NCBI GenBank assembly: GCA_964646505.1
Contig: CAZYEQ010000001.1
Location: 1,713 to 45,064, forward strand
Source: an uncultured Gammaproteobacteria bacterium
GTDB taxonomy: Bacteria; Patescibacteriota; Patescibacteriia; Magasanikbacterales; UBA922
Reading direction: 5' to 3'
DNA length: 43,352 nucleotides
Shown: positions 1 to 43,352 of the stretch, one piece after another
How positions within the stretch are numbered: the first letter of the stretch is position 1
Layout of the letters: every line of letters begins with the position of its first letter
Notes under the pieces: model-generated
The model's database searches: none
The model's input: only the letters and a program-made list of their open reading frames with translations
Told to the model about the DNA's origin: nothing
Position numbers and translations under genes: made by a program

Positions 1-1130
1 TTTGCGAGGTCGGCACCCGTAAACCCTGGGGTGCGTTCAGCCAAACGCTGCATTGAAACCTCGGTTGCAAATGGTTTGTTTTTGGCATGAACCTGAAGAA
101 TCTCGAGACGTGCGGCCAAGTCTGGTTTTTCAATCACCACACGACGATCAAAGCGGCCAGGGCGAAGGAGCGCCTGATCAAGGACATCTGGGCGGTTCGT
201 AGCCGCCATCACAATAACCCCAATGTTTGGATCAAAGCCATCCATTTCAACAAGAATTTGGTTGAGTGTTTGTTCGCGTTCATCATGACTTCCCCCGAGT
301 CCTGCTCCACGCTTACGACCAGCGGCATCAATTTCATCAATAAAAATAATCGCTGGCGCAGATTTTTTCGCCTTCTGAAACAGATCACGTACACGTGAAG
401 CGCCTACACCCACAAACATTTCCACAAACTCAGATCCACTCATGTGAAAAAATGGCACACCCGCCTCCCCTGCTACTGCTTTTGCGAGGAGTGTTTTACC
501 AGTACCCGGCGAACCCATAAGTAAAACCCCTTTCGGAATTTTCGCTCCCATGTCAGCAAATTTTTTCGGATTTTTTAAGAAATCAACCACTTCTTCTAAC
601 TCTTCCTTCGCTTCTTTCGCGCCAGCCACATCCTTAAAGGTCTTTTTTTCTTTACTTTCTTCTGGCTTCACCTCTTTCGCACTGCTCTGACCAAAACCCA
701 TCGCCCGATTGTTAGCACCGTTTACTTGGCGGGTCATAAAAAATAACAGTCCGCCCAAAATTAAAAACGGTAAAATATACGGCGCCAGAGTTTTAACCCA
801 AAATACCACACCACCTTCATCTTTCACCGTCACTGCCACATCACGGAGCGAACTTGTCGCCACACCGTAGTCGGTCATGAGTTCTGAAAATGACTGATTA
901 TATTCTTTTTGCACACGTTCTTTTCTCGCCTGCTCATCTTTGAGTTCTACAAATAAATAGTTCCCCTGCACTTCAATTGACTTCACTTCGGCATTGCCAA
1001 TTTGAGTCACTAACTGATTCACTGCCACATCCACCGGACCTTCCGCGCGGTCAGCCGCGTAACTCAACCCAAATGCCACTGCGGTGAGAACCGCGATAAT
1101 GATAAGAAACTGTTTAATAAATTGTGTCAT
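1..1130 (-). CDS. ftsH: ATP-dependent zinc metalloprotease FtsH, N-terminal ~376 codons (3' end runs off the window)
   Basis: Absent from the ORF track because it is open at position 1. My minus-strand translation from ATG 1130 gives [18 protein letters not shown] (TM), then Walker [24 protein letters not shown], Walker [10 protein letters not shown], and [24 protein letters not shown]. Confidence 0.9.
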
Positions 1131-1154
1131 AGAAAAAACAAAAACTGTCTTTTG

Positions 1155-1183
1155 AGTATAGGGAAAACACTCGTGATTGTCAA
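1155..1183 (-). promoter_or_regulatory. sigma70-type promoter for ftsH (TTGACA-N17-TATACT)
   Basis: Minus-strand read is TTGACAatcacgagtgttttcccTATACT, about 25 nt upstream of the ftsH ATG. Confidence 0.5.
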
Positions 1184-1201
1184 CCATGGCCATCCTCAAA
1201 C

Positions 1202-1227
1202 AAAAAACCCCGCGGGCGGGGGTTTTT
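1202..1227 (-). terminator. Rho-independent terminator after rpsA
   Basis: GC hairpin CCCCG-cccg-CGGGG flanked by A and T runs, immediately 3' of the rpsA stop at 1235. Confidence 0.6.
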
Positions 1228-1234
1228 GTCTCAA

Positions 1235-2434
1235 TTATTCTGCGTTCGTCTCTCCTGCTACTTCCCCTTCTTTTTCTTCTTCTTTTTTCGCTGTTTCTTT
1301 CTTTGGAGCACGCTTTTGCTTGCCTTTTACACCCTCGAGCTTAAGGCCAAGGCGGTGATCAGTAGGTTCAATGTTCACAATTTCAAAGTTGTAGTTTTTA
1401 CCAATGGTAAATTTCTGTTTCAACTCTTCCACATCTTTCATTTGAGTATCAGAAAGCTCTGAAATATGCGCCAAACCATGAATGTCGTTGTCGAGCTTCA
1501 CCATGAGCCCGAACGGTTCAATTTTATGGACAGCGCCAGAAACTACATCACCTACTTTATACTTCTCTTTCACGCTCTTCCATGGGTCGTCAACAAGACG
1601 CTTCATTGAGAGGTAAATCTTTGATTTGTTGAGGTCAATAATTTGCGCTTCAACACGGTCACCTACTTTAAGCACATCTTTCGGGTGGTCAATTCTCTGC
1701 CATGCGATTTCTGAAATATGCACCAACCCTTCCAAGCCTTCACCAAATTTAACGAAGGCACCGAATGAGGTAAGCGCAGCAACTTCACCTTTAATAGTGT
1801 CGCCAATCTTGTATGAGTCAAGAACTGCTTTTTGTTCATCTTCCCACACGGCTTTTTGTGACACGATAAGTTTTTCTTCTTTTTGGTTTACATCGATTAC
1901 TTTCACCTGCATGTCTTTGCCGATGAGTTCACGAAGTTTTTCCAAAATACGGTTCTTTTCACCGCCTGGCACACGTGGATAGTTTTCCGGTGAGAGCTGT
2001 GACACTGGCATAAAACCTGAGATCGCGTCTACCTGCATCATAAGCCCACCTTTGTTGGCTTGAAGCACTTTAGCGGTAATCGTAAGGCCGTCTTGCATGA
2101 TCTTGGTCATGCGTTCCCATACCTTCTGATGACCAGCTGAACGGAATGATAACTCCATTTCACCATTTTCATTTTCCTGCTCAATAATGGTTGCCTCAAC
2201 CGCGTCGCCCGGCTTGATGTTTGAAAATTCACTTGATTCGCCAAAAAGCTCACGACCACGGACAATACCGGTCGTCATGCCTTGAATATCCAAGCGAACA
2301 ATACCATTTCCTACAGAAATCACTGTACCCGAAACAATATCACCCACTTTAGGAAGGGTTAGAAAATGCTCTTTGAGAAGCTTTCCAAACTCTGTGTCCA
2401 TGATTGCGTCTTGTTTTTTTGCCTTTGTTGCCAT
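1235..2434 (-). CDS. rpsA: 30S ribosomal protein S1 (short form with repeated S1 domains)
   Basis: 399-aa ORF with repeated S1 OB-fold signatures ([39 protein letters not shown]). SD GGGGGAAAACAT precedes the ATG. Confidence 0.9.
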
Positions 2435-2513
2435 ATGTTTTCCCCCTATAACCCGAACCCTGTACTAGGTTTCGAGCATCTCGATAAAGCGAGATATGAA
2501 TAAATGTGCGCGT

Positions 2514-2541
2514 AGTATAGCAGAAAAAGGAGGGTTGTCAA
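2514..2541 (-). promoter_or_regulatory. sigma70-type promoter for rpsA (TTGACA-N16-TATACT)
   Basis: Minus-strand read is TTGACAaccctcctttttctgcTATACT. It sits back to back with the plus-strand promoter at 2568. Confidence 0.45.
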
Positions 2542-2567
2542 GAGGGTACCACGCGCTTTAAGGCTAG

Positions 2568-2596
2568 TTGGCAACTCCATTTTTTTCTAGTATACT
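2568..2596 (+). promoter_or_regulatory. sigma70-type promoter (TTGGCA-N17-TATACT)
   Basis: TTGGCAactccatttttttctagTATACT lies 37 nt upstream of ATG 2633. Confidence 0.5.
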
Positions 2597-2632
2597 TCCA
2601 CTCGTTACCCTTCAACATATCAACAAACATAT

Positions 2633-3244
2633 ATGCATCTGTCATGGCTCGGAGGTACTGCCCTTAAAATTCAAACGAAACCTTTAAACGACGACGTGAC
2701 TGTCGTTGTTGACGCGTATAAACCAGATAACGGCTCTTTTCCTCGCAGCCTAACCCCAAACATTGCCATTTTTACTCGTGGCGAAGAAGGCTCTATCCCC
2801 CTTTCAGGAAACCCATTTATTATTAGCACTCCTGGCGAATACGAAATTAAAGGTGTTCTTATCACGGTTGGACAGGGAAAAAACGGCGAACTGGTTTGCC
2901 GAGTTGACGCGGAAAACTTGACTGTCGGCCATCTTGGACTTCGCAAAACCAAACTTGATCAAAAAGAACTTGAAGCCTTGGGGGATGTTGATATCCTCTG
3001 TGTTCCTGCCGGTGGCGGTGAATCGTTTGATATTGAAGGGGCGATTGATGTGGCCAACACCATTGAACCACGTCTCATTATTCCCATCGCCACAGCCTCA
3101 GACAACGATCCAAAAGCACTTTCGGCAGAGGCCTTTGCCAAAGCGTTCGGAAGTGGAACAGACTCGGCCGAAAAGAAACTCATTATGAAGAAAAAAGATC
3201 TTCCTCAAGAAGAAACCAAAGTTGTTTTACTCGCCAAAGAATAA
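2633..3244 (+). CDS. MBL-fold-like (UPF0173/Lactamase_B_3-like) protein lacking the HxHxDH metal motif
   Basis: 203-aa ORF. The N-terminus MHLSWLGGTALKIQT and overall layout recall small MBL-fold hydrolases, but only two His residues are present (H2 and VGHLG). Confidence 0.45.
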   Translation: MHLSWLGGTALKIQTKPLNDDVTVVVDAYKPDNGSFPRSLTPNIAIFTRGEEGSIPLSGNPFIISTPGEYEIKGVLITVGQGKNGELVCRVDAENLTVGHLGLRKTKLDQKELEALGDVDILCVPAGGGESFDIEGAIDVANTIEPRLIIPIATASDNDPKALSAEAFAKAFGSGTDSAEKKLIMKKKDLPQEETKVVLLAKE

Positions 3245-3248
3245 TCCT

Positions 3249-3773
3249 ATGCCACACGGGGCCAAGCAAGGAAAAAAACGCGGAAAGAAATCGCAAAAAA
3301 CTGACGCGTCGGCATTTGCTAAAGAAATCGCGGCTGCCGTCGACATGCTCCCCGAACGAGTGATGGCAGAATACACACCAACTGGTGAAACCTTACCGAA
3401 AAACACTTCGCGCATGATGGTCGGCCATGTGGAGCGGGAAAAACGACGGCTCCTGTTCCTTGGAGTCGGAGGACTCCTTATCATTCTTGTAGTGATGTGG
3501 GGCTGGAACGCACGCGCGTTTATTGGCGACGTTTTCTCTTCATCAAAAGGAATCTCGCTTTTCCCTAAAACCAAACAGAGTATTTCGTCGATGTTTAAAA
3601 CCATTTCACAAACTGCGGTATTACCTGCCGAAACCGCGTCTACGACTCATGAAACCGAGGCAGACACAGCACTCAAGGGTAGTTTTGCCAGTCTTTTTAC
3701 CTCGTCAACCACGTCAACGGCAAACACTGCCTCATCAACGCTTGCGACAACCTCAACGGCCGTGGTACGCTAG
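3249..3773 (+). CDS. hypothetical single-pass membrane protein with Ser/Thr-rich C-terminus
   Basis: I chose ATG 3249 rather than the track start 3222, which overlaps the upstream gene. It has a basic N-terminus, one TM (LLFLGVGGLLIILVVMWGW) and a C-terminal tail rich in S and T. Confidence 0.55.
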   Translation: MPHGAKQGKKRGKKSQKTDASAFAKEIAAAVDMLPERVMAEYTPTGETLPKNTSRMMVGHVEREKRRLLFLGVGGLLIILVVMWGWNARAFIGDVFSSSKGISLFPKTKQSISSMFKTISQTAVLPAETASTTHETEADTALKGSFASLFTSSTTSTANTASSTLATTSTAVVR

Positions 3774-3794
3774 CCCCGCTTTACCTTACCTTTT

Positions 3795-6278
3795 ATGAAA
3801 GAAAAACCAACCCAAGATACCCTTTTGCCACAAACAAACATGGGCAGAGTTGAACCTATTGCCCTCGTAGATGAGATGCAAACCTCGTACCTCGATTACG
3901 CCATGAGCGTTATTGTGCAGCGCGCTTTGCCCGATGTACGCGACGGCCTTAAACCGGTTCATCGCCGTATTTTATACGCCATGTGGCTCCTCGGGCTTCG
4001 CCATACCTCAAAATATTTGAAATCAGCTCGTGTGGTTGGTGATGTGATGGGTAAATACCACCCACACGGCGACATCGCTATTTACGACTCACTCGTGCGC
4101 ATGGCGCAAGATTTTTCCATGCGCAGCCCGCTCGTGCACGGCCAAGGAAACTTTGGTTCAATGGATGGCGACAGTGCGGCCGCGATGCGTTATACCGAGG
4201 CCAAACTCTACGCCATTGCCGAAGAGATGCTTTTTGATATTGAAAAAAACACGGTTGATTTTGGGGCGAATTACGATGGCTCACAAAAAGAACCACGCGT
4301 ATTACCAAGCAAACTTCCTAACTTGCTTTTAAACGGCAGTATGGGTATTGCGGTTGGCATGGCCACCAATATCCCTCCGCATAATTTGAGCGAAATCTGC
4401 GACGGCGTGACCGCGCTTATCGACAACCCCAAACTCACGGTTGAGGAACTCATGGAATACATTAAAGGTCCTGACTTTCCAACCGGCGGCATGATTTATA
4501 ACAAAAAAGATATTTTGGCTGCCTACGCTACGGGTCGCGGCGGTATTGTGCTCCGTGGCACGACCGACATTCAGGAGGCCAAAAACGGTACCTTCCGTAT
4601 TATTGTAACCGAGATCCCCTACCAAGTGAACAAAGCCAACCTGATTGAAAAAATTGCAACCTTGGTACAAGAAAAGAAACTCGAAGGTATTAAAGATTTG
4701 CGTGACGAGTCGAACAAAGATGGCGTGCGCATTGTGATTGAACTCAAAAAAGACGCGTATCCGAAGAAAATTCAAAACGCGCTCTACAAGATGACCGAAC
4801 TTCAAACCACCTTCCACGTCAACATGATTGCCTTGGTTGATGGCATTCAACCGCGCGTCTTAACCCTAAAACACGTTCTTGAAGAACACATCAAACACCG
4901 TGAAATCGTGGTTCGTCGCCGCACGGAATTTGATTTAGAAAAAGCCAAAGATCGCGCGCACATTTTGGAAGGTCTCAAAAAAGCACTCGACAAGATCGAC
5001 CTTATTATTGCAACCATTCGAAAATCAAAAGATAAAGAAGAAGCCAAAGTGAACTTAATGAACAAATTTGGCTTTAGCGAACGCCAAACCGTGGCTATTC
5101 TCGACATGCGCTTGCAACAGTTAGCTAATTTGGAACGCCAAAAAATTGAAGATGAGCTGAAAGAAAAACTCGCGCTCATTAAGGAACTCGAAAGCATTTT
5201 AGCCAGCGCGAAAAAAATTCTTGGCATTATTAAAACCGAAACACTCGACATCAAAGAACGCTTTGGCGATGAGCGCCGAACCAAAATTTTGGCTCATGGT
5301 GTGAAGGAGTTTAGCATGGAAGACCTGGTGCCAAACGAAGCAACGATTGTGATGGTAACCAAAGATGGCTACATCAAACGGATTCCGCCCGACACCTTTA
5401 AAACCCAAAATCGTGGTGGCAAAGGCGTAGTTGGCTTAACCACCAAAGAAGAAGACGTGATTGACCAACTTATTACCACAAACACCCACGACAACCTTCT
5501 CTTCTTTACCAATCGCGGTCGCGTGTTTCAACTCCGGGCGTACGACGTACCGCAAGCGTCACGCACGTCAAAGGGGCAAGCGCTCGTCAACTTCTTACAA
5601 CTTGCGCCAAACGAAAAAGTATCGGCCATGCTTTCGATGGAAGACATGACTAAATACAAGTATCTTGTGATGGTAACAAACAAAGGAACCATTAAAAAAA
5701 CAGCTCTTGAAGATTTTGATAACGTTCGTCGCTCTGGGCTTATCGCGCTCAAACTCAATGCCGATGACATGCTTGAATGGGTACGCCCATCAACCGGTAA
5801 AGACGATATTATTTTGGTCACAGCCGAGGGGCAAGCGATTCGTTTTCGCGAAGCTGATGTGCGTGAAATGGGCCGAAACGCAGCCGGCGTGCGCGGAATG
5901 AAAATAAAATCAAGCGACGAAATTGTGGGCATGGATATTATTTCTCCAGAAGTTATTAAACAGGGCGTTCTCGAACTCTTAGTTATTTCCACACACGGCC
6001 TAGGCAAACGCACCCCGATTGGAGAATACAAGGTGCAAGGACGCGGTGGCAGTGGTATTAAAACCATGGCTGTAACCGACAAAACAGGACGCATTATTGG
6101 CGCGCGAGTGGTAAACACTGCCGACGAACAAATGGATATTATGGTGGTATCAACGAAGGGGCAGGTGGTACGCACACCACTTTCATCGGTGTCGTCACTT
6201 GGCCGCGCCACACAGGGCGTACGCGTGATGCGCTTTAAAGAACCAAACGATTCGGTAGCCACGATGACGCTTGTCTAA
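3795..6278 (+). CDS. gyrA: DNA gyrase subunit A
   Basis: 827 aa. Contains [14 protein letters not shown], the catalytic-Tyr motif [10 protein letters not shown], and C-terminal beta-pinwheel repeats. Confidence 0.97.
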
Positions 6279-6301
6279 CAAGTTCGAATATAGAAAAACA
6301 T

Positions 6302-6329
6302 AAAATCCGGCCGATTGGCCGGATTTTTT
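6302..6329. terminator. bidirectional rho-independent terminator between convergent genes
   Basis: Perfect 8-bp hairpin ATCCGGCC-gatt-GGCCGGAT flanked by an A run and a T run. Confidence 0.65.
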
Positions 6330-6337
6330 ATACCCCT

Positions 6338-6790
6338 TTAGGCTGCGCGACGCATGATATGGGAAGAGGTATCTCGGTCTCTTGAAAAGAGTTCCTCCAG
6401 CTGATCAGCACTCTCGATACAAACCGTATTGTGTATTCCGCCATGTTCTGTGCGCACATACAAATGTCCGTCGTGGGTGTTTATATACACATCACACCCC
6501 GATGATGGCGGTGTCACATGAACAAAATCGCGTTCTAGCTGTTGCACATGTAAAGACCCCCCTAAACGACGAAGCCACTCCAAACTTTGCTTCGCATGAA
6601 AAAAAGCGAGGTAGCGTTGTGGTTCTTCAGGATTAAGTTCAGTAATGTGGGCCATAATTCTATCTCCAAGCCCTGTTTCTTTTCCTTCTAATCCTAAAGC
6701 TAGTTGACGAATAACATTGCTAACCTCACGAACATTGGGATTAAATGATGCAACCGTCTCTGGAGGACCTTTCATGCGAAATGTTTCCAT
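6338..6790 (-). CDS. hypothetical protein (150 aa)
   Basis: The ORF is packed 2 nt after the ruvA stop. I recognise no motif. Confidence 0.6.
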   Translation of the reverse strand: METFRMKGPPETVASFNPNVREVSNVIRQLALGLEGKETGLGDRIMAHITELNPEEPQRYLAFFHAKQSLEWLRRLGGSLHVQQLERDFVHVTPPSSGCDVYINTHDGHLYVRTEHGGIHNTVCIESADQLEELFSRDRDTSSHIMRRAA

Positions 6791-6792
6791 AC

Positions 6793-7365
6793 TTAACGAA
6801 TAAATTGTAAAGCTTTTTTCACGAGTTCGGTCACGGTTCCATCAACCCCCGACAAGGCGTTTGCTGCCTCACGCGCCTCACTTTCCTCATACCCCATTGC
6901 CAGGAGTGCCTCTACTACCTCGCCTAGCGCATCAGATTCGCCTTCAGGCGACGATTCAAGCGTTCGAGCCATCTTTCCCTTCAATTCAACCACCAGGCGC
7001 TCAGCGGTCTTTTTACCCATGCCTTGCACAGCCGTCAGGTATTTTACATCCCCACGAATAATCGCGTCTTGAATGCTTTGCATTTTGCCGAGCGCTAAAA
7101 TATTCAACGCGGTTTTTGGCCCGACCCCTGAAACCGTTAGTAATTTTTCAAAAAAAATACGCTCCTCAATATGCAAAAACCCAAATAATTCGAGTGCACC
7201 CTCGGCCACCTTTAAATAGGTGTGAAGCGTGGCGTTACGCCCCACCGCAAGAGACGCACTTGTGTTTGGTGTAACAAACAGCGCATACCCCACACCGCCT
7301 TCGGTCATAAGCACGACCCCCGACAGGTTTTGCTCAATCACTTCTCCCATAATAACGCGAATCAT
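6793..7365 (-). CDS. ruvA: Holliday junction DNA helicase subunit RuvA
   Basis: 190 aa. N-terminal OB domain (GVGYALFV), HhH region (LLTVSGVGPKTALNILA, LTAVQGMGKKTAERLVVEL) and a C-terminal domain III. Confidence 0.9.
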   Translation of the reverse strand: MIRVIMGEVIEQNLSGVVLMTEGGVGYALFVTPNTSASLAVGRNATLHTYLKVAEGALELFGFLHIEERIFFEKLLTVSGVGPKTALNILALGKMQSIQDAIIRGDVKYLTAVQGMGKKTAERLVVELKGKMARTLESSPEGESDALGEVVEALLAMGYEESEAREAANALSGVDGTVTELVKKALQFIR

Positions 7366-7403
7366 ATGCGCGTATCATATCACAATCACATTATGTTGTG
7401 CGA

Positions 7404-8099
7404 CTAGGCTTTTACACAAACATAACTCGCCACAATCGCGGCCGTTTCGCCACGCAAGGTTGTGGTGCCGAGCGATACAGCGGTAAACCCTGCTGCTTTG
7501 GCTTTTTCACATTCACGTTCACTCCAGCCACCCTCTGGGCCAATCCACCCGGCTTTTGCGCCACCCACATGCGCGCTGCCCATTGCCTTACCAACACGAT
7601 CAAAAAAGCAATGTTCTGCATTCATATCCGCTCCGCTCAGAGCCTCGTCAAACGACATTGGTTCATGAATAGTTGGTACCACACTTCTGCCCGACAGCTC
7701 TGTTGCTTCTTTCGCAATAGCAAGAAGCCTATCATGCTTCAATCCCAACTTCACCGTACGATCAGTAATGATTGGCACAATGTGTGTCACCCCAAGTTCG
7801 GTCATTTTTTCTACCACAAGCTCAAACAGGTTACGCTTCAAAATGGCCACATACATGGTTACCTTGTTCGATGCCTCGCCTTCATTTTGCCATGTACGCA
7901 ATGCACGCCCTTCGACCATGTCACCCACTCGTGTTAGTTCAATTTCAACCACACGTCCGTGGCCGTCTAACAAAGCAACCACTTCACCGGTCACGAGCTT
8001 CAACACATCACGAATCTGGCGCACGACCGAGCCTGTTTCAACGGTCACCACGCCACCTTCTTCGCGCATGTCAGTAATAAAGCGATGTATTTTCTTCAT
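7404..8099 (-). CDS. rsmE: 16S rRNA (uracil1498-N3)-methyltransferase RsmE
   Basis: MKKIHRF start, preceded by GGAGtatctATG. C-terminal SPOUT motif IGPEGGWSERE...SLGTTTLRGETAAI. I prefer start 8099 over track start 8114. Confidence 0.85.
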   Translation of the reverse strand: MKKIHRFITDMREEGGVVTVETGSVVRQIRDVLKLVTGEVVALLDGHGRVVEIELTRVGDMVEGRALRTWQNEGEASNKVTMYVAILKRNLFELVVEKMTELGVTHIVPIITDRTVKLGLKHDRLLAIAKEATELSGRSVVPTIHEPMSFDEALSGADMNAEHCFFDRVGKAMGSAHVGGAKAGWIGPEGGWSERECEKAKAAGFTAVSLGTTTLRGETAAIVASYVCVKA

Positions 8100-8129
8100 A
8101 GATACTCCACACATGACACAAAAACTTTT

Positions 8130-11057
8130 CTATACTTTTTGTACACCGAGTCTCACCTCTTCATTATCAACCTGAGCCACTTCGCCTACTCCTTCAAACG
8201 TGACCGTGCTCGCAAGTACCAGACGTTGCAATTCATCCAAAAACTGTTTTGCCACTCCTTCAACATACGCACTACCGCCGATATCAAGAGTGATCATTGA
8301 ATCGCGTGTTAAGCCAAGTTCTTTCCGTTTTTGATTTACGGTGCGCACTAGTTCGCGCAGAGTTCCTTCTTGTTTAAGCTCTTCAGTGATGGTGGTATCA
8401 AGTGATACCACATATACATCGTCTTTTTTGGTTAACCAACCCTTCCCCTCTTCAATCAACACAATCTCTTTCACGTTTAATTCATCTTTCACAATCTCTT
8501 GATATGGCTTTTCTGGAAGTGGTGAAACCGCGACCGCCTGAAGCACCTGACGCACTTTTATTTTGGCTTCGGCACGAAGCGCCAACCCACGTTCAACAAT
8601 TGCCCGTGCCTTTTCCATAGCCTCGAGACATGGTTTTGATGCTTCAAGTGTACCTCCCGAGGCTTCTGGCCAATATTCGAGGTGCACACTCTCTTTTGCG
8701 CCACCGGTTTTTTCATATACATACTCTGCAACAAACGGCACAAACGGCGCAAGCACACGAGAACATGTCTGCAACACGGTTTCGAGGGTTGAAAGAGCAG
8801 CCAGCGCATCGGCTGAATCTTCACCTTTAAACCGGTCGCGACTGCGACGGAGCCACCACGTAGAGAGCTCATCGACAAAGGCAGTAAGTGGACGAGCCGC
8901 TTCAGCCAAACGATATTTTTCAATGCCAGCCGTTACCTCACGAATGCATTCGTGCAGCTTTGCGATAATCCACGTATCAAGTACATGCTCACTTTGCACA
9001 CGCGCCTCGTGCTCTTTGGCGAATGATTCGTAAAACACCACCACGTTTACAAGGGTGTTCACGAGTTTACTAAATACTTCACGCACACCGGCTTCGGAAA
9101 AATTGAGATTTTCGGCGTGCATGACAGGTGAGGTGGCCAAATAATAGCGAATTGCATCAGCACCGTATTTTTCTATAAGCACGTTCGGGTCGGGGTAGTT
9201 CTTGAGCTTCTTACTCATCTTTTTTCCGTCTTCTGCAAGCACAATCCCGTTTACAATCACGTTTTTAAATGCCGGTGTCGAGGCTGTGACGGGAATGGAA
9301 GGATTGTCACCCATCGTGAGTGCGGTTGCAAGCACATGAAGCGTATAAAACCACCCGCGCGTTTGGTCTTGCGCTTCGCCAATAAATTCGGCCGGAAAAC
9401 TCGCCTCAAACTTTTCTTTATTTTCAAACGGATAGTGCATTTGCCCATAAGGCATAGAGCCAGACTCAAACCAGCAATCGAGCACGTCGGGAATACGCGT
9501 AAATCGTTTTCCATTTTTTTCAATCACCAGTTCGTCCACAATATGTTTATGCAAATCAGTCACTGTTTTTCCTGTAAGTGTCTCTAACTCTTTAACCGAG
9601 CCAACACAAAGCACTTCCCCATCGTCGCTTTTCCAGATAGGAAGTGGTGTTCCCCAAAACCGATTACGCGAAATGGCCCAGTCGTACGCCCCTTCAAGCC
9701 AGTTACCAAAACGACCGTCGCGCATGCTGCTTGGTACCCAGTTTGTTTTTTGGTTATTCTTAAGCAAGTCTTCTTTCATGTGTTCCACTTTCACAAACCA
9801 GCTTGATGTGGCGTAATTCAAAAGCGGCGTATCACAACGCCAACAGTGCGGATAGCTGTGTTCAATTTTTTTCTTCCCAAAAAGTTGCCCCTTGCCCGCC
9901 AGCCACTTAATAATAAGCACGTCAGTTGCTGTTGGGTCGTCTTTTGGTTTTACGTCAATACCTTGAAAATCGGTTACTTCTTTCGCAAACTTGCCGTCCA
10001 TGCCCACATGCTGCACGAGTGGCACCCCTTCCTTTTTCCCTAAGTTATAGTCGTCTTCACCATACGCTGGCGCAATATGCACGATACCCGTACCACTTTC
10101 GGTCGACACAAAATCGGCAGCCACAATGCGAAACGCGCGCTCGGTGTCTTTAAAATATGGAAATAATGGTTCGTATGCCACATCACGGAGCATCATACCA
10201 TTCACCTCTTCAAGCACCTTATATGTTTTGTTGTCGACCACTTCGTTCACTAAGTCTTTTGCCAAGAGATATTTTTTCTCATCGCCCTCAATTTCAATCA
10301 CCACATATTCAACCGCCTTGTGTACGGCCAAAAGCACATTACCAGGAAGGGTCCACGGGGTAGTGGTCCAGGCGAGGGCATACACATCGCCAGTTACCGC
10401 GAATACTTTTTCTGGGTTTTTGAGTTTGAATGACGCGTATACTGAAATATCTTTTACATCTTTGTATCCCTGTGTCACTTCAAAGTTAGACAGTGGAGTG
10501 ACACAATGCGGACACACATGCATGGCTTTGTGCCCTTCATAAATAAGTCCTTTTTTATACAATTCTGAAAATACCCACCACACACTTTCCATAAAGGGCA
10601 GGTCCATGGTCTTGTAATCGTTTTCCATGTCAATAAACCGACCCATGCGTTTCACGGTTTTTTTCCACTCATCGGCATAGGTGAGTACGGTTGCACGACA
10701 CGCTTCGTTAAAATTCGCGACACCGTACGCTAAAATGTCAGGGCGTCCGGCAAAGCCCTTTTCTTTTTCAATAATGTTTTCAATAGGAAGGCCGTGGCAA
10801 TCCCAACCCCAACGTCGCTCTACGCGGTACCCCTGCATGGTGTAATAACGACCAATGATATCTTTAATCACCCCAACCGAAAGGTGGCCGTAGTGCGGCA
10901 GGCCGGTGGCAAATGGAGGGCCATCGTAAAACGCATATGGTTTACCCTCCGGACGCTCTTCAACCGAGCGCTCAAAAATACGGCGATCTTCCCATTGTTT
11001 TTGGATCCGTTTTTCCTCTTCGTTAGCGTTGTATGGCATAGGTAAAATGGGCAACAT
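8130..11057 (-). CDS. ileS: isoleucine--tRNA ligase (type 2-like)
   Basis: 975 aa. Contains PPFATGLPHYGHL (HIGH-class motif), KMSKKLKNYP (KMSKS) and the CP1 editing region. Confidence 0.97.
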   Translation of the reverse strand: MLPILPMPYNANEEEKRIQKQWEDRRIFERSVEERPEGKPYAFYDGPPFATGLPHYGHLSVGVIKDIIGRYYTMQGYRVERRWGWDCHGLPIENIIEKEKGFAGRPDILAYGVANFNEACRATVLTYADEWKKTVKRMGRFIDMENDYKTMDLPFMESVWWVFSELYKKGLIYEGHKAMHVCPHCVTPLSNFEVTQGYKDVKDISVYASFKLKNPEKVFAVTGDVYALAWTTTPWTLPGNVLLAVHKAVEYVVIEIEGDEKKYLLAKDLVNEVVDNKTYKVLEEVNGMMLRDVAYEPLFPYFKDTERAFRIVAADFVSTESGTGIVHIAPAYGEDDYNLGKKEGVPLVQHVGMDGKFAKEVTDFQGIDVKPKDDPTATDVLIIKWLAGKGQLFGKKKIEHSYPHCWRCDTPLLNYATSSWFVKVEHMKEDLLKNNQKTNWVPSSMRDGRFGNWLEGAYDWAISRNRFWGTPLPIWKSDDGEVLCVGSVKELETLTGKTVTDLHKHIVDELVIEKNGKRFTRIPDVLDCWFESGSMPYGQMHYPFENKEKFEASFPAEFIGEAQDQTRGWFYTLHVLATALTMGDNPSIPVTASTPAFKNVIVNGIVLAEDGKKMSKKLKNYPDPNVLIEKYGADAIRYYLATSPVMHAENLNFSEAGVREVFSKLVNTLVNVVVFYESFAKEHEARVQSEHVLDTWIIAKLHECIREVTAGIEKYRLAEAARPLTAFVDELSTWWLRRSRDRFKGEDSADALAALSTLETVLQTCSRVLAPFVPFVAEYVYEKTGGAKESVHLEYWPEASGGTLEASKPCLEAMEKARAIVERGLALRAEAKIKVRQVLQAVAVSPLPEKPYQEIVKDELNVKEIVLIEEGKGWLTKKDDVYVVSLDTTITEELKQEGTLRELVRTVNQKRKELGLTRDSMITLDIGGSAYVEGVAKQFLDELQRLVLASTVTFEGVGEVAQVDNEEVRLGVQKV

Positions 11058-11272
11058 GCCCTATAAAAAACAAAAAACACGTGTATACGTGCGAGAATCC
11101 AGTATTCTGGATGGTACCATCTCACTTCTTGAAGGTAATCCCTCAAGCACTTTATTTGAAGCGCGGTAACGGGCGCACCCGAGAGAGTCTCTTTCCTTAT
11201 GAGGATTTCTTTCTCTCCACTCTTTTAGAAGAACTTTGGTGATAACAAAGCGTATATAGGTATACGTGGGTA
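11058..11272 (-). promoter_or_regulatory. candidate T-box riboswitch leader (tRNA-Ile sensing) upstream of ileS
   Basis: In RNA sense (minus strand), the antiterminator-like element at 11123-11093 is GAGA[UGGUACC]AUCCAG-AAUA-CUGGAUUCUC, a 7-nt UGGNACC bulge between two helices. Stem III-like hairpin CUUGAG-ggauuacc-UUCAAG (11147-11128). F-box CCGUUA (11172-11167) lies inside GGGUGCGCCCGUUACCGCGC, which could form a pseudoknot. AUC codon candidates are at 11234-11250 and 11194-11209. The ~215-nt leader length is typical. Confidence 0.6.
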
Positions 11273-11278
11273 TTTCCT

Positions 11279-11307
11279 ACTCTACGAGAGAATGTGGAAG
11301 ATGTCAA
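11279..11307 (-). promoter_or_regulatory. sigma70-type promoter for the ileS leader (TTGACA-N17-TAGAGT)
   Basis: Minus-strand read is TTGACAtcttccacattctctcgTAGAGT, directly after the upstream terminator. Confidence 0.5.
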
Positions 11308-11351
11308 GAAAAAAAAGAAGCGCCGGCCGGAAGGTGAGTTCCGGTCGGCGC
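11308..11351 (-). terminator. strong rho-independent terminator
   Basis: 13-bp GC-rich stem GCGCCGACCGGAA-cucacc-UUCCGGCCGGCGC with one mismatch, followed by UUCUUUUUUUU. Confidence 0.7.
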
Positions 11352-11383
11352 CGTACGTGTTCTCGAGCAGATGGTCCAGGGCC

Positions 11384-11701
11384 TCACTTCCCAGCAGTCG
11401 AACCGTCTCCTCCATCGCTCGTAGGCGGGTCAGCGGGCGAAATAGGCGTCTCTTGTTCTACCTGCGCCCCCCTGAGCTCATCTCTCACCTCGATGAGAGT
11501 CTCGAGCACTGGGGGCATGAACAGGTACCGAACCAGACCGGAGCCTGCAGCCGAAGATGCTTGGGTGGCGAAATAGCCGAGCGCCTCCCGTAACGCTGCC
11601 TGTTCTCGACTGAGTGCTTCTCCGGTCGTGGAGCGGATCTCGCGAGCTGCCTTGGTCAGTGCTGCCGCTATTCGCGGTTTTTCATCTTTCTTATCTGCCA
11701 A
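11384..11701 (-). CDS. small hypothetical protein (~105 aa, Ala/Glu-rich), start uncertain
   Basis: The in-frame TTG at 11701 follows an AGGA-rich leader. The gene is bracketed by its own promoter (11729-11757) and the terminator at 11308-11351. The track ORF extends to 11830, but that part overlaps the promoters. Confidence 0.45.
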   Translation of the reverse strand: MADKKDEKPRIAAALTKAAREIRSTTGEALSREQAALREALGYFATQASSAAGSGLVRYLFMPPVLETLIEVRDELRGAQVEQETPISPADPPTSDGGDGSTAGK

Positions 11702-11728
11702 TTTCTTTCCTTTTTCTCCTTCTCCTTT

Positions 11729-11757
11729 CTTATAGAGAAAAAAATGCCAATTGTCAA
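11729..11757 (-). promoter_or_regulatory. sigma70-type promoter (TTGACA-N17-TATAAG)
   Basis: Minus-strand read is TTGACAattggcatttttttctcTATAAG, followed by AAAGGAGAAGGAGAAAAAGGAAAG. Confidence 0.45.
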
Positions 11758-11780
11758 CAATTTTCACAAAAAACACTCCT

Positions 11781-11809
11781 TTGTTTTCCGAAACACACCC
11801 TGCTATACT
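11781..11809 (+). promoter_or_regulatory. promoter for rpiB (TTGTTT-N17-TATACT with TGn extended -10)
   Basis: TTGTTTtccgaaacacaccctgcTATACT, with ATG 11838 lying 28 nt downstream. Confidence 0.4.
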
Positions 11810-11837
11810 ACCGACAGATATTACAAACACCCATACT

Positions 11838-12278
11838 ATGCTCTATATTGCCTCTGATCATGGCGGCTATCACCTCAAAAAACGCCTCGTGCGTTACCTC
11901 GAAAATGAACTTCATGTTGAGGTGACTGACCTTGGCCCAACCGAATACGCTGAAGACGACGACTACCCTGATTTTGCGATTCCTCTTGCCGAAAAAGTAG
12001 CCGAGGGTACGAAAGATAAAGGCATTCTTATTTGTAAAAATGGTATTGGCGTATGTATGGCCGCTAATAAAGTAAAAGGAATTCGGGCCGGCCTCGGGTA
12101 CAACCTTATGGCAGCCGAAACGATGCGCACCGACGATAACACCAACGTGCTTTGTTTAGCAGCTAAACTTGGCTCAGAGGAACATGCGATGGCGATTGTC
12201 AAAACCTGGCTCGCGACCAATTTTAGCGAAGAGGAACGCCATGTACGTCGCCTTAAAAAAGTCGCTGAACTTGAATAA
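11838..12278 (+). CDS. rpiB: ribose-5-phosphate isomerase B
   Basis: MLYIASDHGGYHLKK start, CKNGIGVCMAANK, and a C-terminal FSEEERHVRRL. I prefer start 11838 over track start 11751. Confidence 0.9.
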   Translation: MLYIASDHGGYHLKKRLVRYLENELHVEVTDLGPTEYAEDDDYPDFAIPLAEKVAEGTKDKGILICKNGIGVCMAANKVKGIRAGLGYNLMAAETMRTDDNTNVLCLAAKLGSEEHAMAIVKTWLATNFSEEERHVRRLKKVAELE

Positions 12279-12290
12279 CTCTACCGATAT

Positions 12291-12938
12291 ATGGTTGAGC
12301 TGATTCCCTCGATTTTAACATTCGATAAAGCCGCGTTTGAACGGTGTGTGCTTGGGGTAAAAGGACTCGTGCGTACCGTGCAAGTCGACCTAGCAGACGG
12401 TGTATTTACCGCGCAAAAAACCTGGGCCTACGGCCACGCCATCGAAGCCATGAGTTTCCTCAAAGGATTTGACGTCGAACTTCACCTCATGACGACACAC
12501 CCCATTGATGATCTCGCGAACTGGGCTCATCTTGCGCGAGCGGTTCGCGTGCTTATGCATATTGAAACCCTTACGAACCCGAAAGAAGATATTGAACGCG
12601 CCAAAATGTATGGCCTCCCCGTGCACATCGTTTTGAACCCTGATACTCCGCTCGACACCCTTGAACCTCTCATTCCGCATATTTCCGGTATTATGCTGAT
12701 GGGCGTCACCCCAGGTGCCCAGGGCCAACCGTTTGATGAAGCTACTCTTGATCGCGTCAAAGAACTTCGTAGCCGTTACCGAACGCTCCGCATTGCCGTT
12801 GATGGTGGAGTAAACGAATACACTCTCCCTCTTCTTGTGAAAGCCGGTGTGTCGGCCGTATGCCCCGGGAGTGCCGTATTTGGCAATAATAAACGCCCCG
12901 AAGAAAACCTTGCCACCCTTCAGGCTCTGTGTGGTTGA
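12291..12938 (+). CDS. rpe: ribulose-phosphate 3-epimerase family protein
   Basis: 215 aa. IPSIL, VDLADGVF, HLM, MGVTPGAQGQPF and VDGGV are TIM-barrel epimerase motifs. The gene sits next to rpiB. Confidence 0.8.
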   Translation: MVELIPSILTFDKAAFERCVLGVKGLVRTVQVDLADGVFTAQKTWAYGHAIEAMSFLKGFDVELHLMTTHPIDDLANWAHLARAVRVLMHIETLTNPKEDIERAKMYGLPVHIVLNPDTPLDTLEPLIPHISGIMLMGVTPGAQGQPFDEATLDRVKELRSRYRTLRIAVDGGVNEYTLPLLVKAGVSAVCPGSAVFGNNKRPEENLATLQALCG

Positions 12939-12983
12939 CCTCGCTCTAACCACTTGTTACCATACCCTCACTTATTTCTTCTT

Positions 12984-13952
12984 ATGACTGACAAACAATT
13001 ATACGATGTTGTTATTATTGGAGCAGCTGCGGTTGGCTCTGCGGCAGCGGTGTATGCCGCGCGACGGGGGCTGAACGCGGTCATTGTCACGAAAGACATT
13101 GGTGGCGAAGTAGCTCTTTCAGGTGACGTAGAAAACTGGCCTGGTACCATACACACGACCGGTGTTGAGCTTGCACAAATGTTTCATAAACATGTTGAGT
13201 CGTACAACGTACCGATAAAAAACGGCCTCGCCGTAGAATCGATCACTCAAGAAGGAAATGTGCATATGGTGACGACCAAAAACTATAACGGTGAAACCGA
13301 AATCTTCCGCACCAAAACCGTCGTGATCGGCAGTGGTATTCACCCTCGTGAAATGGGCGTTCCCGGCGAAAAAGAATTGAAGGGTAAAGGCGTAACCTAC
13401 TGCACGGTGTGTGACGGCCCGCTGTATCGCAATAAAATTACAACAACCATTGGAGCCGGTAACTCAGGGCTTGAATCAGCTCTTATGATGAGCGACCTCG
13501 CGAAACAGGTGTACCTTATTACCAAATACCCAGACACCGCAGAAACCAAAGGTGGTTTTCCACGCGGCGAAAGCATACTCGTAGAAAAAATTAAAGCCCG
13601 GCCAAACGTCACCATTATTTACAACGCCAACACAACCGACATTTTAGGAACTGAGGCAGTAGAAGGCGTGCGCTACAAAGACACGGTGACCGGCGAAACC
13701 AAAGACATTACCACAAATGGAGTGATGGTTCATGTGGGCATGGTTCCAAATAGTAGTTTTGTACCAGACCTCAAAAAAAATCAACAAGGGGAAATTGAAA
13801 TTAACTTGCGTTGCGAAACCAATGTGCCGGGTATTTTCGCGGCGGGTGATGTCACATCGGTGCCCTACAAACAAATTGTGATTGCGGCTGGCACGGGTGT
13901 TATTGCCATGTTATCAGCCATTGATTACATCAACCGCTGGAAAGCGGCGTAA
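12984..13952 (+). CDS. trxB: thioredoxin-disulfide reductase
   Basis: YDVVIIGAAAVGSAAAVYAARRG (FAD), redox CTVC, GAGNSGLE (NADPH) and FAAGDV. I used ATG 12984 rather than the TTG at 12954. Confidence 0.9.
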   Translation: MTDKQLYDVVIIGAAAVGSAAAVYAARRGLNAVIVTKDIGGEVALSGDVENWPGTIHTTGVELAQMFHKHVESYNVPIKNGLAVESITQEGNVHMVTTKNYNGETEIFRTKTVVIGSGIHPREMGVPGEKELKGKGVTYCTVCDGPLYRNKITTTIGAGNSGLESALMMSDLAKQVYLITKYPDTAETKGGFPRGESILVEKIKARPNVTIIYNANTTDILGTEAVEGVRYKDTVTGETKDITTNGVMVHVGMVPNSSFVPDLKKNQQGEIEINLRCETNVPGIFAAGDVTSVPYKQIVIAAGTGVIAMLSAIDYINRWKAA

Positions 13953-13963
13953 CCCTTCGCTAT

Positions 13964-14251
13964 ATGCTATTAACGCATATTCTCCCCTCTCTCCCCAGCA
14001 CGCTCACCGAAACTTTGGTCTATATTGTTGGGATGCTTGGTACCATTCTTTTAGCCTATAGCGTATTTGTGGAGCGTGAATTTCGGTCTGACGTGATTCG
14101 TTTTGTTGGTTCTGCCTGTCTCATTGTCTATACATTATTTATTGGAAACATATTTCTCACCACTACCTTTGCCGCACTCGGGCTAGCGTCGCTTGTTGAG
14201 GCAATTGAGATTCATCTTGGGCTTCTAAAAAACCCTGAGGTTCGCCATTGA
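13964..14251 (+). CDS. small 3-TM membrane protein (95 aa), hypothetical
   Basis: Three hydrophobic segments. The gene is tightly placed between trxB and the ATP-grasp gene. Confidence 0.5.
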   Translation: MLLTHILPSLPSTLTETLVYIVGMLGTILLAYSVFVEREFRSDVIRFVGSACLIVYTLFIGNIFLTTTFAALGLASLVEAIEIHLGLLKNPEVRH

Positions 14252-14298
14252 CATTTTTCTTCTTTTAGGCTACCCTTTGCCTATCTTTTTCCATATAT

Positions 14299-15597
14299 AT
14301 GAGCCGCAAACGCTCTTCTTCTGTTCCAAAAAAAGATATTATCCTTTTTGTAGGACGTGTTTTTCCACACATGATTCATGCGATTAGACAGTGGGAAAGG
14401 GAACATAAACGATCATTTCGGATTGCGCTACTACGGGACACAAGAGATCGGGGTACGGCAAAAGGAACCAAGGGGGCAAAATTAACTGATATTATTCTCG
14501 AATGTGATACCTTTTCGCCAACAGAGATTCAAAAAATCCTCTTACCTTACGAACACGAACTTGTAGCTATTTCTGTTCGCGGTGAAGACCACGTTTCTTT
14601 GTTTTCTCGAGTTGTTCCACACGTTCCATATCTGCGCACACCAACGAGCGAATCTCTTGTTTGGTCATCTAACAAACTTCTCATGCGTCGCCGCATGCGT
14701 ATTTACAATCCTAAAATTACCCCAAAATACACAGTCGTTAACGATTCATCCAATGCCTCTCTTAAAAAAATTGAAGAAAAAATAGGCTTCCCCCTAATGG
14801 TAAAACCAACAGGTTTAGCCGCAAGCAGGCTCGTGACGCTTTGTTTTCACAAAGAAGAACTAAAAAGTACACTAAAAAAAGTTTTTCGTCATATTAAGGG
14901 TGTATACAAAAAAACAGGTGGAAACTGGGTACCAAATGTTCTCGTTGAACAATTTATGGAGGGCGATATGTACTCGGTCGATGCGTATATTTCGGCACGA
15001 GGAAAAGTATATTTTTGCCCCATGGTACATATTACTACGGGAAAATCCGTTGGGTTTGAAGATTTTTTTGGATACAAACAAATGACCCCGACTTCGCTTT
15101 CTAAAAAAAGTGTGACGGCAGGAGAAGGTGTCGCAAGAGAGGCGGTACATGCGCTTGCGCTTCGTTCTACAGTTGCGCACATTGAACTATTGAAGACAGA
15201 GGGGGGATGGAAAATCATCGAGGTTGCTGCTCGTATCGGTGGATTCCGTCACAGATTATACGAAAAGTCTTATGGTTTTAATCACCATATGAACGATATC
15301 CTTGTTCGAATGGGCGAAAAACCTGTAGTCTCACGAAAGATTAAGGGATATAGTATTGCCATGAAATTTTTTGCCAAAAAGGAAGGAAAGCTCAGGAGCG
15401 TTCTCGGCATAAAAAATATTCAAAAACTAAATTCGTTTGAAAAAATCATGTTGAACAAAAAAATAGGCGAGTTTTGTCGATTCGCCCAGAACGGAGGAAG
15501 TAGTATTTTTGATATTATCCTTTTTAATAAAACAAAAGAGCTCCTTCTCGCTGACGTACGTCGACTTGAAAAGACTGTGAAAATTAGAGTGTCGTAA
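14299..15597 (+). CDS. ATP-grasp domain protein (amino-acid/peptide ligase-like)
   Basis: 432 aa. IGFPLMVKPTGLAASR, LVEQFMEGDMYSVDAY and IEVAARIGG match the ATP-grasp core layout. Confidence 0.7.
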   Translation: MSRKRSSSVPKKDIILFVGRVFPHMIHAIRQWEREHKRSFRIALLRDTRDRGTAKGTKGAKLTDIILECDTFSPTEIQKILLPYEHELVAISVRGEDHVSLFSRVVPHVPYLRTPTSESLVWSSNKLLMRRRMRIYNPKITPKYTVVNDSSNASLKKIEEKIGFPLMVKPTGLAASRLVTLCFHKEELKSTLKKVFRHIKGVYKKTGGNWVPNVLVEQFMEGDMYSVDAYISARGKVYFCPMVHITTGKSVGFEDFFGYKQMTPTSLSKKSVTAGEGVAREAVHALALRSTVAHIELLKTEGGWKIIEVAARIGGFRHRLYEKSYGFNHHMNDILVRMGEKPVVSRKIKGYSIAMKFFAKKEGKLRSVLGIKNIQKLNSFEKIMLNKKIGEFCRFAQNGGSSIFDIILFNKTKELLLADVRRLEKTVKIRVS

Positions 15598-15600
15598 TGT

Positions 15601-16410
15601 ATGGACTTACACCAAATCCACCCCTCGCACATTCGATGGGAATTACCCTATAGCACCCTGCACGATCCGGCGTTTTTTCATTCTAAAATTGCAAAAAATA
15701 GTGAAAAAACTCAAAAAATACTTACTGATCTGGGATATTCTATCTGTGTTGAAAATCTTACCGATGAACTCCTTGGTCAATTCGTTTTGCTATACAACCA
15801 ATTTCTTGAACAAAAACCAAGAGGCACCATATTTCCCATTAAAGAACGAATCGAGGAGGGTAAAAAAAATGGGATCGTATATACTATTTTATCTTTTTAC
15901 AATATTAAAAAAAATCTTATTGGTGGTATCATTGTGTCAGAAAATAGAGAGACCAATTTTATCACCACAAACTACAAGGTGCTCCCCCATGAACTGCCAG
16001 AACGAAAACGATTTCCCGAAAGTATTGCCTACGTATTTACGTATCTCTTTTACCGAATAGCGTTTGAAAAAAAAATAACGCATATTTCACACGGCAGAGA
16101 CCGTAACCCGTATGGCTTTTACTCAAATATTGGTCTTGGGCTTTTTAAAATGCGGTCGGGTGTCAAACCCTATGTTGCGAAACAAGAAAAAGTTACTTTT
16201 TCTGACAAAGTACAATATGTAAGCGGGGAAGACATGCTTGTTTGGCTTGGCGACACGCCAGGCACACCTATCACCAAAGCTATCCTCATCACCAAACTTA
16301 CGCCTGAAGAAGCGAAAGAAAAATATAAACCCCTCTTTTTGTTACATGATGTACACGTAGACATTTGGGACCATGCTACCTACACAAACCTTTTACACAC
16401 GAACAAGTAG
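15601..16410 (+). CDS. hypothetical protein, possibly FemAB/Acetyltransf_6-like GNAT fold
   Basis: 269 aa. The C-terminal half (ISHGRDRNPYGFYSNIGLGLFKMRSGVKP) recalls the G-x-x-x-FK-x-x-G ending of Fem/CelD-like acyltransferases. This resemblance is weak and by eye only. Confidence 0.4.
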   Translation: MDLHQIHPSHIRWELPYSTLHDPAFFHSKIAKNSEKTQKILTDLGYSICVENLTDELLGQFVLLYNQFLEQKPRGTIFPIKERIEEGKKNGIVYTILSFYNIKKNLIGGIIVSENRETNFITTNYKVLPHELPERKRFPESIAYVFTYLFYRIAFEKKITHISHGRDRNPYGFYSNIGLGLFKMRSGVKPYVAKQEKVTFSDKVQYVSGEDMLVWLGDTPGTPITKAILITKLTPEEAKEKYKPLFLLHDVHVDIWDHATYTNLLHTNK

Positions 16411-16420
16411 CCCGAGTACT

Positions 16421-17335
16421 ATGGTCATCCACCTCCTCACCTTCAGTAACGCCAACCATCCAAGCCAAGTGACCAGTCGCGAGCTTGAGATGTTTCAAAG
16501 CGCGGCAAAAACACTGGGGCACTCCCTCGACATCGTGTACGCGCGCAACTGCGAGCTCCACTTTGGACATCCGCTTGGCATGCACCACAACGGCACACCA
16601 CTTCCGCCTATCACTGTTCTTATCGTGCGCCCTAATTTTCTTGATACTGACCCAGAATATTTCAGCGCTACCATTCGCCAATTTGAACTTCTCGGTATCC
16701 CCCTTGTCAACACTGCTTCCGCGGTAGCGTGTACCAAAAACAAGGTTCGCATGCTGCAAACTCTTGCCGAACACGGGATACCTATACCAAACACTGTCGC
16801 GGTGCGATCAAGTGAGCACCTTGAAACAATCATACAAAACATCGGACCGTTCCCTGTTGTTATCAAATCTGCCTCGGGGTCTCACGGCGCGGGTGTATCT
16901 ATTATTGAAAGTAAACGAGGACTTCGTTCAGCTATTGAAATGATGGTGAAAAGCGAATATTCTGCGCCCCTTCTGGTACAGTCTTACCTCAAAGACAGTA
17001 AAGGGCGAGATATTCGTATATTTGTGGTTGGCAACCGTGTAATCGGTGCCATGGAACGTAAAGCCGGGAAACGTGGCGAATTTCGTTCCAATATCAAACT
17101 CGGTGGGACAGCAGAGGCAGTACGGCTCACACCACAAGAAGAAGCTCTGGCCCTTCGCGCTACACACGCTCTTGGACTTGATATTGCGGGCGTAGACCTC
17201 GTTCGCACCAAAGAGGGGTCATGTATTCTTGAAGTAAACAGTAACCCAGGTATCGAGGGCATATCAACCGCTCTGCAAAAAAATATCGCCGAGGATATTG
17301 TAACGTTTGTAATACAAAAAATTTCCCGTTTCTAG
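16421..17335 (+). CDS. RimK-family ATP-grasp ligase (alpha-L-glutamate ligase-like)
   Basis: PVVIKSASGSHGAGV, LLVQSYLKDSKGRDIRIFVVG, FRSNIKLGG and ILEVNSNPGIEG. ATG 16421 avoids overlap with the upstream gene. Confidence 0.85.
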   Translation: MVIHLLTFSNANHPSQVTSRELEMFQSAAKTLGHSLDIVYARNCELHFGHPLGMHHNGTPLPPITVLIVRPNFLDTDPEYFSATIRQFELLGIPLVNTASAVACTKNKVRMLQTLAEHGIPIPNTVAVRSSEHLETIIQNIGPFPVVIKSASGSHGAGVSIIESKRGLRSAIEMMVKSEYSAPLLVQSYLKDSKGRDIRIFVVGNRVIGAMERKAGKRGEFRSNIKLGGTAEAVRLTPQEEALALRATHALGLDIAGVDLVRTKEGSCILEVNSNPGIEGISTALQKNIAEDIVTFVIQKISRF

Positions 17336-17359
17336 GGAAAATGTTGCGCACCGTACATA

Positions 17360-18070
17360 TTACGACCGGTGGCGACGGTGGATGACTTTTTCTTTCTTTC
17401 GACCCACAAAATGCTCTTCGGCCAAACACACGGCTTCGTACCTGGTTTCCTGCTCTAAAAGACAAAGTCCTGACTCAAATGAATAAATTTGCGCGCGAAT
17501 TTCTGTTGCAAGTTCCGGATGCTCTTGTTCCGCGTCAGCAGTGGCTCGCAAACTTTCCAATCGACGTTCAATATCAAGTAAAATGGTGGCAAACTCTTGT
17601 ACACGAGCGCGGTATCGTGGTTTTTCTGTGCTCACTACAGCCTGCATTGCGAATGCGCGTACATCTTGGAGCACTTGTGGAAGTACACTACAAAGTACAC
17701 CTCTCTCTTCACTAGAAAAAAATAAAGCGGGTTTTCCGATACACAGTTCACGAAAACTTCCGCCGTATGCTAAAAATTCTTGGTAACGTTTTTTCATGGT
17801 CGACGTAAGCTTGCCGAGCAAATACATTTCCCCCATTTCTCCCTCGTATTGGAGGGTAAACTCGTAAAATGCCTTACGATACGGCCAAAGTTTTTTTCCA
17901 AAAGAAAGCGCAACCGCTTCTACCTCCTTAAGCGATACATGCTGATTCCCCTTTACCTCATGTATGGCCGCGGCCATATCGGCAATAACCGAAGCAGGCA
18001 CCAAGGGAGGCATGCGTTGATATAATAATTCTAGAATATCTACCGTGTGTTGAATAGCTACACTTTCCAT
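17360..18070 (-). CDS. hypothetical helical protein (~236 aa)
   Basis: Long ORF convergent with the RimK-like gene. I recognise no motif. The start could be 18070 or 18088. Confidence 0.6.
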   Translation of the reverse strand: MESVAIQHTVDILELLYQRMPPLVPASVIADMAAAIHEVKGNQHVSLKEVEAVALSFGKKLWPYRKAFYEFTLQYEGEMGEMYLLGKLTSTMKKRYQEFLAYGGSFRELCIGKPALFFSSEERGVLCSVLPQVLQDVRAFAMQAVVSTEKPRYRARVQEFATILLDIERRLESLRATADAEQEHPELATEIRAQIYSFESGLCLLEQETRYEAVCLAEEHFVGRKKEKVIHRRHRS

Positions 18071-18099
18071 ATGAAAAAAGTATAGCACTCTTTTTATAT

Positions 18100-18567
18100 T
18101 TACTGAAGTCGCTCTCGTAACACGGCCATCGCGATACCCGCGGCCACGCTCACATTCAAGCTTTCTTTGCGACCATACATAGGAATGTGCACCACGCTAT
18201 CAGAAAGAGAACGAAGTTCATCACCAACACCGTCGACTTCATTTCCCACAATAAGAAGGAGTGGTGTCTTTATTTCGGCAGTGAACACGCTCTCACTTAC
18301 ATCTGTTTTTTCGAGTGACACCACGTATACCCCTTTATTTTTCTCGCTACGCACAAAATCACTGGCAGATACTATCTTTTCCCATGGGACAGTTTTTTCT
18401 GCGCCTAATGACACCTTATCGATTTGAGGCTTGGGTGGCGTAGCCGTATACCCCGCCAAATACAGCGGTTGTACGCCACAGGCATCGGCCGAACGAAACA
18501 TCGCACCAACATTGTGGCACGATCGAATATCTGGCAAAAGAAGACGAATATCAGGGGGCTTTTTCAT
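18100..18567 (-). CDS. SpoU/TrmH-family RNA 2'-O-methyltransferase
   Basis: 155 aa. SPOUT motifs: HNVGAMFRSADACG, LLIVGNEVDGV and IPMYGRKESLNVSVAAGIA. Confidence 0.85.
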   Translation of the reverse strand: MKKPPDIRLLLPDIRSCHNVGAMFRSADACGVQPLYLAGYTATPPKPQIDKVSLGAEKTVPWEKIVSASDFVRSEKNKGVYVVSLEKTDVSESVFTAEIKTPLLLIVGNEVDGVGDELRSLSDSVVHIPMYGRKESLNVSVAAGIAMAVLRERLQ

Positions 18568-18576
18568 AATCGTCTC

Positions 18577-18605
18577 ATTGTAGAAAAAAACGTACGAAAA
18601 AGCAA
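18577..18605 (-). promoter_or_regulatory. promoter (TTGCTT-N17-TACAAT) 9 nt from the ATG
   Basis: Minus-strand read is TTGCTTtttcgtacgtttttttcTACAATgagacgattATG. The -35 box overlaps the preceding terminator stem. Confidence 0.4.
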
Positions 18606-18621
18606 CCCTTTCGGGTTGCTT
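18596..18621 (-). terminator. rho-independent terminator
   Basis: AAGCAACCC-gaaa-GGGTTGCTT followed by TTTT on the minus strand, just after the stop at 18630. Confidence 0.65.
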
Positions 18622-18629
18622 TATATATT

Positions 18630-19835
18630 CTATTGAACGATACGCGCGTTTCCATCAAGCTCTACCTGAGCAGCTGCGTTTCGCGCATCCACCTTGCGTT
18701 CAAGCTCGCGGGCGCGCTGTAAGGCACGTACTGGTAATATATTTGATTCTTTTCTCTCTTCAGGACGTGCGTTTACTGATTCAGCTGGGCGTCCTTCTGG
18801 CGGTTTTTCCATACGTTTTTCCATACGATCCTCTACCCGATCTTCCATCTTTTTTTCCATCATTTTCCCTTGAGCTCGATCGATCATTTGAAGGGTACGA
18901 TTGGCCGTCGTGTTACCATTTTTTGCTGCTTCCTTCAAACTCTCTTTCGCGTCTTTGTATTCTTCTCTTAAGCCCTCAAGAGTCGCTTTTCTCTCATGTT
19001 GCAAATCTTGCAATTCCGCCTTTGCTGCTTCGTCACCATTTTGTACTTTTTCCAGTAAATCACGGCGTTCGTCACGGAACTCTTTGGTTGCCCCAGCTTG
19101 AGCTTTCACACGCTCCTCAACTGTCTTTAAGTGCTCTTTTACAGCTTCAGGCATATTTGGATTTTGAATCGCACGCATGATACCTTGACTCTTTTCTTCA
19201 ATCATTGCGCGACGAGCTTCGAACGACTCTTTTGCGCTCTCAGGAAGCTTCGCTTCGATTCTGTCGAGGACCACGCCCAAGCGAACCTGACTGTCCGCGA
19301 TATTGCGTAGCGCCGCGGCCGCACGTACTCCGGGCGCGCTCTTGAGTGCGTCTTCCCTTTTTTCAGCATTACCAAGTAATGTTTGCGCGCGGTCAATCAA
19401 CGCCGCAGCGCGTGCTTTAACACTGTCATTTGCGCTCGACGCTAATATTTTTTCCGCAATTGCAATTCTCTGTTCAGCAAATACGGCTTCTTTTTCTGCC
19501 TTCTTTACAGGGTCAATCGTAGTGAGAAGCGAAAGACGTTCACGAAGACCAAAAAGAAATAGCCCGAACCTGTTTGGTGGTTTTTGGTTGACCTGCGTAT
19601 TGGCTGATGCTGTTTCAGCGGGTGCGACAGTGTCTTCGTTTACGGTAGATGTATCGGCTGACACAACAACTGTTTCGTCTGTCACCGCGGTTCCCTCGAC
19701 CTGAACAGGCTCCGTAACCACTTCAGTGGCCACCGTAACGCCAGTATCACTCGTTACCTCTACCGTTTGCGCGAATACAGGCGCGCTCAGCAGGGCACCG
19801 AGCATAAGTGACATGGTCACAACATGTTTCATCAT
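18630..19835 (-). CDS. secreted or anchored coiled-coil protein (possibly DUF5667-like), hypothetical
   Basis: Signal-like MMKHVVTMSLMLGALLSAPVFAQ, then a T/V/E-rich spacer, then long Ala/Glu/Lys/Arg helical segments. The family name is from memory only. Confidence 0.65.
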   Translation of the reverse strand: MMKHVVTMSLMLGALLSAPVFAQTVEVTSDTGVTVATEVVTEPVQVEGTAVTDETVVVSADTSTVNEDTVAPAETASANTQVNQKPPNRFGLFLFGLRERLSLLTTIDPVKKAEKEAVFAEQRIAIAEKILASSANDSVKARAAALIDRAQTLLGNAEKREDALKSAPGVRAAAALRNIADSQVRLGVVLDRIEAKLPESAKESFEARRAMIEEKSQGIMRAIQNPNMPEAVKEHLKTVEERVKAQAGATKEFRDERRDLLEKVQNGDEAAKAELQDLQHERKATLEGLREEYKDAKESLKEAAKNGNTTANRTLQMIDRAQGKMMEKKMEDRVEDRMEKRMEKPPEGRPAESVNARPEERKESNILPVRALQRARELERKVDARNAAAQVELDGNARIVQ

Positions 19836-19893
19836 AAAAAATGACATTAATATAGATAAAACGAGTATACACCCTATTGTTTTATACAACAAG

Positions 19894-19918
19894 AAAAGCG
19901 ACCGGTAGGTCGCTTTTT
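19894..19918 (-). terminator. hairpin terminator (usable on either strand)
   Basis: AGCGACC-ggta-GGTCGCT flanked by A and T runs, between micro-ORF 19936-20034 and the next minus-strand gene. Confidence 0.5.
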
Positions 19919-19935
19919 ATCTAAAAAAATGTATC

Positions 19936-20034
19936 TTACAAGACCGAACAGAATGCCCCAAGTGAAACGAAGAGAGCTGTTAAGGCCATGAACATGTTAT
20001 CGTTTACAGGAAGAGTACCAATATATTTTTCCAT
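19936..20034 (-). CDS. candidate 32-aa hydrophobic micro-protein
   Basis: My translation is MEKYIGTLPVNDNMFMALTALFVSLGAFCSVL. A terminator follows, but there is no SD and the ORF is too short to score. Confidence 0.2.
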   Translation of the reverse strand: MEKYIGTLPVNDNMFMALTALFVSLGAFCSVL

Positions 20035-20266
20035 ATGTATGTGTGTGTTAATGAATAATAAATAAATGTGACGAAGGTGAACCTAACCGCGTACGCCACC
20101 TTCACGAAGAAAAGAATTGAAGATGACTTTATACTATCCTACGCGATCTTTCATTTTTACCCTATTTTTTAAAAGAACAATTTCCTCCTTTGTATACTTT
20201 TTTTATTTATGTCATTTTGGGGTGTACACCATAGGCAGATAGGTTATATTAAAGAAAAATTTGGCA

Positions 20267-20293
20267 CAACAAAAACCGGCTTAGGAACCGGTT
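20267..20293 (-). terminator. weak hairpin terminator overlapping the micro-ORF stop
   Basis: On the minus strand, AACCGG-uuccuaag-CCGGUU followed by UUUGUUG. Confidence 0.35.
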
Positions 20294-20409
20294 GCGATAC
20301 GAGGGAGGGCAAAAAACACTGTTACAAGTAACGCGACACCAAACCCTACGTAATAATACACGAGTGAGGCGCTCGCTTCTTCTTTTGACCATGAAAAAGA
20401 ACCTGACAT
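20281..20409 (-). CDS. candidate 42-aa single-TM micro-protein
   Basis: My translation is MSGSFSWSKEEASASLVYYYVGFGVALLVTVFFALPRIATGS. It lies downstream of the promoter at 20576-20604 and has a terminator at its stop. Confidence 0.3.
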   Translation of the reverse strand: MSGSFSWSKEEASASLVYYYVGFGVALLVTVFFALPRIATGS

Positions 20410-20575
20410 TTTTTTGCCTTGCATATGTTTGTGTGTTTATGTTTGTTTGAATAAGGCGCGCTCCGCTGTTTTACCTTGTCTTCTTTTTCTTCAAAGAAGA
20501 CATGAGTGAAAAGCCGAATGCTGTTTGTTTGCGAACCTAATATTTTTTTCTTTATTTTTTGATCATTATGAATAT

Positions 20576-20604
20576 AATATAGCACATTTTTGACCATTTG
20601 TCAA
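20576..20604 (-). promoter_or_regulatory. near-consensus promoter (TTGACA-N17-TATATT with TGn) firing leftwards
   Basis: Minus-strand read is TTGACAaatggtcaaaaatgtgcTATATT. It physically overlaps the xerC/D-like promoter on the other strand. Confidence 0.45.
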
Positions 20605-20618
20605 GTATGTCGTACAAT
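20590..20618 (+). promoter_or_regulatory. promoter for the xerC/D-like gene (TTGACC-N17-TACAAT), 7 nt from the ATG
   Basis: TTGACCatttgtcaagtatgtcgTACAATattttatATG. This spacing implies a leaderless transcript. Confidence 0.5.
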
Positions 20619-20625
20619 ATTTTAT

Positions 20626-21627
20626 ATGCAATTAGACACATATCGCACACAATTTTTAGAATATTTAGAAATTGAACGCAACCGCAGCGACAAAACGTTG
20701 CGTAATTATGATTTTTATTTAAAACGCTTTATCGAGTGGCTCGGCAATGCCTCACCCACCGCGATTACAGCCGAAAAAGTACGGCAGTACCGCTTGTGGC
20801 TCAATCGCTTGGTCGATGTGCACGGCGAACCCCTCAAAAAAAACACGCAAAACTACCATTTAATTGCCTTGCGCACGTTTTTAAAATATTTAGCAAAACG
20901 TGATATTAAAAGTTTATCGCCTGACAAAATTGAACTCATGAAAATGCCCGATCGCGAGGTGTCGTTTCTCGAAGGCACAGATTTACACCGCATTCTCGAA
21001 GCTCCGTTTACGGTACATACGTACAAAGCTCATGCCAACCCGCCATCAGACCCGAGTAAAGTAGCTGATGGTGAGCGCATCGCGTTTCGCGACAAGGCCA
21101 TGCTTGAATTGTTTTTTTCGACCGGACTACGTGTATCTGAACTCGCCAATTTGAAACGCGAACAAATTAATTTAAATAAAGAAGAGTGTACAGTGACCGG
21201 TAAGGGCGGAAAAACTCGGGTTGTTTTTTTGTCTGACCAAGCTCGCTACTGGTTAAAACAATACCTGGCGCGGCGCATGGACCCTAACCCGTATATGTTT
21301 GTTTCTCTTGATGGGCGTCGAAAGCACACCGTCATTGTGAAAGGGAAAAAAATTGAAAAAGAAGATGCGCCCCTTACGCCTCGCTCAATTGAACGACTCG
21401 TGCAAACCTATGCCAAAGCGGCTGGAATTACAAAACGGGTGACACCACACACCTTGCGCCACTCCTACGCCACGGATTTGCTCCAAAACGGGGCTGATAT
21501 ACGCAGTGTCCAAAGCATGCTTGGCCATTCGTCAATTCTTACCACGCAAATTTATACCCATATTACTGATAAAGAGTTACGAAACATTCATAAAAAATTT
21601 CATGGAAAGAAACGGTCAGACGATTGA
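20626..21627 (+). CDS. tyrosine site-specific recombinase, XerC/XerD-like
   Basis: The N-terminal SAM-like domain (FLEYLEIERNRSDKTLRNYDFYLKRF) is followed by the catalytic HTLRHSYATDLL and LGHSSILTTQIYTH. I used ATG 20626; the track start 20590 is a TTG inside the promoter. Confidence 0.9.
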   Translation: MQLDTYRTQFLEYLEIERNRSDKTLRNYDFYLKRFIEWLGNASPTAITAEKVRQYRLWLNRLVDVHGEPLKKNTQNYHLIALRTFLKYLAKRDIKSLSPDKIELMKMPDREVSFLEGTDLHRILEAPFTVHTYKAHANPPSDPSKVADGERIAFRDKAMLELFFSTGLRVSELANLKREQINLNKEECTVTGKGGKTRVVFLSDQARYWLKQYLARRMDPNPYMFVSLDGRRKHTVIVKGKKIEKEDAPLTPRSIERLVQTYAKAAGITKRVTPHTLRHSYATDLLQNGADIRSVQSMLGHSSILTTQIYTHITDKELRNIHKKFHGKKRSDD

Positions 21628-21669
21628 CGAAAGAGATTTTTTGTGATAATTTAAGCAAAAATTATATAG

Positions 21670-21741
21670 GTCCTTGTAGTTCAATGGATAGAACGAGAGC
21701 CTTCTAAGCTCTAGATCTAAGTTCGATTCTTAGCAGGGACA
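21670..21741 (+). tRNA. tRNA-Arg (anticodon UCU), CCA not encoded
   Basis: Manual cloverleaf. Acceptor GTCCTTG/CAGGGAC, D arm GTTC-AATGGATA-GAAC, anticodon arm AGAGC-CTTCTAA-GCTCT, T arm CTAAG-TTCGATT-CTTAG, discriminator A. Confidence 0.9.
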
Positions 21742-21866
21742 CAAGTCACATACTCTTGTAGAAACATATGTGAGCTCTGACCAGTCAAATACCATCATTT
21801 TTGCGGTACCACTTGAGATCCTTCGTGCTTTTGAACGTATAGGGAAACAGGAATAGCCCGAAACGA

Positions 21867-21895
21867 TTGACAAAAGACAAAAAAAACGATATGCT
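21867..21895 (+). promoter_or_regulatory. promoter for tRNA-His (TTGACA-N17-TATGCT)
   Basis: TTGACAaaagacaaaaaaaacgaTATGCT, 24 nt upstream of the tRNA. Confidence 0.5.
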
Positions 21896-21919
21896 AGTGG
21901 CGCATTTTCCCTCTAGCGG

Positions 21920-21994
21920 GGTGGCCATGGTGTAGTGGTAGCACAGGAGATTGTGGCTCTCCTAGTACGGGTTCAATCCCCGTTGGTCACCCCA
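21920..21994 (+). tRNA. tRNA-His (anticodon GUG) with encoded G-1 and encoded CCA
   Basis: G-1 plus acceptor GTGGCCA/TGGTCAC, anticodon arm GGAGA-TTGTGGC-TCTCC, T arm ACGGG-TTCAATC-CCCGT, discriminator C, then CCA. Confidence 0.92.
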
Positions 21995-22010
21995 GTGGAG
22001 GGAAAACGAG

Positions 22011-22037
22011 AAAAAACACCGTTTTGCGGTGTTTTTT
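22011..22037 (+). terminator. rho-independent terminator after tRNA-His
   Basis: AAAAAACACCG-tttt-gCGGTGTTTTTT. Confidence 0.7.
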
Positions 22038-22051
22038 CTTTATGCTACTTG

Positions 22052-22060
22052 TGCTACAAT
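22052..22060 (+). promoter_or_regulatory. extended -10 element (TGcTACAAT) 11 nt before the glycosyltransferase ATG
   Basis: cttgTGCTACAATggcataaatatATG. There is no good -35 box and no SD. Confidence 0.35.
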
Positions 22061-22071
22061 GGCATAAATAT

Positions 22072-23199
22072 ATGATACATAAGCCAAAAAAAATTCTATG
22101 CGTGTCGGTTTCTGCTGGTTCAGGCCATGTGCGTGCTGCTGAGGCGCTTGTACAAGAGTGTAGAGATCAGGGCATTGAGGCCGAACACATCGACATGATG
22201 GACTATGTCCCAGGTCCGTATAAAGCAGCCATAGTACGAACATATTCTATTTTATTAAAGCAGGCGCCCAGCATGTGGGGCCTCTTATATGAGGGCACGA
22301 ATGCCCTATCAAGCAATTCGAGAATTGCAAAACTTTCAGAAAAACTAGCAGACATGAATGTCTCGCGATTTTTACAAAAAATAAAAGATATTGCTCCGAC
22401 CGATATTATTAGCACACACCTCCTCCCGGCAAAAATTATTGGCATGCATCGAACCGAACTTCACATTGAAACACCGGTTCATCTTGTGGTGACCGACTAT
22501 GACACGCATTCTTTTATTATTTCCCCCCATATCGACCACTACTTTGTAGCGACAAAAAAAATGAAATTAAAACTTATTGAGGCCGGTGTACCTGAAACAC
22601 ATGTATCACTTTCTGGTATTCCCATTGATAAAAAATTCTTTGCCCCATATTCGACAAAAGAACTCAAAAGAAAAGAGGGGTATAGTGAGAGTGACCCGCT
22701 ATTTCTTTTTTTAAGCGGGGGCGAGGGTTTAATTAACCCTACACGGGCAGTACAATCTCTTTTTCGATTACCCTACAAGGCTACTATTATTGCGATTGCT
22801 GGAAAAAACAAAGAGTTAGAACACGAATTACGTAGCCTTACGCCCCCAGAGCATATCAGGTACGAAAGCATTGGGTGGACCAATGAAATTGAAATATACA
22901 TGAGAATGGCTCAGGTCATCATCTCAAAACCCGGAGGGCTTACCACTACCGAATGCATTGTGCTCAAAAAACCGCTTATCGCTATTCAACCGATTCCTGG
23001 ACAAGAAGAAAAAAACACAGAGTTTATTCTCGAAATGGGGTATGGTGTGGTGGCACGATCTCTTTCGGATCTTATGTACTACTTGTCTGAAAAAAAAGAT
23101 ACGCTTGGTTGGGGATATGAAAAAGAAAAAAAGAATCCATTACAGAATGGAGCCAAACGTATTATTGAATCAGTACTTTCCTCTGAGCATTCCCATTAA
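22072..23199 (+). CDS. glycosyltransferase, MGDG-synthase/UgtP-like (GT28-type diacylglycerol glycosyltransferase)
   Basis: The N-terminus KILCVSVSAGSGHVRAAEAL and the C-terminal ISKPGGLTTTECIVLKKPLI...PGQEEKN match the MGDG_synth + Glyco_tran_28_C layout. I prefer start 22072, because track start 22024 lies inside the terminator. Confidence 0.75.
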   Translation: MIHKPKKILCVSVSAGSGHVRAAEALVQECRDQGIEAEHIDMMDYVPGPYKAAIVRTYSILLKQAPSMWGLLYEGTNALSSNSRIAKLSEKLADMNVSRFLQKIKDIAPTDIISTHLLPAKIIGMHRTELHIETPVHLVVTDYDTHSFIISPHIDHYFVATKKMKLKLIEAGVPETHVSLSGIPIDKKFFAPYSTKELKRKEGYSESDPLFLFLSGGEGLINPTRAVQSLFRLPYKATIIAIAGKNKELEHELRSLTPPEHIRYESIGWTNEIEIYMRMAQVIISKPGGLTTTECIVLKKPLIAIQPIPGQEEKNTEFILEMGYGVVARSLSDLMYYLSEKKDTLGWGYEKEKKNPLQNGAKRIIESVLSSEHSH

Positions 23200-23687
23200 G
23201 GGAAGAGTTGGCCGCGGGTGGGGTCGGGAGGAGGAATAGGCATTGCGTAATTTTGATCAATGCTAAACCCCTGCTCAGGCTCAGTAGCTCCTGTACTATT
23301 GAGTACAATTGTTGAAATAAATGTTGTGATACCCAGCGCTGACAATACGACGATAATACCAATAGTTGCTGTACGCAAAGTACTTTTTCCTGTATCCACC
23401 TTATCTTCGTCTCCGGCAGCAGTTAAAATCATCATGCCACCATAAAAAGCATACGCCACGAAAAGAGTGCCAATAATACCGAGGGCCCCTTGAACGATAT
23501 TCGCCACAACTGAGCGTGCTTCAAACACCTGTGTACCCACCCCAACCCCCCTTGACCCAAGAAAGGCAGCGGTTTGATTATCAATATGGGCGGTGGCAGG
23601 ATTCTGCGCCAGAACGTGAGCACTGGCATAAAAAAAACCGAACAAACACAGGCTCGCTGTATATAAAAGGAATAATTTTTTTTTCAT
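23196..23687 (-). CDS. VirB2/TrbC-like two-helix pilin paralog P1
   Basis: Signal MKKKLFLLYTASLCLFGFFYASAHVLAQ. Core GALGIIGTLFVAYAFYGGMMILTAAGDEDKVDTGKSTLRTATIGIIVVL. Pro-rich C-terminal tail. Confidence 0.7.
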   Translation of the reverse strand: MKKKLFLLYTASLCLFGFFYASAHVLAQNPATAHIDNQTAAFLGSRGVGVGTQVFEARSVVANIVQGALGIIGTLFVAYAFYGGMMILTAAGDEDKVDTGKSTLRTATIGIIVVLSALGITTFISTIVLNSTGATEPEQGFSIDQNYAMPIPPPDPTRGQLFP

Positions 23688-23699
23688 AGCGTAACGATA

Positions 23700-24233
23700 T
23701 TACGGTAGCCAATAGCACTCTCCTCTACTATCCAACACTTCTGCGTTTACACAACTTTGTTCATCGGTATACCGCGCACATGCATTGGTATCAAGAACTC
23801 CGTTGTATCTTGGCAAACAATGAATAACACTTGTTTGAGGAAGTGTGCTTTTAATAATTGTACTTGAGACGACGTTCACAATAGCGTATGAAGCAATAAC
23901 AATAAAAAATCCAATAACAGCACGCTTTATCGTATACATGGCTTTTTCGTATTTTTCATCTTCACCCCGAGCGGTAATAAGCCAAAAGCCACTCATGAGA
24001 ATAAGGATAAAAAAAATTGTTGCGAGAAGGCCGAGGAATAACTGAATTGCTTCTGTCGCGTACACTTGTGGGCTTCCGACTTCCACACTATAACTCGCAC
24101 TTCTTGCCCCACCATTCACCTGCGCCATAATTCTTTCGGAAAGAGATTGCGCACGCGCAATCGTTGGTACCGCTAACATCAAAAAAATAAGACTAGAAGC
24201 TACGGTTATTTTTTTGATAGAAAAAAACACCAT
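23700..24233 (-). CDS. VirB2/TrbC-like pilin paralog P2 with 4-Cys C-terminal tail
   Basis: Signal ...AVPTIARAQ. Core ILMSGFWLITARGEDEKYEKAMYTIKRAVIGFFIVIASYAI. Tail HCLPRYNGVLDTNACARYTDEQSCVNAEVLDSRGECYWLP. ATG 24233 lies 1 nt after the P3 stop. Confidence 0.75.
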   Translation of the reverse strand: MVFFSIKKITVASSLIFLMLAVPTIARAQSLSERIMAQVNGGARSASYSVEVGSPQVYATEAIQLFLGLLATIFFILILMSGFWLITARGEDEKYEKAMYTIKRAVIGFFIVIASYAIVNVVSSTIIKSTLPQTSVIHCLPRYNGVLDTNACARYTDEQSCVNAEVLDSRGECYWLP

Positions 24234-24234
24234 A

Positions 24235-24621
24235 TTACCCGGTTGTGCGCGCAAGAATAAGGGGCACTACAAATGCTGTGATACTGTACGCCCCCATAGT
24301 GATGATAAATCCAATAATAGCCGTGCGAATAATGTCAGTCGCTCGATCAACCTGCCCCTCATCGCCTCGAGCGGTCATCCATAAATACCCCGCGTAAATC
24401 ATGAGGATAAGAAAGATAACCCCGACAAATGAAAGTGCTCCTTTTACTAGCGTCCCAAGTGTTTCTGAAAAACTCGTTTCTGTAACCTGCGCGTAACCAG
24501 CGCTTCCCGCGGCCCGACCCGCTAAATCAAGCCCCAGATTTTGCGCAAAAGCGGTTGGCACAATCCAAAAAGATCCGAGTACCGCAGCGAGCATTATTTT
24601 CTTTACAAAAGAATGAAGCAT
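24235..24621 (-). CDS. VirB2/TrbC-like pilin paralog P3
   Basis: Signal MLHSFVKKIMLAAVLGSFWIVPTAFAQ. Core ILMIYAGYLWMTARGDEGQVDRATDIIRTAIIGFIITMGAYSI. Confidence 0.8.
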   Translation of the reverse strand: MLHSFVKKIMLAAVLGSFWIVPTAFAQNLGLDLAGRAAGSAGYAQVTETSFSETLGTLVKGALSFVGVIFLILMIYAGYLWMTARGDEGQVDRATDIIRTAIIGFIITMGAYSITAFVVPLILARTTG

Positions 24622-24622
24622 A

Positions 24623-24991
24623 TTATTGGGTACCAAAACGATTGAGCACAAGGAAGGTTATCGCGTAGGCCGACATCACGACCACAAGTCCAATAATACA
24701 CGTTTTCACGATACCAAGTGCTTTTTCTACCTGCCCCTCATCGCCTCGAGCGGTCATCCATAAATATCCCGCGTATACCATGAGAATAAGAAAGATGATA
24801 CCCACGAGGGTAAGGGCGGTTCCGATGACATTACCTGTAACCGTAGGCAAATCTGCTTGAGAAAAACCAGCACGCGTACCCAAACCCTGCAACCGCGTAC
24901 CTGATGTCTGCAAACTATCTTGTGCGTACGCTGTTCCCGCGTGCGCCAAAGCCAACAGAGTTATTACATACACATAGGAAATCTTCTTCAT
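24623..24991 (-). CDS. VirB2/TrbC-like pilin paralog P4
   Basis: Signal MKKISYVYVITLLALAHAGTAYAQ. Core ILMVYAGYLWMTARGDEGQVEKALGIVKTCIIGLVVVMSAYAI. Confidence 0.8.
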   Translation of the reverse strand: MKKISYVYVITLLALAHAGTAYAQDSLQTSGTRLQGLGTRAGFSQADLPTVTGNVIGTALTLVGIIFLILMVYAGYLWMTARGDEGQVEKALGIVKTCIIGLVVVMSAYAITFLVLNRFGTQ

Positions 24992-25000
24992 AAAATCACA

Positions 25001-25393
25001 TTAACGGCCTGATACAAAATTAGTAATAAAGAGCGAAACAGCGTACGCTGCCACTATTACTATAACACCTGAGACAGCAGCTGTAAAAGTTGCTTTGGCG
25101 GTTACCGCCCGATCCTCGTTCCCTCGATCAAGCATCCACATAAATCCGGCATACACCATGAGACAAAAAAAGATAAAGCCGACCAAACCTAAACCCACTT
25201 GAATAACTTGGATAGCAACAAGTACTGCGTCTTTGTTTGAAGAAAGTCCGGTAGGTTTTTGCGTCTCATCCAAAAAAAGACGGGGGTTGTTGATAAAATT
25301 TCTATTCTCAGTCTGCGCAAGCAGTGGACCCGCAAAAAAGGTAGGGAGTAGAGAGAGTGAGAGAAAAAGAATATTGTAGAGATATTTTTTCAT
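25001..25393 (-). CDS. VirB2/TrbC-like pilin paralog P5
   Basis: Signal MKKYLYNILFLSLSLLPTFFAGPLLAQ. Core CLMVYAGFMWMLDRGNEDRAVTAKATFTAAVSGVIVIVAAYAV. Confidence 0.8.
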   Translation of the reverse strand: MKKYLYNILFLSLSLLPTFFAGPLLAQTENRNFINNPRLFLDETQKPTGLSSNKDAVLVAIQVIQVGLGLVGFIFFCLMVYAGFMWMLDRGNEDRAVTAKATFTAAVSGVIVIVAAYAVSLFITNFVSGR

Positions 25394-25397
25394 ACCA

Positions 25398-26048
25398 TTA
25401 CCGGCAAACACCACCTACTGCGCCTGACTGGTTTGGTATACTGATGTCTGCGCAACCCCACAAAAGACCGTTACTTGAATCACATATTGCCTGACAATCC
25501 TGAGAAGCGCTTGCTTCTGCCACCCATCTTCCAGCATTAACGTTACTATTCCCTCGATCTCGATATACACAACATCTCACCCCACCCGAAGCAGTACCCC
25601 CACCTGCACCAGGCACAGGTGGCATTGCGGGCATAGTTGCCGCAGGCGGACGAGAAGGATCCTGGAGCGCCAAACTTGTGAACAAGAAACTGGTAATGGT
25701 GTATGATGCCATAATGATGACCATACCAATAGCGCCTGCCGTAATTGTACCTATGGCACGACTTGTTTGATCCTCATTACCGCGCGCGGTCATCCACAAA
25801 AACCCACCGTAAAGCATGAGAATAAAAAAAATAATTCCAACAAATGAGAGCGCGGTTCCAATAATTGTTCCGATAAATGATTGAATGTCATTTGACTGCC
25901 CGAGTCCTTGGTTTAACTTAGCGGCACCGGCAGTAGCATTTAAGCCATATGTGAGGTCGCCTTGTGAAAACACCGGCTGAAACGCTAAGAAAGCGCTGAG
26001 GCTTAAAAAAGCGACAAATATCATCGTTTTTTTCATACGTAACTTCAT
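25398..26048 (-). CDS. VirB2/TrbC-like pilin paralog P6 with Pro-rich linker and 6-Cys C-terminal module
   Basis: Core ILMLYGGFLWMTARGNEDQTSRAIGTITAGAIGMVIIMASYTI. Tail ...PPAATMPAMPPVPGAGGG...RCCVYRDRG...DCQAICDSSNGLLWGCADIS...GVCR. Confidence 0.8.
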   Translation of the reverse strand: MKLRMKKTMIFVAFLSLSAFLAFQPVFSQGDLTYGLNATAGAAKLNQGLGQSNDIQSFIGTIIGTALSFVGIIFFILMLYGGFLWMTARGNEDQTSRAIGTITAGAIGMVIIMASYTITSFLFTSLALQDPSRPPAATMPAMPPVPGAGGGTASGGVRCCVYRDRGNSNVNAGRWVAEASASQDCQAICDSSNGLLWGCADISIPNQSGAVGGVCR

Positions 26049-26049
26049 A

Positions 26050-26598
26050 TTACGTGCAGTTATTTAAGTAACACACCTGCCCACGTGGGCAGTCCGCGTT
26101 GACCGTGCACGATTGAAAGTATCCGGGAGGTGGTGCTTCTAAACTTGTCGTTGAATCAGGAGAGGCAGTACTATCACCCTTACGTACACTAAGCGCATCA
26201 AACACAAGATTAGTGAGTGCGTATGATGCTAAAATCACAATGAGCCCAGCAATAGCACCTTTTAAAATCTCAACGGATTGCGCGGCTTTTGCTTCATTTC
26301 CTCGGTCAAACATCCACAAGATCCCAGCATAAAGCGTGAGAAGAAAAAAGATAATCCCAAGGAGCGATAAAACATTACCAATCACTTTTCCGATAAGCGT
26401 AGGAAGAAATACTGTTCTTTCCGGAGTTGACCCATCAATTTGTAGCCCTGCGCCACCCGCGAACTTCGAGGCCCCACCGCGCAAAAGCTCCACCGCCTTA
26501 TTCTCTTGCGCCAAGACCTTTGGTGCAAACAAAAAAAAGCTGAGCACAGCAAGTATACCCAGAGAAAACGTGGCGAGAGTTTTTATCAGTCGCGCCAT
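26050..26598 (-). CDS. VirB2/TrbC-like pilin paralog P7 with 4-Cys C-terminal knot
   Basis: Signal ...FAPKVLAQ. Core LLTLYAGILWMFDRGNEAKAAQSVEILKGAIAGLIVILASYAL. Tail SCTVNADCPRGQVCYLNNCT. Confidence 0.8.
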   Translation of the reverse strand: MARLIKTLATFSLGILAVLSFFLFAPKVLAQENKAVELLRGGASKFAGGAGLQIDGSTPERTVFLPTLIGKVIGNVLSLLGIIFFLLTLYAGILWMFDRGNEAKAAQSVEILKGAIAGLIVILASYALTNLVFDALSVRKGDSTASPDSTTSLEAPPPGYFQSCTVNADCPRGQVCYLNNCT

Positions 26599-26604
26599 AA
26601 TCGG

Positions 26605-27030
26605 TTAACGAAATTGAATCAAACTAGTTGGGTAATTTCGACCGGTAGAACTTCGGTATACAGCGGAAAGCGCAAAGCGACTGATGGCATACGAGGTCAT
26701 CACAATCACAAGGCCGAGCACGGCTGCCGAAAGCGTTTGTTTTGCCTTGTCTATTTTATCTTCATTTCCAGCCGAGGTGAGCCACAAGAAGCCTGCGTAA
26801 AACACAAGTATTGTTGTAACAATACCAAGGAGACCAAGAATAACGTCGATGATACGAGCGACGATCACAACAGGAGAAGTGCTTGGGAGCCCTGATGAGC
26901 CAAGATAGCCAACACCAACAATATCACCTTGAGCATATACACCTTCTGCTGTGAAACAAAAAAAAGAAACGAGAAAAAGAGCGGTGAGCAAAATCCGTTT
27001 CACTGATGTTTTAGTATGATGACTGGGCAT
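26605..27030 (-). CDS. VirB2/TrbC-like pilin paralog P8
   Basis: I chose ATG 27030 (MPSHHTKTSVKRILLTALFLVSFFCFTAEGVYAQ). Core ILVFYAGFLWLTSAGNEDKIDKAKQTLSAAVLGLVIVMTSYAI. The track's extra 39 N-terminal codons run through a hairpin-rich spacer. Confidence 0.75.
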   Translation of the reverse strand: MPSHHTKTSVKRILLTALFLVSFFCFTAEGVYAQGDIVGVGYLGSSGLPSTSPVVIVARIIDVILGLLGIVTTILVFYAGFLWLTSAGNEDKIDKAKQTLSAAVLGLVIVMTSYAISRFALSAVYRSSTGRNYPTSLIQFR

Positions 27031-27094
27031 ATAGGTGATTACCTTGTGTGTATAAAAAATGGCACACACAAATGAACCACGGTATCTTTGTCCC

Positions 27095-27119
27095 AAAGGG
27101 GTGGAGACCCACCCCTTTT
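27095..27119 (-). terminator. hairpin (possible attenuating terminator) after P9
   Basis: GGGGTGG-nnnn-CCACCCC hairpin, 15 nt after the P9 stop. Only 3 U residues follow it on the minus strand. A second 8-bp hairpin TTGTGTGT...ACACACAA follows. Confidence 0.4.
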
Positions 27120-27133
27120 GACAAAATACAAGA

Positions 27134-27556
27134 TTACTGCAAGTCACTGTATGCTCCGCCAGTAACTCCTGTTTGCGCAGCTAAACGAGTCAAGACAAAG
27201 CGGGCGATTGCCCAAGCGCTCATAATAATTGCGAGACCGATAATACCTGAAACGATCAAACCACGGGCTTCTTCGATTTTATCTTCACTACCGCCTGCGG
27301 TCATCCATTTCGCACCACCCATAAGGATGATAACGACTGCTACGATACCAAGAAGGCTTAAACCGACATTGATGATACCACCAATGGTTTGTTCTAGAGG
27401 TTGAGCTCCTAAATTTGAAGCTTCATTAAAACTTCGTACTCCCAATGGATCATCGGTAGTTGCAAAAGCTGGAAGTGCTACCACTGAGAAAGCGAGTACT
27501 GCGATTGTTCCAAGCACAAATTTGTACTTTGAAACATTAGACAATGCGTAATTCAT
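27134..27556 (-). CDS. VirB2/TrbC-like pilin paralog P9 (candidate major subunit)
   Basis: Signal ...VVALPAFAT. Core IILMGGAKWMTAGGSEDKIEEARGLIVSGIIGLAIIMSAWAI. It has no Cys. It is the only array member with a long upstream spacer, a strong SD (GAAAGGGGGTGAGTACATG) and a downstream hairpin. Confidence 0.8.
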   Translation of the reverse strand: MNYALSNVSKYKFVLGTIAVLAFSVVALPAFATTDDPLGVRSFNEASNLGAQPLEQTIGGIINVGLSLLGIVAVVIILMGGAKWMTAGGSEDKIEEARGLIVSGIIGLAIIMSAWAIARFVLTRLAAQTGVTGGAYSDLQ

Positions 27557-27612
27557 GTACTCACCCCCTTTCGCGTTGTAGTTACCATAAGAAATAACAT
27601 AAAGTTCGACAT
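27553..27612 (-). CDS. candidate 19-codon upstream ORF overlapping the P9 start (ATGA)
   Basis: AAGGAGcatcATG precedes MSNFMLFLMVTTTRKGVST. Its TGA stop overlaps the P9 ATG. Confidence 0.25.
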   Translation of the reverse strand: MSNFMLFLMVTTTRKGVST

Positions 27613-27636
27613 GATGCTCCTTTTTCTCCTCACCAC

Positions 27637-28257
27637 TTAGCCGGAACTGATGGCTTTGAAGACTATAGAAAGTATAGCATAACTTGAAAAAATAATACAG
27701 ATTCCGATAGCAGCGTAGGCCATAGTATGCGTTCCCTTCGCTACCCGATCTTCATTTCCAGCCGAGGTGAGCCATAAAAACCCACCGTAAATAAACACAA
27801 GTAATGTTATCGCCCCGATAATCCCAAGTGCATTAGCGATCAACCGCCCTAATAGTCCTGGAAGAATTTTGGTAATAGCAGCGTCAGTGTCGGTGCCGAG
27901 CGGATTTTGCAAAGGAATAACAATGAGCTTTGATGATGGTTTAATGTAATTAATCTCATAGCCACTCGCGGGACACTCTTGCGCTGGCTCATCAAGTGTA
28001 CACTCTGCCCATCGGTCAACGCCCTCATGTTCTTGGCACAATTTTTGACACTGCTCTTCTTTGACACTCGTTTCGGCGGTTGTATTTACGGTAAGCGGGG
28101 TGCAGCCGAGTCGAGTTGACTGAGAACCTGACGAAGCACCAGTTGACGGTTGACGTGCGGTAATCGTGTATGTACACACCGCGGCGTTTACCCCGTAAAA
28201 AGGGAAAAATACTAATCCTACGAGCAAGATAATTTGTATATATAGTATGCGTTTCAT
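27637..28257 (-). CDS. VirB2/TrbC-like pilin paralog P10 with N-terminal 6-Cys ectodomain
   Basis: Signal ...FYGVNAA. A ~110-aa domain with 6 Cys (VCTYT...GCTPL...EQCQKLCQEHE...AECTLDEPAQECP) precedes the core LVFIYGGFLWLTSAGNEDRVAKGTHTMAYAAIGICIIFSSYAI. Confidence 0.8.
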   Translation of the reverse strand: MKRILYIQIILLVGLVFFPFYGVNAAVCTYTITARQPSTGASSGSQSTRLGCTPLTVNTTAETSVKEEQCQKLCQEHEGVDRWAECTLDEPAQECPASGYEINYIKPSSKLIVIPLQNPLGTDTDAAITKILPGLLGRLIANALGIIGAITLLVFIYGGFLWLTSAGNEDRVAKGTHTMAYAAIGICIIFSSYAILSIVFKAISSG

Positions 28258-28267
28258 ACGGCTTTAA

Positions 28268-29245
28268 CTAAAACGTTGCATTAATACCTCCACGAAATAC
28301 AGAAGGTACACCAAGAAGCGCATAGACGTACCCAATCAGCAAATAGGCACCAAAAGAAATAAATATACCAATAATCGCGGCGATAAAAATTGACCTGCCT
28401 GTTGCAAATCGATCACTATTTCCAAATGACACAATCATAACCACACCACCATAGACAAAAAAGGCAAACGAGACAGAACCGATAATGGTAAAAAGAAGGT
28501 TGACGATCTTAAAGGCAAGATTTTCTAAATCCTTGATACTTCGACATGTTCCCTGAATAGCACAATCTGGCAATATGTCACTTTCCGTACCAACCACACG
28601 CTGCGCGGCGGCGGCTTCAGCTGCCTGAACACATCGTCCTCCACTTTGATCAGCGAGCCACCTGCATACCCTACTCCCTGCCACACTGCCATCTGATGCG
28701 GGCCCACAAAGGCCCGGGCTAGTAATTTTTTGGCACACACTTAAATCGTCACGACCGTAACAGGTTTGAGCGAGCAAAAAACATCCGGGACGAGTAATAC
28801 ATGTGGTCACAGAGAGTCCGACACAACCATTGCTTCTGTTTAACTCCTGAATGCACAGAGATGAGCCGACGCACGAAGTGGGACGTTCATAAGAAACTAC
28901 CTCTGCCTTGCATGTATATGAACTTGGAAAAAGTGATGCAATGGCCGCATATGACTGCGCCCCCAAAGGAATAAGTATCGGGGTGGCCGCTACTCCGGCG
29001 TTGCTTAGTGTAAAACAGTCCACTTTTCGATAATTAAAATAATCCGAACCGCTTATGTCAACAGTCTGTCTCCTAGGAGTTGTATTGCAGTAATTTGATA
29101 TACGACAGCCCGTTTCCTTTGTCTCTTTATCCACTTCAACACGCACACAACAGTCTTCTCCGGCCGCGTGCACACTGCGAAATGGGGTGACAAGTGCCAT
29201 AACGGTTATGGCAATCAATACTGTTTTAATAAAAAACCGAGTCAT
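28268..29245 (-). CDS. VirB2/TrbC-like pilin paralog P11 with large N-terminal 18-Cys ectodomain
   Basis: Signal ...FRSVHAA. A ~225-aa domain with 18 Cys precedes the degenerate core FFVYGGVVMIVSFGNSDRFATGRSIFIAAIIGIFISFGAYLL. Confidence 0.8.
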   Translation of the reverse strand: MTRFFIKTVLIAITVMALVTPFRSVHAAGEDCCVRVEVDKETKETGCRISNYCNTTPRRQTVDISGSDYFNYRKVDCFTLSNAGVAATPILIPLGAQSYAAIASLFPSSYTCKAEVVSYERPTSCVGSSLCIQELNRSNGCVGLSVTTCITRPGCFLLAQTCYGRDDLSVCQKITSPGLCGPASDGSVAGSRVCRWLADQSGGRCVQAAEAAAAQRVVGTESDILPDCAIQGTCRSIKDLENLAFKIVNLLFTIIGSVSFAFFVYGGVVMIVSFGNSDRFATGRSIFIAAIIGIFISFGAYLLIGYVYALLGVPSVFRGGINATF

Positions 29246-29246
29246 A

Positions 29247-30623
29247 CTAGTAAGTTTGTTGAGTCACCTGAGCCGCTCGAACCAAAGCATTCGCGTCACG
29301 AACCGCCTGCTGTTCATCATCTTGAAGCGGTGCTAGCGATTGATCGGCCATAGCCGCAAAGGCTTTTCGCACCACATCGATATTACTTCCTTTATACCAG
29401 TTTTTAGCCACAAGCACTTGGCTCGCAAACGGTGCGAGCAGTGGATTGTTTAATTGCGCGGTCACCTGCGTACGAAGGGGGCTTGGTTGATTGGTGGTAG
29501 CTGTATACGTTGCCACATTTTGTGGCAATGTCATAAAACGGATAAAATCCCAAGCTTCATTTTGGTGCTTTGACTTCTTGAGGACGGTCTCAACCCAATA
29601 ATTAGCCACATTAACCGGAAGTGTGTCTGGTAGTTGTGGTGCTGTTGTGACCTCAAGATTCATTTGTGGCGCGCGAGCACGGATACGAGGAGCATCGTAT
29701 GCGTATCCAAGATAAAAAACTGTTTTTCCCTGCACAAATGATTCCAACGCGTTTGGTAATGCAGCATTCCAACTATAAATCTCTTTACTGTCTCTCGCGA
29801 AATCAGTATAAAAACGAAGGACTTGCATGGCTGGGTGATTTTCTAATGCTCGATTTTGCAAGCCTTCGGCAAATGTAATTTGACGACCAGATGCAATTGG
29901 TACATTTGTTTGGTACATGAGAAAAGAGAGAATGTCATACGCATTATCAATATTTGCACCCGTCCCCATGGCAATACCGGACTGAACAATATTTCCGTCA
30001 GCATCAAATTTTGTGGCTTTTTTCACTGCCTCAAAAAGTTCAGGCCAGGTTTTTGGTGGCAGTGGTACACCGGCCGCGTCAAGAAGATCTTTATTATAAT
30101 AAAGAGCCAAAGTGTCAAGCGCTAGAGGAAGGCCATATATTTTTCCATCAACAACAACATCATCTGATACGGTTTGCACATAGGCGTTTTGCATATAACT
30201 TTGAGTCGGAAGTGGCACCTGTTCGACAGTCACCTGTGTCTCCTGTGCGTACTTACCAACCACCTGCACATTAGCCATGGAAATGCTCGCGGGCATTGGT
30301 GTGAGACGGGACATTTTTCCACGAAGCGCGGTATTTTGCACAGATACAATATCAGGCCCTGCGTCTTCTGCAAGCGCATTTAAAAGCACACCCTCAAACT
30401 CGTCAAATCGCAAACGGCGAATATCGACGGTGACGTAAGGACGAATTTTTTTATATTCATCTGCTATGCGGCGTAGCTCATCGACATTATTAAATACGGT
30501 CCAATACTGAATACGAACTGGTCGAATCGCTTGCGTTTCCTCTTGACTAAGCCCCTTGCAGCCCAAACCACTGGTAAGCAAAAAAAGGCTGACAAGAAAA
30601 AGAGAAATAAAACGTTTTAACAT
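29247..30623 (-). CDS. extracellular solute-binding lipoprotein (ABC-type SBP family 1-like), orphan
   Basis: 458 aa. The lipobox-like signal is LLTSGLGC. Typical SBP_bac_1 features include IQYWTVFNN..., GPDIVSV and YGLPLALDTLALYYNKDLL. No permease or ATPase gene is adjacent. Confidence 0.75.
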   Translation of the reverse strand: MLKRFISLFLVSLFLLTSGLGCKGLSQEETQAIRPVRIQYWTVFNNVDELRRIADEYKKIRPYVTVDIRRLRFDEFEGVLLNALAEDAGPDIVSVQNTALRGKMSRLTPMPASISMANVQVVGKYAQETQVTVEQVPLPTQSYMQNAYVQTVSDDVVVDGKIYGLPLALDTLALYYNKDLLDAAGVPLPPKTWPELFEAVKKATKFDADGNIVQSGIAMGTGANIDNAYDILSFLMYQTNVPIASGRQITFAEGLQNRALENHPAMQVLRFYTDFARDSKEIYSWNAALPNALESFVQGKTVFYLGYAYDAPRIRARAPQMNLEVTTAPQLPDTLPVNVANYWVETVLKKSKHQNEAWDFIRFMTLPQNVATYTATTNQPSPLRTQVTAQLNNPLLAPFASQVLVAKNWYKGSNIDVVRKAFAAMADQSLAPLQDDEQQAVRDANALVRAAQVTQQTY

Positions 30624-30626
30624 ACA

Positions 30627-31298
30627 TTACCCAAATATACTGAAAAGAAAATCGACAATTGCGTAGCTGGTGAGAATAACAACGATACCGAGCGCCGACC
30701 ATACCATGGTTTTAATGGCCTTTGAGACCTGTTCGCTGTTCCCCCGTGAAGTCATCCACACAAACCCCCCATACACAAACATAGCCAAGGCAATGGATCC
30801 AATTACCCCAATAATCGCTTTGGCCAGTCGGGCAATACCAATGGTTACATTACTAAACCCAAACTTATTTAACCCGCCAACCTGACTTGGGACATATGGA
30901 CCACGAGTTGCTTTTTTCTTTTCGGCAGAAGCCACATTCTCTGAATCAATACATGCTTTAATGAGTGCGGCTTTGCATTCCTCTTTATTTGCCCACGACC
31001 CTGGATTCTGGGGGCGAGCATCACATACTTGATATGTTGCCTGACTGTATTCTGTCTTACATTTTTGAGTCACAACATCAGCGTCTGAAGTGTCAGTTGC
31101 GACCGTTTCTGGTCCATCATTTGCATTATTTGTGGGCGCGACCGTAGCAGTTCCTGCCGGAGACACAGAAGAAGATCCAGCCGGCGGAATAGTCGATGTG
31201 TCCACTCGACCGGCCTGGGCAAGTGCCACATCAGATGGCACTATCGTGGCCGCGAATGAACAAAGTATGAGGGTAGCAAAAAAAATATTCTTATTCAT
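30627..31298 (-). CDS. VirB2/TrbC-like pilin paralog P12 with S/T/P-rich spacer and 4-Cys N-terminal module
   Basis: Signal MNKNIFFATLILCSFAATIVPSDVALAQ. An S/T/P-rich stretch is followed by QKCKTEY...QVCDARP...EECKAALIKAC and then the core AMFVYGGFVWMTSRGNSEQVSKAIKTMVWSALGIVVILTSYAI. Confidence 0.8.
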   Translation of the reverse strand: MNKNIFFATLILCSFAATIVPSDVALAQAGRVDTSTIPPAGSSSVSPAGTATVAPTNNANDGPETVATDTSDADVVTQKCKTEYSQATYQVCDARPQNPGSWANKEECKAALIKACIDSENVASAEKKKATRGPYVPSQVGGLNKFGFSNVTIGIARLAKAIIGVIGSIALAMFVYGGFVWMTSRGNSEQVSKAIKTMVWSALGIVVILTSYAIVDFLFSIFG

Positions 31299-32166
31299 AC
31301 TGTGCAACAAACTGAGTAATGGTTTCCCTCATATCAGTATCCTTCATTGCAAAATGGATCGCGGTCTTAAGAAGTGCCAGTTTATTTCCTGTGTCAAAAT
31401 ACTGCCCTTCGTATTCGTACGCTAATAATTTTTTCTTTTTTGCAAGCGCGTGTACCGCATCAGTCAACCAAATTTCCCCCCCGTGACTCACCTTTACCGC
31501 CTCAAGGTAGGGCCAAATATCTTTGGTTAAGATATAACGCATACCTCCAACAATTAACCCCTCCGGCGACACGTCTTTTTCAGGTGGTTTTTCCTTCACA
31601 TCACTCACGCGGTAGGTTTTTTTGGTACCTATTTTTTTTCCATAAATATTACCGTACAGGGTCATTTGTTTTTTATCGGATAAACGCTGTACACCAATGA
31701 CAGGTGCATTTTCTTTACGGAATGCACGTAACAATTGAGCCGTTACTGGTGTTTTTGCGTCAATAATGCTGTCTCCATCTGAAAACGCAAACGGTTCATT
31801 CCCAACAAATTCTTTCGCGCATAACAAGGCGTGTCCATTGCCTAAAGGTTCTGATTGACGCGTGTAAAAAAACCGAACTTTTTGACTTAACTCTACGAGA
31901 GGCTTAAGGAGCGCGCCTTTTCCTTTTTTTTCCACATATTCTTCAAACGCTCGGTCGCGATCAAAATGATCTTCAATAGCGCGTTTTTGTGAACTGGTCA
32001 CAAACATAATTTCTGTAATGCCGCTTGCGGCCATCTCTTCAACGATAAACTGAAGAACCGGTTTGTCTAAAACCGGCAGCATTTCCTTAGGCATAGCTTT
32101 GGTCGCTGGTAAAAAACGAGTTCCAAGACCAGCGACAACAATAACTCCCTTACGGACTTTTTGCAT
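31291..32166 (-). CDS. galU: UTP--glucose-1-phosphate uridylyltransferase
   Basis: VVAGLGTRFLPATKAMPKEMLPVLDKPVLQFIVEE, plus the ...GGEIWLTDA motif. I prefer start 32166. Confidence 0.9.
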   Translation of the reverse strand: MQKVRKGVIVVAGLGTRFLPATKAMPKEMLPVLDKPVLQFIVEEMAASGITEIMFVTSSQKRAIEDHFDRDRAFEEYVEKKGKGALLKPLVELSQKVRFFYTRQSEPLGNGHALLCAKEFVGNEPFAFSDGDSIIDAKTPVTAQLLRAFRKENAPVIGVQRLSDKKQMTLYGNIYGKKIGTKKTYRVSDVKEKPPEKDVSPEGLIVGGMRYILTKDIWPYLEAVKVSHGGEIWLTDAVHALAKKKKLLAYEYEGQYFDTGNKLALLKTAIHFAMKDTDMRETITQFVAQYE

Positions 32167-32211
32167 ACGCACACAGTATATCACGACGGTGGACAAAAAG
32201 AAACAGGGTTT

Positions 32212-33561
32212 TTATTCATCCTCTTCCCAGCTTAAGAGTTCGTACACCCCTGATGTTGGAAAACCCGGTGGAGGGTAAAATCGTAAATTTCCATCGTAAC
32301 TATGGTTGGTATTTACGAACCCTGACACGACCGTTCCGGCTCCGTTAACCCACTTCCATCCCCCTCCGTTAAAAGCAATTTGGGCTCCCGAAAATACCAA
32401 GTTGGTCCGAACGGCATTTGTACCAGAATAGTAAGGTCGGAAAATGCGTCCGTTTTGGGCAATGGCCGCGGCGTTAATCGTCGTGGTATCTGGGACATTT
32501 TTTGGTACCACAATATCACGCTCGGCAATAAGCCCGAGCACGTCGTCACCGGCCTGTGTTTCGTACATTAAGTTTCCTGAAATAATAATATCGCGATCAG
32601 CTGCCCCTTGAAAATTTGACGCGCCAATTGTCACCCGACCATCAACAATGCCGTCAACCCACACGTTATCTTCAACAAACAACGCTCCATTTCCAGGCAT
32701 ATTATATATACCAAAGTACGTTTGACCATTGTAGTCATACGCTACACCATCATAGGTGATACGACTATTTACACGGCGGAGCTCAAAGCGCGCGTCACTA
32801 CGAAAAGTGATATGCCATCCCTCACGACCCGAAGACAAAATTCGCACCCCGCCATTACTCGCTGACGTTTGTAAATTCGCTAAGTCGACGGTAATTGCAT
32901 TAAAGTCACTTGCCGGTACCGGGTAGGAAAAAAAGTTCGTTGGCCCGCCTGCTCCCCACACTCCAGGGTGCACTCCTGTACCGTCACCAGGATCGTAGGT
33001 GTCTCGTGAAGAAGTGATAATCGCATCAGTCGTACCATCAAACCGAATACCCCCATTCGAATGAACAGGACCATGAACCACGGTAGTTGAACTAAATCGC
33101 ATGTTTGCGTTTTGCAAAAAAGTATAATCCGCCAAAGCCGGAAACCCGAGTCGTACAGAAAGCGTTCGTTGTGTATTCGGAGACCGCACGCTATATCCCG
33201 TTGAGCGCACCTCTACGATCGTCGAACCAACAAGAGGCTGTGAGATATTAAGTGAATAGTGTCCTATTGTTTTCCCATCTTTATCACGAAAAGGCAAAAT
33301 ATAAGGGCCGGTGCTTGTTGTTCCATTTTGTAAATCATTAGGATAGTGTGCTAAGTGCCAGCGATAATAATTAATACCCGCCTCAGCGATTTGAAATGCG
33401 AGGTCACGATCGTGTTTACGTTCGGACGCGCGGTGCTCAAATAGGGTGTAGCTGGCCACACCAGTTACAAGCATGGTCGTAAGAAGTGACCCAAACACAA
33501 GGAGATACATGAGAATTACCCCTCGTGTATCTTTCTTGCCCTTCCGAAGAAAAAAAGACAT
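32212..33561 (-). CDS. large pilus-associated protein with PilX-like N-terminal anchor, hypothetical
   Basis: MSFFLRKGKKDTRGVILMYLLVFGSLLTTMLVTGVASYTLF, then a ~400-aa Gly/Asn/Thr-rich beta-looking domain. It immediately follows two pseudopilin genes. Confidence 0.55.
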   Translation of the reverse strand: MSFFLRKGKKDTRGVILMYLLVFGSLLTTMLVTGVASYTLFEHRASERKHDRDLAFQIAEAGINYYRWHLAHYPNDLQNGTTSTGPYILPFRDKDGKTIGHYSLNISQPLVGSTIVEVRSTGYSVRSPNTQRTLSVRLGFPALADYTFLQNANMRFSSTTVVHGPVHSNGGIRFDGTTDAIITSSRDTYDPGDGTGVHPGVWGAGGPTNFFSYPVPASDFNAITVDLANLQTSASNGGVRILSSGREGWHITFRSDARFELRRVNSRITYDGVAYDYNGQTYFGIYNMPGNGALFVEDNVWVDGIVDGRVTIGASNFQGAADRDIIISGNLMYETQAGDDVLGLIAERDIVVPKNVPDTTTINAAAIAQNGRIFRPYYSGTNAVRTNLVFSGAQIAFNGGGWKWVNGAGTVVSGFVNTNHSYDGNLRFYPPPGFPTSGVYELLSWEEDE

Positions 33562-33562
33562 A

Positions 33563-34177
33563 TTAATTGAGCTTGAGATTGCGAATTTGCACAAATGTTT
33601 CCGCGCTAATTGGTACCGGTGAGGAGTCGGGGTTTACATCAATCGTCAAACGAATTTGAACCAATCGAATGTCTGTTGTAACTATAGGATCGGTAAGGGC
33701 ACTCTGTGTACCGGCGTATGCTTCGTCATAATACGAGAACAAAGGAATGCCAAGAGTTTCATTTTTTACATTGTGGGCCAAAATAGTGACTGTCTCGCTT
33801 GCGCTGTTATAGGTGGCCGGAGAGCCTGTCGGCCGAATAATACCCTTATACAAATTTTCGTTCGCAACCCAAAACCGTACTCGTTCGCGATACGCGTCAT
33901 CATTGATGTTGGCATAAAATCGAAATTCGGTTGACGAGGCGGCTGCCACTGCATACGCACCCGCACTCGACGGCTCGGCACGACGCACATCGTCAACGAC
34001 GTTTTGGAGTACCCGCCGCACTTCATTTTGCCCCGATAGTTGGTCCCACACAATGCGCTGATCGCGTAATCCTGTCACCAAAATCCATGTCATGGACAGC
34101 ACCAATAAAGAAAAAATACCAATGGCAAACAAGGCCTCAATAAGCGTAAATCCACTACGGTATTTCAGGTTCTTCAT
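33563..34177 (-). CDS. prepilin-type (type IV pilin-like) minor pilin/pseudopilin
   Basis: Class III signal MKNLKYRSG|FTLIEALFAIGIFSLLVL, the prepilin cleavage/methylation motif. Confidence 0.85.
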   Translation of the reverse strand: MKNLKYRSGFTLIEALFAIGIFSLLVLSMTWILVTGLRDQRIVWDQLSGQNEVRRVLQNVVDDVRRAEPSSAGAYAVAAASSTEFRFYANINDDAYRERVRFWVANENLYKGIIRPTGSPATYNSASETVTILAHNVKNETLGIPLFSYYDEAYAGTQSALTDPIVTTDIRLVQIRLTIDVNPDSSPVPISAETFVQIRNLKLN

Positions 34178-35970
34178 AACGACAAAAGATCAATCGTGAT
34201 TTTGGCGCCCAGAGAAGGTGTTGTTGAGACGGTAAACGTTTGATATCCACTATGCGATACGGTAATACCGTGTTCGATGTCTGCAAGCGACGAAAAGTAT
34301 GCCTGGCCGGGTGGTAAACAACTATTAGTGTAGGTAAACACAACATCAGAAAGTACTGGGGTTACCGTAGAAGAAGCCGTGGAGAGAAATAGTCTGTACC
34401 GCATATATTCTTCGCCATCATGAACGGGTGCTATAACGGTATCACTTACCGTATAGTACGTATCCACATTACCGTCAGGCCCACGATAGCTCCACGACGC
34501 TGGGGAAGACGAAGCTGAGGTGGCAATTTGAAATCGCAGCGATGTGGTACCGGTATCAGCCACCTGTGCAAGTGGCTCCCAGACAATGTTGCCATAATTC
34601 ACATTTGCCCCAAAATCAAATGTCGATGACTCGAGGATACCATCACTCGCGTAGCCGCTACCGACTTGGCGCAACAACACGTTTCCTGATTGTGTCAAGG
34701 TGTCTACATTACTATCATCAGTGAAATACTGTGTTCCGGTCACAAACGTTTCTTGTCCCGGTCCATCTGACCAGTCTGTTTGGCGTAAAAACCCCACATC
34801 AGTGACTAGAGTAGAGCTGTACCCAAGGGATGATGTCACAACAACTGTCGCATTCGGAAGTGGTTGCTTGGTGACACTGTCTCGCACATTTACGAGAAGC
34901 GACCTCGTGGTGACAGGTCCAACCATAATGGAGAGGGGTTGCGCGGCACCGGCCAAAATGTTTACTGGTGTTTGAGGAATTGTACCCCGCACATCATAAC
35001 CCGTGACAGAAAAAGCATAGATATCGCTCCCAAGAGGAGTAAATATCCCCGTTCCAGTCCCTGCACCTGTGATAGTGCTTGATGCAATAATCGGCACATC
35101 CGGCGAGGTGCCTGCTAGCTTTGACCCTGTTACAGTCACAGGAATCGAACCAACCGCGCCACAAGCCGCGTTAATGGTTGACACATTGATCGTTGCAATC
35201 GGTTCAATGGTAAAACTTATTTCTGTAAGATCTTGCGCAACCACCGTAGCAGGCGGTTTATTTGGGTTAGGAACCGAGGCACTTGGCATGACTGTACCAT
35301 CACTCGTATAATTTTCTTTTGTAACGGTAATATGGTATGCGTTTACACCTTCAGGTAGGTCGACGATACGAAGCATGCCATCGTCATCAGTCGTGTCGAC
35401 AAAATCAAAAGTTGGGTTAGTTGATGTAGCTACTACGCGCACGCTGGCTCCTGCCACGGGTCGCGCCTCAACATCAAAAACATGAATGAAAAGTGCCCCA
35501 TGCGTCGGATCACCCTCAAGGTACCTCGGTCCTACAATAGTTGAAAGGGAAAGCGGACGCAGTTGTGTGCATGCACCTGTACATTCTATGTCAACATCAA
35601 CAAACTTATAATCTGCGGGGGCGGTATCGTTGGGCGACCCACCAATCGTGCCATCCGCAGGATCATCATAATTGCGAATGGTGCGTGTCATAGTAAACGT
35701 GATACCATTTCTTGTCGTTGTCACTGTTCTTGTAAGTACACCTGGTGGGCTTCCAGCAATGATACCCACATCTGAAAAGGTAAGGTTACGAATAATTTCG
35801 AGTTGTTCATTTAAAATACTTGTTTCTAAAATCCGCAACCGAGATTGATATACGGATTTAAAAATGTACTGAATAGTCGTGTAAAGTCCAACCGTAAGAA
35901 GAGCAAAAACACCGAGAGAGACGACAATTTCAATAAGAGTAAACCCTTGTTTACGCATAACGACAGGCAT
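34174..35970 (-). CDS. giant prepilin-type protein (598 aa) with CarboxypepD_reg-like beta-sandwich repeats
   Basis: MPVVMRKQG|FTLIEIVVSLGVFALL, followed by segments such as VFDVEARPVAGASVRVVATS...DDDGMLRIVDLPEGVNAYHITVTKENY. Confidence 0.8.
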   Translation of the reverse strand: MPVVMRKQGFTLIEIVVSLGVFALLTVGLYTTIQYIFKSVYQSRLRILETSILNEQLEIIRNLTFSDVGIIAGSPPGVLTRTVTTTRNGITFTMTRTIRNYDDPADGTIGGSPNDTAPADYKFVDVDIECTGACTQLRPLSLSTIVGPRYLEGDPTHGALFIHVFDVEARPVAGASVRVVATSTNPTFDFVDTTDDDGMLRIVDLPEGVNAYHITVTKENYTSDGTVMPSASVPNPNKPPATVVAQDLTEISFTIEPIATINVSTINAACGAVGSIPVTVTGSKLAGTSPDVPIIASSTITGAGTGTGIFTPLGSDIYAFSVTGYDVRGTIPQTPVNILAGAAQPLSIMVGPVTTRSLLVNVRDSVTKQPLPNATVVVTSSLGYSSTLVTDVGFLRQTDWSDGPGQETFVTGTQYFTDDSNVDTLTQSGNVLLRQVGSGYASDGILESSTFDFGANVNYGNIVWEPLAQVADTGTTSLRFQIATSASSSPASWSYRGPDGNVDTYYTVSDTVIAPVHDGEEYMRYRLFLSTASSTVTPVLSDVVFTYTNSCLPPGQAYFSSLADIEHGITVSHSGYQTFTVSTTPSLGAKITIDLLSL

Positions 35971-35982
35971 TTAGGTGCCGAT

Positions 35983-35991
35983 AGTATATCA
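35983..35991 (-). promoter_or_regulatory. extended -10 element (TGaTATACT) 12 nt before the pseudopilin ATG
   Basis: Minus-strand read is gaacTGTGATATACTatcggcacctaaATG. There is no clear -35 box. Confidence 0.3.
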
Positions 35992-36025
35992 CAGTTCGCA
36001 CGGCGCCGTCTTTTTTGCCATATAC

Positions 36026-36053
36026 AAAAAAATCCCCGCTTAGGGGATTTTTT
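36026..36053 (-). terminator. rho-independent terminator after rpsR
   Basis: AAAAAATCCCC-nnnnn-GGGGATTTTTT, symmetric and therefore bidirectional in principle. Confidence 0.7.
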
Positions 36054-36054
36054 G

Positions 36055-36291
36055 TTATCTCGGCACAAACGCCATAAGTCCGGCGATACGAGCTTGCTTA
36101 ACGGCTCGAGCAACTTTGCGCTGGTGACCAGCACATAATCCGCTACGACGGCGAGGGGCAATTTTGTAAAATGACGAAACGAAACGACGGAGCGTAAACA
36201 CATCTTTGTAGTCTACCACTTCTGCCTTATTGACACAGTAGTGACACGGACGTGTTGTACGCAACACTTTTTTTTGTTGTGGCATATACAT
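36055..36291 (-). CDS. rpsR: 30S ribosomal protein S18
   Basis: 78 aa, with CHYCVNKAEVVDYKDVFTLRRFVS...RRRSGLCAGHQRKVARAVKQARIAGLM. Confidence 0.95.
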   Translation of the reverse strand: MYMPQQKKVLRTTRPCHYCVNKAEVVDYKDVFTLRRFVSSFYKIAPRRRSGLCAGHQRKVARAVKQARIAGLMAFVPR

Positions 36292-36728
36292 TAAAACGGA
36301 ATATCTTCTACACGAATCTCACTCGTATCTTCTTCTTTTGGTGGTGGGGTACTCCCTCCACTGGTTGACACCGGCATCGATGCACCTGCCGCACCGGCAC
36401 GGGGTCCATCGAGCATAATCAGGTTTTCCACAATAATTTCAGTACGGTATTTTTTAACACCTGATTGGTCAGTCCAGTCGCGTGTTTCAATACGCCCCTC
36501 AACATACGCGCGACGACCTTTGGCCAAGTATTGCCCGGCGATTTCAGCAAGTTTTCCCCAAAGTACGCAGTTATGGTATTCAACCTTTTCTTGCTTCACA
36601 CCAGCCTGGTCTGTCCAGGTCCGGTTTGTCGCCAAAGCAATGGTCGTGACCGAACGCCCACTCGGGGTTGTACGCATTTCTGGGTCACGGGTAAGGCGCC
36701 CAATAATGGTTGCTCGGTTAAGATCCAT
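36291..36728 (-). CDS. ssb: single-stranded DNA-binding protein
   Basis: The OB fold begins MDLNRATIIGRLTRDPEMRTTPSG, and the acidic C-terminal tip ends ...EDIPF. Confidence 0.95.
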   Translation of the reverse strand: MDLNRATIIGRLTRDPEMRTTPSGRSVTTIALATNRTWTDQAGVKQEKVEYHNCVLWGKLAEIAGQYLAKGRRAYVEGRIETRDWTDQSGVKKYRTEIIVENLIMLDGPRAGAAGASMPVSTSGGSTPPPKEEDTSEIRVEDIPF

Positions 36729-36746
36729 ACGAGTGATTTAGATGAA

Positions 36747-37265
36747 TTATACTGAAACGATATCTTCTTCAAGAATCGCGTCAAGTTTTTTACTAATATC
36801 AGCAATATTGACATCGCTTGATTTAGTCTCAGCCTTTTCTTTTGACTCTGCTTTTGGTGCACGAGGTTTTTCACTCTGTGCTGGCATTGGCACAGAAGAG
36901 CCTTCTTCCCCATCTTCTCTTTCACGAGAAGCCGCAATGCTCATATTGGCAAACGCAATCTGTTCGTGTGGGGGTTTGTGGGCATCAAACGTACGTACGA
37001 TCACCCGAAGCATATTGTCGAGAAGACCTATTTTACCTCGAACCACCTCGATAACTTCTGGTTTTGCCTCAAAACGACCCAACAAGAAGTACCCGTAACG
37101 AATATGTTTTATTGGGTAGGCGAGGCGATTTTTACCCTTATGTTCAAGGGTAATGTGCGTGCCACCTGTTTTTTCAATCAGGTTTTTTACCGCATCGATA
37201 CGTGCCGGAATCTCATCTTCAGAGATGGTTCCTGCAATAATTGCGAGAATTTCGTAGTGTTTCAT
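36747..37265 (-). CDS. rpsF: 30S ribosomal protein S6 with long charged C-terminal extension
   Basis: MKHYEILAIIAGT...LEHKGKNRLAYPIKHIRYGYFLL. I prefer start 37265 over track start 37361. Confidence 0.9.
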   Translation of the reverse strand: MKHYEILAIIAGTISEDEIPARIDAVKNLIEKTGGTHITLEHKGKNRLAYPIKHIRYGYFLLGRFEAKPEVIEVVRGKIGLLDNMLRVIVRTFDAHKPPHEQIAFANMSIAASREREDGEEGSSVPMPAQSEKPRAPKAESKEKAETKSSDVNIADISKKLDAILEEDIVSV

Positions 37266-37351
37266 AACTAATGATGACGGGCTATGGGCCACAGAGTTCG
37301 ACCAACTATGGGCATAGACCACTAAGCGCTCACATGTCGTAATTGAGGCGT

Positions 37352-37380
37352 ACTGTAGCAAAAGTCTACACCATTGTCAA
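37352..37380 (-). promoter_or_regulatory. promoter for rpsF-ssb-rpsR (TTGACA-N17-TACAGT)
   Basis: Minus-strand read is TTGACAatggtgtagacttttgcTACAGT, leaving a leader of about 80 nt. Confidence 0.5.
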
Positions 37381-37410
37381 GCGAGCGTAGGAGGCAAAAA
37401 AAGAAAACTG

Positions 37411-37419
37411 TGCTATACT
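37411..37419 (+). promoter_or_regulatory. extended -10 element (TGcTATACT) 16 nt before the pilB ATG
   Basis: aactgTGCTATACTgtatacatctttttatATG, with no SD. Confidence 0.35.
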
Positions 37420-37435
37420 GTATACATCTTTTTAT

Positions 37436-39166
37436 ATGTTGCCTGTCACAACACTTACTCGTCTCCTTACCTCTCACTTCTCTTTATCTGAAGCAGACCT
37501 CGCTAAATACCAAAAAAAGGCTGAGGTTAGCGGAAAAGATTTTGAGCAATTTGTTCTTGATGAACGTATCGTTGAGGAAAATGAACTCTACACGGCTGCG
37601 GCTGAGGAAATGGGGGTTCCTTTTATCGCACTCAAGGGTAAAGAAATAAAAAAAGACGTTCTTAATACCATTACCGCCCCCCTTGCTCAAACCCACAATA
37701 TTGTGGCTTTTGAAGCAAATTCAACCGACATTTCTCTGGCCATGCTTGATCCGCTTGATATTCAAATGATCGAGTTTATTCAGCGCAAAACAGGGCTTAC
37801 ACCAAAAGTTTTCCTCACGACACCTACGGACATCAAAGACGCGCTACGCAGATATCATGCCGATCTAGAAAGCACGTTTAACATTGAAGAACTAAAAGAC
37901 TCTACAGGAAGCAAAGAAGATGGTGATCTTAAAAAGGCGGCCCAAGAACTACCGATTATTAACATTGTAAATAGCATATTAGAACACGCGGTATTTGAAA
38001 ACGCGAGTGATATTCACATTGAGCCAACAGAAAAAGAGGTAGTTGTTCGATATCGAGTGGATGGTGTACTTCGCGGCGTCATGACCCTCCCCAAAACTGT
38101 TCAAAACGGTATTGTCGCGCGTATTAAAATCCTCTCTAACCTCAAAATTGACGAACACATGGTGCCGCAAGACGGCCGATTCAAAATCAAAGTTCAAGAT
38201 GAGCGTTTATCATTTCGTGTGTCTATCATCCCTGTGTACGATGGAGAAAAAATTGTCATGCGCTTGCTTCATGAAGGACAAAAACCGCTCACGCTTGACC
38301 AACTCGGCTTTTTGCCTGAGCCAAGGGCGCTTGTTGAACGTGCCATTGAAAAACCTCATGGCATGATCTTAGTCACCGGCCCAACCGGAAGCGGTAAAAC
38401 GACCACTCTGTACTCGCTTCTGGGCATCTTAAATCAACCAGACGTCAACATTTGTACCATCGAAGATCCGATTGAATACCATGTAAAAGGAATCAACCAA
38501 AGTCAAATTAACCCCCGTGCCGGCTTCACCTTTGCCGCTGGTCTTCGGGCTTTTTTACGCCAAGACCCCGATGTTATCATGGTCGGAGAAATCCGCGATA
38601 AAGAAACCGCTGAAATTGCCATTCACGCGGCCATGACCGGACATCTCGTACTCTCAACACTCCACACCAATGACGCACCAACCACCATCCCTCGCCTTCT
38701 CGACATGGATATTCCACCGTTTTTGGTGGCCTTTACCGCCAACATCATCGTGGCTCAACGTTTAGTGCGAAAAATTTGTGACTTTTGCAAAAAGCCCTTT
38801 ACACTCGAAGCTGCCGCAATCGACGAACTAAGTCGCACCTTTGACGTTAAAAAAATTTTACACCTCTTTGAGAGTCAACAAATTAAACTTGAAAAAAAGG
38901 AATCTGACCTCAAAACCATGACTTTTTTTCGTGGAGAAGGATGCAGTCGTTGCGGATCGTCGGGTTATAAAGGACGTATGGGTATCTATGAGGTTCTCGA
39001 CATCACAAAAGACATGATCAATTTAATTAACAGTCGCGCCACAGCTGAGGACATAAAAAAATACGCGTCGGAGCACGGCATGATTACCATGCTTCAAGAT
39101 GGACTCGTCAAAGCGAAACAGGGTATTACCACCATCGAAGAAGTACTTCGAGTGACTCGCGATTAA
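37436..39166 (+). CDS. pilB: type IV pilus assembly ATPase PilB (GspE family)
   Basis: T2SSE N-domain, Walker A GPTGSGKTTTLYS, Asp/His boxes (VGEIRDKETAEIAIHAAMTGHLVLSTLHTND) and a tetra-Cys motif CDFC...CSRCGSSGYKGR. Confidence 0.95.
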   Translation: MLPVTTLTRLLTSHFSLSEADLAKYQKKAEVSGKDFEQFVLDERIVEENELYTAAAEEMGVPFIALKGKEIKKDVLNTITAPLAQTHNIVAFEANSTDISLAMLDPLDIQMIEFIQRKTGLTPKVFLTTPTDIKDALRRYHADLESTFNIEELKDSTGSKEDGDLKKAAQELPIINIVNSILEHAVFENASDIHIEPTEKEVVVRYRVDGVLRGVMTLPKTVQNGIVARIKILSNLKIDEHMVPQDGRFKIKVQDERLSFRVSIIPVYDGEKIVMRLLHEGQKPLTLDQLGFLPEPRALVERAIEKPHGMILVTGPTGSGKTTTLYSLLGILNQPDVNICTIEDPIEYHVKGINQSQINPRAGFTFAAGLRAFLRQDPDVIMVGEIRDKETAEIAIHAAMTGHLVLSTLHTNDAPTTIPRLLDMDIPPFLVAFTANIIVAQRLVRKICDFCKKPFTLEAAAIDELSRTFDVKKILHLFESQQIKLEKKESDLKTMTFFRGEGCSRCGSSGYKGRMGIYEVLDITKDMINLINSRATAEDIKKYASEHGMITMLQDGLVKAKQGITTIEEVLRVTRD

Positions 39167-39170
39167 ATGT

Positions 39171-40280
39171 ATGGCCGAAAAAAAACCACAACCGCAATTC
39201 ATTATTAAACTGAATCTTTTTGTCGAGCGCTTTTCACGCATTACCCTTATCCAAAAAATATTTTTCTTGGATCATCTACGGACCATGATTCACGCTAGCC
39301 TTTCTTTGGTTGAGGCACTTGGTATTTTGGAAAGAGAAATGGAAAATCCAAAACTTAAACGCGTGGTTGCGGAAATTAAAAGTGAAGTCGAAAAAGGCCG
39401 TGAGCTTGGTGAGGTTATGGAGTCGTACCCTAAGGTGTTTCCGGCGATGGCCATAAGTATGGTTCATTCTGGGGAAATTTCCGGACGCCTTGATGAGTCA
39501 CTATCGCAAATTGTTATTCAGCTCAAAAAATCTCACGCCCTAAGCTCAAGTATACGCAGCGCGCTTATTTACCCGGCAGTTATTTTAACGGCCATGGGTA
39601 TTATAGGTATTGTCATGTCGACTGTGGTGTTACCGAAACTGATTGAAATTTTTGACGAGTTCGATGCTGAACTACCACTTGCTACACGGGTTCTTATTTC
39701 TGCGGTGAACTTTCTCAGTAACCCGCTTTACCTTACCTTTGTTATTGCCATTACCATTGGACTTGTTGTTGGATATATTACGGCTCTTCGCAAAATTCCC
39801 GCCTTCCATCGTCTTATTCACAAATCAACGCTCAAACTTCCCATTTTCGGTCCTGTCATCAAACAAATTAATCTTGCACGTTTTTCCTTAAGCTTATCCT
39901 CTCTTTTAAAGAGTACTATTCCCATTATCGATGCTGTCGAAATCACCGGGCAGACCTGCTCCAATCTTACTTACCAAAGCGCGCTCAAGGAGTCTGCAAA
40001 TCAAATTAAATCAGGCAAACCTTTTTCTGAAATTCTTGCGTCATATCCAGATCTTTTTCCGCCTATGGTAACTGAAATGGTGATGGTGGGGGAACGTACA
40101 GGTGAAGTTGATCGTCTCCTTGCTGAACTCTCTGAATTTTACAGCGACGAAGTTGATAAAACGATGAAAAATTTTACCGTAATTATTGAACCGGTTATTA
40201 TCCTCCTCCTTGGTGTGGCTGTAGCTGGCGTCGCGATTGCCGTCATCATGCCGATCTACTCACTCACCCAAAATTTTTAA
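39171..40280 (+). CDS. pilC: type IV pilus platform protein PilC (T2SS F family)
   Basis: 369 aa. Two T2SSF repeats and 3 TM regions, with ...PLYLTFVIAITIGL... and a C-terminal IIEPVIILLLGVAVAGVAIAVIMPIYSL. Confidence 0.9.
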   Translation: MAEKKPQPQFIIKLNLFVERFSRITLIQKIFFLDHLRTMIHASLSLVEALGILEREMENPKLKRVVAEIKSEVEKGRELGEVMESYPKVFPAMAISMVHSGEISGRLDESLSQIVIQLKKSHALSSSIRSALIYPAVILTAMGIIGIVMSTVVLPKLIEIFDEFDAELPLATRVLISAVNFLSNPLYLTFVIAITIGLVVGYITALRKIPAFHRLIHKSTLKLPIFGPVIKQINLARFSLSLSSLLKSTIPIIDAVEITGQTCSNLTYQSALKESANQIKSGKPFSEILASYPDLFPPMVTEMVMVGERTGEVDRLLAELSEFYSDEVDKTMKNFTVIIEPVIILLLGVAVAGVAIAVIMPIYSLTQNF

Positions 40281-40282
40281 CT

Positions 40283-41374
40283 ATGTTTTCTTCTCCATTT
40301 CCCGGAGCATTTGCGATAGATATAGGTGACTTGTCTCTCAAAGTCGTACAGCTTAAAAACACCACGCGAGACGCCCAAAAACCTTCGTATGAAATAACAA
40401 ATATTCGCAGCACATCGCTCCCTGCGGGCTTTATTGTCAATGGCGAACTTGAGCAGCCAGAGCAGGTACGAAAATATCTTCAGCATTTGTTGGCCGGTGG
40501 AAAAGGTCATAAACCCATCCAGAGTCGCTGGGTGGCAATCTCAATCCCGGATACCCAAGGATTTATTAAACTCATTCATCTTGAAAAAAAGGAAGAAGAA
40601 ATTATTGAGGAAGACATTCTCTATGCCGCCAAAAGACATTTGCCATTTGATATTGAAGAATATTACATTGATTGGCAAATCATGCCGGAACATTCCATGG
40701 GAGAAAATACCACTGACATTCTTATTGGAGCGGCGCCAAAACGCATCTCAGACATGTATACCTATCTCTTTGAGAGCCTCGGACTTGGGGTGATGGCTCT
40801 TGAAATAGAGGCGCTCGCCACCGCTAGAGCAATGATTACCGCGAGCAAGTCATATGAAAATGAAGCAAGGGTCATTCTTGATTTAGGCGCGACGCGCTCA
40901 AGTCTCATTATCGCCGACCACGGGCACATCCAATTTAGTATCTCGCTTCCCTACTCGGGAGAAATCGTGACCACAGCAATTGCCCAAAAGCTCCACATTT
41001 CACACGACGAAGCGGAAAAGAAAAAAATTGAGGATGGACTAGAGTTTCAAAAGGGCGATGCGTGGTCTGTGATGGCCGAACTTACCGATCGACTCGCTCT
41101 CGAAATTCAAAAGGGGTTGGCGTTCTACGCCTCACACTTTCCAAAACCAAACACTGTAACACATATTACCATGTGCGGAGGCGCGTCAGCGCTCAAAAAA
41201 TTAGACGCGATTCTGTCGCTGAAGCTAAACATTGTCGCGAAACCCGGTATTGTTCATAAAAACCTTGGACTTAAAAAGGATCCCGCTCCCCCCCTAAAGC
41301 ATTCCTACGCTACAGCAATTGGCCTTGCCATACGCGCGGCCGACAATCCATTTTCTATGAGTGATCTCGTGTAA
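40283..41374 (+). CDS. pilM: type IV pilus assembly protein PilM (actin-like ATPase fold)
   Basis: The N-terminus AFAIDIGDLSLKVVQL, then ILDLGATRSSLII and ITMCGGASAL. The gene is positioned after pilC. Confidence 0.85.
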   Translation: MFSSPFPGAFAIDIGDLSLKVVQLKNTTRDAQKPSYEITNIRSTSLPAGFIVNGELEQPEQVRKYLQHLLAGGKGHKPIQSRWVAISIPDTQGFIKLIHLEKKEEEIIEEDILYAAKRHLPFDIEEYYIDWQIMPEHSMGENTTDILIGAAPKRISDMYTYLFESLGLGVMALEIEALATARAMITASKSYENEARVILDLGATRSSLIIADHGHIQFSISLPYSGEIVTTAIAQKLHISHDEAEKKKIEDGLEFQKGDAWSVMAELTDRLALEIQKGLAFYASHFPKPNTVTHITMCGGASALKKLDAILSLKLNIVAKPGIVHKNLGLKKDPAPPLKHSYATAIGLAIRAADNPFSMSDLV

Positions 41375-41377
41375 TAT

Positions 41378-41908
41378 ATGCTTCCTACACGTCTCAATTT
41401 TCTTTCTCCAGAAAAACGAAAACATCTCAAACAGTTGGCCAATTTGCAGTTTGCCAAAAGCACGGTAGAAATATGTTTAATTGTGTTTTCAATTATCGGG
41501 ACCGCGTGTTTGGGTGGATATTGGGTTCTTGAATCACACGTCGACTCACTCCTCTCACGAGTAGAAAGCACCGCTCGAAGAAATCGTGAAAAAATCATGC
41601 TGATCGAACAAATAAACGCATCAGTAAAAAATATAAAATCGTTCCAAAACGCGTATAAACCATGGCAGCCTTTCCTGGCTGAATTTTTCAGCATGATTCC
41701 CGACGGTATAAAAATACAAAACCTTTCACTGAATCGCGCTACAAAAAAATGCACCATGTCAGGAGTCGCGGCATTGCGAGACGACCTGCTCACCCTCCAA
41801 AACAGTCTTCGTTCAGCGCCATATATTGCCGAGGCCACAGTACCTATCGATCAACTTATTTTGCAAAAAACGGATGTTCCGTTTACGATTACGTTTACTC
41901 TCAAATAG
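41378..41908 (+). CDS. pilN: PilN-like bitopic pilus alignment protein
   Basis: LNFLSPEKRKH, one TM and a coiled segment, positioned after pilM. Confidence 0.7.
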   Translation: MLPTRLNFLSPEKRKHLKQLANLQFAKSTVEICLIVFSIIGTACLGGYWVLESHVDSLLSRVESTARRNREKIMLIEQINASVKNIKSFQNAYKPWQPFLAEFFSMIPDGIKIQNLSLNRATKKCTMSGVAALRDDLLTLQNSLRSAPYIAEATVPIDQLILQKTDVPFTITFTLK

Positions 41909-41909
41909 T

Positions 41910-42476
41910 ATGCGCGGCATGTCACTTAAGCTCCACTCCATTGTGTTACTCGGTATATCTGCTATTGGCATTTTAGCGATTATTGTTGGTATTGTCGTAC
42001 CCTCGATTAAACAAATTATCACTCTGCAAAAACAAATTACCGCCACTCAAACACAGTTTGAAAAACAGTACCGCGAGGCTACGGCGGTACGACGCTCTAT
42101 CCGCGAGGCACCTGAAATCGCCGATCAGTTGCGCCCGTTTACCATGGCAACTATTGCGGCCACCGATGCGCTTGACATGATCACCACGTTCGAAGGATTA
42201 GCAAAAAATAACGCTATCGAACAAACCATTAATGTCCGTTGTGAAACGGAAGCGCCAAAACCTGCCAAAGGCCAGAAGGCTCCTCCTATCAATCTTCCGG
42301 GGTGTATATTTAGTTTTTTAAATCACGGCACAGTCACACACCAATTATCCTACTTAGCCGCGCTAGAACGCCTGCCACAGTATCTCTATATCGACAGTAT
42401 GAGTTGGCAAAAAAGACGTGGTGGTGGACCCGAGGACGTTTCGGTGGAATTTTCAGCAAAAATTTATATTAGGTGA
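41910..42476 (+). CDS. PilO-like bitopic protein (hypothetical)
   Basis: ATG 41910 lies 1 nt after the pilN stop. One TM (IVLLGISAIGILAIIVGIVVP), a coiled coil, then a globular domain. The call rests on position only. Confidence 0.5.
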   Translation: MRGMSLKLHSIVLLGISAIGILAIIVGIVVPSIKQIITLQKQITATQTQFEKQYREATAVRRSIREAPEIADQLRPFTMATIAATDALDMITTFEGLAKNNAIEQTINVRCETEAPKPAKGQKAPPINLPGCIFSFLNHGTVTHQLSYLAALERLPQYLYIDSMSWQKRRGGGPEDVSVEFSAKIYIR

Positions 42477-42480
42477 CCGT

Positions 42481-42912
42481 ATGCAGATATTTAAAAAAAC
42501 TAAATCCACCTCATACCTCGCGACTACGAGCGCGTACAAACAGTTTAAAACTCTTAAAATTATTGGAGTTGTTTCAGGCGTATTGTTTGGCCTTGGATCG
42601 ATCGGTACCATGTTTTTTCTTTATCGAAGTGTTTATATTCCTATTGGAACATCCGAAAATATCATTATTACCGAACCACTGAGTATTGAGGTTATTGATT
42701 TTCGTGGCGTAGATCAAGTTGAAGAACAGTGGAAGAAAAAAGGCGCCATGGAAACGTCGCCGTTTTCACGCAACCCATTTTACCCAACTTCCACAACCGG
42801 CATCGCGACCACACCCACAAAACAAACAACCACAAGCACTGAACCAGAACCCCAACCGCAGCCATCTGAGCCAGCGACACAAAGCGCGTCTAGCATTTCT
42901 CATGAAAGATAA
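42481..42912 (+). CDS. hypothetical single-TM protein with Thr/Pro-rich tail, last gene of the pil operon
   Basis: MQIFKKTKS..., TM IIGVVSGVLFGLGSIGTMFFLY, and a C-terminal tail TTPTKQTTTSTEPEPQPQPSEP. Confidence 0.5.
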   Translation: MQIFKKTKSTSYLATTSAYKQFKTLKIIGVVSGVLFGLGSIGTMFFLYRSVYIPIGTSENIIITEPLSIEVIDFRGVDQVEEQWKKKGAMETSPFSRNPFYPTSTTGIATTPTKQTTTSTEPEPQPQPSEPATQSASSISHER

Positions 42913-42917
42913 ATCTC

Positions 42918-42946
42918 TTGACGAACAGTCACAAATTCCGTACAGT
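42918..42946 (+). promoter_or_regulatory. promoter (TTGACG-N17-TACAGT) 11 nt before ATG 42958
   Basis: TTGACGaacagtcacaaattccgTACAGTgtggttcttgtATG. Confidence 0.45.
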
Positions 42947-42957
42947 GTGGTTCTTGT

Positions 42958-43352
42958 ATGCGCTATCTTTTTTTTCTAGGACGTGAGGGAGATATTGCCG
43001 AAGCAGAGCTTCGCGCTCTTTTTGTTCGTTTTCATGTTACCGGGGCAACAAAACGCCTCGGCGAACACCTTCTTTTCGAAGGAGACGTGCTTCCTGTAAA
43101 AGAAATTATGAACTGCGCGGGGAGTATTGTTAAAATTGCCGAGGAGGCCCCTGGACACGGAACGCGCGAAGAACAAATTGTAACGCTTCTTACCACACAT
43201 GAAAAAACCTCAAAACTTTCTTTTGCGGTGCAGGGTGATGGTGTGTCCCCACGCTTGGCAATTGACATCAAAAAAAAAGTGCGGGGACTCGGGAAATCAG
43301 TACGTGCGGTGACCATAAAAAACAGCGCGTCAATCTTCCACAATAATCTCAT
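42958..43352 (+). CDS. hypothetical protein, N-terminal 131 codons (runs off the window), possibly a THUMP-like/RNA-methylase N-domain
   Basis: Absent from the ORF track because it is open-ended. My translation is MRYLFFLGREGDIAEAELRALFVRFHVTGATKRLGEHLLFEGDV...KKVRGLGKSVRAVTIKNSASIFHNNL. It has its own promoter. The functional guess is weak. Confidence 0.6.
   Translation, partial: MRYLFFLGREGDIAEAELRALFVRFHVTGATKRLGEHLLFEGDVLPVKEIMNCAGSIVKIAEEAPGHGTREEQIVTLLTTHEKTSKLSFAVQGDGVSPRLAIDIKKKVRGLGKSVRAVTIKNSASIFHNNL

Follow-up and report, generated by a model that had tools for sequence, protein, structure and literature searches.

A predicted compact T-box riboswitch in the ileS leader of a tiny-genome Patescibacteria bacterium

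Results

The ileS Locus and Its Leader

The window analyzed here (the whole stretch of DNA, 43,352 nucleotides) carries on its minus strand an ileS gene preceded by a sigma-70-type promoter and by a structured leader, the elements of which are collected in table 1. The gene probably starts with the ATG at 11039, and not at 11057 where the program-called open reading frame begins, since ATGCCATACAAC is conserved at orthologous ileS starts. A preliminary description made from the letters alone had placed a TTGACA-N17-TAGAGT promoter before the leader, which is confirmed here (table 1); TTGACA-17-TAnnnT further aligns across most of 13 orthologous leaders, and we infer that transcription starts near 11272. 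All the leader elements claimed in that description were likewise recovered where it had put them, on the minus strand, and the fold of the leader is more stable than that of shuffled sequences in 200/200 cases (z = -2.90). The upstream gene in the window is followed by a strong hairpin and U8. A search for RNA runs that contain 10700-11420 found none listed.

Table 1. Coordinates of the ileS gene, its promoter, and the predicted leader elements (positions are those of the window)
Feature	Position	Strand	Details
Promoter, sigma-70 type	11279..11307	-	TTGACA 11307-11302, 17 nt, TAGAGT 11284-11279; 10/12 consensus matches
Ultrashort Stem I	11233..11251	-	Hairpin GCUUUG-UUAUCAC-CAAAGU, core CUUUG-UUAUCAC-CAAAG 11250-11234; AUC 11243-11241 and purine A 11240 in the apical loop
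Small variable hairpin between Stem I and Stem II	11221..11232	-	UCUU-CUAA-AAGA; centroid fold and alignments
Stem II	11182..11216	-	Lower helix AGAGA/UCUCU (11216-11212 with 11186-11182); upper hairpin UCCU-CAUA-AGGA 11205-11194
Stem IIA/B pseudoknot and F-box	11162..11181	-	IIA CGG/CCG (11181-11179 with 11172-11170); F-box CCGUUA 11172-11167
Stem III	11128..11147	-	Hairpin CUUGAGG-GAUUA-CCUUCAAG; sequence and predicted fold
Antiterminator (T-box sequence)	11091..11125	-	A1 5' GUGAGA 11125-11120, A1 3' UCUCGC 11096-11091; 7-nt bulge UGGUACC 11119-11113; A2 hairpin AUCCAG-AAUA-CUGGAU 11112-11097
Putative intrinsic terminator	11065..11092	-	GCACGU-AUAC-ACGUGU (11092-11077) then UUUUUGUUUUUU; predicted function
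ileS, isoleucine--tRNA ligase, candidate regulated gene	8130..11039	-	TIGR00392, 898.3 bits, E = 5.2e-270

Stem I, which had been suspected to be short as in actinobacterial ileS T-boxes, is indeed a hairpin of only 4-9 bp across orthologues and of 6 bp in the window copy, and in 13/13 orthologues its loop of 5-7 nt displays AUC followed by a purine. A second AUC, within GAAAUCCU (11209-11202), had been offered as an alternative specifier; it belongs to Stem II and is ruled out, so that of the two candidates only the conserved Stem I triplet stands. We also considered a K-turn or "k-junction" at the base of Stem I. The GA...GA signature is absent from the window copy and from its same-genus relative L002 (whose IleRS is 83% identical), and in the 14-copy alignment, read by eye, GA follows Stem I in 9/14 copies and precedes it in 5/14, an inconsistency in view of which no K-turn is proposed here.

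The small hairpin between Stem I and Stem II is present in most orthologues and lacking in L003, L015, and L017. In Stem II, a purine-rich internal loop (AAGAAA/AAGAGAC) occupies the position of an S-turn. The S-turn, or loop E, consensus is AGUA opposite GAA. Among 78 distinct copies of the element, 55 have AGUAGAN on the S-turn strand and most have AAGAA(A/C) on the opposite strand; the window copy presents AAGAGAC opposite AAGAAA, and AAGAGAC occurs in no other of the 78. Further downstream, the IIA/B pseudoknot and the F-box, for which CCGUAA and CCGUUA predominate among the 78 copies, are borne out, but the pairing announced for the pseudoknot, GCGC with GCGC, is rather CGC (11175-11173) with GCG (11164-11162). 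The place of Stem III is taken by a hairpin of variable sequence in most orthologues, and by none in L003 and L020, as judged by inspection of the alignment rather than by a formal count. The purines GAA then separate Stem III from helix A1 of the antiterminator, which was initially delimited as GAGA(UGGUACC)AUCCAG-AAUA-CUGGAUUCUC (11123-11093) and in which A1 extends to GUGAGA/UCUCGC.

Covariation and Distribution of the Element

To describe the family, a covariance model (R1, 163 positions) was made from the 13 orthologous ileS leaders, and alignments guided by this model were used in place of a MAFFT alignment, in which the position of Stem I was wrong for L003, L012, and L017. Over 14 copies, 94.5% of the cells pair, versus 73.8% in shuffled and 31-47% in slid alignments, and 25/30 pairs change on both sides; the pseudoknot helix, absent from the model, is 90.5% paired in these copies, with changes on both sides at 2/3 pairs. 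A larger alignment, drawn from 80 chosen loci of about 190, provides the 78 distinct copies, which come from related genomes and are not independent: 94.2% of their cells pair, versus 70.5% shuffled and 25-48% slid, and 28/30 pairs, pseudoknot included, change on both sides, a level reached by 0/500 shuffles. Helix by helix, pairing (and pairs changing on both sides) in this set amounts to 97.6% (4/4) for Stem I, 84.9% (4/4) for the outer helix, 99.5% (5/5) for the lower helix of Stem II, 86.2% (3/3) for the pseudoknot, 95.5% (5/6) for A1, and 94.4% (5/5) for A2, while the bulge reads UGGUACC in 71/78 copies. The covariation analysis of orthologous ileS leaders that the preliminary description had called for thus finds covarying helices together with a conserved UGGUACC, F-box, and AUC, and the four hallmarks on which that description relied (the UGGUACC antiterminator, Stem III, the F-box with its IIA/B pseudoknot, and AUC with its purine) are conserved and covary in orthologues.

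R1 has a single match in the genome itself, the ileS leader (97.6 bits, E = 1e-22). Beyond it, the model matches the ileS loci of 14/30 relatives, 74/107 genomes of the family (always as a single copy), 82/151 genomes of the order, 49/151 genomes sampled from the phylum (E <= 0.001), and 40/80 named Patescibacteria ileS loci. Independently of the model, TGGNACC is found upstream of ileS in 13/30 relatives, for about 0.1 expected per 430 nt by our own estimate.

The Rfam T-box model RF00230, with which the leader had been proposed to be searched, behaves differently: it yields no match at its gathering threshold on the whole window, none at E <= 10 on 10950-11450 (501 bases), and none in the genome at E <= 0.001. 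Searching Rfam on 10950-11450 returned five chance-level matches, two of which lie on the terminator hairpin of the upstream gene. A score below gathering had been named in advance as evidence against a T-box, yet the call is not overturned, the miss being a limit of the Rfam model and not of the element. Full-length sub-threshold matches to RF00230 are found on 5/13 orthologous leaders (19.2-40 bits, for a gathering threshold of 93 bits) and link the compact leader to the T-box family; in the phylum sample, the model matches 50/151 genomes at E <= 0.001 and only 5/151 above 93 bits.

Specifier and Bulge Track the Downstream Gene

If the loop AUC were a genuine specifier, its counterparts in paralogues should vary with the gene that follows. 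This was assessed on 47 distinct copies from other members of the class and phylum, the duplicate regions L162 and L173, L171 and L187, and L149 and L152 being each counted once, and several loops that the model had misaligned being read by eye. The triplet is AUC in 14/15 ileS-linked copies, L191 being the one without a clear AUC, and GUC in 17/18 valS-linked copies (GUA/GUG in 1). GAC is found before aspS (2 copies) and before an aspartate aminotransferase gene, ACC and ACA before thrS, UCC before a serB-like phosphatase gene, and AAU before an Asp-tRNA(Asn) ligase gene; as an exception, the aspS copies L174 and L151 have the Asn codon AAC. The candidate specifier AUC passes this functional test, as the loop triplet tracks the downstream gene in paralogues.

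The other predicted contact with tRNA points in the same direction. The variable base of UGGN is U in the Ile and Val copies, A in the Thr copies, and C in the Ser copy, and it is C in 2/3 GAC (Asp) copies, the exception being L186 (GAC, aspS) with UGGU. In the genome under study, the anticodon of tRNA-Ile is GAU and its discriminator A73, the Thr tRNA genes have U73, and the Ser tRNA has G73. The U of UGGU had been expected to pair with an A discriminator in tRNA-Ile, an expectation that this A73 bears out, and across paralogues the UGGN base mostly changes with the expected discriminator.

A Probable Terminator as Expression Platform

The preliminary description had left the expression platform unsettled while pointing to a short hairpin and a U tract before ileS. 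These most likely form an intrinsic terminator, and transcription termination is the most likely output of the predicted T-box, but mutual exclusion with the antiterminator appears weak in the window copy. There, the first two bases of the putative terminator, GC (11092-11091), are the last two of helix A1, and the U-runs reach 11065. A U-run of 5 or more begins 7-17 nt after A1 in 39/51 ileS-linked copies, for a background of 4.9%. A hairpin abuts the U-run in 33/44 scored copies and is lacking in 11/44; its overlap with A1 among the 44 is at least 2 nt in 23 (at least 4 nt in 15) and below 2 nt in 21. These counts leave out L074, identical in sequence to L004, and L085, identical to L002, and the automated overlap score errs where the first U-run falls inside the terminator (L113, L066). 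Long terminators that use the 3' strand of A1 as their 5' arm occur in L107, L098, L116, L105, and L084/L088, as well as, read from the sequence, in L113 and L092. In the family of the window, terminator hairpins are short (3-6 bp), and the 2-nt overlap of the window copy compares with 4-10 nt in many relatives. RNAfold lets the antiterminator and the terminator coexist in L001, L002, and L020, with -15.5 kcal/mol for the 3' domain of the window copy; it is on this coexistence and on the 2-nt overlap that we consider mutual exclusion weak here. In predicted stability, the antiterminator exceeds the terminator, the reverse of classical T-boxes.

Such features leave some room for a T-box with a translational output, in which tRNA would alter access to an AU/U-rich initiation region devoid of Shine-Dalgarno (SD) sequence immediately before the ileS AUG, and in which the hairpin and U tract would be a ribosome landing or sequestering element instead of a terminator. 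The decoding module, without elbow platform, is of the kind that PMC7583486 describes for the translational T-boxes of Actinobacteria, the AUG lies about 10-25 nt past the U tract in many orthologues, and both the shortness of the terminator hairpins in this family and the mere 2-nt overlap in the window copy would fit this scheme. It is nonetheless unlikely. No SD is available for sequestration: the leader sequence has none before ileS, and in the genome itself SD-like motifs precede 40/363 starts versus 39/363 in shuffled sequences. The position of the U-run follows the end of A1, at the spacing reported above, rather than the AUG, which stands from about 10 to more than 150 nt away, and distant copies carry long canonical terminators on the 3' strand of A1.

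It is much less probable still that the window copy is a relic, either in decay or permanently "on", with no switching left in the genus. Its S-turn strand is unique among the 78 copies, it has no K-turn signature, its terminator overlap is the smallest, its antiterminator is predicted by RNAfold to be stable in the absence of tRNA, and its 97.6-bit score falls in the lower half of the family. Against this, its same-genus relative L002 keeps every helix through compensatory changes, as in Stem I (GCUUUG/CAAAGU in the window, GCUCUG/CAGAGU in L002), and differs in Stem III and in A2 (AUCCAG in the window, AUCCC in L002); furthermore, AUC with its purine, UGGUACC, the pseudoknot, and the U tract are all intact, and the A73 of tRNA-Ile still matches UGGU. 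Finally, chance T-box-like motifs in a structured 5' untranslated region, or binding of the leader by a protein (IleRS itself, for instance) without tRNA sensing, could account for the RF00230 silence on the window and for motifs as short as UGGNACC and AUC, but these are extremely improbable given the covariation through seven helices including the pseudoknot, the phylum-wide family linked to synthetase genes, loop triplets and UGGN bases that both change according to the amino acid of the gene downstream, and the sub-threshold RF00230 matches on orthologues.

Discussion

The conserved and covarying architecture of the leader, the correspondence of both codon and UGGN base with the downstream gene in paralogues, and the matching tRNA in the same genome lead us to regard the leader of ileS (11091-11251, minus strand) as almost certainly a T-box riboswitch sensing tRNA-Ile, with tRNA binding predicted from sequence. 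Taken jointly, a T-box that senses uncharged tRNA-Ile(GAU) through a compact module and acts by transcription termination has, in our estimate, a probability of roughly three in four. On this basis, the AUC in the apical loop of the 6-bp Stem I would pair with the GAU anticodon, while Stem II, through its S-turn position, and the IIA/B pseudoknot would be expected to buttress the codon-anticodon duplex in the manner of the ileS T-boxes of Actinobacteria; a distal platform on Stem I for the tRNA elbow is absent. When tRNA-Ile is uncharged, its free 3' ACCA would pair with the UGGU of the bulge and stabilize the A1-bulge-A2 antiterminator. When it is charged, this stabilization would be absent, and the short hairpin after A1 followed by the U tract would stop transcription before ileS.

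The closest known systems, by description (PMC7583486), are the ileS T-boxes of class II, whose Stem I is short or ultrashort, in Actinobacteria such as Mycobacterium tuberculosis and Nocardia farcinica (Sherwood, Grundy & Henkin 2015, cited in PMC7583486 and PMC7778990). Both have an apical-loop specifier on a short Stem I without elbow platform, a Stem II with a purine-rich internal loop of putative S-turn type, a IIA/B pseudoknot holding the F-box, a discriminator laid out as Stem III, A1, a 7-nt UGGN bulge, and A2, and ileS as the main target. Unlike these, the Patescibacteria element, besides its host lineage, has a hairpin and U tract directly after A1 and no SD sequestrator, in a genome without SD use; most of its copies add, within the outer helix, a small hairpin that separates Stem I from Stem II; the K-turn signature varies among copies and is lacking in the window copy; and in the phylum the compact design is found with Val, Asp, Asn, Thr, and Ser genes as well.

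With canonical transcriptional T-boxes (RF00230; tyrS and glyQS of Bacillus subtilis), the element shares the logic of specifier-anticodon and UGGN-NCCA pairing, a GAA-GUGAGA-UGGUACC stretch near consensus, the F-box, pseudoknot, and Stem III, and a putative terminator that would compete for the 3' strand of A1, if weakly in the window copy. The preference for NNC-type specifiers (AUC, GUC, GAC, ACC, UCC) is also common to both, the same preference being reported by TBDB (PMC7778990). In contrast, a long Stem I is missing from the element, as are the AG bulge, the distal loop platform, and the internal specifier loop; the family of the window has very short terminators, and RF00230 scores lie far below gathering (none for the window, 19-40 bits for orthologues, versus 93). 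As predicted from these comparisons, the architecture is that of an actinobacterial-type short Stem I joined to a putative terminator, a variant that standard models do not annotate. The class II model of TBDB was, according to PMC7778990, applied only to Actinobacteria and to class I matches with a truncated Stem I. There is an annotation gap: 5/151 genomes are recovered by RF00230 at gathering, versus 49-50/151 by either model at E <= 0.001.

The compact T-box type predicted here is common across Patescibacteria, a little-studied phylum, and its host is a tiny-genome bacterium. We somewhat favor the broader view that the phylum uses minimal transcriptional T-boxes throughout, each made of an apical-loop specifier, Stem II, and the pseudoknot, with no platform for the tRNA elbow, joined to a very short intrinsic terminator that abuts A1. 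The preliminary description had noted that T-boxes are not commonly reported in this lineage, and our literature search, which covered sources outside subscription journals, found no paper on T-box riboswitches in Patescibacteria, the candidate phyla radiation (CPR), or Saccharibacteria, although TBDB may list CPR entries. In the available portion of a 2024 perspective on Patescibacteria, riboswitches are named only as a possible engineered tool and T-boxes go unmentioned.

According to PMC7583486, a long Stem I is in general needed by transcriptional T-boxes. With regard to this published requirement, a decoding module of translational type associated with a putative terminator offers a test, and it bears on the relationships between T-box classes; if the broader view above is correct, cotranscriptional tRNA sensing would be possible without a long Stem I. 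At about 160 nt and with specifiers that can be swapped, such a T-box would also make an appealing native part for gene regulation as the genetics of Patescibacteria emerges. Roughly 1/3 of the sampled Patescibacteria genomes carry a predicted tRNA-sensing leader, a regulatory mechanism of a kind rare for CPR, which suggests that amino-acid-auxotrophic epibionts may monitor tRNA charging to tune their synthetases. If the phylum does use such minimal T-boxes throughout, the compact module would be the main, and perhaps the only, sensor of amino acid status in these reduced, host-dependent bacteria, with ileS, valS, aspS, thrS, and serine- and aspartate-related genes as its targets.

An ileS leader of the T-box family

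The T-box riboswitch that a preliminary description put forward as a candidate in the ileS leader from the sequence alone is upheld here by the match to R1 (a covariance model from 13 orthologous ileS leaders), by covariation, by the correspondence of specifier and bulge with the downstream gene, and by sub-threshold matches of the Rfam T-box model RF00230 on orthologues. Each motif listed in that description was found in the leader, which folds better than 200 of 200 shuffles (z = -2.90) and whose centroid structure comprises the specifier hairpin, Stem II, Stem III, and the element in which helices A1 and A2 flank the bulge. The Rfam check that it proposed turned out negative: RF00230 is absent from the window at the gathering threshold, from 10950-11450 at E <= 10, and from the whole genome (862,911 bases, 93 contigs, 97.5% complete) at E <= 0.001. 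Weak PtaRNA1 and SrbA matches in the search of 10950-11450 at E <= 10 were rejected as only the upstream gene's terminator hairpin, and the two tRNA genes are the sole gathering-level Rfam matches in the window.

Coordinates of features in the window
Feature	Position	Strand	Details
ileS (isoleucine--tRNA ligase) ORF	8130-11057	minus	TIGR00392, 898.3 bits, E = 5.2e-270
Hairpin covering the first ATG (11057)	11061-11049	minus	GGGCAUGUUGCCC
Hairpin before ileS	11092-11077	minus	GCACGU-AUAC-ACGUGU
Promoter upstream of the ileS leader	11307-11279	minus	TTGACA-17-TAGAGT, 10/12 matches
Strong GC-rich hairpin, then U8, just upstream of the ileS promoter	11309-11350	minus	GCGCCGACCGG...CCGGCCGGCGC, then CUUCUUUUUUUU
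148-aa ORF	11384-11830		no NCBIfam family matched
tRNA-Arg(TCT)	21670-21742	plus	
tRNA-His(GTG)	21921-21994	plus	

Genes for RsmE and RuvA lie downstream of ileS. Since IleRS of relatives begins with ATGCCATACAAC (MPYN...), a stretch that begins at 11039 in the window, translation probably starts at ATG 11039, not at the mechanical ORF start, ATG 11057. The GC-rich hairpin and U8 resemble an intrinsic terminator belonging to the 148-aa ORF that precedes them.

Conservation and covariation

Among the 30 ileS loci obtained from 40 relatives, 13 carry TGGTACC upstream of ileS, for a chance estimate of about 0.1 occurrences per 430 nt. Their leaders share one architecture, which begins with a promoter and comprises a 4-9 bp hairpin with AUC and a purine in its loop, without exception; a helix around the strands AAGAA(A/C) and AGUAGAN; CGG(G)-loop-(C)CCG and then UAA or UUA, the last loop bases pairing with bases downstream of it; a Stem III that varies; an A1 strand rich in purines, then UGGUACC, hairpin A2, and the second A1 strand, complementary to the first; and, after this antiterminator, a short hairpin with a U-tract. 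R1, which covers the sensing part only (163 positions, 27 pairs, pseudoknot and terminator left out), finds 14 of the 30 loci, the addition being L015, in which some 450 nt separate the element from the ileS match downstream, and its single match in the window's genome is the ileS leader (97.6 bits, E = 1e-22).

Orthologous leaders, where the preliminary description proposed to look for covariation, do display it. In an alignment of 14 copies guided by R1, 94.5% of cells pair, against 73.8% when shuffled (0/500 as high) and 31-47% when slid, and 25/30 pairs change on both sides; among 80 R1 matches (78 distinct) from the family, order, class, and phylum, the values are 94.2%, 70.5%, 25-48%, and 28/30, both alignments being fitted to R1 and thus biased toward its helices. 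The IIA/B pseudoknot lies outside R1, yet is paired at 86-90% and undergoes compensatory changes, among them CGC/GCG, GGC/GCC, AGC/GCU, and GGA/UCC. Full-length RF00230 matches on 5/13 orthologous leaders (40, 35.3, 30.9, 24.7, and 19.2 bits; gathering 93) are independent evidence tying this leader family to T-boxes, and their sub-threshold scores mean that standard annotation misses it.

The window copy has an S-turn strand, AAGAGAC, that is unique among the 78 copies, and no GA...GA K-turn signature. It shares with the same-genus relative L002 an additional 5' hairpin, enclosed by an outer helix that pairs CCAC 11269-11266 and GUGG 11220-11217 (UCAU/AUGG in L002), the support for this helix coming from just these two sequences. 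In Stem I, Stem III, and A2, the pair of genus members differ by compensatory changes, which argue that the structure of the window copy is still under selection.

Specifier, bulge, and tRNA

Downstream genes were identified for 50 matches (47 distinct), and Stem I loops were read from the R1 alignment, or by eye where R1 misaligned.

Apparent specifier (Stem I loop triplet) and variable bulge base by downstream gene
Downstream gene	Copies	Specifier	Variable bulge base
ileS	15	AUC in 14; L191 ambiguous	U
valS	18	GUC in 17; L150 GUA or GUG	U
aspS	4	GAC in L178, L186; AAC (Asn codon) in L174, L151	C in L178; U in L186
Asp-tRNA(Asn) ligase type	2	L182 AAU-G; L160 truncated	
Aspartate aminotransferase	1 (L155)	GAC	C
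thrS	2	ACC; ACA (or AAC)	A in both
serB-like HAD phosphatase	3	UCC in L180; two ambiguous	C in L180
GNAT gene	1 (L183)	ambiguous	
rplP	1 (L159; 24.6 bits)		

The match before rplP is likely a false positive. With the exception of L186, the variable bulge base tracks the amino acid. The strong part of this test is the contrast within genomes: G355, G382, and G490 each carry an AUC copy before ileS and a GUC copy before valS, and G268 combines AUC-ileS with ACC-thrS. P-values are omitted because related genomes are not independent. The AUC that the preliminary description placed in a 7-nt hairpin loop before a purine recurs in all 13 orthologues and most ileS-linked copies, and the discriminator A that it expected is seen in the window genome's tRNA-Ile (anticodon GAU, A73), which fits AUC and UGGU. 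Elsewhere in this genome, the discriminator is A73 in the Val tRNA, U73 in the Thr tRNAs, and G73 in the Ser(GGA) tRNA.

Expression platform

Across 51 distinct ileS-linked copies (two duplicate rows removed), a run of 5 or more U occurs within 60 nt of R1's end in 48 (background 24% per 60-nt window), starting 7-17 nt past A1 in 39 (background 4.9% per 11-nt window). A hairpin abuts the U-run in 33/44 scored copies, and uses at least 2 nt of the antiterminator 3' half in 23 of these and at least 4 nt in 15. Long terminators with the A1 3' strand as 5' arm are found in L107, L098, L116, L105, and L084/L088, and the same layout was read from the sequence in L113 and L092. In the window, the hairpin and U tract reported before ileS are present, but their mutual exclusion with the antiterminator is weak, because just GC (2 nt) is shared with extended A1 (GUGAGA/UCUCGC) and both structures can form according to RNAfold; the switch is here one that we infer.

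A translational output deserves consideration, as the decoding module is the same as that of the actinobacterial short-Stem-I class, and translational T-boxes are described as mostly actinobacterial in the text available for PMC7583486. According to the same text, short Stem I's place the specifier in the apical loop, and the S-turn in Stem II and the IIA/B pseudoknot buttress the codon-anticodon duplex. The review adds that transcriptional T-boxes as a rule need a long Stem I. The actinobacterial mechanism is, however, Shine-Dalgarno sequestration, which is without a substrate in the window's genome since no Shine-Dalgarno enrichment was found there (SD-like 4-mer at 40/363 long-ORF starts versus 39/363 shuffled). 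Regions upstream of these ORFs are U-rich (33% T), and translation initiation appears SD-independent in this organism. We consider a translational variant unlikely, and transcription attenuation, with a probability of roughly 0.7, the output of the ileS leader, most likely through a terminator.

The element is thus a member of the T-box family with the actinobacterial short-Stem-I decoding module, a likeness already suspected and matched by the 4-9 bp hairpin with apical specifier in the 13 leaders. Membership, module, and likely terminator together make it a variant of known T-boxes, and one of this kind has not previously been described in this lineage. T-boxes were said not to be commonly reported there, and our literature search found no paper joining them with Patescibacteria, CPR, or Saccharibacteria; they go unmentioned in the available text of a 2024 Patescibacteria perspective. 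The main text of the TBDB paper (PMC7778990), as available, names no candidate phyla and applies the class II model solely to Actinobacteria and class I matches with truncated Stem I.

Distribution and other possibly regulated genes

R1 matches 74/107 genomes in the taxonomic family (a single copy in each), 82/151 of the order (families f1 43/58, f4 35/59, f8 3/7; 0/26 in the other seven), 30/151 of the class sample, 49/151 of the phylum sample, and 40/80 named Patescibacteria ileS loci; some genomes carry 2-4 copies. Because, at E <= 0.001, RF00230 matches 50/151 sampled Patescibacteria genomes, and surpasses the gathering score in just 5/151, the T-boxes of the phylum are not wholly invisible to Rfam, and the majority are unannotated. 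Many TPA MAG records (L064, L066, L067, L085, and others), whose IleRS shares 60-83% identity with the window's, bear the title "uncultured Gammaproteobacteria" or "Pseudomonadales," with similarity-ranking neighbours titled Magasanikbacteria or Patescibacteria; these taxonomy lines are probably mislabelled.

Two synthetase ORFs of relatives have further domains. The T-box-downstream IleRS ORF L152:401-2980 (minus; G243) holds between two IleRS-matching stretches a histidine-phosphatase/phosphoglycerate-mutase-like segment (residues ~505-686), apparently a domain inserted there. ORF L182:549-2387 (minus; G351), of the Asp-tRNA(Asn) ligase type, has at its C-terminus a Cys-tRNA(Pro) deacylase domain of YbaK/EbsC type (residues 462-604), which would make it a fusion of a synthetase with a trans-editing domain.

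As serB-like HAD-IB phosphatases stand behind T-box copies L180, L179, and L185, the first with a UCC (Ser) specifier and UGGC bulge, a serine-related phosphatase may be regulated by tRNA-Ser charging in some Patescibacteria. Before aspS or Asp-tRNA(Asn) ligase genes, apparent specifiers that are Asn rather than Asp codons, AAC (L174, L151) and AAU (L182), suggest that a non-discriminating AspRS may be under the control of tRNA-Asn charging, a regulation that would fit the indirect Asn-tRNA pathway.

Follow-up and report, generated by a model that had tools for sequence, protein, structure and literature searches.

What do twelve small, divergent genes in tandem build when no secretion machinery adjoins them? 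The window (the whole stretch of DNA analysed, 43,352 nucleotides) carries an array of twelve small co-directional minus-strand genes, P1 to P12, at 23196-31310, interrupted by one gene for a solute-binding protein (SBP). An initial annotation had read them as VirB2/TrbC-like two-helix pilins of an undescribed surface system, and all twelve ORFs and the intervening SBP gene proved to be present, each in its claimed position. Its range of 0-10 nt for the spacers was not exact, while the tight packing was borne out at 9 of 11 junctions (1-12 nt); the other two measure 80 and 103 nt (plausible start codons assumed; junctions between neighbouring pilin genes, with the SBP gene counted in). The genes are listed below with their bit scores against Pfam PF18895 (T4SS_pilin).

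23196..23687, minus strand: P1, PF18895 pilin-family gene, 163 aa (37.3 bits); signal peptide ending VLA|Q; short C-terminal tail without Cys; ortholog R13 in relative locus L003.
23700..24254, minus strand: P2, ORF of 184 aa, likely start M8 at 24233 (33.8 bits); hairpin core, then a 47-aa C-terminal extension with 4 Cys.
24235..24651, minus strand: P3, minimal pilin, ORF of 138 aa, likely start M11 at 24621 (30.1 bits); nearest paralog P4 (core identity 52%).
24623..24991, minus strand: P4, minimal pilin, 122 aa (40.7 bits); AF2 model a helical hairpin (residues 48-79 and 85-120), core pLDDT >90.
25001..25414, minus strand: P5, minimal pilin, ORF of 137 aa, likely start M8 at 25393 (16.3 bits, below the Pfam cut-off); in register with the other cores in the alignment despite this score.
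25398..26048, minus strand: P6, 216 aa (27.5 bits); core, then an 86-aa C-terminal extension with 6 Cys.
26050..26598, minus strand: P7, 182 aa (24.7 bits, slightly under the cut-off); core, then a 42-aa C-terminal extension with 4 Cys.
26605..27147, minus strand: P8, minimal pilin, ORF of 180 aa (29.9 bits; weak TrbC match, E 0.016); true start probably M40 at 27030, giving 141 aa.
27134..27556, minus strand: P9, minimal pilin, 140 aa (39.1 bits); the paralog most often recovered by reciprocal best hits (40 of 43 loci).
27637..28257, minus strand: P10, 206 aa (33.5 bits); signal peptide, then a 106-aa N-terminal ectodomain with 6 Cys, then core.
28268..29245, minus strand: P11, 325 aa (27.5 bits); 212-aa N-terminal ectodomain with 18 Cys, 16 of them invariant among the 4 orthologs found; AF2 model unusable (pLDDT 59).
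29247..30623, minus strand: SBP_bac_1/SBP_bac_8 solute-binding protein, 458 aa, carbohydrate-type (Pfam), between P11 and P12.
30627..31310, minus strand: P12, ORF of 227 aa, likely start M5 at 31298 (34.7 bits; TrbC E 0.039); 123-aa N-terminal ectodomain with 4 Cys.

All twelve proteins match PF18895, ten of them above the 26.6-bit gathering score. Pairwise identity averages 26% at full length (maximum 43%) and 31% in the core (range 17-52%); the relatedness of the paralogs is far beyond chance, because every one matches the same family (E 2.5e-10 to 0.011). The TrbC model PF04956 is matched in the correct register by P8 and P12, at 15.8 and 14.6 bits, both short of the 27.9-bit cut-off. Using hhalign, the array profile was aligned with seven annotated plasmid VirB2/TrbC proteins (E 1.3e-4, probability 54%) over 59 columns of the hydrophobic hairpin, spanning helix 1, loop and helix 2; GFLWMTARG of the array pairs with GISWMFGRAS, giving the common motif G-x-x-W-M-x-x-R. 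The VirB2/TrbC-like reading is thus supported. Word-index homologs (n=875) carry PF18895 in every case, and a core profile search matched 68,211 cluster representatives at E<=1e-3. Judged by sequence comparison, the family is very large and already named, as VirB2-like "type IV secretion pilins" (PF18895).

VirB2/TrbC proteins (PF04956, e.g. Agrobacterium Ti-plasmid VirB2) and P1-P12 share a signal peptide, two hydrophobic helices, a short loop, N-out/C-out topology and the G-x-x-W-M-x-x-R motif ending helix 1. However, the P1-P12 loop is acidic (NED/DEG) and exceeds that of VirB2/TrbC by about 7 residues, and the array lacks the adjoining virB1 or virB3 found beside every plasmid virB2 fetched. 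In further contrast to VirB2/TrbC, the P1-P12 host is monoderm, half of the paralogs bear large Cys-rich ectodomains, and there is no sign of cyclisation or a pilus. A second relative, NCBIfam NF045849, is the 'Mbov_0395 family pilin-like conjugal transfer protein' of a Mycoplasma ICE; its host is a monoderm that lacks a wall and has a conjugation system of the MPF-FATA type. Its 80-residue hairpin profile spans the whole core of P4, P6 and P12 (E ~1e-7; about 30 bits against a 40-bit family cut-off), but the protein comes from one gene of a mobile element, whereas P1-P12 form a chromosomal 12-gene array.

Each P1-P12 protein consists of a signal peptide and a two-helix hairpin of about 75 aa with the loop motif YGGFLWMTARGNED. 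The core alignment has 76 columns without gaps, the consensus ...YGGFLWMTARGNED...AYAI and three invariant glycines, and all twelve proteins have one N-terminal hydrophobic segment and two in the core. The signal-peptide end motifs quoted in the initial annotation were found in all twelve sequences, with A or S at position -1 and A, V or L at -3; the signal peptides are predicted from hydrophobicity, the -3/-1 rule and cysteine statistics. Among 675 family ORFs from 81 loci, even counts of extension cysteines outnumber odd ones by 294 to 32 (p=3e-54), and no loop contains a cysteine. Our analysis strongly indicates that each gene encodes a Sec-type preprotein, its signal peptide carrying A or S at -1, whose mature part is a two-helix membrane hairpin with both termini outside the cell, and that the short loop between the helices, which is highly conserved (W-M-T-A-R-G-N-E-D), faces the cytoplasm. 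The even cysteine counts in the N- and C-terminal domains fix this N-out/C-out topology, and six of the twelve paralogs evidently carry fast-evolving, disulfide-rich ectodomains on whichever terminus is extended.

Although the copy number had been taken as unusually high, twelve is ordinary for the lineage: 41 of 81 related loci carry 9-15 pilin-domain genes. Reciprocal best hits are collinear across species (rank correlation rho -1.00 in most of 43 loci), and a 914-kb relative genome has one-to-one collinear orthologs of the array, with a core identity of 73% against 30-38% in the ectodomains. Recent DNA-level duplication was not detected within the array, where repeats are 61-78% identical, nor were conversion tracts beyond one 82-nt stretch common to P3 and P4. 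There is strong indication that the twelve are ancient, non-interchangeable paralogs whose identity and order have been kept across many species.

The array is flanked by envelope and type IV pilus (T4P) genes.

22024..23199, plus strand: MGDG_synth/GT28-type glycosyltransferase (GT), convergent with P1 with a 4-nt end overlap; best NCBIfam match diglucosyl-diacylglycerol synthase (NF010135, E 1.5e-53, under the equivalog cut-off).
31291..32196, minus strand: GalU-like UTP-glucose-1-phosphate uridylyltransferase (TIGR01099, E 2e-82), directly upstream of P12.
32212..35970, minus strand: three T4P minor-pilin genes, of 460 aa (PilX_N) and of 204 aa and 598 aa (N_methyl prepilin motif), closely packed and in the same direction as GalU and the array.
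37436..41374, plus strand: T4P assembly genes PilB (T2SSE), PilC (T2SSF) and PilM (Pfam), context outside the array; order identical on Logan contig L001.

These assignments (N_methyl and PilX_N minor pilins, PilB, PilC, PilM) bear out the claimed contiguity of the array with T4P genes. Among 80 related loci the linkage of array, T4P and galU, where present, keeps to the pilin strand, and dozens of species share the whole arrangement, in which minor pilins, GalU, SBP and array are met by a convergent glycolipid-synthase-like GT. GalU is present in 42 of the 80 loci (pilin strand in 42/42), with T4P minor pilins upstream of it (39/39 homologs on the pilin strand); an SBP homolog adjoins or sits within the array in 47 (49/49 homologs on the pilin strand). 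The GT is kept in 28 loci, on the strand opposite to the pilins for 28 of 29 homologs. The array-embedded SBP is probably a lipoprotein, given a conserved ...GLGC after a hydrophobic segment, and is an orphan, with no ABC permease or ATPase gene in the 43-kb window.

Pfam scans of nearly all non-nested ORFs of >=100 aa in the window, including every gene-sized one outside the array, confirmed the earlier observation that the 43 kb hold no gene of the VirB4, VirB6, VirB8-11 or VirD4 families. VirB4 or any other type IV secretion system (T4SS) gene was likewise absent within 10 kb of the array in 80 of 80 related loci. A machinery-free window does not, however, signal genome-wide absence: among the 11 array-bearing related genomes listed in Table S1 of PMC12102498, VirB4 is scored present in 9, never within 10 kb of the array, and negative in 2 drafts. 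A T4SS elsewhere in the genome, the counter-case that the initial annotation had raised, therefore probably explains the array. Such a system would probably be T4SS-like, chromosomal and without a role in conjugation, rather than an ICE. Since no T4SS gene lies in the window or near the 80 arrays, the VirB4 link in this lineage rests on homology and on Saccharimonadia.

Nor is the system undescribed, as had been proposed: Pfam curates PF18895 as 'Type IV secretion system pilin', and Patescibacteria arrays were published in 2023-2025. For Southlakia epibionticum, Wang et al. 2023 (PMC10633639) reported that a series of predicted pilins is essential; the arrays there sit inside an essential T4SS cluster. 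Quinonero-Coronel et al. 2025 (PMC12102498) described 441 divergent VirB2-like arrays of 2-11 genes with a mean identity of 25%. A 2025 T4SS review discusses Patescibacteria pilin arrays and notes that a VirB2-type filament has never been observed in any Patescibacterium (PMC12857230). The published array statistics (PMC12102498) are the same as for P1-P12, and the array typifies, for the ABY1/Magasanikbacteria lineage, the divergent tandem arrays known in ultra-small Patescibacteria. The published cases (S. epibionticum ML1 T4SS locus, TM7x 'Sec secreted array' and the 441 arrays; PMC12102498, PMC10633639) belong to the same phylum and PF18895 family and are also tandem and co-directional, sometimes with one non-pilin gene between; paralog identity there is about 25% with a maximum of about 54%, compared with 26% and 43% here at full length and a core maximum of 52%. 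They differ in gene number (2-11, against 12 here and up to 15 in relatives) and are reportedly most abundant in Microgenomatia and Saccharimonadia, whereas P1-P12 belong to ABY1. The S. epibionticum array lies within a T4SS cluster, unlike the array here and 80 of 80 related loci, which lack virB4 within 10 kb, and the neighbours seen here (T4P minor pilins, GalU, orphan SBP, glycolipid-synthase-like GT) are not mentioned in PMC12102498. Two results go beyond the cited literature: the cross-species conservation of paralog identity and order, and the even-cysteine N- or C-terminal domains on half of the paralogs, which fix the N-out/C-out topology.

Our preferred reading, to which we give a probability of roughly 60%, is that the array is the ABY1/Magasanikbacteria form of the Patescibacteria-typical VirB2-like (PF18895) pilin array, feeding a T4SS-built surface structure. 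From homology and the literature, the hairpin proteins would form a membrane pool, on which a T4SS of the chromosome would draw, derived from a conjugation system (MPF-FATA-like) and with its genes (VirB4, TrsD, VirB3/PrgI, VirB6) at another place in the genome. Its product may be a heteromeric pilus-like or envelope-spanning surface structure, with short paralogs forming the shaft or body and ectodomain paralogs offering binding surfaces for host-cell contact. The T4P minor pilins, GalU and the orphan sugar-binding lipoprotein would probably provide co-expressed cell-surface and host-contact functions.

It is unlikely, if far from negligible, that the twelve hairpins instead work independently of a T4SS, each filling its own fixed, non-redundant place in a hetero-oligomeric platform or ring in the membrane that forms without VirB4 polymerisation. 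Such a platform would anchor and display the variable disulfide-rich ectodomains, and would be co-expressed, and possibly work, with the T4P minor pilins, the sugar-binding lipoprotein and the UDP-glucose/glycolipid enzymes. The missing VirB4-like ATPase within 10 kb of all 80 related arrays, the same-strand linkage to GalU, SBP and minor pilins, and the retention of paralog identity and order all fit this idea, as do natural fusions of 2-16 hairpins in a single polypeptide and giant surface proteins anchored by one hairpin (718 aa with Big_5 in L061; 2268 aa in L071). Twelve strictly conserved paralogs and such fusions are no harder to reconcile with a fixed hetero-oligomeric membrane assembly than with a classical polymerising pilus. 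Against it stand the homology of the family to VirB2/TrbC and the Mycoplasma ICE conjugation protein, the Saccharimonadia array inside an essential T4SS cluster (PMC10633639), VirB4 in most related genomes (9/11), and six paralogs of the twelve with nothing to display. P1-P12 also have no class III (G|FxxxE) prepilin signal and are therefore not T4P substrates.

That the paralogs are interchangeable major pilins, alternatives serving antigenic or host-range variation, is improbable. The idea was proposed for the VirB2 arrays of Bartonella and Anaplasma, and PMC12102498 extends the suggestion to Patescibacteria; it gains from the strong divergence of the paralogs and from between-species divergence concentrated in the exposed termini. 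The Bartonella and Anaplasma arrays (cited in PMC12102498) likewise consist of tandem, divergent VirB2 genes in a host-associated bacterium and are thought to serve antigenic variation, whereas single P1-P12 paralogs have collinear, same-position orthologs in dozens of species-level genomes, which argues for non-redundant roles. The scarcity of recent duplications and conversion tracts, the 82-nt stretch of P3/P4 excepted, and the reported essentiality of S. epibionticum pilin genes (PMC10633639) also speak against interchange, and the co-directional, tightly spaced genes suggest co-expression, not switching. We give very little credence to an unrelated origin, in which holin-like proteins or small transporter subunits would resemble pilins through hydrophobic hairpin composition alone. 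The confident P4 model found nothing significant in the PDB with Foldseek (best E 1.6), the 50 matches listed being generic helical hairpins with no VirB2/TraA chain among them; a PDB sequence search returned only spurious repeat-protein matches, and sub-threshold Pfam noise included DctQ, Cyt_bd_oxida_II and others. Yet the PF18895 match is consistent across all twelve, the loop motif is in register with genuine VirB2, predicted cleavable signal peptides are universal and half of the proteins bear extracytoplasmic Cys-rich domains; there is no phage context, with no relatives in viral contigs.

The adjacent T4P pilins resemble P1-P12 as small secreted or membrane-anchored filament-type subunits encoded by adjoining, co-directional genes. 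They differ in their class III N_methyl signal and single N-terminal helix, where P1-P12 have Sec/SPI-type signals and a two-helix hairpin. The conserved co-directional linkage of the array is with T4P genes, not T4SS genes.

The ORF reading of the window places twelve minus-strand genes, encoding proteins of 122–325 aa, between positions 23196 and 31310 (P1 to P12). The only interruption is a gene for a solute-binding protein (SBP) between the eleventh and the twelfth, and the description of the locus in the initial annotation is accurate in this respect. The array and its neighbours are as follows:

22024–23199, plus strand, GT28/MGDG-synthase-type glycosyltransferase (GT)
23196–31310, minus strand, pilin array P1–P12
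28268–29245, minus strand, P11
29247–30623, minus strand, SBP_bac_1/SBP_bac_8 solute-binding protein (Pfam), 458 aa, between P11 and P12
31291–32196, minus strand, GalU
32212–35970, minus strand, type IV pilus (T4P) minor pilins
37436–41374, plus strand, PilB, PilC and PilM

MAFFT alignment of the twelve proteins revealed a gap-free core of ~76 columns with the consensus ...L-G-L-x-G-x-I-F...Y-G-G-F-L-W-M-T-A-R-G-N-E-D...A-Y-A-I, in which three glycines are invariant. Pairwise identity averages 31% over the core (range 17–52%, with P3 and P4 the closest pair) and 26% over the full length, with a maximum of 43%. At the DNA level, similarity between paralogs is confined to the core motif (61–78% identity). 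Hydrophobicity profiles show one N-terminal segment and two in the core for all twelve proteins. Every signal-peptide end listed previously was found in the sequence, and all twelve follow the −3/−1 rule, position −1 being A or S and position −3 being A, V or L. Computed with start codons matching the deposited gene calls, nine of the eleven gene junctions measure 1–12 nt and the other two 80 and 103 nt; the spacers of 0–10 nt first described thus stand as short spacers at nine junctions but not at these two. A scan of 22000–38000 for promoters and terminators stayed at background (28 sites found where 26.2 were expected, and 14 where 16.9 were) and defined no operon boundaries. The deposited P11 protein (P0121, 310 aa) begins 15 codons downstream of the start of the 325-aa ORF; the longer version is more plausible, since with the deposited start the signal peptide would lack its charged n-region and some of its h-region.

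All twelve proteins match the Pfam family PF18895 (Type IV secretion system pilin) and not holin or transporter families. Ten reach the 26.6-bit gathering threshold (27.5–40.7 bits), while P7 (24.7 bits) and P5 (16.3 bits) fall under it, both in register and inside the array. P8 and P12 have weak in-register matches to PF04956 (TrbC/VirB2) at 15.8 and 14.6 bits, below the cut-off, and one homologous protein, P0001, is assigned to both families. For comparison, a plasmid collection was probed with Ti-plasmid VirB2 and seven annotated VirB2/TrbC genes were aligned; virB1 and virB3 lie on either side of each of them. Using hhalign, the window family matched this set with an E-value of 1.3e-4 and a probability of 54% over 59 columns, comprising helix 1, loop and helix 2, and the shared motif fell in register (GFLWMTARG in the window, GISWMFGRAS in VirB2/TrbC). 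The initial assignment of the array as VirB2-like holds, with homology to canonical VirB2/TrbC suggested by these matches. Like VirB2/TrbC, P1–P12 combine a cleavable signal peptide with two transmembrane helices, and both ends of the protein are extracytoplasmic. P4, P6 and P12 also match the NCBIfam model NF045849, a Mycoplasma ICE “pilin-like conjugal transfer protein” (E ~1e-7, under the family cut-off). At the sequence level, this suggests a link to monoderm conjugation and the presence of VirB2-like hairpins in monoderm systems of the MPF-FATA type, a class from which they have been treated as absent (PMC12102498).

Given 124 sequences, AlphaFold2 produced a model of P4 (pLDDT 81, core above 90) that is a long helical hairpin comprising residues 48–79 and 85–120. 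Comparison of this model with the PDB using Foldseek gave no match at E ≤ 0.001 and no pilin chain among the 50 matches listed; the best hits were generic hairpins (E 1.6), a bare hairpin being too uninformative for the method. Searched against PDB sequences, the core profile matched only designer “Pizza” repeat proteins, spurious hits that sum weak repeats. The family is very large: at E ≤ 1e-3 the core profile matches 68,211 representatives of 50%-identity clusters, and at E ≤ 1e-10 it still matches 20,995. The class III signal with its G/FxxxE N-methylation motif (PF07963) is found in none of the twelve array proteins, whereas the neighbouring minor pilins do match N_methyl. Identity as a holin or small transporter was rejected: such matches were sub-threshold noise, a scan of viral contigs for array relatives found none, and the context is chromosomal and housekeeping.

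The locus was initially put forward as an undescribed surface system, but arrays of the same kind have been published (PMC12102498; Wang et al.; PMC12857230), and the system is therefore of a described kind. Quinonero-Coronel et al. 2025 applied PF18895 and PF04956 to 3,035 Patescibacteria genomes and reported VirB2-like pilins in 1,948 assemblies also containing VirB4, near virB4 in 1,135 of those (PMC12102498). An array was defined there as at least two PF18895/PF04956 genes in tandem, or one non-pilin gene apart, with low mutual identity. The twelve genes studied here, with one SBP interruption, a mean identity of 26% and ABY1 kin, are an array of this kind. They differ from the arrays shown in Fig. 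S9 (ring 5) of PMC12102498 and from that of S. epibionticum, which have virB4 within 20 CDS, whereas no VirB4 family match was found in the 43-kb window. A 2025 review of type IV secretion systems (T4SS) discusses the “pilin array”, for which a pilus is yet to be demonstrated (PMC12857230); polymerisation into an extracellular pilus with bound lipid is not reported for any Patescibacterium.

Named homologs come from “Candidatus Magasanikbacteria” and other ABY1 or Paceibacteria MAGs, the nearest being Magasanikbacteria/ABY1 MAGs. One NCBI contig (JACCDT010506868.1, GCA_013565695.1) is 99.7% identical to the window over 8.3 kb, and an identical PilB lies on a Logan contig (L001) that reaches ~5 kb past the window. 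The same locus, in the same order, is present on a 913,817-bp contig of GCA_964597575.1, where all twelve paralogs and the SBP have one-to-one orthologs at 41–76% identity (SBP 73%). Orthologs are 73% identical over the core, whereas their signal peptides are only 26% identical, their N-terminal extensions 38% and their C-terminal extensions 30%. P3 and P4 each have a separate ortholog in this relative; in the window they have in common an 82-nt tract of 90% DNA identity across the loop motif (24347–24425 and 24726–24807), well beyond the 61–78% of other paralog comparisons. Gene conversion or an old duplication may account for this tract.

We surveyed 80 genome loci found with the 124-sequence alignment, counting pilin ORFs in 20-kb loci with an HMM of the window core. 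Related loci contain up to 15 pilin-domain ORFs, with at least nine in 41 of 81 and 11–13 common, so twelve is typical for the clade. An array of this size exceeds the published range, but the high copy number first singled out as unusual is ordinary among relatives. The pilin genes are co-directional in all 81 loci. At least nine pilins are present in 43 loci, and in most of these the reciprocal best hits of the window paralogs follow a collinear order (Spearman rho −1.00, the negative sign denoting only the opposite orientation of those loci). On this sequence evidence, the paralog set is ancient and ordered, and not a recent expansion.

In six paralogs the protein extends past the hairpin. 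The extensions are C-terminal in P2 (47 aa, 4 Cys), P6 (86 aa, 6 Cys) and P7 (42 aa, 4 Cys), and lie between signal peptide and hairpin in P10 (106 aa, 6 Cys), P11 (212 aa, 18 Cys) and P12 (123 aa, 4 Cys). The cysteine count is even in every case. Across 675 family ORFs in related loci, Cys-containing extensions have even counts in 294 cases versus odd in 32 (binomial p = 3e-54), and no loop contains a cysteine. Paired cysteines on either side of the hairpin, together with the signal peptide, place both termini outside the cytoplasm and the conserved loop inside. Judged by these counts, the even-Cys ectodomains fix an N-out/C-out topology, which is the membrane topology of VirB2/TraA. The two-transmembrane hairpin with signal peptide originally proposed is thus supported by hydrophobicity, the AlphaFold2 helices, the −3/−1 rule in all twelve proteins and the cysteine statistics. 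In a VirB2-type filament, both termini would lie on the outer surface, judging from the F-pilus structure and from epitope display on F-pilin termini, so the ectodomains would be displayed whether the hairpins reside in a membrane or a filament. They point to the paralogs likely to contact the host. In P11, 16 cysteines are invariant among orthologs; its ectodomain has only four detectable homologs, and the AlphaFold2 model built with them (pLDDT 59, pTM 0.34) was too poor for a fold search.

The genes around the array are also conserved. An SBP homolog adjoins or lies within the array in 47 of the 80 related loci and GalU is present in 42, both always on the pilin strand. T4P minor pilins are found upstream of GalU wherever the flank reaches, with 39/39 homologs on the pilin strand, and the array-T4P-galU linkage is conserved in relatives. 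The GT is present in 28 of the 80 loci, almost always convergent, and within the array in one sub-group; in NCBIfam it matches diglucosyl-diacylglycerol synthase best. The SBP is a probable lipoprotein of the carbohydrate-binding type, and the window contains neither an ABC permease gene nor an ATPase gene to go with it. None of these four neighbours (SBP, GalU, T4P minor pilins, GT) is mentioned in PMC12102498. In the window, GalU, the producer of UDP-glucose, lies on one side of the array and the GT that would consume it on the other, and a putative glycolipid link to the pilins is conceivable. These conserved associations provide concrete candidates for co-function.

The best core-profile matches are single polypeptides with 2–16 tandem hairpins behind one signal peptide (P0126, 555 aa with 6 hairpins; P0161, 1775 aa with 16; and P0135). 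They look like natural “polypilins”, not gene-call fusions, and bear on the question of whether the hairpins polymerise or form a fixed bundle.

The comparisons establish which family the proteins belong to, that they are hairpins with both termini outside, that the paralogs are conserved and non-redundant, and that their exposed parts evolve fast. In the reading we favour, the proteins would be inserted by Sec and cleaved by signal peptidase I, the hairpins entering a membrane pool from which a VirB4-type T4SS encoded elsewhere would extract and assemble them into a heteromeric surface structure for host contact. More speculatively, the orphan sugar-binding lipoprotein might sense or bind host glycans, and GalU with the glycolipid-synthase-like enzyme might supply a lipid partner, by analogy with the stoichiometric phospholipid of F and T pili. 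A less likely possibility, with a probability of about one in five, is that the PF18895 hairpins of ABY1 Patescibacteria are not interchangeable subunits of a conjugation-type pilus but ~12 non-redundant components, conserved in order, of a heteromeric organelle of the envelope. This organelle would be genetically uncoupled from virB4, co-expressed with T4P minor pilins, GalU and the sugar-binding lipoprotein, encoded beside a diglucosyl-diacylglycerol-synthase-like enzyme, and equipped with fast-evolving, disulfide-rich ectodomains for host recognition. F and T pili contain pilin and phospholipid in a 1:1 ratio, and by analogy protein-glycolipid co-assembly is one possibility for the organelle. 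The collinear one-to-one orthology is hard to reconcile with the antigenic-variation function suggested in the literature; twelve stable orthogroups in fixed order argue instead for a heteromeric structure made of defined parts.

As the chief rival to the favoured reading, the hairpins may form a fixed membrane complex that is not polymerised by VirB4 and perhaps works with T4P. The conserved linkage to T4P genes and the polyproteins with 2–16 fused hairpins behind a single signal peptide (P0126, P0161) keep it in play, as does the absence of virB4 linkage in the lineage. Pfam scans of nearly all non-nested window ORFs of at least 100 aa, including every gene-sized one outside the array, found no T4SS component, VirB4 included, in the 43 kb, as the initial annotation had stated. 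VirB4 was likewise not found within ~10 kb of the 80 related arrays in scans covering all but one pair of the Walker A ORFs of at least 450 aa; one ORF had no Pfam match, the others were FtsH, IF2, FtsK, UvrA, ABC-F, SMC, EngA or PilB, and HflX (364 aa) was also identified. Nine of the eleven array-bearing relatives that are listed in Table S1 of PMC12102498 are scored VirB4-positive there (L005, L007, L018, L019, L022, L025, L051, L062 and L071), the two negatives (L028 and L079) being draft MAGs, and ABY1 T4SS loci sit with comF, recG and radA (PMC12102498). The simplest interpretation is that these bacteria do have the machinery, at another place in the genome; the same would presumably apply to the window genome.

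Patescibacteria account for a large part of bacterial diversity, and an attached life on other cells seems to be the rule among them. Few gene sets have been shown to be essential for this lifestyle; their T4SS-like system with its pilin array is one of them, and the evidence comes from one species only. Our comparisons sharpen, and do not answer, the questions of whether a VirB2-type pilus exists in a monoderm and why there are so many divergent pilins. The lineage-specific features (larger arrays, virB4 uncoupling, T4P/GalU/SBP/GT context, ordered orthogroups and even-Cys ectodomains) may merit a short comparative note.

Four related loci encode large surface proteins of 529–2268 aa with one PF18895-like hairpin each (L061:3852–6008, L071:5212–12018, L065:9923–11830 and L082:9893–11722), one of them with a Big_5 Ig-like domain, which suggests that the hairpin can anchor big ectodomains to a membrane or filament. 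No array or T4SS genes were found near these loci. Many array-bearing records (L004, L006, L009 and about 35 other loci), including chromosome OZ246405.1, are TPA MAGs titled “uncultured Gammaproteobacteria bacterium”; these titles look wrong, as gene content and homology point to ABY1 Patescibacteria.

Besides the array, the window contains housekeeping and T4P genes, including rpsA, gyrA, ruvA, ileS, rpe, trxB, xerC, ssb and rpsF. Three further genes may form a peptide-ligase or modification cluster (14299–17335), the first of which is also present in the 914-kb relative:

14299–15597, ATP-grasp_4/LAL_C2 ligase (Pfam)
15601–16410, 269-aa ORF without a Pfam match, between the two ATP-grasp genes
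16373–17335, RimK-like ATP-grasp ligase (Pfam)

A DUF5667 protein and a XerC/D-type recombinase are encoded close together at 18630–19892 and 20590–21627. The two are a few genes apart in the related locus L003, and several related loci also have this pair downstream of their array.
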